A stretch of 64,000 nucleotides of DNA from Kiritimatiellia bacterium (GCA_045656285.1 JAZOQY010000041.1:129404-193403), one strand, 5' to 3'; shown: positions 1 through 64,000, numbered from the stretch's first letter. The notes: generated from the sequence alone by a model not told the origin. A program made the numbers and translations.

Positions 1-553
1 TGTCACCGGCGGCGAGCTGATGGACTCTTTGGCGATAACTGGCGGCGTGACGCTCGCCAAGGCGTTGAAGCTGATAAACCGCAACGCCCTTCCGCCCGAA
101 GTAAAGCAGAACGACGACGATGCGACGTTCGCGAAAAAACTGAAAAAGTCGGACGGGCTCATAAAGTGGGACGACCCGGTGATTTTCGTCGAGCGCAAGA
201 TCCGCGCGTACATGCCTTGGCCCGGAACCCACACCTTCCTGCCGCCCAGACTGAGGAAAAAGGGTTCGTCGGGACGAATCTCGATCCTGAAGGCCGCCAT
301 CGTCAATCTGATCGAACCGGCTTGGCGCACGGCAAAACCGGGAACGGTCCTCAAATGCGTTAAAACTCCGCTTAAAGAAGGCCCCTTGAGCGAAGCCCTT
401 CCGCCCAAAGCGACAGGCCCGATAGTGAAGTGTCTCGATACGGCCCTCATCCTCCTGGAGGTCAAGCCCGAGGGCGGCTCGAAGATGGACGGCGGAGCCT
501 TTCTTGCAGGGCGCAACCTTGCAGAAGGCGAAGACGCCTTCTTGAGCGAATGA
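1..553 (+). CDS. fmt: Methionyl-tRNA formyltransferase, C-terminal part (5' end lies outside the window)
   Basis: The open frame runs from the window edge. The C-terminal Fmt domain signature is present (…LKCVKTP…EVKPEGGSKMDGGAFLAGRNL…). Confidence 0.75.
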   Translation, partial: VTGGELMDSLAITGGVTLAKALKLINRNALPPEVKQNDDDATFAKKLKKSDGLIKWDDPVIFVERKIRAYMPWPGTHTFLPPRLRKKGSSGRISILKAAIVNLIEPAWRTAKPGTVLKCVKTPLKEGPLSEALPPKATGPIVKCLDTALILLEVKPEGGSKMDGGAFLAGRNLAEGEDAFLSE

Positions 554-609
554 CAACCCCGCTGACCGTCCGTAGAAACCCGCTCTGTTCCGGGTCCGGA
601 TTCTGAACG

Positions 610-1446
610 CTATTCGGAAACAGCCTCGAGGTCATCCCAGCAGATTTCGCCTTCGAAGACCTTCTTCGTCGGGCCTGTCAACGTAACCGCCGAAAAACGC
701 TCTCCGTCGAACACGCCGTCAACGAGAAGATTGTAGCCATAGCTCGTTTTGACGTTCACGGGGAATTCAAGCCCGTAATCCTTTACGCCGATTACCGACG
801 CCGACACGGCTCCTGTTCCGCACGCGCCGGTTTCCGCCTCGACACCGCGTTCGTAGGTCCTTATGAAGACGCAGTTCGGTTTTTTGTATTTCACAAAATC
901 CACATTCGTCCCCGCAGGCGCGAACTCTTCGCTCATGCGTATTTCGCGACCCGACTTCTCCACGTCGACAGCGGAAAGATTCTCGACGGGGACGATTTTG
1001 TGCGGAACGCCGACAACAACGAAATCCTCCGAGAAATCCACCGGAGGAGGCATCGCGATCTTGACCAGGTTCTCGCCCATGATTTCGGCGCAGATGATGC
1101 CGGCGACCGTCTCGAAACTCATCACATCGCTTTTTGCCGCGCCTATCTCGCGGGCGAAGGCGGCGATGCATCGCGCACCGTTTCCGCACATCTCGGCTTC
1201 CGTGCCGTCAGGGTTGAAGAAGACCATCTTGAAATCGCACTTTGCGGACTTCTGCAGGATGATGACTCCCTCGCACCCGACGCCGACATGCCGGGATGCC
1301 ATGACGGCGATGCGACGATGGTCATGGACGGGAAACTTCTCGTCGCGATCGTCTACGAGAATGAAATCATTCCCCGCTCCGTGCATTTTCGTAAATCTGA
1401 CGATATTCACAGCAACACCTCGCATGTCAAAACTACAGATTTTCAA
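610..1446 (-). CDS. dapF: Diaminopimelate epimerase
   Basis: Motifs KMHGAGNDFILVD, CGNGARC and GACGTGAV (the two catalytic Cys). An alternative start MRGV at 1425 would remove the 14-bp overlap with the next gene. Confidence 0.9.
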   Translation of the reverse strand: MKICSFDMRGVAVNIVRFTKMHGAGNDFILVDDRDEKFPVHDHRRIAVMASRHVGVGCEGVIILQKSAKCDFKMVFFNPDGTEAEMCGNGARCIAAFAREIGAAKSDVMSFETVAGIICAEIMGENLVKIAMPPPVDFSEDFVVVGVPHKIVPVENLSAVDVEKSGREIRMSEEFAPAGTNVDFVKYKKPNCVFIRTYERGVEAETGACGTGAVSASVIGVKDYGLEFPVNVKTSYGYNLLVDGVFDGERFSAVTLTGPTKKVFEGEICWDDLEAVSE

Positions 1447-3574
1447 ACAGGATGTCCATCCAGTTGATCTTTGGAGCCGGGATTTCAGCCCCTCCGGTCA
1501 TTACGACAAGGTCGCAGAGCACATTGTACGCCTCTTTCAGGACGACATCGTTTTTCCCGCCCGCCTTTAAGCGCGGAGTCGACTGCTCTTCGTCTTCAAG
1601 TTCCTTTTCAATGTTGACGGAACGGTCGCGCTTCATCATGGCCTTGCGGGCATTCCGTTCAAGAGGAACCTCCTTGCGGCCGAACACTTCACCCGCGAGA
1701 TCGACGGCTGCGATATGCTTGAGGAACTCGGAGTCGGCGCGTGTGCGGGCTTTCGAGTTCTTTCGCAGACGGCTGACGTATCCGTTGAGGTTCCAGACTC
1801 TGCGATAACCGGTCAAAGACAATTGGGTGAAAGGCAATGCATTGGGCAATTTGTCTTCACCTATGTCGAGATGATCCAGTATCGAAGGAAGATGAATATC
1901 GGATTCGACGCCTCTGACCTGGGTGGAATCGCCGTTGATCCGGTAAAACCTCGCTGTCGTGACCTTGACAGACCCGAAGCGTTCTTCATCTCCGTTTTGA
2001 TTGAGAGGAAGCATCGTCTGGACCGTGCCCTTGCCGTGGGTGCGAACATCGCCAAGAACCACCGCACGGCCGGAATCCTTTAGAAATCCGGCGACGATTT
2101 CCGAAGCCGACGCGCTAGCGCGATCGATAAGAACCACCACAGGCTTCTTGAACGCAATCGGATTGTCCGCAGGAATCCTCAGAGGGAACGTGGATTTTTT
2201 GTCTTTGATGAGAACAACGGTGCTGGAGGACGAAAAGAGCGCCGAAAGCATTACCGCCTCCTGAAGACTTCCGCCGCCGTTGCCTCGCATGTCAAGCACA
2301 AGCCCTTCGACATTTTCGTCATTGAATCGGGCCAGATACTTCGCCACGTCCAAAGTACAGCTAAGAAAGCCCTCTTCTCCGAACTTTTTGTCCATGGTTC
2401 CGTAGAAGCTCGGCAGATAGACATAGCCGAGCTTCATCTCTCTCGCCGCCATGCTTACACGCTCGACATGGCCGGTCGCGGCCTGCTCCTCAAGCTTGAT
2501 CTCGTCTCTGACAAGCTCGATCTTTTTGTGTATCGCGCCGGACGGGTCGCTGCGCGGAATGACGTCAAGGGTGACTCGCGTTCCCTTTTCGCCGCGGATC
2601 TTCCTGACCGTCTTGTTCATCGGCTGCCACATGATGTCTTCCCATTCGCCGTCGCCCTGTCTGATCGCGACGATCTTGTCGCCTTTTTTGATCCGACCGT
2701 CGATGTCCATCGGGCCGCCCGGCATCACCTCGGCGATCTTGAGGGCGCCATCGTCCATCTGAAGAACGGCGCCGACCCCGCAGAGCTTGAGATTCATGCC
2801 CATTTCAAAATCCTCCTCGCTCATCGGAGAAAGATAGTCCGTATGCGGGTCATACGCCCTGCAGACGGCCGAAAGATAGTACTGCAGCACATTCTCATGG
2901 TCCGGCTCGGTCATCACGCGAAAATACTGAAGATACTTCTTCGAAAGAGACTCTTCCGTGGTAAGCTCGGGCTCTTTGTAGTCATCTTCATTCTTTTTGC
3001 CGGCGGACGATTCCTTCTTCGAATTCTCCTTCTTGGCATCATCCTCGGCGTCAAGCTCCTTGACGAGAGTCATGGCAAGATATTCGTTTTTGATGCGCTT
3101 GCGCCAAAGATCCTCGGCCTCTTCGCGCGTGGCGGGCCATTCGGCGTTCTTGCGGTCGAGGCAATACGATTCATCCCGGGAAAAATCCCAGTCGGTGTTG
3201 ACGATCAGATTTGTCGCGAATTCCACACGCTCGGCAAGTCTCTTCGAATAAAGTTCGTGGACCTCGTACCCGAAGCTGACATCTCCGGATTTTATCTCAT
3301 CGTCGATGAGATCCCTGTGCCGCGCGAGAGATTCGATGTCGGACTTCAGAAAAATCGTATGGTCGGAATCGTAGAAGGTAACGAGGTTGGTCCATGCCGT
3401 CCTGGAGATCGCATCGTCGAATTTCTGGTCCAAGACATGACAGCGCGAGATTTCGCGGGCCACCCTTCTGGCCACTTCTCCGTAGTGGGATTCGGGCCTG
3501 AGCGGCTTGTTCGCGAACACCGAACCCGCCGCCAGCGCAAAAACGGCACAAATGATCAGGTTTACTTTTTTCAT
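1433..3574 (-). CDS. Carboxyl-terminal processing (tail-specific) protease, S41 family, secreted
   Basis: N-terminal signal peptide. S41 core …VVVLIDRASASASEIVAGFLKDSGRAVVLG…THGKGTVQT. ATG at 3572–3574; ATGA overlap with the upstream NERD gene's stop. Confidence 0.85.
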   Translation of the reverse strand: MKKVNLIICAVFALAAGSVFANKPLRPESHYGEVARRVAREISRCHVLDQKFDDAISRTAWTNLVTFYDSDHTIFLKSDIESLARHRDLIDDEIKSGDVSFGYEVHELYSKRLAERVEFATNLIVNTDWDFSRDESYCLDRKNAEWPATREEAEDLWRKRIKNEYLAMTLVKELDAEDDAKKENSKKESSAGKKNEDDYKEPELTTEESLSKKYLQYFRVMTEPDHENVLQYYLSAVCRAYDPHTDYLSPMSEEDFEMGMNLKLCGVGAVLQMDDGALKIAEVMPGGPMDIDGRIKKGDKIVAIRQGDGEWEDIMWQPMNKTVRKIRGEKGTRVTLDVIPRSDPSGAIHKKIELVRDEIKLEEQAATGHVERVSMAAREMKLGYVYLPSFYGTMDKKFGEEGFLSCTLDVAKYLARFNDENVEGLVLDMRGNGGGSLQEAVMLSALFSSSSTVVLIKDKKSTFPLRIPADNPIAFKKPVVVLIDRASASASEIVAGFLKDSGRAVVLGDVRTHGKGTVQTMLPLNQNGDEERFGSVKVTTARFYRINGDSTQVRGVESDIHLPSILDHLDIGEDKLPNALPFTQLSLTGYRRVWNLNGYVSRLRKNSKARTRADSEFLKHIAAVDLAGEVFGRKEVPLERNARKAMMKRDRSVNIEKELEDEEQSTPRLKAGGKNDVVLKEAYNVLCDLVVMTGGAEIPAPKINWMDILFENL

Positions 3575-4248
3575 ATGTTGTTCTCCATAAGGCTTATCAG
3601 GCGATCAAGTTCATCGGACGCAAGAACGACTCGCTCTGTCGAAAAACTTCTCTGTATCTCTCTGGCGTTAAGCACCACCGCACCGTTGAGTTCTGCGATG
3701 TGCGAAACGAAGGAATCCGAAGCAAAAACCAGAATCGGTATCACAGCCCCGTTCCAGCCCGCCTTTTCAAGCGTTCTTTTAACCGCCGCGGCCTCGTTCA
3801 GAACCTGGGCGAGAGGCGCACGGGACGGCTCGACTCCGTCGACAAGGATCCGCCCCTCCTCGATGGAGACCCTGCCGCGCCAGAACTTCGTTTCAACGGC
3901 GAAAACACCGGCCGGCCCGACCACGACATGATCGACCTGGCAGCCATCGGCGGAAAAATCGTTGAAGACATGATATGAGGACGAAAGTCCGGAAAGCAGA
4001 TTCGATACGCGCTCTTCGCCCCTGGCGCCGATAAAATGCCGTTCTATGCGCTTTACTCCGGATATCAATCCGGCGCATCCCAAGCCGAGGGAAACGACCA
4101 GCATCGACATGCCCACGACGAGATGCCCCGTCAACGCCAGAGTCACCGAAACCCCGGTCGCAAAAAAAGCCGCGAAAATCGGCACAAAACCGATGAACGT
4201 ACCTCTTATCCGGGCTCCTTCACCGGCCACACCGTGAATTTTAGCCAT
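3571..4248 (-). CDS. NERD-domain membrane protein (two N-terminal TM helices plus a nuclease-related domain)
   Basis: NERD signature HVFNDFSADGCQVDHVVVGPAGVFAVETKFWRG. The start is ambiguous: ATG at 4248 (MAKIHG…) or 4266. It overlaps the dxs stop by 8 or 26 bp. Confidence 0.6.
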   Translation of the reverse strand: MAKIHGVAGEGARIRGTFIGFVPIFAAFFATGVSVTLALTGHLVVGMSMLVVSLGLGCAGLISGVKRIERHFIGARGEERVSNLLSGLSSSYHVFNDFSADGCQVDHVVVGPAGVFAVETKFWRGRVSIEEGRILVDGVEPSRAPLAQVLNEAAAVKRTLEKAGWNGAVIPILVFASDSFVSHIAELNGAVVLNAREIQRSFSTERVVLASDELDRLISLMENNI

Positions 4249-5992
4249 TCGAATCCTCCTTTGCAATCATTGTAAAACCGGCGTCCTTCAGACGCTCCGC
4301 AATAGACTCCACGTCAAGGCCGTACGCTTTTTCAAGCGACGGGATGTCGCCGTGGACAATAAGTTCATCAGGCCACCCGAACTTGAATTCGGCGCCGAGC
4401 ATCTCGCCCAGGCCTCCTATGACCGAACCGTTTTCGATCGTGGCGATCTTGACTCCGTCGGCCTTCAGCGCCTCTATTCTCGAGAAATCAAACGGCTTCA
4501 GATAGCGGGCATGGATAACCTCCGCCGAAAACATATCGCCCAAAACGCACGCTTTGGCGTACTGGTCGCCGGTAGCCACAATGCAAAGCCTGGCATCGCC
4601 TCTCTCCGGCGCAGGATCGATCCTTTCAGGAGCCTCGCCGCGCGGATAACGGATCAAAGTAGGCCCGTTTCTCTGAAGGGCTTCGTCGAAAAGGGCCTCG
4701 AAATCCTCGGCGTCGCGAGGCTGGCAGATAACAAGGTTCGGGATCGCCCTCGTCATCGCCACATCATAAACCCCCTGGTGGGTGACACCGTCGGCGCCGA
4801 CCGCGCCGGCGCGATCCACGCAGAATACGACGGGCAGATTCGATATCGCAACATCATGAAGAACCTGATCGACAGCCCTCTGCAAAAACGTCGAATAGAC
4901 AGCCACCACCGGACGGTATCCGCCGGCGGCCAGTCCGGCCGCAAAAGACACCATGTGCCCTTCGGCGATACCGACATCAAAAAACCTCTCCCTGAAACGG
5001 CCGGAGAAACCGGAGAGCCCCGTCCCGTCAACCATTCCGGCCGTAAGCGCGACAATCTTCGGATTCTTTTCGGCCCTGTCCACCAGAGTCGCGCCGAACA
5101 CGTCGCTCCATGAACGCGAAGCCGCGGCCATGTCCGCGCCGTCCGCCGGCGAATCGGGATCGAACGGACCTACTCCGTGCCACAAGGTCGGCGAATCTTC
5201 AGCAGGCTTGAAACCCTTGCCTTTTTTCGTCACAACATGAACGATGACGCTGCGCTTGTCTTCTTTGGCGACGGTGAAGGCGGCCTTGAGGGCGTTCAGG
5301 TTGTGTCCGTCCACAGGACCGATGTATCTCAGCCCGAACTGCTCGAAGAATCTGCTGCCGAGAAACAGGGACTTGAGCCGGCTTTCAAGATTATGGTAAA
5401 GCCTTCTCAGAAAAGTCAGCTTCAGCACGTGCCCCGCCTTTTCGGCCGAAGCCTTCATGCGATTGTATTTGACTCCGGAGATCAAACGCCCCAGAAAACG
5501 CGAAAAGCTCCCTGCCGGCTTTGAAATGCTCATCCCGTTGTCGTTGAGCACGAGAATAACCTTGCGCGTAAGAGCAGCGCAATTGTTGATCGCCTCGAAA
5601 CATGTGCCGTTGACCAAAGACGAATCGCCTACGACCGCCACGACATTCTCGTCGGTTCCACGCATGTCACGCGCGGCGGCATATCCCTCGGCAAGAGAGA
5701 GGGCCACCCCGGCATGACCGGCGACGGCCGCGTCGCATTCCGACTCTGCGGGGTTCGGGAAACCGGAAATGCCGCCGAAGGTGCGAAGCGACGAAAAGGA
5801 ATCTCCGCGCCCCGTCAAGATCTTCCACGCATAAGACTGATGCCCGACATCCCAGACGATACGATCGACGGCAGGATCGAAAACATCGGCCAGCGCCATC
5901 GAAATTTCAACGGCTCCGAGCGAAGACGCGAGATGACCGCCGTTTTCGGAAACGGTCTTTATTATCCTGTCGCGAATCTCCTGGGCCGTCAT
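4241..5992 (-). CDS. dxs: 1-deoxy-D-xylulose-5-phosphate synthase
   Basis: GGHLASSLGAVEISMALADVFDP…DRIVWDVGHQSYAWKILTGR and the TPP/transketolase-like body. The track ORF extends to 6211, but the Dxs-like sequence begins at MTAQEIRDRII, whose ATG (5990–5992) forms an ATGA overlap with the upstream gene's stop. The resulting N-terminus is short. Confidence 0.85.
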   Translation of the reverse strand: MTAQEIRDRIIKTVSENGGHLASSLGAVEISMALADVFDPAVDRIVWDVGHQSYAWKILTGRGDSFSSLRTFGGISGFPNPAESECDAAVAGHAGVALSLAEGYAAARDMRGTDENVVAVVGDSSLVNGTCFEAINNCAALTRKVILVLNDNGMSISKPAGSFSRFLGRLISGVKYNRMKASAEKAGHVLKLTFLRRLYHNLESRLKSLFLGSRFFEQFGLRYIGPVDGHNLNALKAAFTVAKEDKRSVIVHVVTKKGKGFKPAEDSPTLWHGVGPFDPDSPADGADMAAASRSWSDVFGATLVDRAEKNPKIVALTAGMVDGTGLSGFSGRFRERFFDVGIAEGHMVSFAAGLAAGGYRPVVAVYSTFLQRAVDQVLHDVAISNLPVVFCVDRAGAVGADGVTHQGVYDVAMTRAIPNLVICQPRDAEDFEALFDEALQRNGPTLIRYPRGEAPERIDPAPERGDARLCIVATGDQYAKACVLGDMFSAEVIHARYLKPFDFSRIEALKADGVKIATIENGSVIGGLGEMLGAEFKFGWPDELIVHGDIPSLEKAYGLDVESIAERLKDAGFTMIAKEDSNG

Positions 5993-7518
5993 CTCGGCAC
6001 TCCCTCCGCCAGCTTGAGGAAAAGAAGAGTGGTCGAGTTCTGCCCGAAACGCTCCATCCTGCCCGCACACGTGTAACGCGAAGACAAAATGTTCCAGAAC
6101 TCGAGCTGCTCCGCCTTTGGACGCTCGTCGCAAACGGGCGGATCGACGGCGAAAGTGTACCCCGAAAGCGCCGCAACCGGGCAGTCGGACGTCGAAAGAA
6201 GATCTCTCCATTGATCGTCCTCAAGAATGCTGAACGGCCCCATCTCAAGCCCGTCGGGAACCTTTCTGCCTGTTTCTATCGCCAGATACAGATCCTGCGT
6301 CAAAAGCATGTCGCCGCCGGGATCGAGACGCTCGATCTCACGCGCGGCCTCGCGCAGAGCGGCGAGCTCGCTCTTGTCTTTCGTTATCGCCCAAAAGCGA
6401 TCTTGCCCGTCGGTCGTCCAGTCCTGAAGGAGCGGCGAACCGAAGGAGACGGCAAACGACAACCCTATTGCGAGCCATGCCGAAACAACGCCGGACTTTG
6501 ACGGATTGAATATATCTGCATACTGAAAAACGACGACGGATGCCACGGCCAAAAGCCCCATCACGGGAACTTGATAATCCTCGTAGGGGTAAGGAGCCGC
6601 CGTTTGAAGAAGCATTACGGCGCACGCGCCGCCCAAAATGGCGGCAAGATTGGCCCGGACCGCAAAAGGAGCCGTCCTGAAACAGTTTTTGAAACCGCCG
6701 CCGATCATCCCCAATCCGGCGATTATAAAGACCGGCAAATACCATCTCACCAGACGGCTTAGACTGCCGATGACGAAAACAGGCGAAAAGCCGCTTCGCG
6801 CCGCATGATACTTCTGAGCCTCGCACAAGCCAAGGAAAGCCTCGGAGTCGCAAAGATAAACGCCGTACACGGCAAACAACCCGACAACGCCGCCGAGACC
6901 GAAAAAGAGAAAGCTCCATCTGAGGCGCGAAAAGCAGAAGAGCAGGACCAGACCGCACGCAAGCGGAAGAAGCGCAAGACTTATGCGCGCACCCGAGGCA
7001 AAAGCGAGCAAAGCGGCGCTGACGCTGAAAAGAAGATACCGTACGCCCGTCTTAGCCGCGGAGAACGCCAGATAGTAGAACAGATAGCCGAGCGCGACAA
7101 AGAAAGCCGCCAGCGCATAAGTTTTTGGGATAGATATGAAATACACATGAAAAAGATTGCACGCCAGAAGAATAAAGACCAGAAGCTTGGATGACTGCGC
7201 TTTAGACTTCTCGACAAGCCGCTCGGCGATCATGGCAAAAACCAGGACCCCCGCGATGCCGAAAAGCGCCGTAAACACGCGCGCTCCGGCCAATCCGAAG
7301 GAGTTCCATATAAACTTGAACGGAGAATAGACAACGGGAAGCAAGGGCCCTTGGGTATAGAAGAAATCCCTGTAGAGCATCTTGCCTTCGGACACGAGAT
7401 TCGCGGCATAAAGGTACCACCCTTCGTCCTGATTGATTCCGCCGAACCAGATAGAGGCCACGGTAAGGAACACACAAGCGAAGATGCCTAAAAACCAATA
7501 TTTTTTATGCGATTCCAT
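5989..7518 (-). CDS. Polytopic membrane glycosyltransferase, GT-C fold (PMT_2/ArnT-like, GT39/GT83 family)
   Basis: About 12 predicted TM helices. N-terminal …INQDEGWYLYAANLVSEGKMLYRDFFYTQGPLLP… resembles the DE/PPL loop of ArnT/PMT-type transferases. ATG at 7516–7518. Confidence 0.6.
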   Translation of the reverse strand: MESHKKYWFLGIFACVFLTVASIWFGGINQDEGWYLYAANLVSEGKMLYRDFFYTQGPLLPVVYSPFKFIWNSFGLAGARVFTALFGIAGVLVFAMIAERLVEKSKAQSSKLLVFILLACNLFHVYFISIPKTYALAAFFVALGYLFYYLAFSAAKTGVRYLLFSVSAALLAFASGARISLALLPLACGLVLLFCFSRLRWSFLFFGLGGVVGLFAVYGVYLCDSEAFLGLCEAQKYHAARSGFSPVFVIGSLSRLVRWYLPVFIIAGLGMIGGGFKNCFRTAPFAVRANLAAILGGACAVMLLQTAAPYPYEDYQVPVMGLLAVASVVVFQYADIFNPSKSGVVSAWLAIGLSFAVSFGSPLLQDWTTDGQDRFWAITKDKSELAALREAAREIERLDPGGDMLLTQDLYLAIETGRKVPDGLEMGPFSILEDDQWRDLLSTSDCPVAALSGYTFAVDPPVCDERPKAEQLEFWNILSSRYTCAGRMERFGQNSTTLLFLKLAEGVPR

Positions 7519-7539
7519 TTCGTTTTTCTTTGATATATA

Positions 7540-7550
7540 ATTATACCAAA
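7540..7550 (-). promoter_or_regulatory. Candidate extended −10 element TTTGGTATAAT about 21 nt upstream of the GT-C gene's ATG
   Basis: Reverse complement of attataccaaa. The same motif recurs at 24231, 43265 and 46291. Confidence 0.4.
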
Positions 7551-7702
7551 TTCAGAAGTGGCATAGCAAACTTCAACAATCCGAAATCACAGGCGCAAAC
7601 ACATGTTTTCAGGCGCATCCGCCAAGGCATCTCGCCCCAAACGGCATCGCAGCACATTTCGGTGAAATCAGTCAGCCCCGCAGTCGAACAGGCGCATCGG
7701 AA

Positions 7703-9973
7703 TCAGTAGAACCGATAGGGAATGATCACCATGGCCGATCTTACGCCCGCGGACTTGGCTTTGATGCGAATCGGCACATGAGAACCGGGTTTGCGCCGCA
7801 AGATCACCTGGGCCTTGCCGCCTGAAAGTCCGACAGAGGCGCTTCGTCTGCCGTCGTCATCAACAGACCCCCTTTCGCCCGCGTCGTTCGTACACCCGGT
7901 AAACTCGCCGGGACCGTCCTCAAGGGTAAATTCGACCTGGCAATCCGCACCGTTTTTCAGTCTGCCGTCCCCGTCGGAGAGCATGACCTCCAAGACGATG
8001 CTGTCATTCGCGCGCAACGCCGCCAAACACGGGTAAAACCGCAATGCCTCCGCCGCACAAGTAGTCTTCAACACTTCTTCGGTGTAATATACGTCGTTTT
8101 TGCTGGCGATCGCCTTCAACTCGCCTTCCCGATAGACAACATCCTTGGCAAATCTGCAGCGGGAGACCTTTTCAGGCTTTCCGGCATCAGATCCGTTTAC
8201 ATAGAAATTAACGCTGTCGGCATCAGTTATACACTCAATGCGAACGGTTTCTCCGTCCTTCCAGTCCCAGTGCGGTTTGATAACCAGCGTTTTGTCGCCA
8301 GGCATATAAGAGCTTTTCAGAAGAGCAAGCTTTTCGTCGTCAACATGCCCCAGAGCCGGAATGAAACGGTCCCTGTCGAGCCCCAGCTTTTTCAGATCGT
8401 CTTCGTCAAACGCCAAAAGCCCGACTTCATCGCACAAATCAAAGAACCGTCTGTTCGTCTTGACCTTGTCGAAAAGAACCGCGTTTACGCCCGCGTCCTT
8501 GAAGCTTTGAAGTTTGATCCTGGCTTGAGGCTCGCTGAACGCCTCACCCAGAGCGCCAAGCGAAGAATCGGACAAAACCCCCTTTACAACCGTCTTGCGA
8601 CCGTTCAAAAGCACTGAATCCGGCGATAACGGCGCAATGGTGCGGACAGCATACCGACCGACCCCGCCGTTCTTCACGACAGGATTGTCGAAACTCCAGA
8701 TTCGAGGCTTGTCTATCTGATACTCCTTTGAAACCGGTTTAACCTGCGTATTCGAACCATCGCCGAACGACGTTAGATTCTCGACGAGCATCGTCGCTTC
8801 ACTGCCTGTCAGCTTCGTAAACGAAATCTTTTGGGAGCCGCAGACCACCCGCTCCTTGCGGTCGAAAACATCGACCCACACCTCCCCGGTGATTCCGGCG
8901 CTCTTGACCGACGCATCCGACGCATCAACCGTTATCGCAAGAGCATTCTCCTCTCCATATTTTATCGCATCGGAAATATCAACCTCATAGCCATCCCGCC
9001 CGACATCTTTGACCTGAAGCTCTGTATTGTTCACCTTGACCGAAAAACTTCCGTTCACCGCCGCCAGACGCAGCGCGACATATAGGCCTTCGACATCTTT
9101 TTCGACACGGAACGAACGCTTGAACTCGGCCTTCGCGACATCGCGGAAGAACTCCGAGGCGGTCGCGCGCCAATCGACAGGCAGATTCACTTCAATTTCG
9201 CGGGAATCTTCGCAGTTCGGACAAAAACGCCATCCCATGCCCAGAGAACGGCACCCTCGCGAGGTAACGACCCCTTCTAGCGCAGGTGTCTTTGCCCGAG
9301 CCTGGGCGACACGAATCTCCGCCATCTTCTTCTCGCCCTCGCTCTCGACCCACATATTGCCGCGCAAATGCCACGGCATCCATCCGTCAGCCCACGAATC
9401 ATCCCTGAACGCCTCTTGATAAAGCGAGGTGTCGGCGATTACGTCGTCTGAGGTGCCGGCTTCGCCGTCAGGACCTTTTGAATACAGCACGGGATCTTTA
9501 TCATCACCGGGATTTTCGTAGACATACTCATTATCCCACGGATCCGGCAGAATCTGATTGACGTAAGGTCCCATCCACCCCGGCTTCGGCTTCTTCATGC
9601 GCGTTATCGCCAGGTATTCCAGACCTTCTTCCGTAGTCGGATATGTCCCGACATGATAACGGTAGCGACCAAGCGCTATGGCCAAATTGTCGAGATGTTC
9701 CTTGACGGCATCCTGTTTTGAATTGGTCAGATCCAACCCTTTGCGCTTGAAGATGGCAGAGCTCAAAAGCCCTCCTACGACGCACAGCACGATCAAAATG
9801 GCCATGTAATACGGGAAACCCCGTTTCATCTTCGGGAAAGCCAGCCCAAGTTCCGCCCTCTTCTGGTCAAACTCCAGGGCAATCGCCTTTTTTATCGACG
9901 AAATATCCTTCTTCTTGCCGTTCTTCTTTTTCTTGGAAGGAAATTTCTTGCGCAATAGACTGTTACTGACCAT
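7703..9973 (-). CDS. GspG-like pseudopilin domain fused to a GH2-like (β-galactosidase-fold) C-terminal region
   Basis: Lys-rich N-terminus, a TM helix (YYMAILIVLCVVGGLL), then a T2SS-G-like domain (…LGRYRYHVGTYPTTEEGLEYL…PGWMGPYVNQILPDPWDNEYVYENPGDD). Downstream are GH2-like blocks (PRIWSFDNP; LLNGRKTVVKGV; FDLCDEVGLLAFDED; C-terminal VNFYVNGSDAGK…). An alternative start MKRGFPYY sits at 9829. Confidence 0.6.
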   Translation of the reverse strand: MVSNSLLRKKFPSKKKKNGKKKDISSIKKAIALEFDQKRAELGLAFPKMKRGFPYYMAILIVLCVVGGLLSSAIFKRKGLDLTNSKQDAVKEHLDNLAIALGRYRYHVGTYPTTEEGLEYLAITRMKKPKPGWMGPYVNQILPDPWDNEYVYENPGDDKDPVLYSKGPDGEAGTSDDVIADTSLYQEAFRDDSWADGWMPWHLRGNMWVESEGEKKMAEIRVAQARAKTPALEGVVTSRGCRSLGMGWRFCPNCEDSREIEVNLPVDWRATASEFFRDVAKAEFKRSFRVEKDVEGLYVALRLAAVNGSFSVKVNNTELQVKDVGRDGYEVDISDAIKYGEENALAITVDASDASVKSAGITGEVWVDVFDRKERVVCGSQKISFTKLTGSEATMLVENLTSFGDGSNTQVKPVSKEYQIDKPRIWSFDNPVVKNGGVGRYAVRTIAPLSPDSVLLNGRKTVVKGVLSDSSLGALGEAFSEPQARIKLQSFKDAGVNAVLFDKVKTNRRFFDLCDEVGLLAFDEDDLKKLGLDRDRFIPALGHVDDEKLALLKSSYMPGDKTLVIKPHWDWKDGETVRIECITDADSVNFYVNGSDAGKPEKVSRCRFAKDVVYREGELKAIASKNDVYYTEEVLKTTCAAEALRFYPCLAALRANDSIVLEVMLSDGDGRLKNGADCQVEFTLEDGPGEFTGCTNDAGERGSVDDDGRRSASVGLSGGKAQVILRRKPGSHVPIRIKAKSAGVRSAMVIIPYRFY

Positions 9974-9985
9974 ACGTCTGCAGAC

Positions 9986-11290
9986 TTAAGCGATTCGTTC
10001 AAAAATTAGGCTGCCAGGCCTTTCGGCCGACGGCGAAACCGTAAACGCCTTAAAAAGTTCGGAGGCCGCGCTTTCCAATCCGTCCGGAGACCCCGACTTC
10101 TCCAACGTCGCCAGCGGAGAACCCGTCGAAACCTTGTCGCCGATCTGGACATCGAGAGTCACGCCGGCCAAGGAATCGATCGCATCGCTGGCCTTTTCGC
10201 GCCCCGCGCCGAGCTTGAACGCGACGCGCGCGACCTTCTCGGCATCGATCGCCGAAACGACACCCGAGCGCATCGCCTGGATCTTGAACTTGAACTTCGG
10301 TTGGGCAAGAAGCTTTTCGAACTTTTCGAGATCACCCCCATGGGCGGCGACCATCGCCCTGAACTTTTCGAGTGCACTTCCGTCCAAAAGCCTCTCGCGG
10401 CAAAGCGCGCGCGCCTCGTCAAGAGGCATATCCTTCGCAAGCGAAACCATAAGGGACGACAATTCCAGCGAAAGAGCCACATCCGGACGGTCGACGAACG
10501 CGGAAGGAGACGAAAGGATCTCGATCGCTTCAGCGACCTCATTGGCATTGCCTACGGCGCGGCCCAGGGGCGTATTCATATCGGTCACGAGCGCTGCCGC
10601 CTTGCGGCCCGCCGCCTTTGCGCCGGAGACGAGAGCGCGAGCGAGCTCGCACGCATCCTCCTTCGTCTTCATGAATGCGCCGAGGCCCCACTTGACGTCG
10701 AACACCAACGTCGAGGCGCCTTCCGCCAGCTTCTTGGAGAGTATGGATCCTACGATAAGCGGAATCGACGCGACCGTCCCCGTAACATCCCTGAGCGCAT
10801 AAAGCTTCTTGTCGGCGGGCGTTATCTCCCCCGTCTGAACCGTCATCGAAACGCCGACATCGGCGACGACCTTCTGAAAATCATCGAGAGAAAGGGATGC
10901 GTTGTACCCGGGGATCGTCTCGAGCTTGTCGGCCGTTCCGCCGGTCAGCCCGAGCCCGCGGCCGGTGAGCGACGGGACGGCCACGCCGCATGCAGCAGCA
11001 AGAGGCTGAACAATCAAAGAGAGCTTGTCGCCGACTCCTCCGGTCGAATGCTTGTCGGCGGTGGGGATGTCGAGCCTCCAGTCCAGACAGCGCCCTGAGC
11101 GCATCATCGCATCGGTCAGATCCGCAGTCTCGCGCTCCGTCATCCCGCGACAGCATATCGCCATCGCCAAGGCGCTCATCTGGTAATCGGGGATTTCGCC
11201 CGCCGTAAAGCCCTCGATGAATTCGCGTATCTCGGCGGAGCCCAACGCGCGGCCTTCACGCTTCTTGTCGATGATGAGTTTCGCGATCAT
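9986..11290 (-). CDS. Thymidine/pyrimidine-nucleoside phosphorylase
   Basis: …HSTGGVGDKLSLIVQPLAAACGVAVPSLTGRGLGLTGGTADKLETIPG…, the glycosyltransferase-family-3 fold typical of DeoA/Pdp. Confidence 0.9.
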   Translation of the reverse strand: MIAKLIIDKKREGRALGSAEIREFIEGFTAGEIPDYQMSALAMAICCRGMTERETADLTDAMMRSGRCLDWRLDIPTADKHSTGGVGDKLSLIVQPLAAACGVAVPSLTGRGLGLTGGTADKLETIPGYNASLSLDDFQKVVADVGVSMTVQTGEITPADKKLYALRDVTGTVASIPLIVGSILSKKLAEGASTLVFDVKWGLGAFMKTKEDACELARALVSGAKAAGRKAAALVTDMNTPLGRAVGNANEVAEAIEILSSPSAFVDRPDVALSLELSSLMVSLAKDMPLDEARALCRERLLDGSALEKFRAMVAAHGGDLEKFEKLLAQPKFKFKIQAMRSGVVSAIDAEKVARVAFKLGAGREKASDAIDSLAGVTLDVQIGDKVSTGSPLATLEKSGSPDGLESAASELFKAFTVSPSAERPGSLIFERIA

Positions 11291-11308
11291 AAGAGCAGCC
11301 TCCCTCGT

Positions 11309-12133
11309 TTAAAGCACACGATTGTCTATGAGCCTCGTCTTGCCGTTGAAGACCGCGAGCAGGACGCAAACGCCCTTCGCCGTCTTCTTTGCGTCGGCGA
11401 GGGTTTCGCCATCGACAAATTCGACATAGTCGACCTTGAGCCCCTCCTTCTCGAGAGCCTTGGCAATTCTCGCCTTTTCGGCTTTGACGCTCCGGCCGGG
11501 CTCAACGCTCTTGAGAAGACGCGACAGGGCGAGCGCGCGCTCACGCTCATCGTCCGACAGATACGTATTGCGCGACGACATCGCAAGCCCCGACTTCTCG
11601 CGCACGATGGGAGCTACGACAATGTCGAGATCGAAATTAAGATCGCGCACCATCCGCTTTATCACCTGAGCCTGCTGATAATCCTTCATGCCGAACACGG
11701 CGAAATCGGGATGGGCGAGATTGAACAGTTTCGCGACAACGGTGCATACGCCCCGGAAGTGTCCGGGGCGGCGCGCGCCGCAAAGCCCCTTCGAGAGCAG
11801 CTCCTCGTCGACATAGACGCTGTGGCTGTCCAGATACATGTTCGCGCTCGTCGGAAAGAATACAGCCGTCGCGCCTGCGGCGCGGCACTTCGCAAGATCG
11901 GACTTCTCGTCGCGCGGATACTTTTCGAAATCCTCGTTTGGCCCGAACTGGACGGGGTTCACGAAAACGCTGACGATGATCTCGTCGGCCTTGCGCTTCC
12001 TGGCCTCTGCGATCAGGCTCAAGTGTCCGTCATGCAGATAACCCATCGTCGGCACGAGAGCGATTTTCGCTCCTGCCTTCGAACGCTGCCGCGCCCACTT
12101 CTGAAACTTGCCGGGCTCCCTGAAAATCTTCAT
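11309..12133 (-). CDS. panC: Pantoate–β-alanine ligase
   Basis: [18 protein letters not shown]… HIGH-type motif. Start re-picked at MKIF (ATG 12131–12133), which forms an ATGA overlap with the nfo stop. Confidence 0.9.
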
Positions 12134-12960
12134 TTCTGCAATCCTTTCAAAAGCTCGATTTCTTCTTTGTACCCCTGAAGATCGCAAGGCGTCTCGAGGT
12201 AGAACGGCAGATCCCTGAGCTTGGGGTGATTCACGATCCGCTCGAACGCTTCAAGCCCGATCTTGCCCTTGCCGATCTTCTCGTGGCGATCCTTGTGGGC
12301 GGCGAGAGTGTTCATCGTGTCGTTCAGGTGGATCGCCTTGAGCCTCTCAAGGCCGATCACGCGGTCGAACTCGTCGAGAACGCCGTCAAGATCGCCTACG
12401 ATATCATAGCCGCCGTCCCAGACGTGGCACGTATCGAGACACACTCCGAGATCGAGGCCGCTCAGGTCCATAATGGCGCGAAGCTCCGCAAAATTGCGGC
12501 CGATCTCGGAGCCCTTGCCGGCCATGGTCTCAAGAAGAACGGTGGTCGACGGCGTCGAACCGAAATTCCCGAAGATGCGCTTGAGCATCCCCGCGATAAG
12601 TTCTATGCCCTTCTCGGCACCTTGGCCGACATGGGAGCCCGGATGGAAATTGTACAAGGCTCCGGGCGTAAGCTCAAGCCGGCGCAGATCGTCGGCCATC
12701 GTCATTTCGGCGAATTCCCTCACCCGCTCTTCGGCGCCCGCCGCGTTGAGCGTATAGGGAGCGTGGGCGAGAATCGGGCCGATTCCGTTCGCTGCGGCAT
12801 ATTCGTTGAACGCCGCAACATCGGCCTTGTCGATGGGCTTGGCCGCGCCGCCGCGCGGATTGCGCGTAAAGAACTGAAAAACGTTAGCGCCTATCGAAAC
12901 GGCCGTCTGTCCCATGGCCAGATATCCGCCGCTCGAGGAAAGATGACATCCTATCTTCAT
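12130..12960 (-). CDS. nfo: Endonuclease IV (AP endonuclease, TIM barrel)
   Basis: [12 protein letters not shown]…[13 protein letters not shown]… and conserved metal ligands (…[12 protein letters not shown]…). Start re-picked at ATG 12958–12960. Confidence 0.85.
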
Positions 12961-12986
12961 ATCTTGAAATAATCCTGTGGACTTGT

Positions 12987-14042
12987 TCACTGACACAATT
13001 GCAGAACAAGCATAGCGAACGAGGTGCAAAGCACGGGGTCGGACTCCCAGAACCTGTTGTTGTCGTTGTACCAGCTTCCGTCCGGCTTCTGAAGGCTGAT
13101 CAACTTCTCCGAAAGTTCCTTCTTCCAGTCGTGCTGGCCGACCTTATCGACCCCGGAGGCGGACAGCGCGCGGGCCATGATGTCGTAAAAATAGAAAAGA
13201 CCCTGATTGCCCATTCCGGGATTCTCGTCGACACTCCAGTTCCGCTTGCAGTACTCGAGCGAATCCCTGACTCGCGGATCTTCGCGACTGAGCTTCGCAT
13301 GGCACATCGAAAGAACGGCCGCGTACGTCATCGAACCGTATGCTCGAAGATGAACCCGATTTCGGGAATTGGTGACCGTCCCCGCCTGAGGCGTCCTGTC
13401 GTTGTACGCCGCGCCTCCAGCGTCGGGACCGTCTTTTTTCATGAGGTTGTCCACAAACTCAAGCGCCTTCTCCCAGTCCAGATCGACGCGCTTTCCGCCG
13501 GACCGGAACTCCTCCAGGGACTCGGTTCTCCGCATCGCATCCAGCGCGTAGCTCGTATTCGACAGATCCGCATAGCGTCTCCTCGAAAGCTTGTCGTATC
13601 CAAAGCCTCCCGCCATCGTGTCGTCGCCGGTAAGTTGCGACGATGCGATATATTCGCGCGCCTTCAAAAGCGGAGCCGAAGGGCAGATTTTAGACTCGAA
13701 GAGCGCTGAAAGGCACACCGCGGTATTGTAATTGCCGAGACCGGAGCCTCCGCGACCCGGCTTAGGCACATAAAACCCGCCGTCTTCGCGCTGCGTCGAA
13801 AGAACATACTTCACGCCTTTCCTGACGGCGTCAGACGCCCCGGGGGAGCGCTTGTCGGAAACGCCCGACAACGCCCAGACAGGGAGCGCCGTCAACGCCG
13901 GCATCTGCCTGTCGCTCCAGCAGCCCTCGCTCGACTGTCTGGAGAGAAGGAATGCCGCACCCTTGTCGATAGACTCCTCGATCGTCACGCCAGGCGAAAC
14001 AGCGGCGAACAGACAGAGCGCCAGAAGCAAAACCTTTTTCAT
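12987..14042 (-). CDS. Secreted protein with prenyltransferase/squalene-cyclase-like α/α-toroid repeats
   Basis: Signal peptide [16 protein letters not shown]. Repeated QxxxGxW-like segments ([11 protein letters not shown]; STQREDGGF; [11 protein letters not shown]). Confidence 0.5.
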
Positions 14043-14100
14043 GTAAATTCTCCTTTTGTTATTGAACGTGCTTCAGTTGAAAAAGGTTTATGAAAACCTC

Positions 14101-14880
14101 TCAACTGACGCCACGCGTAGAATTGCGGTAGAAAGCCACAAGCTCCTTTATCTCCTCGAACGGCTCGACATCATGCTCGACACGATCCAGAGCCTGCGAG
14201 CGATTGAGCCCGTCGCGATAGAGAAAGCGATGCGCTTCCTTCAAAGCCTGGAGAACGTCGCGCTTGAACCCGCGACGGTTGAGACCCACCACGTTGGGAC
14301 CTATGACCTTGAGGGATCCCTCAACCATGTCGCCGAGCATGTAGGGCGGGAAGTCCTGCCTGATTTTGCACATTCCGCCGACCATGGCGTGCTTGCCGAC
14401 GGTGCAGAACTGATGCGATGCCGAACATCCGCCGACGATCGCGTAATCGTGAAGATGAACGTCGCCGGCGAGCTGCACGGAATTGGAGCAGATCACATGA
14501 TTTCCCAAAATGCACCCGTGAGCGGCGTGGCAGTAGGCCATGAAAAGGCAATCGCTGCCGATGATCGTCTTTTCTCCGTCCGCCGTTCCGAGATGGACCG
14601 TCGCAAATTCGCGAATCACCGTCCTGTCGCCGATTTCGACATAGCTTACGGACCCCTCCTGGTATTTAAGGTCCTGAGTCTTCATTCCGATAAGGGCATA
14701 CGGAAAGATCTGGCACTGTTCGCCGATTGTTGTATGTCCGTCAACAATGGCTCCCTGTCCGATCGAAGTGCGGTTGCCGAGCTTTACGTCGGCCCCGACA
14801 CGGGCGTAAGCGCCGATGATCACATCTTCTCCGAGAACGGCACCGTCTTCGACAATTGCTGTAGGATGAATTTTAGACAT
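14101..14880 (-). CDS. lpxA: Acyl-ACP–UDP-N-acetylglucosamine O-acyltransferase
   Basis: MSKIHPTAIVEDGAVLGEDVIIGAYARVG… left-handed β-helix hexapeptide repeats. 259 aa, full length. Confidence 0.9.
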   Translation of the reverse strand: MSKIHPTAIVEDGAVLGEDVIIGAYARVGADVKLGNRTSIGQGAIVDGHTTIGEQCQIFPYALIGMKTQDLKYQEGSVSYVEIGDRTVIREFATVHLGTADGEKTIIGSDCLFMAYCHAAHGCILGNHVICSNSVQLAGDVHLHDYAIVGGCSASHQFCTVGKHAMVGGMCKIRQDFPPYMLGDMVEGSLKVIGPNVVGLNRRGFKRDVLQALKEAHRFLYRDGLNRSQALDRVEHDVEPFEEIKELVAFYRNSTRGVS

Positions 14881-14898
14881 ACGACCTCCTTGATTGAT

Positions 14899-16011
14899 TT
14901 AAAGATTGCGTTTTATGAACCATGCCGAAAGAGCCAGGCACGCCGCCGGCGCAAGCCAAATGAGGATCTCCGGATGAATAAAATACTTTTTGTGTATGTT
15001 GAGCATCAGCATCACAATAAGATAGAACCCCAAGGCTATGCCGATCGAAATGGCCATTCCGATAGTGGACTCCTTCCGCTGGGAACGGATGCCCAGCGGG
15101 ATTCCGACGAGAACGAAGCAAAGCGACGCCATGGCGAAGACGAAACGCTTTGAAAACTCGACTTTTGTCTTGGAAATATGCTGGCGAAGCTTATGCTTCG
15201 CATCCTCGAACTCCTCCCCCGATCCGCTCATCGACTCCAGCACCTCGGTGTCTTTATCAATGGCGGCCGTGATTTCGGCGAAATTGAAATCCTTCATCTT
15301 TTTGACATAGGTTTTCCTGTCCACCTTGATCGGGTAATGGACATACCTGCCCGTCGCCATCCCCGGTCTGTTCGCCTCGATCGGCTCGACCCTCACGCCA
15401 TAAAGATCCAACGCTATATCGTCGTCTTCTCCTATGACCAGCGCCTTCTGGGCGTGGATTGTCCTTGTTACCTTTTCGTCGGTCTTGTCTGTCGCCATTA
15501 TATCGTAGAGCCAACGCCCTTCCTTTCGCCCGACATAGAGAGTGACATTCGGGAATTCGGTCATCATAACACCGGGCTTTATGATGTCGACAGCGTCGCC
15601 GAGCGAAATGTCGGCCGTCATTTCCCGGCGCACCTCGTGCCCGCGCGGAACGATCTCGTTGTTGACCCACATGCCCAGAAGAGAGCATCCCAGCGCAAAA
15701 AGCAGCGGCCACTTCATCACGCTCAAAAGGTTGACCCCGCATGCGCGCATCGCGGCGATCTCGCTGTCGGCCGAGAGGCGCGAAAAGACCAGGACGCTCG
15801 AGACAAGCAACGACAGGGGTATCGTCCATTGCAGCGTTTCGGGGAAGCTTATCGCAGCGAACTTGCCGACAAGCTTGATCGGAAGGCCGTCCATGATAAA
15901 CCCGACGATCTGGACCAGAAGACCTATCGTCAAAACGAAACTGAGAACGAGAAACGCCAACGCGAAACTCGACAGAAACGATTTAAAAACGTATTTGTCT
16001 ATCGTCTTCAA
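14899..16011 (-). CDS. LptF/LptG-family LPS export permease (YjgP/YjgQ)
   Basis: MKTIDKYVFKSF… with six TM segments and a periplasmic β-jellyroll insert. The start codon is TTG (16009–16011) and overlaps the tyrS stop (TTGA). Confidence 0.75.
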   Translation of the reverse strand: MKTIDKYVFKSFLSSFALAFLVLSFVLTIGLLVQIVGFIMDGLPIKLVGKFAAISFPETLQWTIPLSLLVSSVLVFSRLSADSEIAAMRACGVNLLSVMKWPLLFALGCSLLGMWVNNEIVPRGHEVRREMTADISLGDAVDIIKPGVMMTEFPNVTLYVGRKEGRWLYDIMATDKTDEKVTRTIHAQKALVIGEDDDIALDLYGVRVEPIEANRPGMATGRYVHYPIKVDRKTYVKKMKDFNFAEITAAIDKDTEVLESMSGSGEEFEDAKHKLRQHISKTKVEFSKRFVFAMASLCFVLVGIPLGIRSQRKESTIGMAISIGIALGFYLIVMLMLNIHKKYFIHPEILIWLAPAACLALSAWFIKRNL

Positions 16012-17273
16012 TTCTTGGCCTTTATCAGGAAGTTGGCTTTTTTGCCCTGACGGAGCACCGCCAGTTCGCCATCAATGAGATCTTCTTTCTCAAAAACACG
16101 CTTGTCGTCAACCTTGACGCCGTTCAGCGAAAGCCCGCCCTGGACGGCCATGCGGCGAGCCTCGCCGTTTGACTTGAACATGCCCGCGGCGGCAGCGACC
16201 GCATAGACGCACTTTCCGGCGATTTCGGAGATGGGCAGTTCGGCCGATTTGACGTCTTTGAAGATCTGGGAAAGCTCAGCCGCCGACTTGCCGGAAACAT
16301 CGCCGCCGAAAAGAGTCTTGGTGGCGCTGAGCGCGGTCTGAAGCCCCTCTTCGCCGTGAACAAGCCTCGTAAGCTCCTCGGCCAGGGCCTTCTGGGGAAT
16401 GCGAGCTTCTGGATTCGCCTTCATCTCGGCTTCAAGTCGCGCGATCTCATCAAGGCTTTTAAGGGAGAACACCTTCAGATAACGGATCACGTCGGCATCA
16501 GCCGCGCGAAGAAAATACTGGTACCAGTCATACACGCTCGTCATTTCGGCATTCATGAAGAGCGCGTTGCCCTCGGACTTGCCGAACTTTCTGCCGGCGG
16601 AATCGAGCAGGAGCGGGAACGTAAGACCGTACGCCGTCTTTCCGCGCATGCGATGGACGAGATCTGTGCCGGCGGTAATGTTGCCCCACTGATCGGCCCC
16701 GCCTATTTCAAGCATGCAGCCGTAGTTGTCGTAAAGATGGAGAAAATCATTGCCCTGAAGAATCTGATAGGAGAACTCCGTGAACGTAAGAGCGCCCTCC
16801 GACGCTTCGAGACGCTTTTTGACCGATTCCTTGGCCAGCATCTGAGGCACTCGGAAGTTGATCGCTATGTCGCGCAGAAACTCGATCGCGCTCGTTCCCT
16901 TGTACCAGTCGTAATTGTCAACCATCACAGCGGCATTGGGGCCGTCAAAATCAAGAATGCGCGAAAGATTCTCTCTGATGCCCCTCTTGTTCTCTTCGAC
17001 CTGCTCGAGAGTAAGCATATTGCGCTCGGCCGACTTGCCGCTGGGATCGCCGATGAGACCCGTGGCGCCTCCGACAAGCGCGATCACCTTGTGTCCAGCC
17101 TGCTGAAAGCGCTTCAAAACCATGATCGAAACAAGATTTCCAGCCTGCAGACTCCGCGCGCTCGGATCGAAGCCGCAATAGAGAGTCGTGGGTTTCTCGA
17201 GCATTTTGCCGATTTCAGGATCAGTCAAGGCCTCCACAAGGCCGCGTTCTTTAAGTTCTTCTAGCAAGTTCAT
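16008..17273 (-). CDS. tyrS: Tyrosyl-tRNA synthetase
   Basis: …LYCGFDPSARSLQAGNLV… (the HIGH-equivalent region), KFGKS, and a C-terminal S4-like domain. ATG at 17271–17273. Confidence 0.95.
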   Translation of the reverse strand: MNLLEELKERGLVEALTDPEIGKMLEKPTTLYCGFDPSARSLQAGNLVSIMVLKRFQQAGHKVIALVGGATGLIGDPSGKSAERNMLTLEQVEENKRGIRENLSRILDFDGPNAAVMVDNYDWYKGTSAIEFLRDIAINFRVPQMLAKESVKKRLEASEGALTFTEFSYQILQGNDFLHLYDNYGCMLEIGGADQWGNITAGTDLVHRMRGKTAYGLTFPLLLDSAGRKFGKSEGNALFMNAEMTSVYDWYQYFLRAADADVIRYLKVFSLKSLDEIARLEAEMKANPEARIPQKALAEELTRLVHGEEGLQTALSATKTLFGGDVSGKSAAELSQIFKDVKSAELPISEIAGKCVYAVAAAAGMFKSNGEARRMAVQGGLSLNGVKVDDKRVFEKEDLIDGELAVLRQGKKANFLIKAKN

Positions 17274-17281
17274 ATATGTAT

Positions 17282-17290
17282 ATTATATCA
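17282..17290 (-). promoter_or_regulatory. Extended −10 TGATATAAT, 8 nt upstream of the tyrS ATG (candidate leaderless promoter). Its TGA is the stop codon of the upstream gene
   Basis: Minus-strand sequence reads …AATGATATAATATACATAT-ATG. Confidence 0.4.
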
Positions 17291-18040
17291 TTTATCTTTT
17301 AAATCGGCTTTATCGGCATGATGATTTCCGTCTCCGTGCGACTTGCGGTGGAGATGGGGATGCGGAATGTGGATCGTACGCCGCCCTATGAGAACCGGCA
17401 CACCCAAATGGTATTTGATCGCAAGCGCACGTATCACAAAAATACTTATGATGCAGACGATGCTGCAAATGCGCGCATCGACCCCGAACGCCAAAAGTAT
17501 AAAGTAGAGAAGACCGCCCGTAGCGCATGCAAGAGCGTAAATCTCCTTACGGAAAATGAGAGGGACCTCATTGATGCAGATGTCGCGCAGCACACCGCCG
17601 AAAACGGCCGTTATGACACCCATTATGATAGCCTTCCACCAGCAGACAAGAGAGCCGGCCTCCTCGGCGGCAATCACCTTCTCCATGCCTATGACCATAA
17701 AAATCGAAATCGCAATCGTATCGAACACAAACCAGGTTATCTGCTCGGAAATGATGCGTCTGCCGAAAAGCGCAACAGCCAGCACGGCAAGAAACGTCGT
17801 AACCAGGTAACTGGGGTCTTCCATCCAAAACGGAGATTTCTGCATAAGGACATCGCGCAAGGTCCCCCCGCCGAGAGCGGTTATGAATCCGATCACATAC
17901 GCCCCGAACCAGTCGAAGTGCTTGACGCTGGCCATGCGCACGCCGGATATCGCGCCGACAAAAGTCCCGATTTGGGTCAAAACCTCAAGAAACGGCCCTG
18001 GGCCGAGCATTCGCTCGAGGGTTTTGACCACAACATCCAT
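17288..18040 (-). CDS. TRIC/UPF0126-family (YadS/YicG-like) membrane channel protein with a His-rich C-terminal tail
   Basis: Duplicated GxxxxxGGGxxRD-like segments (ALGGGTLRDVLM; AVFGGVLRDI). Tail HIPHPHLHRKSHGDGNHHADK. Confidence 0.65.
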   Translation of the reverse strand: MDVVVKTLERMLGPGPFLEVLTQIGTFVGAISGVRMASVKHFDWFGAYVIGFITALGGGTLRDVLMQKSPFWMEDPSYLVTTFLAVLAVALFGRRIISEQITWFVFDTIAISIFMVIGMEKVIAAEEAGSLVCWWKAIIMGVITAVFGGVLRDICINEVPLIFRKEIYALACATGGLLYFILLAFGVDARICSIVCIISIFVIRALAIKYHLGVPVLIGRRTIHIPHPHLHRKSHGDGNHHADKADLKDK

Positions 18041-18043
18041 GGC

Positions 18044-19267
18044 TTACATTTCTTCCGGTTCTGAATTGCCGTGAGGGATCGGCTTCCAGCGTCTTGTGGG
18101 AAACACGATCGTCCAAAGAATCGACGCGGAAAGAATAAAGGAAAACGCGGGGAACGTCAGTACGGCCCACCATTTCGGACGCCGCTTCTTGCTGGAGAGG
18201 AAGACCGCCCCCCACGCAGTCACCAGGCCTACGATAGCAACAAAGACGAACATCGCCAAACACAGGATCGCCGCTTGAACGGCAGGACCGCCCAAACACA
18301 CCTTGAGGACAAACGCCAACACGGCAAAAAGCAGAACGAACGCAACGGACATGCCGGTCAAAATGGCGAAATAGCTATCGAAAAGACGCATCGACGGACG
18401 ACGGAACATGGCCTTGAGCCACGGGAAGAGATAAAGTCCCGCGACATGCCAGCCGCCGGTGGTCCAGCGGCAAAGCTGATGCCACATGTGCTTCACCTTC
18501 ACAGGCTGCTCGTCGGAATACTCCGCTTCTGATATGTAGCCGATGCGACGGCCGGAAATGTTGCACTGGACCGAAAATTCCACATCTTCGACCAAAGTGT
18601 GGGTACGCCAGCCCTTGCCTTCCAGGATGGTCGTCAGAAATGCGAATCCCGTACCGGTCAGCTTACCCGAAAGCCCCAGCTTCGTACGCACGCGGTTCGA
18701 AAGTTCGTTCATCAGATCCCAGTAAACGGTATACCAGCCGGAGATCACATTTGTCGTGGCGTTCGAGGTCATGCGACGGCCCGTAGCTATCACATCCCCG
18801 TCGTTGAGCGCGTTATTCATCTCGTCGAACCACTGAGCGGAAACGACGTTGTCGGCGTCGAACACCGCTATCGCATCGTAATAGTCAGAACGCTCCAGAA
18901 CCTTGTTGATCGCCCACGCCAGAACATCTCCCTTGCCCGAACTGGGCTCGGTCTTCTCCCAGACCGTGGCTCCGGCGGCACGGGCGGCTTCGGCGGTCTT
19001 GTCGGTGCAGTTGTCGGCCACGACAATCACCTCTCGCTTGTCCTTGGGATAGGAGGACATCAAAACGCTTTTGACAGGAAGGCGAATGACGTTTTCCTCG
19101 TTTCGGGCGCAGATCAATACGGCGAAACGGAGCTTGCGGTCGGCGACAGGATGTTTCCTGCGCGGAATGAGAAGCCCTACGGCGACCACAAGAGTGGACC
19201 ACAGGAACACAAGTCCCAGACCGATTGCCACATAGTCAAAACCGTTGAACGAATTACTCTCAATCAT
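18044..19267 (-). CDS. Membrane-bound family-2 glycosyltransferase
   Basis: GT2 motifs …AVLICARNEENVI…VVADNCTD…VFDADNV…QxxRW-like QLCRWTTG, plus C-terminal TM helices. Start re-picked at ATG 19265–19267 to avoid a 68-bp overlap with the next gene. Confidence 0.7.
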   Translation of the reverse strand: MIESNSFNGFDYVAIGLGLVFLWSTLVVAVGLLIPRRKHPVADRKLRFAVLICARNEENVIRLPVKSVLMSSYPKDKREVIVVADNCTDKTAEAARAAGATVWEKTEPSSGKGDVLAWAINKVLERSDYYDAIAVFDADNVVSAQWFDEMNNALNDGDVIATGRRMTSNATTNVISGWYTVYWDLMNELSNRVRTKLGLSGKLTGTGFAFLTTILEGKGWRTHTLVEDVEFSVQCNISGRRIGYISEAEYSDEQPVKVKHMWHQLCRWTTGGWHVAGLYLFPWLKAMFRRPSMRLFDSYFAILTGMSVAFVLLFAVLAFVLKVCLGGPAVQAAILCLAMFVFVAIVGLVTAWGAVFLSSKKRRPKWWAVLTFPAFSFILSASILWTIVFPTRRWKPIPHGNSEPEEM

Positions 19268-20078
19268 CACGCCATCTCCTATGAACCCATAAATATTGTT
19301 CTGGATACTCACGAATCGCCGATTCAAGACGATCGTTCAAAATCTGTGTTGCAGCATCCCTGTCCGCATCTTTGGCAAACGCAAGCGGACTTCCGCCGAC
19401 AAGCCTGTAACGATACGGAGCTATGCGCACAAACGATCCAACAACAATTTTGCATCCGCTCCGCATGGCAAGACGCGTAGCACTCGTAAAAGTACGGGCG
19501 GGACGCCCGAAAAACCGCAATTTCGCGCCGCTCGACGTATGCTGATCGATAAGAATCGTCATCGCAGCCGACGTCTCTGTCCATTGGCGCAAAACGGCAG
19601 ACGTGAAGCCTTTGTTCTTGTCGACCACCGTAACAGGGCCTCTGAAATGATGCTTCTTCATCCATTTCGCGACAAATCTGCTGTTCATCACGCGCGCCAC
19701 AGCGATCATAGGACGGGCAAACGAAAGAACGTTCGTCGCCGCCTCCCATACTCCGTGGTGGGCGCTTACAAGAATAATCGGCTCGTCGGGAGAGTCGAGA
19801 AGAAGCTTTGCAGTTTCAGGATCGATCGAATCGACCTCCAGGTGTTCGCGCCAGTTCGAGGCGTTGACGACATTCGGAACGCAAAGCGCCTCGCAAACAT
19901 GCCCCGCAAGGTGACACCAGGACTTTTTGGCGATTCGCTTGGCCTCCTTCTCGTCTGAAGTAATCCCGCACTTCATGATATTCATAACAGCCAAACGCCT
20001 CCTTTTAGGGAAAAACGGCCACAGGAGCGCGGCAAAACCGGCCCCGAAGCCATAAGCGTGTTTCTGTATGAATGTCAT
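19260..20078 (-). CDS. LpxL/HtrB-family lipid A (lysophospholipid) acyltransferase
   Basis: …ILVSAHHGVWEAA… (the HX4E catalytic motif) and LpxL-like length. Start re-picked at MTFIQKH (20078) so that it abuts the hisD stop. Confidence 0.7.
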   Translation of the reverse strand: MTFIQKHAYGFGAGFAALLWPFFPKRRRLAVMNIMKCGITSDEKEAKRIAKKSWCHLAGHVCEALCVPNVVNASNWREHLEVDSIDPETAKLLLDSPDEPIILVSAHHGVWEAATNVLSFARPMIAVARVMNSRFVAKWMKKHHFRGPVTVVDKNKGFTSAVLRQWTETSAAMTILIDQHTSSGAKLRFFGRPARTFTSATRLAMRSGCKIVVGSFVRIAPYRYRLVGGSPLAFAKDADRDAATQILNDRLESAIREYPEQYLWVHRRWRDD

Positions 20079-20082
20079 GTTT

Positions 20083-21357
20083 CTATTCAAAACGGATAGT
20101 CGCGGCTCTGCCGTGAGCATCCAGACCTTCGACCGCGGCGAACGCCTCGATCGTCGACTTGGTCTCCTTCAGATCCTCCCTGGTGAATGCGACGAAACTG
20201 TGACGGCGGCGGAAATCATCCGGCGTAAGACCGTTGAACATGTCCGCAGCTCCTCCGGTCGGAAGAACATGGCTCGGCCCCGCCACAAAGTCGCCTGCCG
20301 ATTCGGGAGTCCACGGCCCAGCGAAGACCGCTCCCGCCGAACGGACACCCTTCATGACCTTAAGCGCGTCTGAAGTCATGATCTCAAAATGCTCGGGGGC
20401 AAAACGGTTGACGACCTCAAGGCCCTCTTTCACGTTCCTGGCGACGACGATCAAAATCCCGCCGCGGTCTATGACGCGCTTGACTATGTCCTTGCGCGAA
20501 AGCGTCTCGGTCTGCGCGAGAACCTGGGCTTTGATCTCGCGGGCGAACTTTTCGCTCGTGCAGACGCAAAGCGACTTCTCCCACCCGCTGCCGTGCTCGG
20601 CCTGGCTCAAAAGATCGGCGGCTATCCATGACGCGCTGACGGACCCATCGGTCAAAACTGCGATTTCGCTGGGACCGGCCACCTGATCGATGGCGACATA
20701 GCCGTAAACCTGACGTTTGGCCGCCGTGACGTACGCGTTGCCGGGACCCGCAATCTTCTGGACTTTCCTGCAGGATTTCGTGCCGAAAGCCATCATGCCG
20801 ATGGCCTGAATTCCTCCGACCCGGTAAATCTCGGTCGCACCAGCCAATTTAAGGGCATACAAAAGCACGGGATTGACTTCACCTGTCTTGCCGGCGGGAG
20901 TGCAGGCGACGATTTCCTTTACGCCAGCGGCCTTGGCGAGAGTCACGGTCATTATCGAAGTGGACGCCAAAGGCGCGGTGCCGCCGGGAACATAAACGCC
21001 GACACGGTCCATCGGAGAGAAGAACTCGCCCGTGGTTCCGCCGCGCGGAGTCTTCATCGACCATGGCTCGCGCAAAGACGCCTTTGAAAATTTCATGACG
21101 CGACGATGGGCATCCTTGACGGCCTTGAGAACAGACGGATCGATCGTCTTCTCCAAAGAGTCGATGTCGACATCAATCCTCAAAGACTTGCCTTTATAGC
21201 CCTCGAACTTGCGGACATATTTCAAAACGGCCTTCTCTGAATTCTTGCGGATATCGGCAAGAACCCCGAATGCGGCCTTTTCGGCCTCTTCGGGGAACGC
21301 TGGACGAGCATTGAACTTCTCTACGCTCTTATCTCCGGCCTTGACGATTTTTATCAT
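20083..21357 (-). CDS. hisD: Histidinol dehydrogenase
   Basis: Full-length HisD (…VGVYVPGGTAPLASTSIM…SQAEHG…). 424 aa. Confidence 0.9.
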   Translation of the reverse strand: MIKIVKAGDKSVEKFNARPAFPEEAEKAAFGVLADIRKNSEKAVLKYVRKFEGYKGKSLRIDVDIDSLEKTIDPSVLKAVKDAHRRVMKFSKASLREPWSMKTPRGGTTGEFFSPMDRVGVYVPGGTAPLASTSIMTVTLAKAAGVKEIVACTPAGKTGEVNPVLLYALKLAGATEIYRVGGIQAIGMMAFGTKSCRKVQKIAGPGNAYVTAAKRQVYGYVAIDQVAGPSEIAVLTDGSVSASWIAADLLSQAEHGSGWEKSLCVCTSEKFAREIKAQVLAQTETLSRKDIVKRVIDRGGILIVVARNVKEGLEVVNRFAPEHFEIMTSDALKVMKGVRSAGAVFAGPWTPESAGDFVAGPSHVLPTGGAADMFNGLTPDDFRRRHSFVAFTREDLKETKSTIEAFAAVEGLDAHGRAATIRFE

Positions 21358-21369
21358 CTTAAAGCTCCA

Positions 21370-21837
21370 TCATTTGTCCTTTTCGCCGAGGACGCACTTG
21401 ACCTCGCACTCGGCGGCAAGCTCATCTCCGACATACCCCTTGAGGGCGAAAACGCCGAGTCGCGAGCGCACCCGAACGTTTTCGACAACCGTCGTGAGTT
21501 TGTCGCCGGGTCTCACCGGGCGGCGGAAACGGGCATTGTCGACGGCGGCAAGAAGGAACGAAGCCTCCTTGTCCTGGCCGCCGAGAGCATTGCGGGCAAC
21601 AAGCGCCGCACCAGAAACCTGGGCCATCGCCTCAACCAAAACGACACCCGGGACCACAGGAAAATCAGGGAAATGACCTTTGAAAAACTCGTTTTTCTCC
21701 ATCGTGAACGTATATTCGCCCAACGCACCCGTCTCATCGGCGGAAATAAGGTTGTCGACGAACAAGAACGGGCTGCGGTGCGGGAGCAGTTCTATGCCGG
21801 GTTTATTGTACGAGTTTTTGAACTGGGGAAATTCCAT
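21370..21837 (-). CDS. fabZ: 3-hydroxyacyl-ACP dehydratase
   Basis: LPHRSPFLFVD…GHFPDFPVVPGVVLVEAMAQ hotdog motif. Start re-picked at MEFPQF (ATG 21835–21837). Confidence 0.85.
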   Translation of the reverse strand: MEFPQFKNSYNKPGIELLPHRSPFLFVDNLISADETGALGEYTFTMEKNEFFKGHFPDFPVVPGVVLVEAMAQVSGAALVARNALGGQDKEASFLLAAVDNARFRRPVRPGDKLTTVVENVRVRSRLGVFALKGYVGDELAAECEVKCVLGEKDK

Positions 21838-21856
21838 ATCGGTTTTCCTTGGGTTT

Positions 21857-23146
21857 TCAGACCTTTTTGAAGACGAGAATGCCGTTGTGGCCGCCGAATC
21901 CGAGCGAACTCGAAAGCGCGACACGAATCTCGCGCTCGACGCCCTTGTTGGGCGTGTAGTTCAAATCGAGCGGAGTTTCGCCGTTCTCGACATTGACTTC
22001 GAGATCGGGATTCTCGTAATTGATCGTGGGAGGAACGAATCCCTCGTGGATGGCAAGAGCGGTGATCGCGGCCTCGAGCGCGCCCGCCGCGCCGAGAAGG
22101 TGCCCGTGCATGGACTTGGTGGAAGAGATGTTGATCTTCTTCGCGCCCTCCTCGCCGAAGATGCGCTTGAAAGCCTTGGTCTCCATCTGATCGTTGAGAT
22201 GGGTCGATGTTCCGTGCGCGTTGATGTAATCAACCGTAGAGCGGTCTTCTATGCCGGCATCCTTGAGCGCGATCTCGATGGCCTTTACGGCGCCGTCGCC
22301 AGACGGATCGGGAGCCGTGATGTGGTACGCGTCGGACGTCGAACCGTAACCGGCGAGCTCGCAGTAGACGCGGGCGCCGCGAGCCTTGGCGTGCTCCTCG
22401 GATTCGAGAATGAGAACGGCGGCACCCTCGCCCATGACGAAACCGTCGCGGTCGGCATTGAACGGACGGCACGCCTTCTCGGGCGTATCGTTGAACTTTG
22501 TCGAAAGAGCGCGCATTCTCATGAATCCGCCGACGGCGAATTCAAGAACAGCCGCCTCCGTGCCGCCGGCGATGACGACATCGGCGCGGCCTGCGCGGAT
22601 CATGTCGAGCGCGAAGCCAAGCGCATCCGTCGAGCTGGCGCAGGCTGTGGTGACAACCTGAGCGGGGCCCTTGGCGCCAAGCGCGATAGAGACGTTGCCG
22701 GCAGCCTCGTTGGCGATAAGTTCGGGAATCGCCAAAGGAGAGAGGCGTTCAGGGCCACGGTCGAAAAGCGTCTTGTAGCTCTCGCCGGTGACTTCAAGAC
22801 CTCCGATGCCGTTGCCGATGAGAGTGCCGACGCGATCCATGTCGGGCTTGGACTCTTCGGTATAGCCGGCATCGCGCCAGGCCTCGACGGCCGCAGCGAC
22901 GGCGTACTGGGAGAACAGCGCCATGTGACGGGCTTCGCGCTTGTCGATAAGCCCGCCGTCGATTGCATAAGACTGGAAATCCTTCACTTCGCCGGCGACC
23001 TGGCTGGTGCAGCGCGATGCATCGAACTTTGTGATTTTGCCGACAGCCGGAGTGCCCGCCTTGAGCGAAGCCCAGGCCGCGTCTTTGCCGTTGCCGTTGG
23101 CGCACAGCATTCCGATACCAGTAATCATTACTTTCTTCATCTTCAA
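21857..23146 (-). CDS. fabF: β-ketoacyl-ACP synthase II
   Basis: MKMKKVMITGIGMLCANG… Active-site context …VTTACASST…, …HGTST…, …GHLLGAAG…. Confidence 0.9.
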   Translation of the reverse strand: MKMKKVMITGIGMLCANGNGKDAAWASLKAGTPAVGKITKFDASRCTSQVAGEVKDFQSYAIDGGLIDKREARHMALFSQYAVAAAVEAWRDAGYTEESKPDMDRVGTLIGNGIGGLEVTGESYKTLFDRGPERLSPLAIPELIANEAAGNVSIALGAKGPAQVVTTACASSTDALGFALDMIRAGRADVVIAGGTEAAVLEFAVGGFMRMRALSTKFNDTPEKACRPFNADRDGFVMGEGAAVLILESEEHAKARGARVYCELAGYGSTSDAYHITAPDPSGDGAVKAIEIALKDAGIEDRSTVDYINAHGTSTHLNDQMETKAFKRIFGEEGAKKINISSTKSMHGHLLGAAGALEAAITALAIHEGFVPPTINYENPDLEVNVENGETPLDLNYTPNKGVEREIRVALSSSLGFGGHNGILVFKKV

Positions 23147-23179
23147 TTCCTCTCTTTTAAATTCTTGGATTTCTTCCGG

Positions 23180-24202
23180 TTAAAGATTCGGCCAGGTGCA
23201 GAACGTGCCGGCGTACGTAAGGCCCGCGCCGAATCCGACCATGACGATGTTCATTCCGTCCTTGAGTTCCCCGGCTCTGACGGCCTGGTCAAGCGAGATC
23301 GGAATGGATGCTGCGCTCGTGTTGGCCGTTGTTTCGAGATTAAGCCAGAATTTCTCAAGAGGAAGCTTCATGCGGCGCGCGACGGCCTCGATGATGCGAC
23401 CGTTGGCCTGGTGGGCGAACACGCGGTCGATCTCCTCGGGAGTCGTTCCGAGAAGATTGCAGAGATCGCTCGAGACCTTGGCGAGGGTCTTGACCGCAAA
23501 GACAAAGACATCGTGGCCCTTGAGGGTGAGCTCGGGCAGGAACGGCTGAGGCTTCTCCGGAACCTGAGTTACAGGCGAAATCGGCAAAGCGTCCTTGCAG
23601 CCGCCCGTGCGCATGATGAAATGCGAACCCAGGCCGTCGGCCCCGAGAATCGTGTGGGCCTTTGTCTTGAGCGACGCGACACCCGGCGGCTCGTCGTTGC
23701 CGAGAACGACAGCTCCGGCACCGTCGCCGAAGAGGATGCAGCTCGCACGGTCCGTCCAGTCGAGAATGCGCGTAAGCGATTCAGCGCCGATGACGAGAGC
23801 CTTCTTGTCGGGATAGAAGTTCACGAACCCGCGAGCCTGCTCGAGAGCGTAAACGAAGCCGGCGCATGCCGCCTGGAGATCGAAGGCGCCGGCGTTTGTG
23901 CATCCGAGAATTCCCTGGACTATGCAAGCCGTCGAAGGGAAAGGATTATAATCCGGCGTTGATGTCGCTACGACAATCAAGCCTATTTCATCGGCCTTGA
24001 CCCCCGCCGCATCCATCGCCGCCTGAGCGGCTTTTGCGGCCATGGTCGAAGTCGACTCCCCTTCTCCGGCAACATGGCGCGAATGGATGCCCGTATGGGA
24101 ATAAATCCACTCGTCAGACGTTTCCAAAGACTGAGCAATATCGTCGTTTGTGACGATTTTCTCAGGAAGATAACTGCCGGTTCCTAATATACGAATACCC
24201 AT
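23180..24202 (-). CDS. fabH: β-ketoacyl-ACP synthase III
   Basis: MGIRILGTGSYLP…ACAGFVYAL… (Cys-His-Asn triad context). AGGAG sits 6 nt upstream of ATG 24200–24202; the track's GTG start at 24208 is 2 codons longer. Confidence 0.9.
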   Translation of the reverse strand: MGIRILGTGSYLPEKIVTNDDIAQSLETSDEWIYSHTGIHSRHVAGEGESTSTMAAKAAQAAMDAAGVKADEIGLIVVATSTPDYNPFPSTACIVQGILGCTNAGAFDLQAACAGFVYALEQARGFVNFYPDKKALVIGAESLTRILDWTDRASCILFGDGAGAVVLGNDEPPGVASLKTKAHTILGADGLGSHFIMRTGGCKDALPISPVTQVPEKPQPFLPELTLKGHDVFVFAVKTLAKVSSDLCNLLGTTPEEIDRVFAHQANGRIIEAVARRMKLPLEKFWLNLETTANTSAASIPISLDQAVRAGELKDGMNIVMVGFGAGLTYAGTFCTWPNL

Positions 24203-24230
24203 ATTCACTCCTGTTTACGGATTTTGCACC

Positions 24231-24243
24231 ATTATACCAAAAA
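24231..24243 (-). promoter_or_regulatory. Candidate extended −10 element TTTTTGGTATAAT upstream of fabH
   Basis: Reverse complement of attataccaaaaa. About 28 nt upstream of the fabH ATG and upstream of the AGGAG Shine-Dalgarno (SD) sequence. Confidence 0.45.
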
Positions 24244-24270
24244 TAGTTGAAGTTGAACAATGGACTTTAA

Positions 24271-26013
24271 TTATCTGGAGAAATGCGATCGGTGCACCGA
24301 AGCGTCAACCAGAATGTTTTTCTGGCGGTTTTTCTCGCCCAAAGAACGCGCGACATGTACGCGGCGGCCGCTGACGGGATCGATCCCCGTGTAATACATG
24401 CATGTCGCGGCGGTAAGGGGGGTCGGCGTGAAAATCTGGACCTGCTCGGGGTTGAGCTTGAGCTCCCTCGTCGCGAAACGCTTGAGCTCGCGCATGTCCG
24501 CTTCCGTGCATCCCGGATGCGCCGCGATGAAATAATACGTCAAGAACTGCTTTTTGCCGAACCGCCTGTTGGCGGCCTCGAATTTTCTTTTGAACTTCAA
24601 AAGGCTCTCGACGCCGGGCTTTCCCATGAACTCCAGGACGCGGGGAACAACATGCTCGGGCGCAAGCTTGAGCTGGCCGGACACATGATGCCTGGCGATC
24701 GCGTCGATGTACCGGTCGCCGCATGCGCTGTCGGCGGCGACAAGGTCGGGACGGATGCCGCTGGCGACAAAGACACGCCTGACGCCCGGTATCGAGCGCA
24801 ATTTCTGAAGCAGATCAAGCTGAGGGCGATGATCGACCTTCAACGAAGGACATACGGACGGGAAAAGGCAGGCTTTGTTTCTGCACGCGCCTGCCGACGC
24901 CTTTCTCGCGCAATCAAACCCGTACATGTTCGCCGTCGGACCGCCGACATCGCTGACAATCCCCTTAAAGCGCGGATGATCAAGAAAACGCTTCACTTCG
25001 TTCACGATGCTTTCGGGCGAACGGCTCACGATCCGACGCCCCTGATGGACGGCTATGGCGCAGAATCTGCATCCGCCGTAGCAGCCGCGATGGGTGGTGA
25101 CGCTGAAACGGACGGTGTCCAGAGCCCTTATCTCCCCCTGGCTGCGGATCGAGGCGGGCGCGTCCAGCGTCCATTTGATGTCATGGACGGCGTCCAGCTC
25201 ATCACGCTCCAGCGGCGGAGAAGGAGTGTTGTGAACCAGGTAGCGATTGTCGACTTTCTGGATCAGCACCCTGGCCGTCACGGGATCCTGATTGTCGGAG
25301 AAAAGCCTGAACGCATCGGCAAACGCCTTCCTGCCTTCATCCGTGGCGGCGCTGACTTCCGCATAGGACGGCAGCACCGTCGCATTCTCCGGCAAAACGA
25401 AATTCTTTTCGCTTGCCATGTAGCAAAGCCCCCTGATCGACCGCCAGTCGCGTCCGTTCTTGAGCGCATCGGCGAATTCAAGGACCGTCCTCTCGCCCAT
25501 TCCGTATGAAAGCGCGTCTGCCTTTGCGTCGCATACGATCGGTCGGCGCACTTTATCGCTCCAGAAATCATAGTGGCTTATGCGCCTCAAACTTGCCTCC
25601 ACTCCGCCCAGAAGGATGGGTTTTGCCGGCTTCCACGCAGAACGGATCGCGTTGGAATAGACTATCGCCGCACGGTCGGGGCGGCGGTTGTTCTCGCCGC
25701 CAGGCGTGAAATCGTCATGATGGCGCCTTTTCCCCGACGCCGTGTAATTGGCGACCATCGAATCGACGCATCCGGGGCTCACGCCCCAGAAAAGCGCCGG
25801 CTCTCCCAGTTTCTTGAACGCCAGAGGATCGTTCATGTCGGGCTGGCTCAAGACAGCAACGCGATATCCCGCCTTGGCAAGCGTCCGGCCGATCACCGCG
25901 ACGCCGCTGTAGGGCGAATCGATATAGGCGTCTCCGCTCACCAGAATGACATCGGCCTGATCCCATCCGAGCTTAAGCATCTCTTCTCTGGTAACGGGTA
26001 TTGGATCATTCAT
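24271..26013 (-). CDS. ygiQ: YgiQ-family (UPF0313) radical SAM protein
   Basis: N-terminal …DVILVSGDAYIDSPYSGVAVIGR…VAVLSQPD… plus a radical-SAM core …RGCYGGCRFCAIAVHQGR… Start re-picked at MNDPIP (ATG 26011–26013). Confidence 0.8.
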   Translation of the reverse strand: MNDPIPVTREEMLKLGWDQADVILVSGDAYIDSPYSGVAVIGRTLAKAGYRVAVLSQPDMNDPLAFKKLGEPALFWGVSPGCVDSMVANYTASGKRRHHDDFTPGGENNRRPDRAAIVYSNAIRSAWKPAKPILLGGVEASLRRISHYDFWSDKVRRPIVCDAKADALSYGMGERTVLEFADALKNGRDWRSIRGLCYMASEKNFVLPENATVLPSYAEVSAATDEGRKAFADAFRLFSDNQDPVTARVLIQKVDNRYLVHNTPSPPLERDELDAVHDIKWTLDAPASIRSQGEIRALDTVRFSVTTHRGCYGGCRFCAIAVHQGRRIVSRSPESIVNEVKRFLDHPRFKGIVSDVGGPTANMYGFDCARKASAGACRNKACLFPSVCPSLKVDHRPQLDLLQKLRSIPGVRRVFVASGIRPDLVAADSACGDRYIDAIARHHVSGQLKLAPEHVVPRVLEFMGKPGVESLLKFKRKFEAANRRFGKKQFLTYYFIAAHPGCTEADMRELKRFATRELKLNPEQVQIFTPTPLTAATCMYYTGIDPVSGRRVHVARSLGEKNRQKNILVDASVHRSHFSR

Positions 26014-26060
26014 GGCATCGCCCCAACACATTCTCGCTTGGTTCAAGCATCCTGCAAGCA

Positions 26061-26999
26061 TCAGAATCCCGGAAGATTCATCTGTCCCGACACGCAGACT
26101 TTGCGTCCTTTGGAAAGCGTCCGGTCCGAGGTATCGTACACTACGAATTTTATCCCGTCGAAACGGCGGGAGAGTTCAGACCTTATGTAATTCGATACGC
26201 TTTTGACATTACCCTTGTCGTCATCGGAGAACCCGATTGCGACCGATCTGCCGAGACCGCCCGTACGTTGGAGCATGTGGAAGACATGCTCCACGAAATC
26301 GCGTATCGCGAACTCCTTGGCGAGTTCCGGCTTTGCGGCCGTCGTGGCCCTGGCGAGCTTCTCCTTGTAGACGGGATCGTTGGCCATACGCTCCTTGAAC
26401 CCGTCGTACGTGACCGCCGCGTAACGGCACATCCCCAGATAGTAATCGAGCTCCTCTTCGTCGGTGCCGAACGTTTCGACCTTGTCGAGAAACTTTCTGT
26501 ATCCGCGAAGATTCGACATCATCGTTTCGCGCTCGAGCGGGGTTAGAGCGTTCTCTATGAAGACGCGAACCGCCTTCTCTATTGTCGCGGGAGCGTGCCC
26601 GCGCGCTGTCACGATGGCGAATATCCGACCTTCGATCAGCGTCTTGCGGAACGTATTGTAGCTCGGAGAAGGCTTCTCGCCGTTTGAAACCTTGGCCAGC
26701 GCCGCAAGCGTATCCTCGATGAAGCGGTTCGGCTCGTCGTCATTTTCGGGATCGGCGAAATTCCTGAACGCCTCGTCCCAGCCGCCGTTCGCCGGCGGAC
26801 GGTAGTGATCGGTGTCGGTTCTCACGAGCGCGAAGGTCGAGGTCGAAACCTCGACGCTCTTCCATACGCCATCCTCGCCTTTATGCTCCATCCTTATCTT
26901 GGTGGGCATGTGAAGGATGTTGTCGTCCCAATCGAAGATGTAATACTTGAAGTCGCGGTTGGCGACCTCTTCGTTCAGGTACGGAACGGGGCGCGTCAC
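26061..26999 (-). CDS. Hypothetical protein, divergent HAD-superfamily hydrolase-like
   Basis: Motif I-like YIFDWDDNIL (position 5 is Asn, not Thr/Val). Motif II-like AIVTAR. Motif IV-like GFSDDDKGN. No closer family recognised. Confidence 0.4.
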   Translation of the reverse strand: MTRPVPYLNEEVANRDFKYYIFDWDDNILHMPTKIRMEHKGEDGVWKSVEVSTSTFALVRTDTDHYRPPANGGWDEAFRNFADPENDDEPNRFIEDTLAALAKVSNGEKPSPSYNTFRKTLIEGRIFAIVTARGHAPATIEKAVRVFIENALTPLERETMMSNLRGYRKFLDKVETFGTDEEELDYYLGMCRYAAVTYDGFKERMANDPVYKEKLARATTAAKPELAKEFAIRDFVEHVFHMLQRTGGLGRSVAIGFSDDDKGNVKSVSNYIRSELSRRFDGIKFVVYDTSDRTLSKGRKVCVSGQMNLPGF

Positions 27000-28249
27000 A
27001 GCGCATCCCCTTCGAAATCGAACCCGGCCGCCCGCTCCAGGCGGACGCGGCAGAAATCGCCGACCGCGAGACGGCGGGCCTTCGGAGAATCGAGAAGATA
27101 CACGACGCCGTCGACATCGGGAGCCTGGGAACGCATGCGGGCGACGCCGGGAGCCACAACAAGCGCGTCGTATGCCTCACCCAGCATCTTCCTGGACTTC
27201 ACCTTCCAGAGCTTCTTCGCTTCGGCCATGACAATCCTTTCGCGCTCTTCGGCAATCTTGCGCGACGGGCGGCCCGACATCTTCGCGCCCTTGGTGCCCT
27301 TCTCGGGACTGTACGCGAACGCACCGAGCCGATCGAACTGCATGCGCCTCAAATCCGCAAGAAGCTCGTTGAAACGGGCTTCAGTCTCGCCGGGAAAGCC
27401 GGTCATCACGGTTGTGCGAAGCGTAATTCCGGGCACTACGTCGCGCAGGACCTCCGCCGCCACACGAGACGCCTCGATCGCGCCCTTGCGGTTCATCTTG
27501 GCGAGGATTTCGGGAACGGTATGCTGGAGCGGAACGTCGACATACTTCACCGCATGCTTCGCATTGTTGAGCCAGTCGACGAATTCCTCCGTGATCTCGC
27601 TGGGATAGCTGTAGAGGACACGAATCCAAAACTCCCCCTTTAGCGCGTCAAGCTTCCAAAGCAGATCGCTCAACCGGGTCTTTTCCTTGAGATCGCAACC
27701 GTAAAGCATGGGGTCTTGAGCCACGATATTCAGTTCGCGGCAGCCGCTCTTTATGAGCGCCTTTGCCTCGCGAATGATATCCGCCATCGGGCGCGAACGG
27801 AATCTGCCGCGAATGCCCGGTATTGCGCAGTAGGCGCACTTGTGGTTGCAGCCCTCGGCGATCTTGAGATACGCAAACGCCTTTCCGGTAAACCTGAGCT
27901 CCGGCATTTTAGGCTCGATCCATTCGGACGGAACTCCCTGCCAGACATCGACGCCGGGGAATTTCGACTTCGCTTTCGGATATCGCTGAGGGTAGCATCC
28001 CGTGACGACGACCTTGCCGAAATTGCCGCTGTTCTTGAGCGCGACGGCGCGGGCGATCTCGCTCTCGGCCTCTTCACGGGCCGAGGCGATGAACGAACAC
28101 GTATTGACGATCACAACATCTGCGCGGTCGGGATCGGGCGAAAGTACGCAGCCCTCCTTGAGAAGGTTGCCCGCCATAACCTGAAGATCGACTGCGTTTT
28201 TGGCGCACCCGAGAGATACCAGCGACAACGATGTTTTTGCTTTAGCCAT
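26996..28249 (-). CDS. rimO: Ribosomal protein S12 methylthiotransferase (MiaB-family radical SAM)
   Basis: N-terminal MTTase domain …LVSLGCAKNAVD…VIVNTCSFI…, a radical-SAM CNHKCAYC motif and a TRAM-like C-terminus. ATG at 28247–28249. Confidence 0.85.
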   Translation of the reverse strand: MAKAKTSLSLVSLGCAKNAVDLQVMAGNLLKEGCVLSPDPDRADVVIVNTCSFIASAREEAESEIARAVALKNSGNFGKVVVTGCYPQRYPKAKSKFPGVDVWQGVPSEWIEPKMPELRFTGKAFAYLKIAEGCNHKCAYCAIPGIRGRFRSRPMADIIREAKALIKSGCRELNIVAQDPMLYGCDLKEKTRLSDLLWKLDALKGEFWIRVLYSYPSEITEEFVDWLNNAKHAVKYVDVPLQHTVPEILAKMNRKGAIEASRVAAEVLRDVVPGITLRTTVMTGFPGETEARFNELLADLRRMQFDRLGAFAYSPEKGTKGAKMSGRPSRKIAEERERIVMAEAKKLWKVKSRKMLGEAYDALVVAPGVARMRSQAPDVDGVVYLLDSPKARRLAVGDFCRVRLERAAGFDFEGDAL

Positions 28250-28258
28250 GACTGTTCA

Positions 28259-28267
28259 ATTATATCA
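28259..28267 (-). promoter_or_regulatory. Extended −10 TGATATAAT, 9 nt upstream of the rimO ATG (candidate leaderless promoter). Its TGA is the stop codon of the upstream ketosynthase (KS) gene
   Basis: Minus-strand sequence reads TGATATAAT-TGAACAGTC-ATG. Confidence 0.4.
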
Positions 28268-29407
28268 CAATCTTCCGAAAATCACACTCGCATTGCTGCC
28301 GCCGAACGCAAAGGAATTGGAAAGCGCGACGTTCACCTTTACGGCGTTGCCCTTCTCGGCGATCCTGAATGGGGCAATGGAGGAATCGACCTCGTCTGTG
28401 ACATGGGCAGGCACCCCGGCGCCTTTCTGGATCGCCAGGCAGCACAGAGCCGCCTCAAGGGCCCCCGCCGCCCCCAACGCGTGCCCGACGAGAGGCTTTG
28501 TCGAGCTGCACAGGACATCCGCTCCGAAAACACGCGACACCGCCGCGCATTCCATGGAGTCGTTGTATGTCGTTCCTGTTCCGTGGAGATTCACGTAATC
28601 GACCTCGCCCGGCTCGAGATTCGCATCGGCAAGAGCCGCGCGCATGGCCGCCTCGGCTCCGCGGCCTTCGGGATCGGGTGCCGTCAAATGGTAGGCGTCC
28701 GAGGTTTCGCCGACTCCCAGAAGCGCCACGCCGCGCTCTCCTTCATCGGCTTTCCTGAGTATGAAGAGCGCGACGCCCTCGCCGAGGTTTATCCCGTCGC
28801 GACCGGGGGAAAGCGGCCTTGTCAAAGTAGACGAAACAGCCTCAAGGGCGCTGAACCCGTTTACGACAATACGCGTCATCGCATCGGCTCCGCCGACCAG
28901 GACTGCGTCGCAGATCCCGTTTTCGATCAGGCGCCGCGCGGAGGCGAAAACTTTAGCGCTGGACGAGCATGCCGTCGACACGGCCCAGCACGGCCCGCCC
29001 AGAGCGCACTTTTCTTTTATGCGCATGGCGGGATAGCTCATGTCTATCCTGTCCGAAGGCCTGAATTCCTCAAGCGTGGAATTGCTGGTCCCGAGAACAA
29101 CGCCGATGCGTTCGGGACTGCAGCGCCTTTTCAAATCTTCTACGGCGGGCATGAGATTCGAAAGCGCGACATCCACAAGCGCGCCGATACGGGTGGGCGA
29201 GGCCGCCAGTTCCTCATCCGTAAGCGGCACCGACCCGAAAAACGTCTTTTCGCCCGATGTTATTATGCCGTCAAGCTCTTTCATGCCGGACGTATCGCCG
29301 GCTGTCATGCGCGCGTGCGTTGATTCGTTATCGCGCCCGAGAGCGCTTACGATCGTAAAATCGGAGATCAGATAACGGTTTTTATTCTCTTTATCGGCAC
29401 TTTCCAT
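28265..29407 (-). CDS. β-ketoacyl-ACP synthase (FabB/FabF-like ketosynthase (KS)) belonging to a specialised lipid cassette
   Basis: KS fold with Cys-His-His (…VSTACSSS…, …YVNLHGTGT…, …GHALGAAG…). Start re-picked at MESADKENK (ATG 29405–29407); the upstream part of the track ORF is Arg/Cys-rich and unlike KS N-termini. Confidence 0.8.
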   Translation of the reverse strand: MESADKENKNRYLISDFTIVSALGRDNESTHARMTAGDTSGMKELDGIITSGEKTFFGSVPLTDEELAASPTRIGALVDVALSNLMPAVEDLKRRCSPERIGVVLGTSNSTLEEFRPSDRIDMSYPAMRIKEKCALGGPCWAVSTACSSSAKVFASARRLIENGICDAVLVGGADAMTRIVVNGFSALEAVSSTLTRPLSPGRDGINLGEGVALFILRKADEGERGVALLGVGETSDAYHLTAPDPEGRGAEAAMRAALADANLEPGEVDYVNLHGTGTTYNDSMECAAVSRVFGADVLCSSTKPLVGHALGAAGALEAALCCLAIQKGAGVPAHVTDEVDSSIAPFRIAEKGNAVKVNVALSNSFAFGGSNASVIFGRL

Positions 29408-29417
29408 AAGCAACCCT

Positions 29418-32354
29418 TCATTGGACGTTCCACGTAAAATCCTGAAGCGGCCAGGCATCGCGCAGCTTAAGCAGTTCGATCGCATACGCCCTGGACATCT
29501 GCCTGGCTTCGGGCGGCATGCGCTTGACGAAAACACGGTATTTGCGACCGCCCGTCGAAATGCACGAAACAAAATAGACAGGATGCTCCAGCGCGGCGGC
29601 GAACCTGAAGACGCCTTCGGCCAATTCGACCTTCCGGCCGTCGACCTCCTCGATGCGCTTGCGCCCGAAGCTTCTGTCTCCGGCCATCAATATCGCATCG
29701 CCATCATCAAGCCTTTCCCCGGCGAAGAACACAGTGCCGGGATTGAACTCCGAAATCGGATGGATAACAACCTTGTTGCGCCGCTGATGCTTAAGGTAGA
29801 AGGCGTTGAAGACACCCGTGCGAGCAAACTCCATCCATGCGTGGAAAGTCACTTCGCATTCGCCGAGCGCGGCAAGGACCTCGATCGTTCCGACATGGGA
29901 GGAAAGGACAAAAACACCCTTCTTTGCGCTTACGTCGTTTATGAAATCTGCGGCATCCCGAGAATCGTCAAGCTCCACAACGGGCTTTGAGCGTCCGTCT
30001 GCCATAACGACCATCTTGTCCGCAAGCGAGCGCGTAAAGTTCATGACCTTGCCGAGCTTCGGAGAAGCCCTTCTCACGCCCGGCGAACATATCCACATGA
30101 AAAAGCCCGTGCCGGAAGCCGCAAAATGGAAAAACCCCAAGCCGAAAACCCTGTATATCGCCCAGATCAGCGCAAGCCCGAACGGAGTAGACGCGTATTC
30201 GGAAGTATCTTTGCGGGGAACGAAGAGAAGCGAAATCATGTACGCGACGGGCAGGCCGACGGCAAGCGAAAGCCCGAAAGCCCTGACGACAGGGAATGAA
30301 ACGAAAACGAGCGAACCGAAACCTACAAAGCTTGTCAAAAAGGCAAATGTCACGCTCCTGACGGAGTTCTCTTCGCCGGAACGCGCGAAAACCGCGTAAT
30401 CGACACCCATGCCGGCAAGCAGGAAAAGCGCCAAAAGATGGAAAAGATTGACGCCGACCCCCGTCAACGACAGGAATCCGAGCACTGAAACCACCGCCGC
30501 GAGCGAAGGGAATGCGACCGCAAACGCTTTGCGCCCGAAAAGCGCAACAAGAACAATCACCATCGCAACAAGCGAAAGCAACAGCCACAAGCCGATTTCT
30601 TCGGTCCACTCATCCAAAATCCCTTCAAGCGTTTTGCGCGGCTGACAGAACGAGACGCCTTCAACCGCCCCTTCGGACGTCAACACCTCCGGTCGCTGCA
30701 CCGACGAAAGAATCAAAGCTCCGTCCCGCACAAAGAGACTCTTCAACGAATCGGGAACATCGCTCCAAGTCCAGGCTCGAGGTTCGTCCGGGAGCGTCAA
30801 TTCCTCCAATCCGAGTCGGCTTTTGACATATTCGCCCTGCTCTTTGTAGAGAAGCACGACAGCCTCATGCTGCGACTGCCGCTTTTTGAGAGACGGCATG
30901 AAACGCGAAAGGCATGGCACGTCCGGAGGGAGTTCCAAGGACTCTTCCCTTTCGAGAAGCGTCTCAAGATCATCCGGACCGTCCGTCACGAGAAAGCCGC
31001 GGTTTTCGTCAGCCGAGCCGTTTATTTCCGCCAGCGTGCGCTCGGCGTCCGCAAGTTCTTCAGGCGGAGCGTAAAGAGATGTAATGGCGGTCTTGAACCC
31101 AAAGGAACAAAAGCCGGCAAACGAAGCGGCAAACGCGACAACTCCAAAAAAACGCAAGATCTTAACAGGCGGAGAAATGCGCTTGACGGAAGACAAATCG
31201 CCGTATCCGTCAGAGGGAAAGAGGAAAAGCACACAAAACAGAGCCGCCGCAAGCCCGACGCCGATGAATACGCCGCTTTGGCGAAGCACGGGGATGGACG
31301 AAAACAAAAGAGGCAGAAGAGTAATCTCGGTAGTGACAAAAGAAACGACAAGACTTCTTGCCGTCGCGCGAACATCGCCGGAACGGCGCAACAGCCAATG
31401 ATATCCGTAATCGACGACAAGCCCCAGAAGAGTCGTTGCGAAAAGCACTGTCACCACATGGATTTCCGAAAAGACAGACACCAGCGCCAAAGAGCCTGTC
31501 AACGCGGAGAAAAGCAGCAGATAGGCCAAAAGAAAAATCGATTTCAAGGAACGGAACACAAGCAAGGACAGCAAAAGGACAAACATCAGGGAAACGAAAC
31601 CCAGAACTGTCGTCTCGAATTTGCATTTGGCGGCAGAATACGCGCTGTGCATCGGAATTCCGCAGGCGGATGCCGAGACGCTCTCGCTCCTGACATTCTG
31701 AAGAACGTTTTCCAGACGCCCGCGGAAAGCGATAAGCGCATCCATATCGCCAACCAGAGAATCGCCAAGCTCCATCGCGAGCAGAATGTGATGTTCGCCA
31801 TTTTTTTCGGCCGTCAGAAAACCGGTGGAAAAATCGGGCTTGAACGACGACTCGGAGTTCGCAAACGCCTTTGCAAACCCGTCCGTCAGCAGAAAAGGAT
31901 CTTCGTCAACCGGAAACAGCGGCGGCACAATCGACTGGAAAGCGCTCTTGACGGCTCTGCGAGCGATCTTGGAACGTCCTTCAGCCGAGGCCAGCAGTTC
32001 AGCATCGCCCGACGAGACAAGCCCGGAATCATTTTTCCTGCAAAGGTCGGCTATTTCCTCGACCTCGCCTCCGTCTATCCGGAATCTCACGCTTTTGCAT
32101 TCATTGGCCGGAAGATTATCTGCAAGATATTCCGCCGCTTTCAACGCATCCTGTCGATTTCCGGAGGAAACCAGAACAGGAACGACATCATCAGACCCGT
32201 TGCGCACAGCCTCCGGAACGGAATCCGCGGCGGAGCCCACCAAATCATAAAGTGAACTTTTAAGCTCTACGCGTCCAAAAGCAAACACGCACGCCAGCGC
32301 ACACAGGAGCGCCGCGACCGGAGCAGCGGCTTTAGCTGTTCGTTTCAGCGTCAT
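29418..32354 (-). CDS. MMPL-family RND-like exporter fused at its C-terminus to an LpxL/HtrB-like acyltransferase domain
   Basis: aa 1–~715 carry two 6-TM bundles with MMPL signatures (…GLVVDYGYHWL…, …AGMGVDYAVF…) and two large periplasmic loops. aa ~720–978 carry a hydrophobic anchor plus …KKGVFVLSSHVGTIEVLAAL… (HX4E), collinear with the LpxL-like gene at 19260–20078. Confidence 0.75.
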   Translation of the reverse strand: MTLKRTAKAAAPVAALLCALACVFAFGRVELKSSLYDLVGSAADSVPEAVRNGSDDVVPVLVSSGNRQDALKAAEYLADNLPANECKSVRFRIDGGEVEEIADLCRKNDSGLVSSGDAELLASAEGRSKIARRAVKSAFQSIVPPLFPVDEDPFLLTDGFAKAFANSESSFKPDFSTGFLTAEKNGEHHILLAMELGDSLVGDMDALIAFRGRLENVLQNVRSESVSASACGIPMHSAYSAAKCKFETTVLGFVSLMFVLLLSLLVFRSLKSIFLLAYLLLFSALTGSLALVSVFSEIHVVTVLFATTLLGLVVDYGYHWLLRRSGDVRATARSLVVSFVTTEITLLPLLFSSIPVLRQSGVFIGVGLAAALFCVLFLFPSDGYGDLSSVKRISPPVKILRFFGVVAFAASFAGFCSFGFKTAITSLYAPPEELADAERTLAEINGSADENRGFLVTDGPDDLETLLEREESLELPPDVPCLSRFMPSLKKRQSQHEAVVLLYKEQGEYVKSRLGLEELTLPDEPRAWTWSDVPDSLKSLFVRDGALILSSVQRPEVLTSEGAVEGVSFCQPRKTLEGILDEWTEEIGLWLLLSLVAMVIVLVALFGRKAFAVAFPSLAAVVSVLGFLSLTGVGVNLFHLLALFLLAGMGVDYAVFARSGEENSVRSVTFAFLTSFVGFGSLVFVSFPVVRAFGLSLAVGLPVAYMISLLFVPRKDTSEYASTPFGLALIWAIYRVFGLGFFHFAASGTGFFMWICSPGVRRASPKLGKVMNFTRSLADKMVVMADGRSKPVVELDDSRDAADFINDVSAKKGVFVLSSHVGTIEVLAALGECEVTFHAWMEFARTGVFNAFYLKHQRRNKVVIHPISEFNPGTVFFAGERLDDGDAILMAGDRSFGRKRIEEVDGRKVELAEGVFRFAAALEHPVYFVSCISTGGRKYRVFVKRMPPEARQMSRAYAIELLKLRDAWPLQDFTWNVQ

Positions 32355-32947
32355 TTATCTTTCCAGAGCAAATGCGTCGAGCGGGAAATTTCCTTGAACT
32401 CGATCTTCGTGATTCCGCCGCCTTTGGTGCGCATGACGATACGGTCAACCGTACTGTCGCCGACAATCTCGACTTCCTCCATGATTCTGCGAGCCCTCCA
32501 GTTCGAGGGCTTGAAAACGGCCTTCCATCCGCCATTCTCCCCGGGCGAGAACTCCATGTCGACCATTGCCTTGAACGCGCCAGAATCACCGCCGAGAAAG
32601 GCATCGCACGCTTCTCGTATGCGGGCATAATGAGGAAGTTCCGAAAGCGATTTCTCGCGACGCCCGTCCTCGTCGGCAAAAACCATCTTATCCTTCGTCA
32701 TGGAAATCCTTTCGGCGAACGGAAAGCGCACATCCCATACAATGCCCTTTTGGGAGGCGCACGAAACGAGCCCCGTCGAAACAAGAGTCCGATCGGAACC
32801 CGCGAGCTTCCGTTCCATCTTCCACGAAGCGTCAGCATCCAAAGCACGACGCAGCGCAGATTCGCACCTGGAGCGGAGAGACGGCTGCTCAAGCGCCATC
32901 GACGTGCAGGAAAACAGCAGCGCAAACCCCAAACAAAGGTATTTCAT
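32351..32947 (-). CDS. LolA-like periplasmic lipoprotein-carrier-fold protein (putative, ApeL-like)
   Basis: Signal peptide MKYLCLGFALLFSCTSMA. About 200-aa mature protein of LolA/LppX-like size and β-rich composition, sitting between the AMP-ligase and MMPL genes as in aryl-polyene (APE)-type cassettes. Start re-picked at ATG 32945–32947, forming an ATGA overlap. Confidence 0.45.
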   Translation of the reverse strand: MKYLCLGFALLFSCTSMALEQPSLRSRCESALRRALDADASWKMERKLAGSDRTLVSTGLVSCASQKGIVWDVRFPFAERISMTKDKMVFADEDGRREKSLSELPHYARIREACDAFLGGDSGAFKAMVDMEFSPGENGGWKAVFKPSNWRARRIMEEVEIVGDSTVDRIVMRTKGGGITKIEFKEISRSTHLLWKDK

Positions 32948-34260
32948 CGACTTTTCCTTTCCCAAATTCCCGAAGCGCAAGGCCCCCGGAGACCAACCAG
33001 CGAAAACGACCATGAGTCATCGCTCTTTTTGTCTATCTGCAAAGACACTTCTGTCCCCGGGAAAATGACCTTCTGGAATTTCAGCTGGCGCAGAATGCAT
33101 GCGTCAGGAAACGAAGAAAACGCCTGTCGCGCAAAATGCCTTATGAAATAAAGCTGCGCCACGCCGGCGAGAACCGGGAACTTCGGGAAATGCCCGTCAA
33201 AACATTTCATGTCCGGAGGAAACACAAACTTGGCCGACAGGCGATTCGCGCCGAGAGACCACCCGGTCACCGCCGGTTCGCAGCACCACATGTCCAGCAT
33301 TGTCCGAACTGAAGCTACGGTTGTCTTTCCCTGCTCGTTCACCGGCAGCGCGCGGACAAATCTCATGCGGCGCGGAAACGCGGCCTGTTCGACAAGCGGC
33401 GCAATATCGCGTCTCAAACGGGCAGCCAAGCCGCCGACAGTGCCTTTAGCCAGCGCTTCGAGGCCTTCCGGCGAAAGCACGATCAGCGCACCCGTCCTCG
33501 CGACGGCGCCGGAGCAGACTTCGACTCGCACGCGATCTACGAGAGGATGGGACTTGAAGGCCTTTTCAACAGCGGAAAGCGAAACGTACTTCTCGAGTAT
33601 TTTGACGCGACGGTCCAAGCGCGCTCCGAGGACGAAAGTTCGGTCAGAAGTGAATTTTATCGAGTCGGTCATGACGAAAGGACGCGACATGGCGTGGGGC
33701 GAGTCGACCTCAAGGCCGCCCTCGGAAGAAAGACGCGCGTTGACGACAGGACAGAGCGTCCATTCCTCGCCGTTTATCCTTCTGCGCCAGGCCACGGAGC
33801 CCGCCTCGGTCGAGCCGTAAATTTCAAACGGAGAAGTTCCGAGCGTTTCATGGATCGCCTTCGACGTTTCTTCCGCGAGCAGGCTGCCGGAAGTCACGAT
33901 CGAGACGAACATCCCCTTCAGCGCCGCGAAATCCGGATGCCCGAGCGCTTTTTCGAGGAACGACGGCGTCGTCACAAAAAGAATCTTTCCGTATTTCGCG
34001 CACAGGGCGGAAAGTTCCTCGACAGACGTCACGATCGCCGGATCGACGGTCGAGCCGGCGATCGCGGGCGCACGTACGCGCCACAACGCTCCGTACATGT
34101 GCTCGGGACGCACGGTCGAAACCACAACGGGAGCCCGGCACCAGATGTCCGGAAAGGAATTCACAAGCTGAGTCGCATCTGCCATAAGCGACTCTTCGGT
34201 TCTCACGATGCGTTTTGCATCCCCCGTAGAACCGGACGAATGGAAAATCACCTCAGACAT
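32944..34260 (-). CDS. Adenylate-forming (AMP-binding) enzyme lacking the usual N-terminal region, fused to a C-terminal FabA/FabZ-like hotdog dehydratase domain
   Basis: Begins directly at the P-loop-like IFHSSGSTGDAKRIV. Also carries YGSTEAG, …GKILEKYVSLS…, and a C-terminal subdomain …ALPVNEQGKTTV…. aa ~330–438 read FDGHFPKFPVLAGVAQL, to be compared with fabZ GHFPDFPVVPGVVLVEAMAQ in this window. Confidence 0.7.
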   Translation of the reverse strand: MSEVIFHSSGSTGDAKRIVRTEESLMADATQLVNSFPDIWCRAPVVVSTVRPEHMYGALWRVRAPAIAGSTVDPAIVTSVEELSALCAKYGKILFVTTPSFLEKALGHPDFAALKGMFVSIVTSGSLLAEETSKAIHETLGTSPFEIYGSTEAGSVAWRRRINGEEWTLCPVVNARLSSEGGLEVDSPHAMSRPFVMTDSIKFTSDRTFVLGARLDRRVKILEKYVSLSAVEKAFKSHPLVDRVRVEVCSGAVARTGALIVLSPEGLEALAKGTVGGLAARLRRDIAPLVEQAAFPRRMRFVRALPVNEQGKTTVASVRTMLDMWCCEPAVTGWSLGANRLSAKFVFPPDMKCFDGHFPKFPVLAGVAQLYFIRHFARQAFSSFPDACILRQLKFQKVIFPGTEVSLQIDKKSDDSWSFSLVGLRGPCASGIWERKSR

Positions 34261-34639
34261 TCAACACTCTCCTGCGGTAGATATATTCACCGAGAAACAG
34301 GCCGCCCATCAGCAGATACGACAGGAAACCGTTGTAAAAAGCCCATACGCCGGGAGAAAGAAAAACGCTCGCCAGGCTCGCCATGAAATTAAATGCAAGA
34401 AACACGGTCCATACAACCGTCAGCTTCCTGCAGTAACGAACGCCTTTTTCGTCCAGATCACCCCGCATTCTCCTGGCGAAAGCCTCGCAAACGGGAGTCC
34501 GGAAAAGCGAAACGAAAAAAACGAAAAAGGCTATCAGGTTCATGATGACGGGATAAAGCCTGAAATATATTCTGCCTTTGAAGAAATAAACTCCCCAAAC
34601 GGCAAGAACAGGCAATATCGCCGTCAGAACTCGCTTCAT
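34253..34639 (-). CDS. Small four-TM membrane protein of unknown function (ApeG-like position)
   Basis: 128 aa, hydrophobic. Translationally coupled: ATGA with the ACP stop, 8-bp overlap with the AMP-ligase gene. Confidence 0.5.
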   Translation of the reverse strand: MKRVLTAILPVLAVWGVYFFKGRIYFRLYPVIMNLIAFFVFFVSLFRTPVCEAFARRMRGDLDEKGVRYCRKLTVVWTVFLAFNFMASLASVFLSPGVWAFYNGFLSYLLMGGLFLGEYIYRRRVLNV

Positions 34640-34893
34640 TTACCCTGCTCGTTCATCAAACGGAGGACAACGTCGGCGACGTCGCCTATCGTGCGGATCG
34701 ACTTGAAATCCTCCGCCTTAACCTTGAGCCCGGTCTGATTCTGCAAACGGACGACAAGATCCACAGCATCGATGCTGTCAAGATCAAGATCCTCGAAAAG
34801 ACGGGACTCCGGAGTAAGAGTCGCGGCATCGCATTCGAACTCTTCAACCAAAACGGACTTGATCGCCTCTACGGCCTCTTCCCTGGTCTTCAT
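34636..34893 (-). CDS. Acyl carrier protein
   Basis: 85 aa. The phosphopantetheine-attachment motif is LDLDSIDAVDLV. A GGAGGA SD lies inside the preceding ACP gene. Confidence 0.85.
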   Translation of the reverse strand: MKTREEAVEAIKSVLVEEFECDAATLTPESRLFEDLDLDSIDAVDLVVRLQNQTGLKVKAEDFKSIRTIGDVADVVLRLMNEQGK

Positions 34894-34896
34894 TGT

Positions 34897-35175
34897 TCAG
34901 TCCTCCAGCTGGATATCCGCATTGGCCGCAATAAAGCTTGCAAGCGTGGACACGGACTTGAAATGCTCCTTGTTCTCTTCGGAATTCGCTTTGAACTTGA
35001 CCTGGTATTTCTTTCTGAGCGCCACTCCGATTTCAAGAGCGTCAATGCTGTCAAGCCCGACACCGTCGCCGAACAGAGGCTTGTCTGATTCAATGTCGGC
35101 AGCAGTAAGTCCATCCATCTCGACGGAGTTCAAAATAACCTGCCTTATTTCCTCTTCTAATTCAACTCTTTTCAT
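34897..35175 (-). CDS. Acyl carrier protein
   Basis: 92 aa. Attachment motif GVGLDSIDALEI. Confidence 0.85.
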   Translation of the reverse strand: MKRVELEEEIRQVILNSVEMDGLTAADIESDKPLFGDGVGLDSIDALEIGVALRKKYQVKFKANSEENKEHFKSVSTLASFIAANADIQLED

Positions 35176-35216
35176 AAGTAACTTTTTGTTGTGATTGTTG
35201 TTTTCTTTATCTAAAA

Positions 35217-36602
35217 TCAGCTTTGGTTCCTTGGATCGCTCTTTTTAGAAAAGATCAGCGAATACGCCAGAACAACGGCAAAGCATATCACGGGAACAAT
35301 GAACGACGCGCGAAGCGAGGCATTGGAAAGCTTCAGGTTCGTATCCCAAGTGGAATCAAACATATAAGTCAATTTTGCCCAAAGGGAATTCTGGCTTCCA
35401 ATAATCTGAGCCATCCAGGGCGTGAGAAGCGCTCCGCCGACGATAGCCATAATAAGCCCCGCCGCACCAATCTTATGGGCGCGGGAATCAATTCCGCCAA
35501 GTGCGATGCCGTATATCGTGGGAAACATAAGCGACATAAAGCCGCTCATAAGAATAAGGCAGATAACATTCCATGAAAAAGGAAGTCCGCAAACGGTAAA
35601 AATTACCTTCGTCGGGATATACATGACGCCAAAAGAACACGCTATCGCGCAAACGGCAAAAAGCGCCATCAGTTTCGCAGGATCGACATATTTCATACAG
35701 AACGTCGCAACCCATCGGCAGAGGATGAACGTGCAAATGGCGATAAGATAATACGTAGCGCCGTCCTTTGCCGTAACCCCAAGTTCCTTTTGGCAATAAA
35801 CATTCATCCAGGTCCAGGCCGCGATCTGAACCCCGACATAAAAGACCTGTGCAATCACGCCGAGATACCATTTAGGTGAACGGATAAGAATTTTGAAAAT
35901 CTCCGCGAAATCCGTCTTTTCCGCCTGTACCTCGTCTACACTTGAGCGTTTTGAGAAAAAGAAGAAAAACCAGATTAACGCGCAAATTACACAGAGCCCC
36001 ACATAGGGAACACACACCCAAAACAGTTCATTGCGCACGATACCGTCTAGCGCGGCAGGATCCATATTAGCGCGCTCATCTGCCGTCGCCGGATGAAGGT
36101 TCGCAAGAATGAACTGCTGCGCAAGAAGGATTCCAGCAAGGGAACCTAACGGATTGAACATCTGCGCAAAATTTAAGCGTCTGACTGACGTAGACTCATC
36201 GCCCAGCGCGAGAACATAGGGATTGCATGTCGTTTCAAGAACGGCGCACCCTCCGGCTACAATGAAAATTCCGACAATATATGTCCAAAAACTCTGAGCA
36301 ATACAGGCAGGAACATACAACATCGCGCCAATGACATATACGCCTAGACCGACGAGAACGCCTACCCGATAACCTTTCTTCTGTATCAACAGCGAAGCGA
36401 ATATCGCAATAACAGAATATGCCCCGTAGAACGATATCTGCACATACCCCGCCGTAGACTGACTTGTACGGAAAATCTTCTGAAACGCAGGGACGAGATT
36501 GTCCGTCATGTTGTTCAAAAGCCCCCAGAGCGCGAAGCAGCTGACGAGCATGATGAAGATGGAAAGATACTTGCGCGGGACGACGGGGGCGTTGCTGTTC
36601 AT
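35217..36602 (-). CDS. MFS sugar transporter, FucP/GluP (fucose/glucose/galactose:H+ symporter) family
   Basis: 12 TM helices. FucP-type N-terminal loop …LNNMTDNLVPAFQKIF…. 461 aa. Confidence 0.7.
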   Translation of the reverse strand: MNSNAPVVPRKYLSIFIMLVSCFALWGLLNNMTDNLVPAFQKIFRTSQSTAGYVQISFYGAYSVIAIFASLLIQKKGYRVGVLVGLGVYVIGAMLYVPACIAQSFWTYIVGIFIVAGGCAVLETTCNPYVLALGDESTSVRRLNFAQMFNPLGSLAGILLAQQFILANLHPATADERANMDPAALDGIVRNELFWVCVPYVGLCVICALIWFFFFFSKRSSVDEVQAEKTDFAEIFKILIRSPKWYLGVIAQVFYVGVQIAAWTWMNVYCQKELGVTAKDGATYYLIAICTFILCRWVATFCMKYVDPAKLMALFAVCAIACSFGVMYIPTKVIFTVCGLPFSWNVICLILMSGFMSLMFPTIYGIALGGIDSRAHKIGAAGLIMAIVGGALLTPWMAQIIGSQNSLWAKLTYMFDSTWDTNLKLSNASLRASFIVPVICFAVVLAYSLIFSKKSDPRNQS

Positions 36603-38101
36603 CGGCGTGTTCCTAGGAAATATTTGTAGGCAGGGTCTTTAGAGACATCAAGATAATTGTACCCGATTTCATCGAGCACCTTGGTGAATTCGGCGCGTTC
36701 CTCCTTTGGAACCTGGAATCCCGCAAGAACCTTGCCGTGGTCGGCACCGTGATTGCGGTAGTGGAAAAGCGAAATGTTCCAGCGCCCCGCGATGACGGAG
36801 AGGAATTTCATCAAGGCCCCCGGCTTCTCGGGGAACTCGAACGAATAAACGATTTCGTTCACGATCTTCGACGAGCGCCCTCCCACCATGTGACGAACAT
36901 GCTCCTTCGCAAGAGCGTTATCGGAGAGATCGATGCAGTGGAAGCCCGCAGAGCGAAACGACTTCTGCAAAGCCTTTCGCGCGGCGACATCCTTTACCGA
37001 AACCCCGACGAAGATATGGGCGAGAAGCCCCTCGCTCATGCGATAGTTGAATTCGGTGACGTTGTTGCGGCCGAGCTTTTCGATGAACTTTGAGAAACTT
37101 CCCGGCCCCTCCGGAATCGCGCAGTCGAAAATTGCCTCGCGCCCTTCGCCCAGTTCGGTCTGTTCGCAGACGAAGCGGATGCGGTCGAAGTTCATGTTCG
37201 CGCCCGAAATGACCGACGCGTATGTCTCGCCCTTCTTGGCGACCTTCTTAGCCGCCGCGAGACCGAGCGCGCCGGCAGGCTCGCACACCGCGCGTGTCGC
37301 TTCAAAAATATCCTTAATCGCCGCGCACGTTTCGGCCGTCGAAACGCGGATTATCCCATCGAGATTTTCGCGGCAGAGACGGAAAGTCTCTTCGCCTGGC
37401 TTCTTTACGCAGACGCCGTCGGCGAAGAGTCCGGGATTATCGAGCGTAACGCGACGACCCGCCTTTAGCGACTGGAACATGCAGTCGGAATCCTCAGGCT
37501 CGACACCGTAGACCTTCACTCCCGGACGCACTTTCTTAATATAAGCCGAAACGCCCGCCGCGAGACCGCCGCCGCCGATCGGAACGAACACGGCGTCAAG
37601 CTCGCGCCCGACATCATCGAGAATCTCCTTGCCGACAGTACCCTGACCCGCGATGACATCGGGATCGTCGTACGGCGGAATGAATGTAAGACCGAGCTTC
37701 TTGACGAGTCTCGCCGCCTCTTCTGCGCAGTCGGAATATCCGTCGCCGTGAAGAACGATGTTGGCGCCGTGAGCCTTTACGGCATTGATCTTGATTTCAG
37801 GCGTCGTGACGGGCATCACGATAGTCGCCTTTATGCCGAGCTTTTTGGCGGACAGAGCGACGCCCTGGGCATGATTGCCGGCGGAGGCCGCCAAAACTCC
37901 GCGCTCCAGCACCTCGCGCGGCAAAGAACGCATCTTGTTGTAGGCGCCGCGAATCTTGTAGCTGTGAACACTCTGTAGATCCTCACGCTTCAAAAGGAAG
38001 CGGCAACCGTATTTTTTGGAAAGATCCGACGCTTCATCAAGAGGCGTTTTTATTGCCACGTCATAAACGGAAGCATTGAGGATTTTTATGAGATAGTTCA
38101 T
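36599..38101 (-). CDS. ilvA: Threonine dehydratase, biosynthetic (PLP-dependent, with two C-terminal regulatory ACT-like domains)
   Basis: …SVHSYKIRGAYNKM… (PLP-binding Lys), GGGGL, and about 500 aa with a duplicated regulatory C-terminus. Confidence 0.9.
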   Translation of the reverse strand: MNYLIKILNASVYDVAIKTPLDEASDLSKKYGCRFLLKREDLQSVHSYKIRGAYNKMRSLPREVLERGVLAASAGNHAQGVALSAKKLGIKATIVMPVTTPEIKINAVKAHGANIVLHGDGYSDCAEEAARLVKKLGLTFIPPYDDPDVIAGQGTVGKEILDDVGRELDAVFVPIGGGGLAAGVSAYIKKVRPGVKVYGVEPEDSDCMFQSLKAGRRVTLDNPGLFADGVCVKKPGEETFRLCRENLDGIIRVSTAETCAAIKDIFEATRAVCEPAGALGLAAAKKVAKKGETYASVISGANMNFDRIRFVCEQTELGEGREAIFDCAIPEGPGSFSKFIEKLGRNNVTEFNYRMSEGLLAHIFVGVSVKDVAARKALQKSFRSAGFHCIDLSDNALAKEHVRHMVGGRSSKIVNEIVYSFEFPEKPGALMKFLSVIAGRWNISLFHYRNHGADHGKVLAGFQVPKEERAEFTKVLDEIGYNYLDVSKDPAYKYFLGTRR

Positions 38102-40744
38102 TTAGACATCATCTTTCGCTTTTTCGGCTTCAATTTTCGAAAAATCTATTTCGGGGAATGCTTCTTCGGCCAACGGTCTGTAGTACGTATTGTCAGAAAC
38201 GACTTCATTGACGAATTTCATGTAATAGCCTTCGACTCCTTCAACCGACAGGCAGAACCGTTTGAGAATCATCGCAAGGCCAAGCTTGAATTCAGCCTTT
38301 CTGTTCGCGGAGGAAATCTCTTTCTCGACCTTGTCCGCCAACAGTTTTATTATGAACGGATACTTGTCGTAAATAGTACACCAGCCGTACGGAGATTCGT
38401 TGCCCTTGCCATCTTTGTTTAAAAAGACTATCTTATCTCCATCTGCACTTGCAACTTTCTTTCCGGCAAAATTCCTAATGTACTCATTACGCTTTTTCTT
38501 ATCGGTAATGAGTTTCTCTGTGAACACACCCTTTTTGAATTCATAACCGTTTGAAGCCGCAACCAACTCCTTGTGGGCGACTTGCATCATTTCAATTTTT
38601 TTAACGCCGAAATTCTTGACTCTAATCCGAGCCTCCATGGTTTTAAAGACCTTGCGCTTTCTCTCAATTTCATCCAGCGCACCCTTCCAGTAAAGGTTGC
38701 CGATGTGCTTTTGCACAATTTCGTCTTCAAAAGCCATTTTCGCCTCCCCCAGCTCTCTTTCCAGCAGAGCTTTTCTGGCGGCTTCCTTTTCCTCTTTTTC
38801 ACGCCGGTCCTGCTCTTCCTTCTCGAGTCTATCCTTCTCACGGCGTATCTTCTCTTTTTCCTCTGTGCGACGCTTGGAATCCTGATCGCAGATTTTTTTC
38901 ATTTCTTCGATGCAGCCCCTGGAGGTTTTTCTGAGTTCCGATATTTTTTTACTGTAACTTGTCTCGTAAGGCTTGACTTCGCTTACGAAATCCATCAGGT
39001 CTTTCTTGAAGCCGTCATCGTAGACGATCTTTGACAAACGATCGTCTACCTTAGACTCCAAATCGCCAATCTCCTTGTTCATGGCTTCTATTTGACCTTT
39101 AAGAGATGTCATTTCACCCCAGAGCTTTCGCATTTTCTCCAGGCTTGGCGGCAACACCACCTGAGGCGTCTCTGCTTCTTCAGCGGCAGCGGCCTGCTGC
39201 TCGTCACCAGCGTCGTTCTCCGCTTTTTCGGGCGACGCCTCGACCTTCTCATCTGCATTGTTCCCGGCGGCGGCATTCTGCTCAGGCGCGGCCGCAACCG
39301 CATCGGCGACAGGAGCCTTCGCCTTGGGCTGTCTGATTTCCTTTATGGACGCGAGGACATCCGTATCGCTGTAGATTTCTTCGTATTTGTCAAAGCTTTC
39401 TTTCGTGTCATCCACAACATCTTTCAGGAGTTTCGCGACAGATTCCTTATAAGGCTTCAGCGACTGTTCCTGAAACGCCTTCAAATATTCCACGTCCACA
39501 TCGATCTGTTGTTGCACTTGAAGCTTTTGAGATTCTTTGTCCTTGTTTTCGGAATAGGACTTGATGCCCCAAAGTCCGCCGCCGACCAGAAGGATCGCAC
39601 CAATCAGCACACCGGCAAAAATGGCGACTTTCGCACCGACATTGCCACCCGACTCCTCGTCTTCGTAAGACTCTTCGTCGGATTCGTCGCGAGAGCTCGC
39701 GGAGGCCATTTTCTTGAAATTGCAGGCCTTGCCCGTACTGGAATCACCTGACGATTCTTCCTCGTCGCCATCATCGCCGGACGTTTCCGAAGTTTTCCTG
39801 ATCGACAGTTTCTTTTTGGACTTGATCGTCAATTTCTTTTTGCCCGAAGCCGCAACCTCCGCCGACTTGGCGGGAGCCCCTTGAGGAGCCAGAATCTGTG
39901 ATGAAGAAAGTCCAACGGTCATGACCGCCTTGAAATCGGCAAGCAACGCCTCAAACGACGGATAACGATCGCCGGGATTAAAAGCAAGCATCCGCATTAC
40001 AAGCGCATCAATCTGAGGAGAAAGCTCCGGACGGTTTTCGCTGGGCTTGCGAGGAATGAATTCGAAACGCTTTCTGACTACGGTCATTGCGTCGTCGCCC
40101 TCGAAAGGAGCCACTCCGCAAAGAGCATGATAGAGCGTTCCGCCGAGGGAATACATGTCGGCACGATAGTCAACGGCATCCTTGCGGACCTTCTCGGGGG
40201 CGATATAATACGGCGTCCCCCAAATCTCATCGGTGTCATGCTGCATCGCAGCAAGGCCGAAGTCGACAATTTTAGCATTCCCGTTGGCATCGAGCAAAAT
40301 GTTCTCGGGCTTGATATCGCCGTGGACAAGACCCTGATCGGCCGCACAGCGAAGAGCCTGGGCAACCTGCTCGCAAATCTTCATGATGCGAGGTATGTCG
40401 GAATTGGCCCCTGAATTGCGCATGATCTGATCGAGAGACCCTCCCGCGACAAGTTCCATCGCGATATAGGGCATCCCGTCGGAAATTCCGTAGGAATATA
40501 CCTGGGCGATATTGGGATGGATAAGACGGGCAGCAGCCTGGGCCTCCTTTTTGAAGCGCTCTACAAATCCGGCGTCACTGCCGAATTCCTTGAGCATCAC
40601 CTTGACGGCGACAGGTCGATCGAGCATCTTGTCGCGGCCTAGATAGACGCCGCCCATGCCGCCTCTGCCGAGTTCGCGCTCCAGAAGAAAATTACCGTTT
40701 TCACCAAATACACAAGGCGTCTGAATCAACTGCACATCACTCAT
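38102..40744 (-). CDS. Receptor-like Ser/Thr protein kinase (Hanks-type) with a single TM helix and a large coiled-coil/charged C-terminal region
   Basis: GRGGMGGVYLG…VAVK…HGDIKPENILL…DFGLA…APE. An acidic low-complexity linker and a TM helix (VAIFAGVLIGAILLVGGGLWGI). A Lys/Glu/Arg-rich coiled-coil region (…EKEKIRREKDRLEKEEQDRREKEEKE…). Start re-picked at MSDVQ (ATG 40742–40744), forming an ATGA overlap. Confidence 0.8.
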   Translation of the reverse strand: MSDVQLIQTPCVFGENGNFLLERELGRGGMGGVYLGRDKMLDRPVAVKVMLKEFGSDAGFVERFKKEAQAAARLIHPNIAQVYSYGISDGMPYIAMELVAGGSLDQIMRNSGANSDIPRIMKICEQVAQALRCAADQGLVHGDIKPENILLDANGNAKIVDFGLAAMQHDTDEIWGTPYYIAPEKVRKDAVDYRADMYSLGGTLYHALCGVAPFEGDDAMTVVRKRFEFIPRKPSENRPELSPQIDALVMRMLAFNPGDRYPSFEALLADFKAVMTVGLSSSQILAPQGAPAKSAEVAASGKKKLTIKSKKKLSIRKTSETSGDDGDEEESSGDSSTGKACNFKKMASASSRDESDEESYEDEESGGNVGAKVAIFAGVLIGAILLVGGGLWGIKSYSENKDKESQKLQVQQQIDVDVEYLKAFQEQSLKPYKESVAKLLKDVVDDTKESFDKYEEIYSDTDVLASIKEIRQPKAKAPVADAVAAAPEQNAAAGNNADEKVEASPEKAENDAGDEQQAAAAEEAETPQVVLPPSLEKMRKLWGEMTSLKGQIEAMNKEIGDLESKVDDRLSKIVYDDGFKKDLMDFVSEVKPYETSYSKKISELRKTSRGCIEEMKKICDQDSKRRTEEKEKIRREKDRLEKEEQDRREKEEKEAARKALLERELGEAKMAFEDEIVQKHIGNLYWKGALDEIERKRKVFKTMEARIRVKNFGVKKIEMMQVAHKELVAASNGYEFKKGVFTEKLITDKKKRNEYIRNFAGKKVASADGDKIVFLNKDGKGNESPYGWCTIYDKYPFIIKLLADKVEKEISSANRKAEFKLGLAMILKRFCLSVEGVEGYYMKFVNEVVSDNTYYRPLAEEAFPEIDFSKIEAEKAKDDV

Positions 40745-41724
40745 TTTATCGTCCCCCATCTAGGATTGATGATTGGCCAGAAAACGCAAGAGGCGTTACC
40801 CGTCACCTTCTTCTCAGGCACCGCGCCCCAATAACGGCTGTCATAACTGTTATCGGAATTGTCTCCGCAAGTAAAATATTCATTTTCGCCAAGCTTGACT
40901 TCACCGTCCATCGCAACCTCTCCGCCGTTTTTGACGCCAGGATTGGGCCTGGGGGTCGCTTCACCGCGCGCGCCCTTCATCGGCTTCAGCGGAGGCATGA
41001 CCGTTCCGTCAATAAAGACATCGCCAGCCCCGGTTATTTCAATCGTCTCATTGGGCAAAGCCGTCACGCGCTTGATGTAGTGAGTCCCCTGCATAAGACC
41101 GTCGATGCCTGTTGTGGAAAAAACCATCACATCGCCTCGGGCCGGCTTTCTGAAATTCCATTTCCATCTGTTTACGAAAACAAAATCGCCCGAGGTATCG
41201 TATCCGGCAAAAATCTTCTGACCCTTTTTAACACGATACGGATAGGCACCCAACATGGAACTCCCAGGATTGCTCCAGAGGGATTTAAGAACCTGCGCGC
41301 GGCTTCCCGTTTCTCCGAGGAATTTCAGCGTTTCAGTACCGTCGCTCAAAGATTTCTCGATATGGGTTAAAGCATCGTCGGGAACCTTAATCTCCTCGGA
41401 ACGCTTTAACGCAGAGGCCACATAAACGACCACGCGCCCGTCGTCCGCGCGTTTCTCGGCGCATACCTCGCCGTCAAACGGCGCCACAAGTTCCTTGTAG
41501 TCACGACCGGATGCGAGCCAATTGAGCCACTTTAGCGGCGTCGTCTCCCAGACGCCGGGATTTTCACAAGGCTGAAAATGATTACCGTACAACGTCGGCT
41601 GCATCGAGCCGGTCGGAATGTTGAACGGCTCGTAGAAATAAGCGCGAAAGGCCATCGCGACCGAAATCGCGACGACCAATGTATCAAGCCATTCCTTGGC
41701 GTAATCTTTAAGACTCTTCGCCAT
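40741..41724 (-). CDS. lepB: Signal peptidase I (S26 family)
   Basis: …IPTGSMQPTL… (catalytic Ser box) and downstream box motifs (…YIKRVTALPNETIEI…GDNSDNSYDSRYWG…). Confidence 0.8.
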   Translation of the reverse strand: MAKSLKDYAKEWLDTLVVAISVAMAFRAYFYEPFNIPTGSMQPTLYGNHFQPCENPGVWETTPLKWLNWLASGRDYKELVAPFDGEVCAEKRADDGRVVVYVASALKRSEEIKVPDDALTHIEKSLSDGTETLKFLGETGSRAQVLKSLWSNPGSSMLGAYPYRVKKGQKIFAGYDTSGDFVFVNRWKWNFRKPARGDVMVFSTTGIDGLMQGTHYIKRVTALPNETIEITGAGDVFIDGTVMPPLKPMKGARGEATPRPNPGVKNGGEVAMDGEVKLGENEYFTCGDNSDNSYDSRYWGAVPEKKVTGNASCVFWPIINPRWGTIK

Positions 41725-41727
41725 TTA

Positions 41728-43224
41728 TCACGTGCGGTAGTTGGGAGCTTCCTTGGTGATTGTGATATCGTGAGGACGAGCCTCCTTAAGTCCCGCGGTC
41801 GTGATGCGGAAGAACTTGCCCTTCTTCTGAAGCTCTTCGATCGTCTTGGAGCCGCAGTAGCCGAGTGAGGCCTTGAGGCCGCCGCAGAACTGGGTCATGA
41901 TCGACTTCACATGTCCGGAGTAGGGAACCATTCCCTCGATGCCCTGAGGCACGAGATCGTCGTCGGACTCGTTATCCTGGAAGTAGCGCGCGCGCGAACC
42001 CTTTCCGTTCTTGAGCGCGGCCATCGAACCCATTCCGCGATAGACGACGTACTGACGGCCGTTGGAATAGATCTTCTCGCCGGGAGACTCCTCGGTGCCC
42101 GCGAGAACGGAACCGAGCATGACGGAATCGGCGCCCGCCGCGAGCGCCTTGGGCACGTCGCCCGAAAGCTTGATGCCGCCGTCGGCGATGACGGCGACGC
42201 CCGTTCCGCGAAGAGCCTTGGCGGCGTTGTAGACGGCAGTAAGCTGGGGAATGCCTACGCCGCAAACGACGCGGGTCGTGCAGATGGAGCCGGGGCCGAT
42301 GCCGACCTTAACGGCATGGGCGCCGCACTTCGCGAGCGCGAGAGCCGCCTCGCCCGTGGCGATGTTGCCGGCGATGACGTCGATCTTGGGGAAGTGCTTG
42401 ACGATGTACTTCGTCATTTCCATGATGCCCTTCGAGTGGCCGTGGGCGCTGTCGACGACGACAACGTCAACACCAGCCTCCGCGAGCTTCTCAAGACGGC
42501 TCAAATCGCCCTTGCCGCCGGAGACGGATGCGGAGACTCTGAGACGGTGCTTGTCGTCGCAGTTGTAAGTCGGGTTCTGGTTCTCGATGAGACGCTGGAC
42601 ATCGGTAAAGCTGTAGAGACCGACGACGCGACCGGACTTGTCGACGAGGGGGAGCTTGCCGACCTTGGCCGCACGCATGAGATCGTAAGCCTTCTTGAGC
42701 GAAGTCGAAGGAGCCGCAGTGATGGGGGCGAGCTGCATGACGTCCTTGAGCTTCTTGGCCTCCATCGGAGCAAAGCGCATATCGGACGAGGTGATCATGC
42801 CGACGAGCTTGTCGTTCTTGTCGAGAACGGGGAAGCCGTTGAACTTGAGGCCCATGCGCTTCTTCTCGCTTCTCAAAAAGCTGATGTCGTCATTCTCGTG
42901 GAAACACACAGGCGCGGCGATAAGGCCGTTGAGGTAGTTCTTCACCTTGGCGACTTCGCGGGCCTGCTCGTCTTCTTCGAGATTCTTATGGATAACGCCG
43001 ATACCGCCCGCGAGAGCCATCGCGATAGCCATCGGAGCTTCGGTAACCGTATCCATCGCAGCGGAGATAAAGGGAATTTTCATCTTCGTGCGGCTGGTGA
43101 GATTCGTCTCGAGCGACGTATCGTCTGGCAAGAAATCGGCATATTGGGTCACGAGCGTGACATCGTCATACGTAAGGCCTTCATAAGGAAAGGCCTTCAT
43201 GAAAGAATCCATATATTTATTCAT
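41728..43224 (-). CDS. guaB: Inosine-5'-monophosphate dehydrogenase
   Basis: …[10 protein letters not shown]…, a CBS pair, the catalytic loop …[13 protein letters not shown]…, and …GGIKLSGD…. The start is ambiguous: ATG 43222–43224 (MNKY, preceded by GAAGGGGAAATT) or ATG 43243–43245. Confidence 0.9.
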
Positions 43225-43264
43225 AATTTCCCCTTCGGGGCGCATAACCCCTTTTGATTGTAAA

Positions 43265-43278
43265 TTATACCAAAAAAG
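43265..43278 (-). promoter_or_regulatory. Candidate extended −10 element TTTTTTGGTATAAT upstream of guaB
   Basis: Reverse complement of attataccaaaaaa. Upstream of it lies a palindromic tttgcgcaaa. Confidence 0.45.
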
Positions 43279-43331
43279 AGTTCTTTGCGCAAAGCGAAAC
43301 TGAGCGCCATGAGCCGTCAGTACCCATAAAA

Positions 43332-43404
43332 GCCCGACGCAGAACCCGTTTGCCGGGCGACATGCCCGCGACTTGCGGCTAGTTCAAGCCGAAAGTCGCA
43401 AGTC
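43332..43404 (-). terminator. GC-rich hairpins (gacttgcg…cgcaagtc; cgggc…gcccg) then TTTTAT, downstream of the β-helix gene's stop: candidate intrinsic terminator
   Basis: Inverted repeats read from the sequence. The U-tract is separated from the main stem, so this is weak. Confidence 0.3.
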
Positions 43405-43413
43405 ACGGCATCG

Positions 43414-46254
43414 TCACTTCTTGCTGTCGGGCGCTTTTTGAGGCGCAGGCGGCGGAATCGTAGCCGGAAGATCGCCGAGAACGGGAGCGCCCTTGGACAT
43501 CCTGTTCCTGTTCGATACAAACGTCACCGACTTCGTGGGCTTTTTAGGATTCTTCTTTTTAGCCTCAGCGCTCCACTTGTACGAAGAGCATCCGATCGCG
43601 CTATCAAAGCCGGGGCCGAACGCACAATTCGTGACAGTAATAGTACCCGCTACGGTATCACCGGGATTGGAAGAGCGCCAGTCGGAGATATCGCAGAAGA
43701 TTACGCCGGACTTCGCGGTCGTAGTAGCCTTGCAAGAATCGAACTCGATCTGACCGATACCATACGCACCGAGACGGAGGAAGTACTTACCGGGAACATC
43801 GAATGTGCAATTCTTAAACTTAATATTACTGGCTCTGACCCAATAGCCGTTCCACATAGATGTATTCGTAAACTTGCAGTTCTCAAACTCCATCGAGCCG
43901 CCTGAAATTCCGCCTAAGTAGCAGCCGTCAAATTCACAATTCTTAAAGGTCTGCTTACCTTCAAGGAAATTGCCAAATGAGACTTTATTAAACTTGCAGT
44001 CATCAAACACATTTCTGCCTCTGAAGGCGTTGAACTTACCGCCCTTCATGACAACGCCGTTCCACCTGCCGCTCATAATGTGATTGACCTGGCAGTTTTC
44101 GAAATAGCACCCTACCGCATTGGCAGGCGCCATAGCACGATTTGAAGCCTTGGAATTAACGAGACGCGCAGAGTCGCTTAACGAAACCCAAGCGTTATTG
44201 TTAGTACTCGTTGTCATCAAATCCAAATCGTAAAAGGCATAATCCCATCCTAAGCGCGAATCGCTTCTCGTTTGAGGAACGGAAAGTCCCTTTGAATATG
44301 TATTGCGGATAAAGCGCCCGTAACCGGAGCGATTCTGACTGTCGCAATAATATGAACCGGTAGTAAGCTTATTATCGCGGACGCAAGACGAATTAGTACG
44401 ACCCCAGAAATGAATCGCGCACTCGTTCTTTTCGAAAATGAAGTTATGACCGCAGCATGTAAGGAGCGAATTGTTAAGCATATTGCCGCTACACTTGTTC
44501 CCGATGAAGGTCGTATCCTGCATCATATCCCAGCCGTCTTCCGCGTCGAACGCGCACTTGGCGGCGGACTCTCCGCTGCGGGTAATAAAGTTACCCTCAA
44601 AGAGGAAGTTTCTCATCGCGCTTGCCGCGTAGCCTACACAGCGTGCGCGATCGAAAGTACAATTCTTAATAATGCAGTTTCTCGGGATGAAAAACGCGCA
44701 AAGAGTAAGCCCCGTCTTATTAGCCTCTTCCAACGACCAGTTAAGCTGGGTTACGCGCAAAAACGCGGCGTTGGCGGGAATCGGAATTTCGCGATACTGA
44801 TAAATCGTCTCGGACGAAATAAACTTTTTATCCTTATCGTACCAGCAACCGACGAGCTGCCACTGCTGAGAAGCGATGCCCTGATAACCGAGATACTTCG
44901 AGACTTGAACACGCTTAACCTTTTCGGGCTCAACCTTAACGAAGCCGCTCGTAAACTGAAGTTTACGATCCTCGATAAGCTCACCGGTCTTAGGATCGAG
45001 CGCACCCGGAACGAACTTACCAAGACCGCGATGATAACGATGGAGGGAACCATTACGCTTACCCATACCATTACTGCCGCCGTAGCCTGTAATATCCTTA
45101 ATGACTACATCTTGAACCGAGCAGTCAACCGACTCAGCAGAAATTGAAAATCCGAGCGGCCATTCGGGATTGTTGGGCAATGCGTCATAAAGATGCTCAA
45201 AATAATCACCTTCAATCGTACCGTTCACCAAGTGAGCGTCCTTAACGTCTGCAATTCTGACCATACAGCCGTGAACACCCGCAAACCCGTTACATTTAAT
45301 GGTAGCGCCGTTTAAGTCAAGCGTCATGTTCGAAGGTAAGCTAATCGATGAAAAACCGCTTATACGGTAAGTGCCGGGGAGCATAACAACCTTTTTAAAG
45401 CCGGCGGCCGCCTTATCATTAAGAAGTTTCTGTAAGCCCTGCGCCGTTTTTAAAGAGGTCTGTTCAACTTTATTCGTATCGTAACCAGAATCGTTTACGA
45501 CCTTAAGAGCACGCCAAGAGTTGAAAATGATATTTCCGCCGCGCGCTGGAGCATAAACCGTATAGCCGACCTTACCGTCATTAGCCTTAGTGGGATTTTC
45601 TTCGATGTACTTAGCGATTACTTCCTTATACATCTTAAACTGATCATTAAAGGCCATCTTCTTAGGCGGATGAGGAACTTCAACTAAAACCATACGCCCT
45701 AAATCGCCCTTATTGCAAATTTCGTACGCGTTAAGATCGTCAGCCGTCATCGTATATACTTTGTCGGCGGGGATTTTAAGATCCTCAGGAGTTACAACGC
45801 GGAAAGTATGCCAAACGCGATGAGATTCGAGATTATTAGCGCGATTTACCGCCCAAATGCAAACCTCATACTCGCCCTTCGGAAACGGCTTAAAGGAGAA
45901 CTTACCGTCACCCGCGCCAACATTATTCTTAGTTCGCTTAAGCTCACGCCCAGTCGAAGTAACAACCTTTAAGTAGACGTCAAAGCGATGGGAGTTATCA
46001 CGAAAACGCTCCTGGGAATGATTGTAATCGGTGACGTAATAACTAAACTCAACCTTCTCGTCAGTCGTCACAATAGGCTTAACGTAATAGGCCGAAACAT
46101 AAGGGAACTGACGTTCAACCGGCGCCTTAAAATAACGCGGGGGTTCGAAAACTTTCTTAAGATTCGAAGGATCAGTAAATTCACCTGGAATAACAGGCTG
46201 CGCAAAAAGCGAACCGGTCACTAAACACAAAGACAAAACTAATAACCTTTTCAT
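43414..46254 (-). CDS. Secreted right-handed parallel β-helix repeat protein (pectate-lyase-fold; possible polysaccharide lyase/hydrolase)
   Basis: Signal peptide MKRLLVLSLCLVTGSLFAQP. Many Asn/Cys-ladder β-helix repeats (…NCTFDRARCVGYAAS…IGNKCSGNMLNNSLLTCCGHNFIFEKNECAIHF…). Lys/Pro-rich C-terminal tail. Start re-picked (ATG 46252–46254); the track begins at a TTG 7 codons upstream. Confidence 0.6.
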   Translation of the reverse strand: MKRLLVLSLCLVTGSLFAQPVIPGEFTDPSNLKKVFEPPRYFKAPVERQFPYVSAYYVKPIVTTDEKVEFSYYVTDYNHSQERFRDNSHRFDVYLKVVTSTGRELKRTKNNVGAGDGKFSFKPFPKGEYEVCIWAVNRANNLESHRVWHTFRVVTPEDLKIPADKVYTMTADDLNAYEICNKGDLGRMVLVEVPHPPKKMAFNDQFKMYKEVIAKYIEENPTKANDGKVGYTVYAPARGGNIIFNSWRALKVVNDSGYDTNKVEQTSLKTAQGLQKLLNDKAAAGFKKVVMLPGTYRISGFSSISLPSNMTLDLNGATIKCNGFAGVHGCMVRIADVKDAHLVNGTIEGDYFEHLYDALPNNPEWPLGFSISAESVDCSVQDVVIKDITGYGGSNGMGKRNGSLHRYHRGLGKFVPGALDPKTGELIEDRKLQFTSGFVKVEPEKVKRVQVSKYLGYQGIASQQWQLVGCWYDKDKKFISSETIYQYREIPIPANAAFLRVTQLNWSLEEANKTGLTLCAFFIPRNCIIKNCTFDRARCVGYAASAMRNFLFEGNFITRSGESAAKCAFDAEDGWDMMQDTTFIGNKCSGNMLNNSLLTCCGHNFIFEKNECAIHFWGRTNSSCVRDNKLTTGSYYCDSQNRSGYGRFIRNTYSKGLSVPQTRSDSRLGWDYAFYDLDLMTTSTNNNAWVSLSDSARLVNSKASNRAMAPANAVGCYFENCQVNHIMSGRWNGVVMKGGKFNAFRGRNVFDDCKFNKVSFGNFLEGKQTFKNCEFDGCYLGGISGGSMEFENCKFTNTSMWNGYWVRASNIKFKNCTFDVPGKYFLRLGAYGIGQIEFDSCKATTTAKSGVIFCDISDWRSSNPGDTVAGTITVTNCAFGPGFDSAIGCSSYKWSAEAKKKNPKKPTKSVTFVSNRNRMSKGAPVLGDLPATIPPPAPQKAPDSKK

Positions 46255-46290
46255 AATTTGCTCTTTCATTTTCAAATTCTAAACTTTTGC

Positions 46291-46303
46291 ATTATACCAA
46301 AAA
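46291..46303 (-). promoter_or_regulatory. Candidate extended −10 element TTTTTGGTATAAT upstream of the β-helix gene
   Basis: Reverse complement of attataccaaaaa. Confidence 0.4.
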
Positions 46304-46389
46304 CACAACGCCGAACACAACGAGCGATATTTCCTGCAGACGCAAAAATGTTAAAAAACGGGACTCCTCGAAAACTTTCTCCGTTGGCG

Positions 46390-47787
46390 TCATTTAAAGA
46401 CTAATGTGGAGACCGACCATTCGCCGCCCGGTAACGGCAGCGATTTATACTTGCCTTTATACTTAACGACAATCCTGCGGCGTTGAATTTTACGGACGAG
46501 AGAACCGTCGGACGCGACGACCAGCACGTACTGACCGTCGGGATTGCGAAAGAGAATAAGGCGCGTTCCGTCTCTAAAGCCTTCCACATTCATAATGCGG
46601 GCGCCGCGCTTTACAAACGGGCCGATGTGCCTGAATAATTTATACTGAGGCGAATATGTAACATCGCCCGTAGTAGAATCTACGACCGTAAAGCCTCCGC
46701 AAAGATGTGCGCCTGTAGCCGGAGTACCTAATTCATCAAGGCAGATATTCCACGTCGTAAACATCGCACAGCCGTTCTGGAGGATACCGAACACTTTCGC
46801 CGCCCACCAGAATTCAGATCTTTCCTTTACTACGACATGAGGCCCGTTCTCCGTATGATAAAAGCCCTTATCAGCATACGCCGCTTTTAACGGCGCCATA
46901 TTCTCTGATTCCTTAGGATTGCAATAGCAATGCCAGGCGATACCGTCTACCGCATCGCTTACGCCTTCCATCGCCATCAGCTTTTTAACGCGCTCTATGC
47001 CGCGCTTATCGGGATCATGGTCATGAACCCAGATTTTAGTTTCTATTCCCGCTTTCTTGAAAGCCTTGGAAAGATGATCTCTAACGAATACACCTTCTTT
47101 CTCGGCACTGTATGTGCAGCATGGATATTGCCCGCCTGTATCGCACATGGTTTCGTTTTGAGGCGAGACAGCCGATATTTTTATGCCGCGCTTAGCGTAT
47201 TCTTCGACATATCTCACAAAATAATTGGCTAAAGCCCCCATCGAATCATCTTTAAGCTGGCCCGAAATCATCAAATTCGAATTTTTCATCCACGCCGGCG
47301 GGCTCCAAGGCGAAGCGAAGATAAACATATCAGGCTGATAGGCTATCGCCTCTTTTACCATAGGAACTAAATAATTATCATCGCGCGCCAATGAAAAATC
47401 TTTCATCTCCACATCGCCAGGCGTATCATTGTAACTGTAAAGAGCGGTTGAATAATCGCTAGCTCCGATACAAAGCCTAAGCGTACTTAAGTTACACCCT
47501 TCAGGCGTAAAAAGCTCCTTCATAAGCTTTTCACGCTTCTCTTTAGGCATATTCGCCAATATCCAGGCCGAAGCGTCGGTCATCGCCCCGCCTAGGCCTA
47601 AGAATTCATGCATCGACTTAGCTTTATCAACATCTAAGGCTGGCGCAGCCGGGTATGAGTGAATAGTAAACCCAGATGTTGTAATCTCGCGAAAATCTTT
47701 AGATGCAGTCGTCTGATAAAGACGCAGTTCGTCACCGCCCTCAGAAGCGATAAATGCTGCAGCAACAATAGGTAAAACAGAAATCAT
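46390..47787 (-). CDS. Glycoside hydrolase family 30 (glucosylceramidase/β-glycosidase-like)
   Basis: …MFIFASPWSPPAWMK… (the GH30 hallmark) and …LSAVSPQNE… (acid/base region). GAGGAG SD 8 nt upstream. Confidence 0.8.
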   Translation of the reverse strand: MISVLPIVAAAFIASEGGDELRLYQTTASKDFREITTSGFTIHSYPAAPALDVDKAKSMHEFLGLGGAMTDASAWILANMPKEKREKLMKELFTPEGCNLSTLRLCIGASDYSTALYSYNDTPGDVEMKDFSLARDDNYLVPMVKEAIAYQPDMFIFASPWSPPAWMKNSNLMISGQLKDDSMGALANYFVRYVEEYAKRGIKISAVSPQNETMCDTGGQYPCCTYSAEKEGVFVRDHLSKAFKKAGIETKIWVHDHDPDKRGIERVKKLMAMEGVSDAVDGIAWHCYCNPKESENMAPLKAAYADKGFYHTENGPHVVVKERSEFWWAAKVFGILQNGCAMFTTWNICLDELGTPATGAHLCGGFTVVDSTTGDVTYSPQYKLFRHIGPFVKRGARIMNVEGFRDGTRLILFRNPDGQYVLVVASDGSLVRKIQRRRIVVKYKGKYKSLPLPGGEWSVSTLVFK

Positions 47788-47822
47788 AAAAACACTCCTC
47801 GTTAGGAAACAAAGACCTCATT

Positions 47823-49658
47823 TCATCTTACGATTAAGCAATCAATTTCAGGGAGCTTGTCAGTCAGGTTAAAAAGCTTGATCTTATTCGAGCCGGAATT
47901 GAGTTTTACCGTGTAAGCTAAATCGATGAACTTCGCCTTATCTCCACCCTTCGCCTGAACCAATATTTTCTCTCCGTCATTGACCATCATATAAAACGCA
48001 CAATCTTTATCAGTTCGAATGCGAAGCGTAAGCGTATATTCGCCGGATTTAGGAACATAAACATCTCTCCATGTAAGCGTATTATCTTTATTCCCGCCGA
48101 GATTAGCGACAACCATACCACCTGACGCGCCTTCGACATCGTACCAGGTCGGAACAATGCGCGAGCCCTGACTACGCTTACCGAGATTATCGTATTCCGC
48201 GAGGAATGCGACCTCCGCCTCATAAACGACGCGATCTAATCTACGCTCCGCGTCAAAAAGATAGAACTTAGATGCGTGAGGTCTAAGACGAATCGTCACT
48301 TCGTCGGTAAACTCGCCTAAATCGCCGCGCTCGACGAGATCAAACGCCGCTATGGAGCCCGCTAAATCCAAGTCACGCGCTTTAATCGTAAACTCTTTCT
48401 CCTTGTCGCTCGTATTACATACGGCCACATAGCGCGAAGTGCCGCGTAATACAAAAGCGTCCTTAGTCAGCATATAAACTTCGCCCTCTCGCGCTGCGAC
48501 ATACGCCTGCAAGCCGAGGGGATCCTGATTCATTCTGATAAGAAAGGGATTCTTAACGAGTTTAAGAGACTCGCTATCCATATTCCTAACATCGCACCCG
48601 AGCATCAAAGGCGAAGTCATTATACACCACATACCGAAATGAGTCACCTCTTCATCGCGCGTAATCCCGGGATCTGTCTTGCCGAACGCAGACTTTACCT
48701 TACCCTTAAGCATACCGACCTCAAGCATATCCATATCATTGAACTTACCGGGTCTTACGTATGAAGCGAGATTAAAGGAATTGGTCGTAATAAATTTTAT
48801 AACTTCCCAATCAGCGCGAATGTCGCCCGAGGTGCGCCAAGAGTCCGACACGTCCGCCGCCCATGCACCCGGAAACGCCCAACGGCAGATGTTGTAGTGA
48901 ACATCCTTACCTGTAGCGCGAATAGCCTTCGAAATCTCCGTATAACGATCGCGCTCGGGGAGTTTCTGCTGATATCCGCCGCAGTAATCGACCTTAAAGA
49001 AATCAAAGCCGAGCTCATTGAAAAAGAGCTTACAATCCTCTACATCGTGCCCCCAAAGTCCCGCGCCCTTACCGCCTAATTCGCCCCCAAAGCTCGCGCA
49101 CGTATTAGTTCCCGCGTCAGAATAGATACCCGCTTTCATACCAAGAGCGTGAATCGCATCGACCGTACCCTTAAGCCCTTCGGGGAAACGCCGCGCATGA
49201 ATTTTAAGCTTACCGTCGGGATAACGGCCGTCAAAAAAGCCATCGTCTAAATTAACATAAACATAGCCCGCGTCTCTTAAGCCGTTAGTAACCATAGCGC
49301 GAGCCGTCTCTACGATTACGCCCTCCGAAATCTCCGCTCCGAAGGTATTCCAGCTCGACCACCCCATAAGCGGAGTTTTAGAATTGGCTAGCTTAATGGG
49401 CTTAGCGAGCTTAAGAAAGCGCTTCGCGCGCTCAACCATTTCAGCTCGCTTAAGCTCGCTTACTTTACTGCGATTTATGAACGCCTTTTTACCGTCCTCC
49501 GAAATGCGCATACGCTTATCGCATTTAGGACAGTCTACAAACTCCACTTGTAAATGAGAAGCGCGCGCTTCGGCCGACTTAGCCTCCGCGCACGCCTTAT
49601 TACAAGATATCAATACCGCTATTGAAACAAAAGGTGTTAATATCGCAGCGTAATTCAT
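47823..49658 (-). CDS. Glycoside hydrolase family 27 α-galactosidase/α-N-acetylgalactosaminidase-like, with a C-terminal β-sandwich domain
   Basis: …TPLMGWSSWNTFG…, …YVNLDDGFF…, …DFFKVDYCGG… (GH27 catalytic-region blocks). N-terminal signal peptide. Confidence 0.8.
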   Translation of the reverse strand: MNYAAILTPFVSIAVLISCNKACAEAKSAEARASHLQVEFVDCPKCDKRMRISEDGKKAFINRSKVSELKRAEMVERAKRFLKLAKPIKLANSKTPLMGWSSWNTFGAEISEGVIVETARAMVTNGLRDAGYVYVNLDDGFFDGRYPDGKLKIHARRFPEGLKGTVDAIHALGMKAGIYSDAGTNTCASFGGELGGKGAGLWGHDVEDCKLFFNELGFDFFKVDYCGGYQQKLPERDRYTEISKAIRATGKDVHYNICRWAFPGAWAADVSDSWRTSGDIRADWEVIKFITTNSFNLASYVRPGKFNDMDMLEVGMLKGKVKSAFGKTDPGITRDEEVTHFGMWCIMTSPLMLGCDVRNMDSESLKLVKNPFLIRMNQDPLGLQAYVAAREGEVYMLTKDAFVLRGTSRYVAVCNTSDKEKEFTIKARDLDLAGSIAAFDLVERGDLGEFTDEVTIRLRPHASKFYLFDAERRLDRVVYEAEVAFLAEYDNLGKRSQGSRIVPTWYDVEGASGGMVVANLGGNKDNTLTWRDVYVPKSGEYTLTLRIRTDKDCAFYMMVNDGEKILVQAKGGDKAKFIDLAYTVKLNSGSNKIKLFNLTDKLPEIDCLIVR

Positions 49659-49672
49659 AATTATAAGTTTTA

Positions 49673-51766
49673 TTATTCTTTAGTGAACTTTTCATCGAGC
49701 CATTGGCGACGCATCTGCTCAACGATAAAATCAACATTGAAAAGCTTCTCGCCGACTGCCGCGTAGATTTCAATGACTTCATCATCAGTCATCGTCTTCT
49801 TTATGCGGGCGGTATACGTATTAATCGAACTGACGAATGGCTTAACCTTCTTAAGGTAAAACTCCTGATCGCCAAGCTCGGGATCCTGCCACTTTTCAAT
49901 GTAACCGTTATTACGGGAACCGCAGGAATTTCCTAAGATCTTCTTGCCGACGATGAGAAGGCGGCGCTTGATCATCGCATCAGCCTCCTTGTCAAAGCCG
50001 GTGAACTTAAGTTCCGCGAACGAGGAGCGGTTGTGAACCGAGGGCGAACCACCGAGAGTGTATCCGCCGCGCATCCAGTGAATGAACTCGACATACCAGG
50101 CGGGAGTCTTCTCAGACGGAATCGATGCGAATACGCTCTCCCAAGGCATGGTTAAAAGAAGCGCGACCCCGTCATTGAGATAGACTGATTCTTGACGGAA
50201 GTTGGTCTTGGCAGTACGATGACCAGTGATGTTATCATACTGAGTCGTAAATGTAGCCGATAACTTTGCGCCCTCACGCGCGTCAATCATCAAGCAGTGG
50301 TACGGATTATCAATACCGGTAGCGACGTACGACTCAAATCCAGGGGGATTAGCAAGACCCATCTTAATATCGTCCATATTATCAAGGAACATTCTAAGCA
50401 TAATCCTTACACCAACCTCATCAGCATACGAAAAGAATTCCGTCGGGCGGAACTTAGAGCCGTCATCGAAAGTCATCTCGCGCCCTGTAATCGCCGCGTC
50501 CGTTTCGATAAGGAACTTAAGGTTTTCGCCATACTTAACGCTAAGAAGCGACTTTTTAGCCTTCTGATAGCGCTCTGAATCAAGAACGCCCGTTAAAGTG
50601 CGAGGGGCGTCGTTCCACCAGAAGCACTCGCACTTTACCTGCTCGCGAAGCGGAACAATCTTAGCATGAAAAGCTAAAATAACCTTAGTGGCCTTTTCAT
50701 CGCCCTTGGCGACCAACTTCTTGGCGACCTTCTCATAGACCTTGGCGAGCTCAATCTTATCGCCCTTCTTTTCGATCGTCTCAAGATACTTATTGCCGAT
50801 CTCCTCGGCCTTATCGGGATTGGCGAACATATCCGCCTCAGCTACAAAAAGCGCCGCGGCGTTACGGTCTTTAATATAACCCTTCTTATCACTCTCCTTC
50901 ATACCTTCAGGAGCCTTGGCAGCTAAAAACTCCTTAGCGTAAGCATAAGCCTTTTCGCTTAACACGGGGAACTTGACGGCATAAGTAAATTTAACTCTCG
51001 CGCTCGGGCCAGGAACATTCTTAGCGCGTTTTTCGACGAATTTAAGCAACTCTTCGGCGCACTCGACTGTAGCCATATAACCCTCAGCACGGAAAGAGGT
51101 GCTGATATAACGATAAACGTCATTTAAGATGTCGCTCTTGGGATTCATCGTGTACTGGCGATCCATCATCTCACCGATCTTATCGAACATATCCTTGCCG
51201 TAAGTCGCGTTGCAATAAGCGACATATTCACGAACGAGCCTGCCGTGATAACCGCGAGGAGCTTTAGCCTTCTTGAATTCGTCGTCGAAATATTCGGCCG
51301 TAATTTTATTTTTAGGCTTATCAGCAACTTTCGCCTTAGGGTTAAAGTCTACGAGTGATTTCAGATTAGCGCGCGAAGTCTCAGCAAGAACCTTATCGGC
51401 ATCGCTGAGCTGAAGCTTCTTAAAGGGATACTCAACCGCCTCCAAAGCCGCGGCGATATCACGCGTCGCTTCGAGATGACACCTGGCGATTTCGCTGCAA
51501 ATCTCGATCTTCTCCTTATTAAGATAAACATCCTTAGTAAGAGCCTCTTCGAGCTTAGCGCGCGCAGCATCAATGTCGTTATGCCAATAATCGGCAAAGC
51601 CGCCCTTGAAGTTTTTCTTGATAAGAGCGTCGGTCTCTTTTTTAAGAGCCTTCCAAGCCTCTTGGCTAACCTTAGCGGGATTGACAGGCTTCGCGGCTTT
51701 GTCAGCAGGCGCGGCAATAACCGCAGCCGCAGTCACTAAAGAAAGTACAAACAATAAATTTTTCAT
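49673..51766 (-). CDS. Secreted hypothetical protein, family A copy 1 (paralogue of 53759..55840)
   Basis: Signal peptide MKNLLFVLSLVTAAAVIAAP. α-helical N-terminal half. The conserved C-terminal half (…KFRPTEFFSYADEVGVR…PGFESYVATGIDNPYHCLM…TPAWYVEFIHWMRGGY…) is about 80% identical to A2. AAGGAG SD. Confidence 0.7.
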   Translation of the reverse strand: MKNLLFVLSLVTAAAVIAAPADKAAKPVNPAKVSQEAWKALKKETDALIKKNFKGGFADYWHNDIDAARAKLEEALTKDVYLNKEKIEICSEIARCHLEATRDIAAALEAVEYPFKKLQLSDADKVLAETSRANLKSLVDFNPKAKVADKPKNKITAEYFDDEFKKAKAPRGYHGRLVREYVAYCNATYGKDMFDKIGEMMDRQYTMNPKSDILNDVYRYISTSFRAEGYMATVECAEELLKFVEKRAKNVPGPSARVKFTYAVKFPVLSEKAYAYAKEFLAAKAPEGMKESDKKGYIKDRNAAALFVAEADMFANPDKAEEIGNKYLETIEKKGDKIELAKVYEKVAKKLVAKGDEKATKVILAFHAKIVPLREQVKCECFWWNDAPRTLTGVLDSERYQKAKKSLLSVKYGENLKFLIETDAAITGREMTFDDGSKFRPTEFFSYADEVGVRIMLRMFLDNMDDIKMGLANPPGFESYVATGIDNPYHCLMIDAREGAKLSATFTTQYDNITGHRTAKTNFRQESVYLNDGVALLLTMPWESVFASIPSEKTPAWYVEFIHWMRGGYTLGGSPSVHNRSSFAELKFTGFDKEADAMIKRRLLIVGKKILGNSCGSRNNGYIEKWQDPELGDQEFYLKKVKPFVSSINTYTARIKKTMTDDEVIEIYAAVGEKLFNVDFIVEQMRRQWLDEKFTKE

Positions 51767-51784
51767 TTTAAAAAACTCCTTTTC

Positions 51785-53632
51785 TTACTTGCCCAACGCC
51801 TTGCGCATCTTAAGGATATAATCAATCATCTCAAGGCGAGCGAGATTTAAGTCTACAGAGTCGCGCTTAAGCATCGCTAAATACATGCGCGCTTTCTTAG
51901 CGAGAAGTCTCGCATCAACATCGCCCTTCTTAAGGCACTCTTCAGAGAGCTCTTTAAGATAAGTCGCGTAACGAATATCGTCGCAAGCCTCGCGGAAGCC
52001 CGCGTACTGAATCGTCTCCAAAAGACCCTTATTATCGTTGTAGGTAACAACCATCGGACGATAAAGCGTATAGGCGCGGTCATTTAAGACTCCAAGCTCA
52101 AACTCATAGTTGTACGCCATCGTCGCACCGTTAAGCCAGCCTAAAAGGCCGTGCTGACGACGCGTAAATTGGGGGTTCTCGCTGGCGGTGTGCTGCGCGG
52201 CATAAAACCCGAGCCACGTATCGCCGATTTCGCGCCAGGGACGCGTCTTTTCGAGCATAGTATCGGGCGAAGTACCAAGCGGCATAAACGAATAGACATA
52301 ACCGCCCTTATACAAAAGCGCTTCGTGACCGGCGCAGCCGATATGAATGCCATGGCGCTCAAACTCGCGGAAGAGTTCGCGGTGAGTCGTTACGAACGCA
52401 GTACCCTGCTCATCGCCATGGGCACAGAGAATCGTAGAACCGGGTAAAAGCTTATCGTAATATTCTTTAGTCTTACGAACCGAAACTACAGAATCATAAT
52501 AATTCTTCCAGCTCATGCGACCGCCATAATTAAGCCCGAACCAGGGCACCAGTGAATTGCAGATTACAACATCAAGCGGAAAGCCGACCTTGCGCAACTC
52601 GCTGACAACCCACTCCTGATGCTCTTTATTACCCTCATAAATAAAAGGAGCATGGAACATCGAGTGATTATAGAGCGATTTTAGCTGACCTAAATAATAT
52701 TCCTTAGCCTTCTTCTCATCACCGAGCGCACGTTTAAGACGCCCGAGATTCGGCATAGCGCCCATGCAGGTATGAAGATAAGGCTTATTGGGCTCAAGAT
52801 AACCCTTCGGCATGGGAAGCTCAAAGGGAAGAACCTTAACAGCCATCGGGATTGTAGCGAGAGTCTTACCCTTGTGAGTAACGGCTACCTTACCCTTATA
52901 AAGGCCGCTCTTCTGGGTCTTTTCGGCATTGACGGTAATAAAGAACTGCTTAAAGGAATCCTTCTCAAGCTTAACGGGCAGAAGCTTATCAGCATCGCGA
53001 AATCCTTCGGTATACTGATTAAAGCCACTCCTGTAGGATTCAGCCTTCTTAGGGGCCGAAACCCAATAGAAAGTATCCTTACCATCCTTGCGAACACGGG
53101 CGTAGTTGGCGGGATCCTTATCCTTGACTACCTTGATAAGATCCTCGTCATGGAGCAGAAGTTCCGGCGTAAGTTTAAGACCAGTATCATCGAAGTAGCT
53201 GACCCAGCCGTTACCGTTCTGGAACCAAAGCTTAACTACGCGGATATCGTTGTTAAGACCAGGTAAATCGACCTTAAGCTCAACATCATCGAGATCCTTA
53301 AACGAGAAAAGCTGGAAAGAGCAGGACTCAAACTCGCCCTGAGCCAAAACGCACTTAACAGTACCGTTAAGCTCACCATCATCCGGCCATGTATCATCCA
53401 GGCGCATAATCTCGCTCATCGCGGGAACTGCGAAATACGCGACATCGCCCTTCACGCCCGCATCCTTAAGGCGCTTAGCGTTAACCTTTTTAAGCTCCTT
53501 AGCGCGTTCGCGCTGAGCATTCCAAACGGTATCCTCGACACCAGCCAACGAATTAAGCGGAAGTGCAGTTGAAAGCGTAACCGCTATAGTCGACATTAAA
53601 ACCGACAATGATGAGATAGTACTATTTTTCAT
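51785..53632 (-). CDS. Secreted hypothetical protein, family B copy 1 (paralogue of 55860..57692); possible glycoside-hydrolase-like fold
   Basis: Signal peptide. Shared blocks with B2 (…FAVPAMSE(I/L)MRL(D/E)DTWP(D/E)DG…VVKLWFQNGNGWVSYF…LCAHGDEQGTAFVT…RRQHGLLGWLNGATM…). Confidence 0.7.
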   Translation of the reverse strand: MKNSTISSLSVLMSTIAVTLSTALPLNSLAGVEDTVWNAQRERAKELKKVNAKRLKDAGVKGDVAYFAVPAMSEIMRLDDTWPDDGELNGTVKCVLAQGEFESCSFQLFSFKDLDDVELKVDLPGLNNDIRVVKLWFQNGNGWVSYFDDTGLKLTPELLLHDEDLIKVVKDKDPANYARVRKDGKDTFYWVSAPKKAESYRSGFNQYTEGFRDADKLLPVKLEKDSFKQFFITVNAEKTQKSGLYKGKVAVTHKGKTLATIPMAVKVLPFELPMPKGYLEPNKPYLHTCMGAMPNLGRLKRALGDEKKAKEYYLGQLKSLYNHSMFHAPFIYEGNKEHQEWVVSELRKVGFPLDVVICNSLVPWFGLNYGGRMSWKNYYDSVVSVRKTKEYYDKLLPGSTILCAHGDEQGTAFVTTHRELFREFERHGIHIGCAGHEALLYKGGYVYSFMPLGTSPDTMLEKTRPWREIGDTWLGFYAAQHTASENPQFTRRQHGLLGWLNGATMAYNYEFELGVLNDRAYTLYRPMVVTYNDNKGLLETIQYAGFREACDDIRYATYLKELSEECLKKGDVDARLLAKKARMYLAMLKRDSVDLNLARLEMIDYILKMRKALGK

Positions 53633-53638
53633 AATTGC

Positions 53639-53669
53639 ATTTTACTAAATAGCGTCGCTTAAATGCAAT
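53639..53669 (-). promoter_or_regulatory. Candidate σ70-type promoter for B1: −35 TTGCAT, 18-nt spacer, −10 TAAAAT, 6 nt before the ATG (leaderless-like)
   Basis: Minus-strand sequence reads TTGCAT-TTAAGCGACGCTATTTAG-TAAAAT-GCAATT-ATG. The TAGTAAAAT(G/A)CAAT block is repeated upstream of B2 at 57766–57780. Confidence 0.35.
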
Positions 53670-53687
53670 GAAAAATATAATTTTTAC

Positions 53688-53727
53688 GGCGTTCTTGAGG
53701 GCTCTTAAAAGAGTCCTCAAGAACGCC
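53688..53727 (-). terminator. Perfect 13-bp-stem hairpin (GGCGTTCTTGAGG…CCTCAAGAACGCC) followed on the minus strand by an A/U-rich tract: a likely intrinsic terminator between the two tandem modules
   Basis: Arms at 53688–53700 and 53715–53727. The loop has an inner ctctt/aagag pairing. Downstream on the minus strand comes GTAAAAATTATATTTTT. Confidence 0.5.
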
Positions 53728-53758
53728 GTGATGGCGACTGCTATTTAACGATAAAAGC

Positions 53759-55840
53759 TTATTCGTCCGTAAAGACGTCGTCGAGCCATTCGCGGCGCAT
53801 ATTCTCAACGATGAAGTTGATATTGAGCATCTTCTCGCCGACGGCATCGTAAGTCTCGAGAACCTCGTCTTCGGTCATAGCCGGCTTAATCTTCTTAAGA
53901 TACGGAGTAATCGAATCTACGAGGGGCTTAACCTTAGCGAGATAGAACTTCTGGTCTCCAAGCTCGGGGTCGGACCACTTTTCGATATAACCGTTCTCGC
54001 GCGGCGAACAAGACGCGTTAAAGATGTTCCTACCCTTAATAAGGAGCTTACGCTTAATAACAGCCATAGCCGCCTTATCAAAGCCAGTAAACTTCATCTC
54101 AGCGAACGAGGAGCGCGAGTGAACGGTCGTCGAACCGCCGAGACTGTAACCGCCCTTCATCCAGTTGATGAACTCGACATACCAAGCGGGTGTCTTATCG
54201 CTCGGGATCGAAGCGAAGACGAGTTCCCACGGGAATGTAATGAGCGAGGCTACGCCATCATCAAGATATACGGTATCGATTCTAATGTTGTTCCTGTTAG
54301 CGCGATGACCCGTAAAGTTATCGTACTGAGTTAAGAACGAAGCATCCATCTTACCCCCTTCTTTAGGCGAGAACATAAGGCAGTGATAAGGTGAATCAAT
54401 ACCCGTAGCGACATAAGACTCAAATCCGGGAACGCCAGCGAAGCCGTTCTTAACATCATTAATATTATCGAGGAAGAGTCTCAAAATCATTCTTACGCCC
54501 TCACCGTCAGCATAGGCGAAGAACTCGGTCGGGCGGAACTTAGCTCCATCGTCAACCGTCATCTCGCGCCCAGTAAGCGCCGCGTCAGTTTCGATAAGGA
54601 ACTTAAGATTGTCGCCGTACTTCAAATTAAGAAGACCCTTCTTAGCCTTGGCGTAAACGGGAGAGTCAACTACGCTCTTAACGTCGCGCGGCGCATCCGC
54701 CCACCAGAAGCACTCCGTCTTAACCTGCTTACGCGCAGGAACGACCTTCTCACGCATAGCGAGAACTTTGCGAAGAGCCTTCTCGTTATGCTTCTTATTG
54801 AGCTGTTTAGCGACATCCGAGAGGAACTTCGCGTACTCTACCTTATCGCCCTTCTTATTGATCGACTCGAGATAATCCTCGGCGATGTCATCAGCATCGG
54901 AATAATCCTCGACCGCGTCAGTAAGCGCTACATAGCGCTTAGCCTGAACTAAAGCGTTGTCAATGCGCTTTTGAGCGTGGGGATCCTTAACCGTAACGGG
55001 ATTAGCGATAAATTCTTTAGCGAACTTATAAGCATACGACTCTAAGTATGTAAACCTAGAAGTATAATCAAAAAGCTCCTGTGCGCCAGGGCGTCTTTTA
55101 TCTGTTCGCTTAGTAATGAACTCTATTAAAGCCTTACGACCTTCAGCTGTAGATGTATACCCGGTAGGATTCCAAAGAACAGCTAACCCACGATAAGCAG
55201 CTATAAGCGCATCAGAATTCGGATTTAACTTAAGATTAGCATCTAACATCTTCTCAAGCTTCTCGAACATCTTATCGCCATAAGTCATATTACAGAACTT
55301 AGCATATTCCTGAGCGTTATTATAGCCATATCCATGAGGAGCTTTAGCCTTAGAAAAGATTTCGTTAAAATATTTTTCATCCTTAACGACCTTAGGCTTA
55401 GCAGTTGGATCAGGAATTGGATCAACGCTCGTTAAACGCTTAACCTCAGCGAGTTTCGCCGCGGCTAAATCGCGATCCGCGCCCTGGAGATTAAGATTCT
55501 TAATCGGATACTCGACAGCAGCAATCGCCGCGTTCACATCGCGCGTCGCTTCGAGATGACATCTCGCGATTTGGCGGCAGATTTCGATCTTCTCTCTAGG
55601 AAGATAAATATCCTTTCGGAGTTCTTCATTGAGTTTCTTAAGCGCGGCGTCTATATCGTTGTGCCAATAGTTGGCGAAACCACCTTTAAAGTTCTTTCTT
55701 ATAAGATCGTCTGTCGACTTCTTAAGCGCCATCCAAGCATTTTGGCTCGCTTTAGCTGGGCTTATCGGCTTTTTAGGCGCGGGAGCAGCTACTACAGCGA
55801 AAGCCGCCAACAAAGATAATACAAACATCAACTTTTTCAT
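53759..55840 (-). CDS. Secreted hypothetical protein, family A copy 2 (paralogue of 49673..51766)
   Basis: Signal peptide MKKLMFVLSLLAAFAVVAAP. Collinear with A1 over its full length. AAAGGAG SD. Confidence 0.7.
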   Translation of the reverse strand: MKKLMFVLSLLAAFAVVAAPAPKKPISPAKASQNAWMALKKSTDDLIRKNFKGGFANYWHNDIDAALKKLNEELRKDIYLPREKIEICRQIARCHLEATRDVNAAIAAVEYPIKNLNLQGADRDLAAAKLAEVKRLTSVDPIPDPTAKPKVVKDEKYFNEIFSKAKAPHGYGYNNAQEYAKFCNMTYGDKMFEKLEKMLDANLKLNPNSDALIAAYRGLAVLWNPTGYTSTAEGRKALIEFITKRTDKRRPGAQELFDYTSRFTYLESYAYKFAKEFIANPVTVKDPHAQKRIDNALVQAKRYVALTDAVEDYSDADDIAEDYLESINKKGDKVEYAKFLSDVAKQLNKKHNEKALRKVLAMREKVVPARKQVKTECFWWADAPRDVKSVVDSPVYAKAKKGLLNLKYGDNLKFLIETDAALTGREMTVDDGAKFRPTEFFAYADGEGVRMILRLFLDNINDVKNGFAGVPGFESYVATGIDSPYHCLMFSPKEGGKMDASFLTQYDNFTGHRANRNNIRIDTVYLDDGVASLITFPWELVFASIPSDKTPAWYVEFINWMKGGYSLGGSTTVHSRSSFAEMKFTGFDKAAMAVIKRKLLIKGRNIFNASCSPRENGYIEKWSDPELGDQKFYLAKVKPLVDSITPYLKKIKPAMTEDEVLETYDAVGEKMLNINFIVENMRREWLDDVFTDE

Positions 55841-55859
55841 TTTTAAAACTCCTTTATTC

Positions 55860-57692
55860 TTACTTACCGAGGGCCTTGCGCATTTCCATAATATAGCGAA
55901 TCATCTCAAGACGGGCGAGATTTAAATCTACAGACTCGCGATTGAGCATCGCCAAATACATAAGCGACTTCTTAGCCGTGATGCGCGCATCGACATCGCC
56001 CTTCTCTAAGCACTCGTCAGCGAGCTGCTTAAGATACGTACCATAGCGGATATCGTCACAAGCTTCGCGGAATCCGGCGTACTGAATCGTCTCCATAAGA
56101 CCCTGAGAGTTAGCGTAAGTTACGACCATCGGGCGATAAAGAACCGCGTCAAGATCGTTAAACTTACCAATCGCGAACGCATAGTTAAACGACATAGTAG
56201 CGCCATTAAGCCAGCCTAAAAGACCGTGCTGACGACGCGTGAACTGGGGATTCTCGCTCCCTGTATGCTGACAAGCGTAAAAGCCGAGGTAATCAGCACC
56301 GATTTCGCGCCAAGGACGCGTAGACTCGTACATATTGTCAGGGCGAGAGCCAATAGGCTGGAACGAATAAGCGTATCCTCCCTTATAAAGCAATGCTCCG
56401 TGACCCGCGCAACCTAAATGAATACCATACTTCTCATATTCGCGGAACATTTCGCGGTGAGCCGTAACAAAGGCCGTACCCTGTTCATCGCCGTGAGGAC
56501 AAAGAATAGTCGCGCCGGGGAAGTGCTTAGAATAATACTCGTGGCACTTTTTAGCGCCCTTCTTAGCGTCCATGACATTCTGCCAGCTCATGCGACCGCC
56601 GTAGTTAAGCGCGTACCAAGGAACGAGGGGACTACCCATAACTACATCGAGAGGAAATCCGATTTCCTTAAGCATAGGAATGCACCACTCGTTACTGCCG
56701 TTAAAGTAGGGAGCGTGGAACATGGAATGATCATAAAGCGACTGAAGCTGATTTCTGAAATACTTCATAGCCTTCTCTTTATCGCCGCCGAAATTCGTGG
56801 TAATGTGACCTAAAGACGGCATTGCGCCCATGCACGAATGAACGTACGAAACCTTAGGATTAAGGTAGCCCTTAGGGAAGGGAAGCTCGAAGGGAAGAAC
56901 CTTAACAGCTAAGGGAACAGTGTGAAGGAGCTTACCCTTGCGAGTAACCTTAACTACGCCCTTGTAAACGCCAGGCTTTTGATCTTTAGCAGCCTTAATC
57001 GTAAGGAAGAACTGCTTAAAGGAATTCTTCTCGAGTTTTACCGGCTGAAGCTTATCGGCATCAACAAAGCCCTCATCGTACTGATTGAACGATCCCGCGC
57101 CTGATTCAGCAGCACGAGGAGCCGTAATCCATAAGAACTTATCCTTACCGTCCTTGCGAACGCGCGCATAGTTGGCAGGCTCTTCGTCCTTTACGACCTT
57201 AATAAGATTTTCATCATGAAGAAGAAGCTCCGGGGTAAGCTTAAGACCAACGTCTTCAAAGTAGCTGACCCAACCGTTACCGTTCTGGAACCAAAGCTTA
57301 ACGACGCGAAGATCATTCTCAAGCTTAAGATCTACGTCCAACTCTACATTTTCAAGATTCTTAAACGAGAAAAGCTGGAATGAGCAAGCTTCAAACTCAC
57401 CCTTGGCGAGAACAGTCTTAACCGTACCATTAAACTGACCATCTTCAGGCCAAGTATCCTCTAAGCGCATAAGTTCGCTCATCGCGGGAACTGCGAAGTG
57501 AACTACATCACCCTCGCCCTTCATAGCCTTAATGCGCTCGGCATTAACCTTCTTAAGCTCCTCAGCGCGCTCACGCTGAGAATGCCAAACGGATCTATCG
57601 ACTCTAACCTCAGAGTCGGCAAACGCCGCGCACACCGTCAACTGCATAAAAAGCGCCGAAAGCGCAACAGTTTTCAACGAACTTGCATTCAT
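55860..57692 (-). CDS. Secreted hypothetical protein, family B copy 2 (paralogue of 51785..53632)
   Basis: Signal peptide MNASSLKTVALSALFMQLTVCAAFA. Collinear with B1. AAAGGAAAA SD 8 nt upstream of the ATG. Confidence 0.7.
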   Translation of the reverse strand: MNASSLKTVALSALFMQLTVCAAFADSEVRVDRSVWHSQRERAEELKKVNAERIKAMKGEGDVVHFAVPAMSELMRLEDTWPEDGQFNGTVKTVLAKGEFEACSFQLFSFKNLENVELDVDLKLENDLRVVKLWFQNGNGWVSYFEDVGLKLTPELLLHDENLIKVVKDEEPANYARVRKDGKDKFLWITAPRAAESGAGSFNQYDEGFVDADKLQPVKLEKNSFKQFFLTIKAAKDQKPGVYKGVVKVTRKGKLLHTVPLAVKVLPFELPFPKGYLNPKVSYVHSCMGAMPSLGHITTNFGGDKEKAMKYFRNQLQSLYDHSMFHAPYFNGSNEWCIPMLKEIGFPLDVVMGSPLVPWYALNYGGRMSWQNVMDAKKGAKKCHEYYSKHFPGATILCPHGDEQGTAFVTAHREMFREYEKYGIHLGCAGHGALLYKGGYAYSFQPIGSRPDNMYESTRPWREIGADYLGFYACQHTGSENPQFTRRQHGLLGWLNGATMSFNYAFAIGKFNDLDAVLYRPMVVTYANSQGLMETIQYAGFREACDDIRYGTYLKQLADECLEKGDVDARITAKKSLMYLAMLNRESVDLNLARLEMIRYIMEMRKALGK

Positions 57693-57843
57693 ATATTTTC
57701 CTTTAATTTCAGTAACTTTTCACTTAAACAATGGCCCTCAAAAATAATATAGGTCTATTTTTGAAGATTGTATTTTACTAAAAACTAACAATAAGATACA
57801 ATGGAAATTTTAAACGAAAAAAGAAAAATGTTAAGATAATTTG

Positions 57844-57852
57844 TGATATAAT
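57844..57852 (+). promoter_or_regulatory. Extended −10 TGATATAAT, 6 nt upstream of the nadA ATG (candidate leaderless promoter) in an AT-rich divergent intergenic region
   Basis: Plus-strand sequence reads ttgTGATATAATaatccaATG. Confidence 0.4.
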
Positions 57853-57858
57853 AATCCA

Positions 57859-58755
57859 ATGATTCACGAAATACAAAAACTTAAAAAAGAGCGCAACGCC
57901 GTCATCCTCGCCCATAATTACACTTTGGGAGAAGTACAGGATGCGGCAGACTATACCGGCGACTCTCTTGAACTTGCTCGCCGTGCCGTTCAGGTTGATG
58001 CCGACGTGATTCTCTTTTGCGGCGTTTACTTCATGGCCGAGACGGCCAAAATCCTGAATCCATCCAAAACGGTTCTTATACCCGATGCCTCCGCCGGCTG
58101 TCCTATGGCAGACATGATAACCGGAGCCCAGCTTCGGGAACTTAAAAAAGCACACCCCGGGGCCGTCACCGTTTGCTATGTAAACTCAACCGCCGAAGTT
58201 AAGGCCGAATGCGACATTTGCGTAACGAGCGGCAACGCTGAAAAAGTAATGGCGACTATCGGACGCGACAAAAAGATACTCTTCGTCCCCGATCGCCATC
58301 TGGGTTCTCACATCGCCGCGAAAGAAGGCCGCGAGTACGTTCTGTGGCAGGGCCACTGCCCCATCCACAACGCCCTCTCGCCAGAAACCGTCAGAGCGAT
58401 GCGCGCCAAGCACCCCGGCGCACCTGTTCTCGTGCACCCCGAATGCCCTAAAGAGGTCCGCGATCTCGCCGACGAATGTCTCTCTACCGGCGGCATGTGC
58501 GCTTATGCGCAAACCTCCACGGCGGATAAGATCCTGGTTGGAACCGAAATAGGGATTCTCCATCGACTCCGCAAGGAAAACCCGGCCAAGACCTTCATTC
58601 CGATATCGACGGAGCTTGTCTGCGCAGACATGAAAAAGATCACACTCGAAAACATTCTGGCGTCTCTCAGGAACATGGAGACGAAAGTCGAAGTTCCCGC
58701 CGAAACATCGTCGAAGGCACGCCGTGCCATCGAAGCGATGCTTGCGGTCTGCTGA
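57859..58755 (+). CDS. nadA: Quinolinate synthase A
   Basis: …AVILAHNYTLGEVQDAADYTGDSLELA…ILFCGVYFMAETAKIL…, [4Fe-4S] Cys ligands, 298 aa. One of only two plus-strand genes. Confidence 0.9.
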   Translation: MIHEIQKLKKERNAVILAHNYTLGEVQDAADYTGDSLELARRAVQVDADVILFCGVYFMAETAKILNPSKTVLIPDASAGCPMADMITGAQLRELKKAHPGAVTVCYVNSTAEVKAECDICVTSGNAEKVMATIGRDKKILFVPDRHLGSHIAAKEGREYVLWQGHCPIHNALSPETVRAMRAKHPGAPVLVHPECPKEVRDLADECLSTGGMCAYAQTSTADKILVGTEIGILHRLRKENPAKTFIPISTELVCADMKKITLENILASLRNMETKVEVPAETSSKARRAIEAMLAVC

Positions 58756-58776
58756 CGGCGATCAGGCCGTCCGCGC

Positions 58777-60126
58777 TCAATTCGAAGACAAGGCCCTGGC
58801 GGCGAATTCGTCCAGCTGACCTGTCAGCGCGAGGAAATCAAGCGACATGTATCTGTCGCGCATGTATATCGTCTTGCGGACGTCGGCAAGCGTCGCCTCC
58901 ACCGTCGAGCCGATAGCTTCGGGAGATGTGGGCGCGCCGACAACTTCAAGCCTTCTTTTAATCTCCTCTGACGGGATCATCTGCCCGGCAAGGCGTTCAC
59001 GAATCTGCGGCCAACGGCTCTTGAAATCCTCAAGACGCCGGCGAGTTGTCTCGCGGTCGACATGTTTCGCTCTGACGGCCGCGACTCCGAGCGACGGGAA
59101 TCTGGTCGAACCGAACGCTTCCAGCCCCTTCTTTTCGGCCTCTTCAAGCGTAAGCCAGTTGGCAAGGCATTTTTCGACATCCAGCTTCGTATAATCGAAC
59201 GCAAGGATCTGTTCGTATACGCGGCACATGAAAAGCGTAAACACACCGACCTGAATGCCGTGAGGAACCATCTCGCTTTTGAATGTATGATCCCGCATCT
59301 CAAGCAGATGGCTGAAAAGATGTTCCGCTCCGGACGCAGGGCGTGAACTCTGCATGTCCTGCATTGCAAATCCGCCCAGCATGAGACCCTCGACAAAGCG
59401 GGAGAGAGGCTCGGTCTTCTTCGCCACGACGCCTTCGGGGTCGCCGATCGCCTCCTTGAGGCCATCCTGAACGGTATGCCAGGAGCTGTCGTGCCAGACG
59501 CTTGCGCCAAGCTCGTACGCCAGAATCCAATCGGCTCCGGCCGGAACCTTGGCCATCAGGTCCGCAAAACCGCTCGCCGCCATCCATTCGGGAGCGGTGC
59601 GCATCACATCAAGATCGGCGACAATCACGCGCGGAGCCGGACAGGCGTAGGTCTGCTTGGCGCCTTCCGGACTTCTGAGCGCCGCTCCGAAGCTCGAATA
59701 GCCGTCAACGCTCGCCGCCGTGGCGACAGACATGTACGCAACTCCCAATTCGCCCGAAGCGCGCTTGGTAAGATCGTTGATTACGCCGCTGCCGACTGAA
59801 ACAGGCACCGGCAGAGCCCCGCCTTCGGCAAGTGAAGCGATCGCATCACGAACTTGATCGACATAAAAATAATCGGCGTGGAACGTCTTGCCGTCCGGCT
59901 CAAGCACAAAACGCGAAACCTTTACGCCTGCAGCCTTCAACAACGACTCCACCATCTCGCCGGCAACAGCCAATGTTCGCGGATCGCAAATTACGACAGC
60001 CGAAGCCGCATTTTCGAAATACTTGAAAAAGAGGGTCGCAACACTTGCCAGAGCTCCTTCTGAAATTACGCAGGATTTCGTATCGTTCGCTTTTTCCAGC
60101 GCCGCATCTATCATTGCTTTTGACAT
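58777..60126 (-). CDS. sn-glycerol-1-phosphate dehydrogenase-like protein (AraM/EgsA family, Fe-ADH/DHQS-like fold) with a C-terminal extension
   Basis: …VSVGSGVINDLTK… (the Gly-rich nucleotide loop), …SVATAASVDGYSSFGAAL…, and …ADLDVMRTAPEWMAASGFADLMAKVPAGADWILA…, collinear with G1PDH/AraM blocks. 449 aa. Confidence 0.55.
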   Translation of the reverse strand: MSKAMIDAALEKANDTKSCVISEGALASVATLFFKYFENAASAVVICDPRTLAVAGEMVESLLKAAGVKVSRFVLEPDGKTFHADYFYVDQVRDAIASLAEGGALPVPVSVGSGVINDLTKRASGELGVAYMSVATAASVDGYSSFGAALRSPEGAKQTYACPAPRVIVADLDVMRTAPEWMAASGFADLMAKVPAGADWILAYELGASVWHDSSWHTVQDGLKEAIGDPEGVVAKKTEPLSRFVEGLMLGGFAMQDMQSSRPASGAEHLFSHLLEMRDHTFKSEMVPHGIQVGVFTLFMCRVYEQILAFDYTKLDVEKCLANWLTLEEAEKKGLEAFGSTRFPSLGVAAVRAKHVDRETTRRRLEDFKSRWPQIRERLAGQMIPSEEIKRRLEVVGAPTSPEAIGSTVEATLADVRKTIYMRDRYMSLDFLALTGQLDEFAARALSSN

Positions 60127-60148
60127 TCGATCTACCTTTTTTTTACGA

Positions 60149-61573
60149 TTAACTTTTTACAACTCGCTCCGAGGCGCCGGGGATGCCGAGCGCCGTCCTG
60201 TATTTGGCTACAGTGCGTCTGGCCACAGAATAGCCCTTCGCCTTCAAATGCATGGAAATCTTGTCGTCGGACAGCGGATTGAGCCTGTCCTCGGATTCGA
60301 TTATCTTTTTAAGTTCGTCCAAAACGGCGTCCTTGGCAACGATGCCGCCGTCTTTAGTCGCGCACCCCGAGACAAAAAAACGCCGCAGCTCCACCGTACC
60401 GCGCGGAGTGGAGACGTATTTGTCGTTCACCGTGCGCGAAACGGTCGCGGCGTGGACACCGGCGACATCGGATATCTCCTGCATCGTAAGCGGACGCAAT
60501 CCCTTAAGCCCGTTCTTGAAGAAACCTGATTGCGCGTCAAAAATCGCCTGCGCGATCGCAGTTACGGTCTCTTCGCGCTTCTTCAGCGCCTCGACAAATT
60601 CGTTCACTGAAGCGATTTTGGCGCGGATGTACGATTTTGTCTCGTCGTCCACAGCGGGATCTTCGAGCATCTTGAGATAGCGAGGCGATATCTTTATCTC
60701 CGGCAAGCTCCTCGCGTCAACGCGCGCGACCCAGCCGGCGGCGGTTTTCACCGCGTGAATCTCGGGGTTTACGTATGCCGTCGCCTTGCCCGACCGGGAA
60801 TACGCCCGCGCAGGACGCGGATCCAGGCTCCTCAGCGCCGTAAGAACATCGGCATAGCGTTCATGACTGATGCCGAGAGCCTTCTCTACCGTGGCAATGC
60901 GCCCTTCGGCGACATCCTTAAGAAGGTTTTTCTCCAGAAGATCGCATACCTCGTCGCGATACGGGGAAGAATCGAGCTTGTCGATCTGGGCGAGCAGACA
61001 CTCTTCAAGAGCCGTGGCTCCGCACCCGGGCGGATCAAGCGTCATGATCACACTCAAGATTTCACGTATCTTCTCTTCGCTCTCTCCGGTCACCATCACC
61101 AGATCCGGCATAGATCCGGCAAAGTAGCCGTCGTCGTTCAGTTCGCCGATAAGGATTTCGGCCAGACGGTAATCAGACTCGTCCAGATCGGATGTTTTTA
61201 TCTGAGAAGCAAGATGTTCTTCCAGAGTCTCCTCTGTGGTTTGCGACTCTATGAAACTCCGGCGACGATCCATGGCTTCGGCATCGGCGGCATAAAACGA
61301 ATCCGGCGCGGAATCGTCATCGGGATAATCGTCGTCCCTTGCCCTCCGGTCGTCGGCAACCTCGCGCTCTTTCTGCGATACGGTCTCCTTCTCCAGCGTA
61401 CGCTCGACATCGTCGATGACGGGATTCGTTTCAAGTTCGCGATTCAGTTCGGCGCGCAGTTCGGGCAGACTCATCGCCAAGATATCAAGGCCACGGAGCA
61501 TCCGTGGCGCAAGAACCATCGTCTGGGACTGGGACTGCGACTGCCGCTGTGAACCTGAAAACGCCTGGGGCAT
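60149..61573 (-). CDS. rpoN: RNA polymerase sigma-54 factor
   Basis: Gln-rich N-terminal region I, the core-binding region, and the C-terminal RpoN box ARRTVAKYR. The ATG at 61571–61573 shares one nucleotide with the gspE stop (TGATG); the track start is a GTG one codon upstream. Confidence 0.9.
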   Translation of the reverse strand: MPQAFSGSQRQSQSQSQTMVLAPRMLRGLDILAMSLPELRAELNRELETNPVIDDVERTLEKETVSQKEREVADDRRARDDDYPDDDSAPDSFYAADAEAMDRRRSFIESQTTEETLEEHLASQIKTSDLDESDYRLAEILIGELNDDGYFAGSMPDLVMVTGESEEKIREILSVIMTLDPPGCGATALEECLLAQIDKLDSSPYRDEVCDLLEKNLLKDVAEGRIATVEKALGISHERYADVLTALRSLDPRPARAYSRSGKATAYVNPEIHAVKTAAGWVARVDARSLPEIKISPRYLKMLEDPAVDDETKSYIRAKIASVNEFVEALKKREETVTAIAQAIFDAQSGFFKNGLKGLRPLTMQEISDVAGVHAATVSRTVNDKYVSTPRGTVELRRFFVSGCATKDGGIVAKDAVLDELKKIIESEDRLNPLSDDKISMHLKAKGYSVARRTVAKYRTALGIPGASERVVKS

Positions 61574-63264
61574 CACTGCTCCTCGGTAACGCGCAAAATC
61601 TCGTTGACGCTGGTAACGCCGCGGAAGGCTTTGGCCCAGCCGTCCTCGCGCAGCGTCTTCATGCCCTTGGCCATCGAACGGTTGCGGATTTCGGTCGCGT
61701 TCTCGCGGCGGACGATAGCGCCCTCGATATCCTCGTCGACCTCAAGCACCTCAAAGAGAGCTCTGCGGCCTTTATAGCCCGTACGCGAGCACGCATCGCA
61801 TCCTATCGGCTCAAAGACGGTATTCTTCTCGGGTGCATAATCGAGCGTGTAATACTTCATGTCGAGAGGAGCTTCCTTCATGCACTTGGGGCATAAACGG
61901 CGGCAAAGACGCTGTCCCATTACGCCGGCGACGGCAGATGCGATAAGGAACGGCTCGACACCCATGTCGATCAGTCGGGGGAAGGCTCCGGCCGCATCGT
62001 TGGTATGCAAGGTGGAAAACACCATGTGACCCGTAAGCGACGCGTTGATCGCGATTTCAGCGGTTTCGCGATCGCGGATTTCGCCCACCATAATGATATC
62101 GGGATCCTGGCGCAGGAACGCCCTCAGCGCGGCTGCGAACGTCATGCCGATGTCGGCCTGCATCTGAACCTGATTGATGCCGGCCATGTGGTATTCGATC
62201 GGATCTTCCGCGGTCATGATTCTCACGTCGATCTTGTTGACCTCATGGAGGAACGAATAGAGCGACGTGGATTTGCCGGAGCCGGTGGGCCCCGTCACGA
62301 GAAATATCCCGTTCGGCCGGTGGATGATCTTGTCGACAACGGCAAAATCGCGCTCGGCGAAGCCAAGATCGGCCATCTTGACGAAACTGCCGCTCTTGGC
62401 GAGAAGTCGCAGCGAAATAGACTCGCCGTACGCCGCAGGCATGGTCGAAACGCGGATATCGATATCCTGCCCCGCGATTCTGATGCCGATGCGACCATCC
62501 ATCGGCAGACGCTTCTCGGCGATATCAAGATTCGCCATGACCTTAATGCGCGAGATGATCGCGGCTTTAAGCTTGTTGAGCTGGGGCGGAACGTCCACCT
62601 TGTGAAGCATGCCGTCGATGCGGTAGCGGATGCGAAGTTCCGTCTCCTGGGGCTCGATATGGATATCGGTCGCACCCTGACGGTCGGCTTCGACGATGAT
62701 CTGGTTGACGAAGCGGACGATCGACGCCTCTTCCCCCATTTCGTTCACATCGATTTTCGTCATCGCCCCGAACTCTTCGTCAACCGAATAGCGATCGTCT
62801 TCGATCATCTTTTCGATCGCATCGGCGCCGACACCGTAGTATTTCTTGACGGCCTTCTCGACTTCTTCGCGCGTCGCGAGCACAGTCTTGATGGGGCAAT
62901 TGGAAATGAGCCGCAAAGAATCCGCCGGGGTAGTATCGAAAGGATCGGAAACCACGATCGTTATCGCCTGTCCGTCATATCGATAAGGCAGGATGTTGTA
63001 CTGATAAACGGCACTTGCCGGAATTTTGGTAAGCGCTTCGGCCGTAGGCTGGTTATGCTCGAGGTCGACCAGCTCCAGCCCAAGCGCGGAGCCGACGCCC
63101 CGCAAAATATCAATCTCCCTATGTCCGCCGAATTTGACCGCCGCCTCATAGAGGCTCATACCCGGATTTTCGGCTCTATTTGAGACGATACGGGCTATCT
63201 GCTCATCGGTGAAAACCCCGGCAGTTTTTAGAACAATATTCGTCAGCGACATATTTTCCGTCAT
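61573..63264 (-). CDS. Type II secretion/type IV pilus assembly ATPase (GspE/PilB family)
   Basis: N-terminal T2SSE_N domain, Walker A GPTGSGKST, Asp/His boxes, and a C-terminal tetracysteine motif (CRRLCPKC…CDACSRTGYKGR). Confidence 0.85.
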   Translation of the reverse strand: MTENMSLTNIVLKTAGVFTDEQIARIVSNRAENPGMSLYEAAVKFGGHREIDILRGVGSALGLELVDLEHNQPTAEALTKIPASAVYQYNILPYRYDGQAITIVVSDPFDTTPADSLRLISNCPIKTVLATREEVEKAVKKYYGVGADAIEKMIEDDRYSVDEEFGAMTKIDVNEMGEEASIVRFVNQIIVEADRQGATDIHIEPQETELRIRYRIDGMLHKVDVPPQLNKLKAAIISRIKVMANLDIAEKRLPMDGRIGIRIAGQDIDIRVSTMPAAYGESISLRLLAKSGSFVKMADLGFAERDFAVVDKIIHRPNGIFLVTGPTGSGKSTSLYSFLHEVNKIDVRIMTAEDPIEYHMAGINQVQMQADIGMTFAAALRAFLRQDPDIIMVGEIRDRETAEIAINASLTGHMVFSTLHTNDAAGAFPRLIDMGVEPFLIASAVAGVMGQRLCRRLCPKCMKEAPLDMKYYTLDYAPEKNTVFEPIGCDACSRTGYKGRRALFEVLEVDEDIEGAIVRRENATEIRNRSMAKGMKTLREDGWAKAFRGVTSVNEILRVTEEQ

Positions 63265-63305
63265 AATGAAGATATTTTATCAAAATCCCGCTTTGTGCCT
63301 CAATG

Positions 63306-64000
63306 TCACACCTTGAGGAATATTTTTTTGCGGTAGAACATATAAAGAACCAGCCAGATGACGACAAGATCGACCACCCTTGTCGCTACGGGAGCCCAAA
63401 GAGCTCCGACATCACCGATCTCTTTGATGATTCCGCCGAAGAAATATTTGGTTATTCCGCCGAACCAGATGAATTTGGACATCAAATAGACCGTAATCGA
63501 ATTCATGCCGATCACCATAAAGCCAAACGCCCATTTTTTCAATCCCCAAACATCGATAAGATGGTAGAAGATCGCCATCATCAATGTCGAATAGGCGGCC
63601 GCCGAAAGAACAAACGAGGGAGACCAGAGGCTCTTTACGATTTTATCGCCCATGGCGAAGGTAAAGATATGCAGAAAAGTGAAAAGCACGCCCACCCCGG
63701 CCAAAAGCACGACCGTTTTCATCTTGCTATCGAGATTCTCGGACTTCAGGACGGCGCCGGCCATCATGCCGATAAGAGCCGTCGCCACTCCGCCGGCAAC
63801 GGCGAAGAAGGATTCCGGATCGTAAAGCTTCTGGAATATATGATTAGGCATAATCGTCCTGTCGAGCCACGATATGATATTGTACTCCATGGCGTACGTA
63901 TCGCATCCTGCCGGCGAGCCGGGCGCAGCCACAAAGCGCAAAACGCCCCAATACCCGAAGAGAAGCGCTCCGACAATTCCTGCGCGAATCCAATTGTTCC
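63306..64000 (-). CDS. Polytopic membrane protein, DUF5009/HGSNAT-like acyltransferase family (partial: the N-terminus lies beyond the window end)
   Basis: The frame stays open to the window edge upstream of the track's TTG start (…NNWIRAGIVGALLFGYWGVLRFVAAPG…). Multiple TM helices. Confidence 0.45.
   Translation of the reverse strand, partial: NNWIRAGIVGALLFGYWGVLRFVAAPGSPAGCDTYAMEYNIISWLDRTIMPNHIFQKLYDPESFFAVAGGVATALIGMMAGAVLKSENLDSKMKTVVLLAGVGVLFTFLHIFTFAMGDKIVKSLWSPSFVLSAAAYSTLMMAIFYHLIDVWGLKKWAFGFMVIGMNSITVYLMSKFIWFGGITKYFFGGIIKEIGDVGALWAPVATRVVDLVVIWLVLYMFYRKKIFLKV

Follow-up and report, generated by a model that had tools for sequence, protein, structure and literature searches.

A tandemly duplicated gene pair of Kiritimatiellia that may encode a two-component, distantly GH123-related glycosidase

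A 64,000-nucleotide stretch of a gut Kiritimatiellia genome (GCA_045656285.1 JAZOQY010000041.1:129404-193403), called the window here, carries two copies of a two-gene module, B followed by A, and this pair is obligate, widely conserved and sometimes fused. The pairing is the key feature beyond what a first, sequence-only reading of the window had found. We give about an even chance to the reading, taken as a whole, that the pair is a two-component glycosidase duplicated as a unit, in which B would be the catalytic subunit and A its glycan-binding partner, and that B represents a so far undescribed glycoside hydrolase family, very distant from GH123.

On the minus strand, the gene order is B2, A2, a 126-nt spacer, B1, A1, GH27, GH30 and a beta-helix protein (Table 1). 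The modules are therefore upstream (5') of the last three genes in the direction of transcription, the reverse of the sequence-only reading, which had put them downstream. The ~8-kb tandem duplication that it proposed is real, and all four open reading frames lie exactly where it had placed them. A1 and A2 are 58% identical over 702 columns and B1 and B2 are 67% identical over 616 columns (E = 0 for both), similarities that, as judged from these alignments, are far above chance.

Table 1. Positions of the modules, their regulatory elements and their neighbours in the window
Feature	Position	Strand	Basis or remark
B2 promoter: -35 TTGTAT (57801-57796), 18-nt spacer, -10 TAAAAT (57777-57772)	57772..57801	-	
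B2: 610-aa secreted, putative GH123-like glycosidase, upstream copy	55860..57692	-	ORF; 67% identity with B1
B2 Asp402-Glu403, predicted catalytic pair	56484..56489	-	gap-free alignment to B1 D407-E408
AGGAG Shine-Dalgarno of A2, in 19-nt B2-A2 gap	55849..55853	-	read from sequence
A2: 693-aa secreted partner; TPR-like solenoid and conserved C-terminal domain aa 368-693 (53762-54739)	53759..55840	-	
Hairpin after A2: 15 + 4 bp, loop UUUA	53686..53729	-	RNA fold
B1 promoter: -35 TTGCAT (53668-53663), 18-nt spacer, -10 TAAAAT (53644-53639)	53639..53668	-	
B1: 615-aa secreted, putative GH123-like glycosidase, downstream copy	51785..53632	-	AF2 model, Foldseek, hhalign
B1 Asp407-Glu408 (GDEQG), predicted catalytic pair	52409..52414	-	invariant; directly after barrel strand beta4
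AGGAG Shine-Dalgarno of A1, in 18-nt B1-A1 gap	51776..51780	-	read from sequence
A1: 697-aa secreted partner; solenoid aa 30-370, C-terminal domain aa 372-697 (49676-50653)	49673..51766	-	
GH27 alpha-galactosidase-type enzyme, weak CBM35-like tail	47823..49658	-	Pfam Melibiase_2 1.5e-39
GH30 enzyme, glucosylceramidase / beta-glucosidase / beta-1,6-glucanase type	46390..47787	-	Pfam Glyco_hydro_30 2.3e-40
953-aa secreted beta-helix protein, last island gene	43414..46275	-	Pfam Beta_helix below threshold

The pairing extends far beyond the window. At the loci retrieved with B only, a gene with the A C-terminal domain lies immediately 3' on the same strand in 42/42 of the B genes for which 3 kb or more of downstream sequence is available, and at the remaining loci an A-domain gene directly follows B in all 27 of the 27 with enough downstream sequence. 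The paired loci include B proteins of as low as ~31% identity. B-A fusions are found in five representative clusters, with a linker of just 95-150 aa in two, and at locus L033 the partner is a 310-aa protein with the A C-terminal domain only. Since B and A are always paired or fused, they probably act as a single two-part enzyme, whose parts would interact physically.

The predicted fold, a profile match of the N-terminal domain and an Asp-Glu pair support that the secreted protein B is very distantly related to the GH123-type beta-N-acetylgalactosaminidases. The AF2 model of B1 (pLDDT 85.8, pTM 0.88) shows the three-part architecture of GH123: a beta-sandwich at the N-terminus, then a (beta/alpha)8 barrel, and helices forming the C-terminal domain. 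In the Foldseek search of PDB with this model, the first 22 ranks are taken up entirely by GH123 or GH123-like beta-N-acetylgalactosaminidases, with E down to 3e-20. These alignments span the full length (606-677 columns) at TMt of 0.44-0.68 (0.57-0.68 at ranks 1-19), and include those to 8k2j, 8k2g, 5l7v, 8k2l and 5fr0 at E of 3e-20 to 1e-13. Both the GH123 enzymes (CpNga123 5fqe/5fr0, BvGH123 5l7r) and the GH123-like Groups 1-4 of Sumida et al. 2024 (NgaCa 8k2f/g, NgaDssm 8k2j, NgaP2 8k2l, NgaLy 8k2n, NgaAt 8k2h) are among these top 22. Hence, the description of the module proteins as uncharacterised, secreted and carbohydrate-related holds, but the statement that they match nothing nameable does not hold for B, which belongs with the GH123-like superfamily.

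At the sequence level, the relationship shows in the N-terminal domain. The B family aligns with the Group-1 beta-NGAs by hhalign at Prob 97.5% and E of 6.4e-12 over B1 aa 65-276, and Pfam GH123_N and GH123_N_2 are matched by 41/51 and 40/51 B members, respectively, mostly below the gathering score. B shares a homologous N-terminal beta-sandwich with the GH123 and GH123-like enzymes, the A-x-GE[YF]E motif included. In contrast, the B barrel is undetected by HMMER against PDB, the identity to these enzymes is only 10-14%, and Pfam DUF4091 (PF13320), the signature common to GH123 and its known relatives, is matched by 0/51 B members at E <= 1. Only a weak and short local match to the DUF4091 core is seen, between B 533-565 and NgaCa 444-476, where B has a similar R-x-x-x-DD-x-R-Y segment. 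The earlier suggestion of GH123/DUF4091-like models for B is thus borne out by the fold and the N-domain profile but not by DUF4091 itself.

The candidate catalytic residues of B are D407-E408 in B1, invariant in the 51 B family sequences. They follow the predicted strand 400-404 of the AF2 model, at the C-terminal end of barrel strand 4, and hhalign (-mact 0.05 and -glob) places them on the catalytic D287-E288 of NgaCa, in a low-confidence extension of the alignment. Such a DE motif defines the substrate-assisted catalysis in the GH123 and GH123-like families (PMC11087588). By this analogy, B would perform retaining, substrate-assisted cleavage of a beta-linked N-acetylhexosamine, putatively GalNAc.

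Several features set B apart from the known enzymes. An invariant 28-aa insertion, WFQNGNGW...LLLHDE, is present in B and absent from them. No partner like A is mentioned for the GH123-like enzymes in PMC11087588, whereas B always comes with the A domain, adjacent or fused. A further difference is possible at an N-domain Asp: the Group-1 W-Y-P-D motif aligns by hhalign, with gaps, to W190-x-x-x-P194-K195 of B, which would put Lys at the Asp position. In the known enzymes, this N-domain Asp (D95 of NgaLy) is hydrogen-bonded to Tyr and Arg of DUF4091.

The partner A has two parts. In the AF2 model of A1 (pLDDT 92), residues 30-370 are all-helical and form a TPR-like solenoid, and the TPR domains of LGN and LapB are among its Foldseek matches. 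Pfam TPR matches neither A1 nor A2 themselves, and TPR_12 is matched by 24/55 distant A homologs with E down to 1e-16. The fold matches and the motifs in the homologs together argue for a TPR solenoid. The conserved C-terminal domain (A1 aa 372-697, ~320 aa) is a beta-sandwich with a helical part and is found in 367 representative clusters.

The GH136 lacto-N-biosidase LnbX needs the chaperone LnbY for its folding, and LacLM is a heterodimeric GH2 enzyme. As with B and A, the glycosidase gene there is followed directly by a co-transcribed and co-conserved partner gene, but the folds are unrelated, and the partner in B-A combines TPR and a beta-sandwich and in some organisms forms one polypeptide with the enzyme. 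By analogy with LnbY, A could be a dedicated periplasmic chaperone for folding or maturation of B, or its regulator, staying outside the working enzyme. In favour of this, TPR-like solenoids commonly serve as scaffolds for protein binding, and the B and A genes always lie next to each other with coupled translation. However, the TPR part is dispensable, given the fusions with 95-150-aa linkers and the partner with the C-terminal domain only; the universally conserved part of A is the beta-sandwich domain instead; and stable B-A fusions favour a permanent association. We consider such a role of A quite improbable.

The C-terminal domain of A is less readily placed. Its best fold matches are CBM9 at Foldseek ranks 1-3 (Thermotoga maritima Xyn10A CBM9-2 1i82, Caldicellulosiruptor 7nwn/7nwo), weak at E of 2.6e-4 to 8e-4 and TMt of 0.52-0.60, along with the DOMON-like gamma subunit of ethylbenzene dehydrogenase (EBDH, 2ivf_C), also weak. 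Like CBM9, the A domain accompanies a glycoside hydrolase. By sequence, Pfam CBM9_1 and CBM9_2 match none of the window proteins, the 55 distant homologs or the 16 isolated C-terminal domains (E <= 10), Pfam DOMON matches no A member, and the 16 isolated domains match nothing else in Pfam at E <= 10. A sequence search of PDB with the domain also gave nothing at E <= 10, and hhalign against a true CBM9_1 protein gave Prob 0.2%, no profile relation. Unlike CBM9 and DOMON, the A domain is larger (~320 aa), has a conserved four-helix C-terminal extension with a W-x-DP-x-LGD-x-x-FY motif, and usually resides on a separate polypeptide behind the TPR solenoid. These Foldseek comparisons of AlphaFold models, a check that came with the sequence-only reading, thus gave a GH123-like fold for B and a weak CBM9-like fold match plus TPR for A.

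Eleven residues of the A C-terminal domain, including T422, D423, R429, E478, Y510, H578 and D633, are invariant in 55 sequences down to ~18% identity, and R580 and S581 are nearly so. That so many of the invariant residues are charged (D423, R429, E478, H578, D633) fits an active site better than a CBM. The domain might therefore be a second, new catalytic domain, such as a beta-sandwich lyase, hydrolase or esterase, and B-A would then be a bifunctional two-enzyme module removing two successive features of one glycan. The 310-aa protein without TPR, the direct fusion to B and the lack of a profile-level relation to true CBM9 are compatible with this. However, the best fold matches are the non-catalytic CBM9 and DOMON-like subunit rather than beta-jelly-roll enzymes, no catalytic family is matched by sequence, and a strict one-to-one pairing with constant gene order points more to subunits than to pathway neighbours. 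A catalytic A domain thus seems unlikely to us.

In the two-component glycosidase that we prefer, A would be secreted and non-catalytic. Its TPR-like solenoid would hold B, and the glycan substrate would dock on its C-terminal CBM9-like-fold domain, where the invariant polar and aromatic residues lie. B and A would constitute a two-subunit enzyme, or a single fused polypeptide in some organisms.

The two copies are old. Their nucleotide identity is 63-71%, with dS of 1.3-1.9 (saturated), dN of 0.24-0.36 and dN/dS of ~0.18. Saturated synonymous sites with this ratio indicate that the duplication is old, subject to purifying selection and not produced by the assembly. The synteny check shows the two module types at separate loci in related genomes (L001 and L013 versus L005 and L017), so the copies are old paralogs rather than the outcome of a recent local event. 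The B2 and A2 orthologs at L005, L016 and L017 are 97-98% and 90-91% identical, respectively. The B and A trees are congruent with B1/B2 and A1/A2 as sister clades, and show independent module duplications at L029 and L045.

The unlinked module types in several related genomes could mean that the tandem is an assembly artefact, as the sequence-only reading had allowed, or a chimeric join, the true genome having one copy or two unlinked copies. However, copies so divergent in nucleotides make a collapsed or expanded repeat implausible. Moreover, an independent yak-rectum MAG has a contig (L016) on which B2-A2 is followed by the same 126-nt spacer and by B1, and another (L012) with B1-A1-GH27-GH30-beta-helix, and B-A-B-A tandems recur at L029, L033 and L045. 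We regard an artefact as extremely improbable.

The collinear copies, the congruent sister clades and the homologous promoter blocks point to a segmental duplication, in which B, A and the promoter were, by sequence comparison, duplicated together as one unit. This would have occurred once, in an ancestor of the present Kiritimatiellia clade; purifying selection has since maintained both copies, with divergence greatest in the TPR part of A. The proposed divergence of the N-terminal and signal-peptide regions stands for the signal-peptide region of B and for aa 100-400 of A (34-52% identity), but not for the first 100 aa of A, which are 74% identical, signal peptide included; only in B is the signal-peptide region divergent.

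Each bicistronic module would be transcribed from its own sigma-70-type promoter. The partly duplicated promoter block TAGTAAAAT(G/A)CAAT is indeed 5' of both B genes, and is conserved in seven loci. The B2 block also precedes B2-type genes (L005, L016, L017) and B1-type genes (L009, L015), and the B1 block is conserved at L016, L009 and L015, with the spacing from -10 to ATG kept at L001 and L013. The B2 leader is ~72 nt with the Shine-Dalgarno sequence AAAGGAAAA. The B1 ATG (53632) is 6 nt past the -10 element and has no Shine-Dalgarno sequence, so a leaderless B1 transcript is predicted. Within each module, the B-to-A gaps of 19 nt (B2-A2) and 18 nt (B1-A1), each with AGGAG, agree with the proposed Shine-Dalgarno coupling.

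The hairpin after A2, previously read as a perfect 13-bp terminator, is strong (-35.9 kcal/mol and z = -7.05 for the 101-nt segment) and has an even longer stem. However, no U-tract directly follows it, the next bases being GUAAAAAUUAUAUUUUU, and it was not called in the terminator scan of the minus strand. A canonical rho-independent terminator is thus ruled out and the hairpin is only terminator-like, so transcription of B2-A2 may read through into B1. The hairpin is conserved at L016, and a different one occupies the equivalent place at L005 and L017.

The GH27 and GH30 neighbours both match Pfam above the gathering score, as the first reading had them. GH27, 14 nt 3' of A1, scores 136.5 bits with Melibiase_2, and its closest PDB sequences are 4ogz, 4nzj and 1uas; GH30 scores 139.1 bits with Glyco_hydro_30, and is closest to 2wnw, 5ngk and human GBA. 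GH27 is linked to B1-A1 also at L001, L009, L010, L012, L013, L015 and L025. GH27, joined here by GH30, shares an operon with B1-A1 and not with B2-A2, which suggests that the two copies act in one degradation pathway on glycans that are related but not the same. Sub-functionalisation of the copies is plausible because they differ most in the TPR part of A and the GH27 linkage is confined to B1-A1.

The seven genes form an island with a GC content of 47.6%, against 55.5% elsewhere in the window. Homologs of the beta-helix protein, 43-85% identical, adjoin B-A at L015, L023, L024 and L026. At L017, B2 shares 97% identity with its counterpart in the window, compared with 66-80% for the flanking housekeeping proteins and 92% for T2SSE, and L016 has a different chromosomal context. 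The low-GC island appears to have been exchanged horizontally among ruminant-gut Kiritimatiellia.

The B genes, encoding secreted, putative glycosidases resembling those of family GH123, and the A genes, encoding their secreted partner proteins, strictly occur together. Loci were retrieved with B only, in three look-ups for remote B homologs and by scanning metagenomes with the B alignment at B identities of 31–96%, and an HMM for the C-terminal domain of A was then run on them. In the metagenome loci, 42 B genes have 3 kb or more of sequence past their 3' end, and all 42 are followed directly, on the same strand, by an A-domain gene. Such a gene also follows B in 27 of 27 cases in all other loci, among them those of the three look-ups and those retrieved with A, for which the locus scan used a 20-sequence A alignment. 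Relaxing the threshold to 2.5 kb gives a single miss, where the contig breaks off early.

The two proteins are sometimes one. Single-polypeptide B-A fusions make up five of the 150 listed representative clusters (P0175, P0250, P0242, P0210 and P0273), with P0175 40% and P0250 34% identical to B1 over ~600 aa, and in two fusions the linker is just 95–150 aa. At locus L033, a standard B-A pair is directly preceded by a second, very divergent module, which encodes a 698-aa B-like protein and then a 310-aa protein that is the A C-terminal domain alone. Thus, from the two short-linker fusions and this partner, what is conserved beside B is the C-terminal domain, and the TPR part serves as a connector that can be missing. 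It is quite improbable that A is no more than a chaperone.

The pair also duplicates together. Neighbour-joining gave congruent trees for B and for the C-domain of A, with B1/B2 and A1/A2 each being sister clades. Whole-module duplications of independent origin are found at L029 and L045, and older paralog pairs at L033 and L075. Therefore, the promoter-B-A unit duplicates as a whole, repeatedly. The strict adjacency, the fixed order, the fusions and the co-duplication make a strong genomic case, from which we infer that B and A work jointly; the simplest form of this would be a complex.

By predicted structure, B resembles the known β-N-acetylgalactosaminidases. Its AF2 model from a 51-sequence alignment (pLDDT 85.8, pTM 0.88) consists of an N-terminal β-sandwich, an eight-stranded α/β barrel and a C-terminal helical bundle. 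In the Foldseek search of the PDB with this model, ranks 1–22 are all GH123 or GH123-like β-N-acetylgalactosaminidases, including 8k2j, 8k2g, 5l7v, 8k2l, 5fr0, 8p4l, 8k2n and 8k2h, with E to 3e-20, over 600 columns, TMt of 0.44–0.68 (0.57–0.68 for ranks 1–19) and identities of 10–14%. In profile-profile comparison, the B N-domain matches five enzymes of Group 1, one of four groups of GH123-like enzymes, with Prob 97.5% and E 6e-12; for these five, the first 400 aa were taken, from Supplementary Data 3 of PMC11087588.

The HGDEQG motif (D407-E408) is invariant in the B family and placed after the predicted strand β4. It falls on the catalytic D287-E288 of the enzyme NgaCa, only in extended or global profile alignment. 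GH123 and Groups 1–4 all rely on a DE motif in this place for substrate-assisted catalysis (PMC11087588).

B is nevertheless set apart from GH123. Pfam gives only sub-threshold GH123_N matches for it, NCBIfam and PDB sequences give none, no PDB similarity of the barrel is detected by HMMER, and 0 of 51 family members match Pfam DUF4091. An N-domain Asp anchors DUF4091 in the GH123-like enzymes, whereas in B a Lys is aligned there, in a gapped stretch of the alignment. B also has an invariant insertion (WFQNGNGW...LLLHDE, aa 136–163) that Group 1 lacks. We therefore place B in a new, very divergent branch beside GH123 and not as a member of it. The insertion, WFQNGNGWVSYFDDTGLKLTPELLLHDE in B1, is the most conserved stretch of the family and a candidate partner interface, with its aa 141–148 modelled at low confidence. 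The B family counts at least 287 clusters at 90% identity, and its members, where named by sources, are "hypothetical" or carry an unrelated DUF name. TPR_8 and CTPR matches at aa ~292–318 of B were dismissed as compositional.

A has no meaningful match in Pfam, NCBIfam or PDB sequences. A word-indexed search finds 18 relatives, all close, and an exhaustive search finds 367 representative clusters. A handful of the closest relatives align from end to end, and the other clusters have only the last ~320 aa in common; 290 to more than 1000 aa precede this domain, and in distant relatives they are genuine TPR repeats. The AF2 model of A (pLDDT 92) has a helical solenoid at aa 30–370, a β-sandwich at ~375–590 and then four C-terminal helices.

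Foldseek ranks 1–3 for A are CBM9 structures (E 2.6e-4 to 8e-4, TMt 0.52–0.60), and the remaining matches are the DOMON-like γ subunit of ethylbenzene dehydrogenase and TPR proteins. The isolated C-domain matches nothing in Pfam or PDB sequences at E ≤ 10, and hhalign shows no relation of it to a true CBM9_1 protein encoded beside a B gene at L032. That protein has 257 aa and a genuine Pfam CBM9_1 match. Its gene is the next one 5' of a distant B-A pair, with a heparinase II/III-like gene close by on the opposite strand. In the C-domain, 11 positions are invariant in 55 sequences down to ~18% identity (T422, D423, R429, E478, Y510, W542, P550, H578, F588, D633 and F636). Another reading makes this domain itself catalytic, and we regard it as unlikely.

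The sequence-only reading had proposed carbohydrate-active or binding proteins of no nameable family. The carbohydrate-active part is supported and becomes more specific, with B being GH123-like and A carrying a new partner domain. Tentatively, B-A could be a new class of obligate, occasionally fused two-component glycoside hydrolase, whose catalytic subunit founds a new GH family beside GH123. Its partner, with an undescribed domain of ~370 clusters at 50% identity, would be essential for activity, either because it binds carbohydrate in trans, as a new family of such domains, or because it is another new catalytic domain, and the paralogous pairs would co-diversify as matched sets for substrate specificity.

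Both proteins are left "hypothetical" by the current Pfam and NCBIfam models and are therefore invisible to model-based annotation with those libraries. A literature search on Kiritimatiell* with GH123 and on DUF4091 found no account of the pair, which appears undescribed in the literature searched. If the pair is a two-subunit enzyme, a widespread unannotated glycosidase family and a new partner domain join the carbohydrate-active enzyme catalogue. A practical rule from the strict pairing is that B probably needs co-expression with its own A.

In the window, two B-A pairs head an island of seven minus-strand genes, transcribed in the order B2, A2, spacer, B1, A1, GH27, GH30 and the β-helix protein gene. 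The initial description of the duplicated module is borne out as a whole, with small corrections: the pairs, once put downstream of the GH genes, are upstream, as all are on the minus strand. The gaps from B to A are 18 and 19 nt, with AGGAG in both. Housekeeping genes flank the island, and beyond nadA are an Fe-ADH gene, rpoN and a T2SS ATPase gene.

Positions of genes and other features in the window and in loci of other genomes and metagenomes
Sequence	Feature	Position	Strand	Length
window	guaB (flanking housekeeping gene)	41728-43245		
window	β-helix protein	43414-46275	-	953 aa
window	GH30	46390-47787	-	465 aa
window	GH27	47823-49658	-	611 aa
window	A1	49673-51766	-	697 aa
window	B1	51785-53632	-	615 aa
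window	B1 insertion, aa 136-163	53144-53227		
window	B1 start and -10	53630-53668		
window	hairpin 3' of A2	53686-53729		19 bp
window	spacer A2/B1			126 nt
window	A2	53759-55840	-	693 aa
window	B2	55860-57692	-	610 aa
window	nadA (flanking housekeeping gene)	57859-58755	+	
L009	Exo_endo_phos gene	11014-11925		
L010	Exo_endo_phos gene	6417-7328		
L013	tandem-like repeats	~3660-3750		
L013	Exo_endo_phos gene	9693-10604		
L015	β-helix homolog	14104-16890		
L016	BSP + Exo_endo_phos fusion	980-2596		
L023	β-helix homologs	3784-6489, 10738-13263		
L024	β-helix homolog	2121-4859		
L026	β-helix homolog	3195-5714		
L032	CBM9_1 protein	7118-7891		257 aa
L033	divergent second module	4602-7650		

The tandem duplication is nothing unusual in itself. 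What makes the case interesting is that the pair is obligate, widespread and sometimes fused. A1 and A2 are 58% and B1 and B2 67% identical, both collinear end to end, with nucleotide identities in codon alignments of 63% for A and 71% for B. The sequence-only reading had suggested dN/dS between the copies and synteny in related genomes as checks. By Nei-Gojobori, dS is saturated at 1.9 for A and 1.3 for B, and dN is 0.36 and 0.24, respectively, with dN/dS of ~0.18, so the duplication is old and both copies are under purifying selection. The A1/A2 divergence is focused in aa 100–400 (34–52% identity), against 74% in the first 100 aa and 71–72% in the last 300 aa; B1 and B2 diverge most in the signal-peptide region and aa 300–400.

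In related genomes, the two module types are found at separate loci, B1-A1-GH27 in five (L001, L009, L010, L013 and L015) and B2-A2 in five others (L005–L008 and L017). A recent in-situ duplication is rejected on two grounds, the saturated dS and the separate orthologs of each paralog. In RGIG9840, an independent MAG from yak rectum, one contig (L016) has B2-A2, then an almost identical spacer and B1, and another (L012) has B1-A1-GH27-GH30-β-helix. That the tandem join is an assembly artefact has a negligible chance and we reject it, as copies at 63–71% nucleotide identity are too divergent and the independent MAG has the same B2-A2-spacer-B1 arrangement.

The island differs from its host in composition, with 47.6% GC inside it and 55.5% elsewhere in the window; GC3 is 0.49–0.55 in its genes and 0.77 in guaB. 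Module GC is ~48–49% in the closest relatives (L001, L005, L013, L016 and L017), where the host flanks range from 44.6% to 52.2%, and 52–53% in the more distant L009 and L015. Between the window and the 80-kb contig L017, most housekeeping proteins are 66–80% identical (T2SSE 92%), versus 97% for B2 and 90% for A2; B1, A1 and GH27 are 95–98% identical to those on L013 of the same MAG. The tandem island of L016 is not beside nadA; its neighbours are polA and genes for an aminotransferase and a transporter. Because of the foreign GC and the 90–98% identity in different contexts, the modules seem recently exchanged horizontally among Kiritimatiellia of ruminant and horse guts. No integrase, transposase or other mobile-element gene is at the island edges.

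Some neighbours recur with the pair. GH27 starts 14 nt past A1 and is kept with B1-A1 in seven loci at 92–99% identity; its closest solved relatives are α-galactosidases, and those of the GH30 protein are SrfJ, a Bacteroides GH30 and human glucosylceramidase. For the β-helix protein, no family scores above threshold and no PDB sequence is related. Its homologs (43–85% identity) lie beside B-A pairs at four loci, and it could be a third part of the system. Its matches to the NCBIfam anti-phage HalA (26 bits, cut-off 250) and to pentapeptide and MfpA-like repeats were dismissed as repeat noise. Several B1-A1-GH27 loci have an Exo_endo_phos gene (PF03372; sphingomyelinase/phosphatase/nuclease fold) 3' of GH27, and at L016 a BSP domain is fused to this domain near the island.

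A putative mechanism can be outlined. Each promoter would drive one B-A message, and the B1-A1 message probably runs on into GH27 and GH30. Both A and B carry Sec signal peptides, as read from the translations. B would cleave β-linked N-acetylhexosamine, most likely GalNAc, in which D407 would orient the acetamido group and E408 would serve as acid/base, and A would dock on B and its C-terminal domain present or hold the glycan. GH27, GH30 and the β-helix protein could take off neighbouring residues, e.g. α-Gal or α-GalNAc and β-Glc, and the two paralogous pairs could serve two related substrates. Speculatively, because of the known activities of the GH123-like, GH27 and GH30 families, a glycosphingolipid-like or mucin-like target would fit this set. 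The apparent module exchange and the GH27/GH30 link point to a shared glycan resource in herbivore guts, possibly with GalNAc or HexNAc.

A conserved block, TTCATTGCAT-N18-TAGTAAAAT, precedes every B gene of both types (window, L005, L009, L015, L016 and L017). It comprises a -35 TTGCAT (TTGTAT for B2), an 18-nt spacer and a -10 TAAAAT. The promoter block noticed earlier, TAGTAAAAT(G/A)CAAT, is thus present and is only the -10 part. In all B1-type genes (window, L001, L009, L013, L015 and L016), the ATG is 6–7 nt past the -10 TAAAAT without a Shine-Dalgarno, so the transcript is predicted to be leaderless. In the B2-type genes, the leader is ~72 nt long and includes a strong Shine-Dalgarno, AAAGGAAAA.

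The hairpin 3' of A2 is interrupted, and the 101-nt segment with it folds at -35.9 kcal/mol (z = -7). No U-tract directly follows it, and the minus-strand terminator scan did not call it. Another hairpin is at the equivalent position in L005 and L017. The A2 hairpin may be a terminator or a stabiliser, with read-through from B2-A2 possible. At L013, short tandem-like repeats of type GAGTCATAGGTATGGCTATGGG lie within ~200 nt 5' of B1, at the site where the conserved -35 block of the other loci is replaced.
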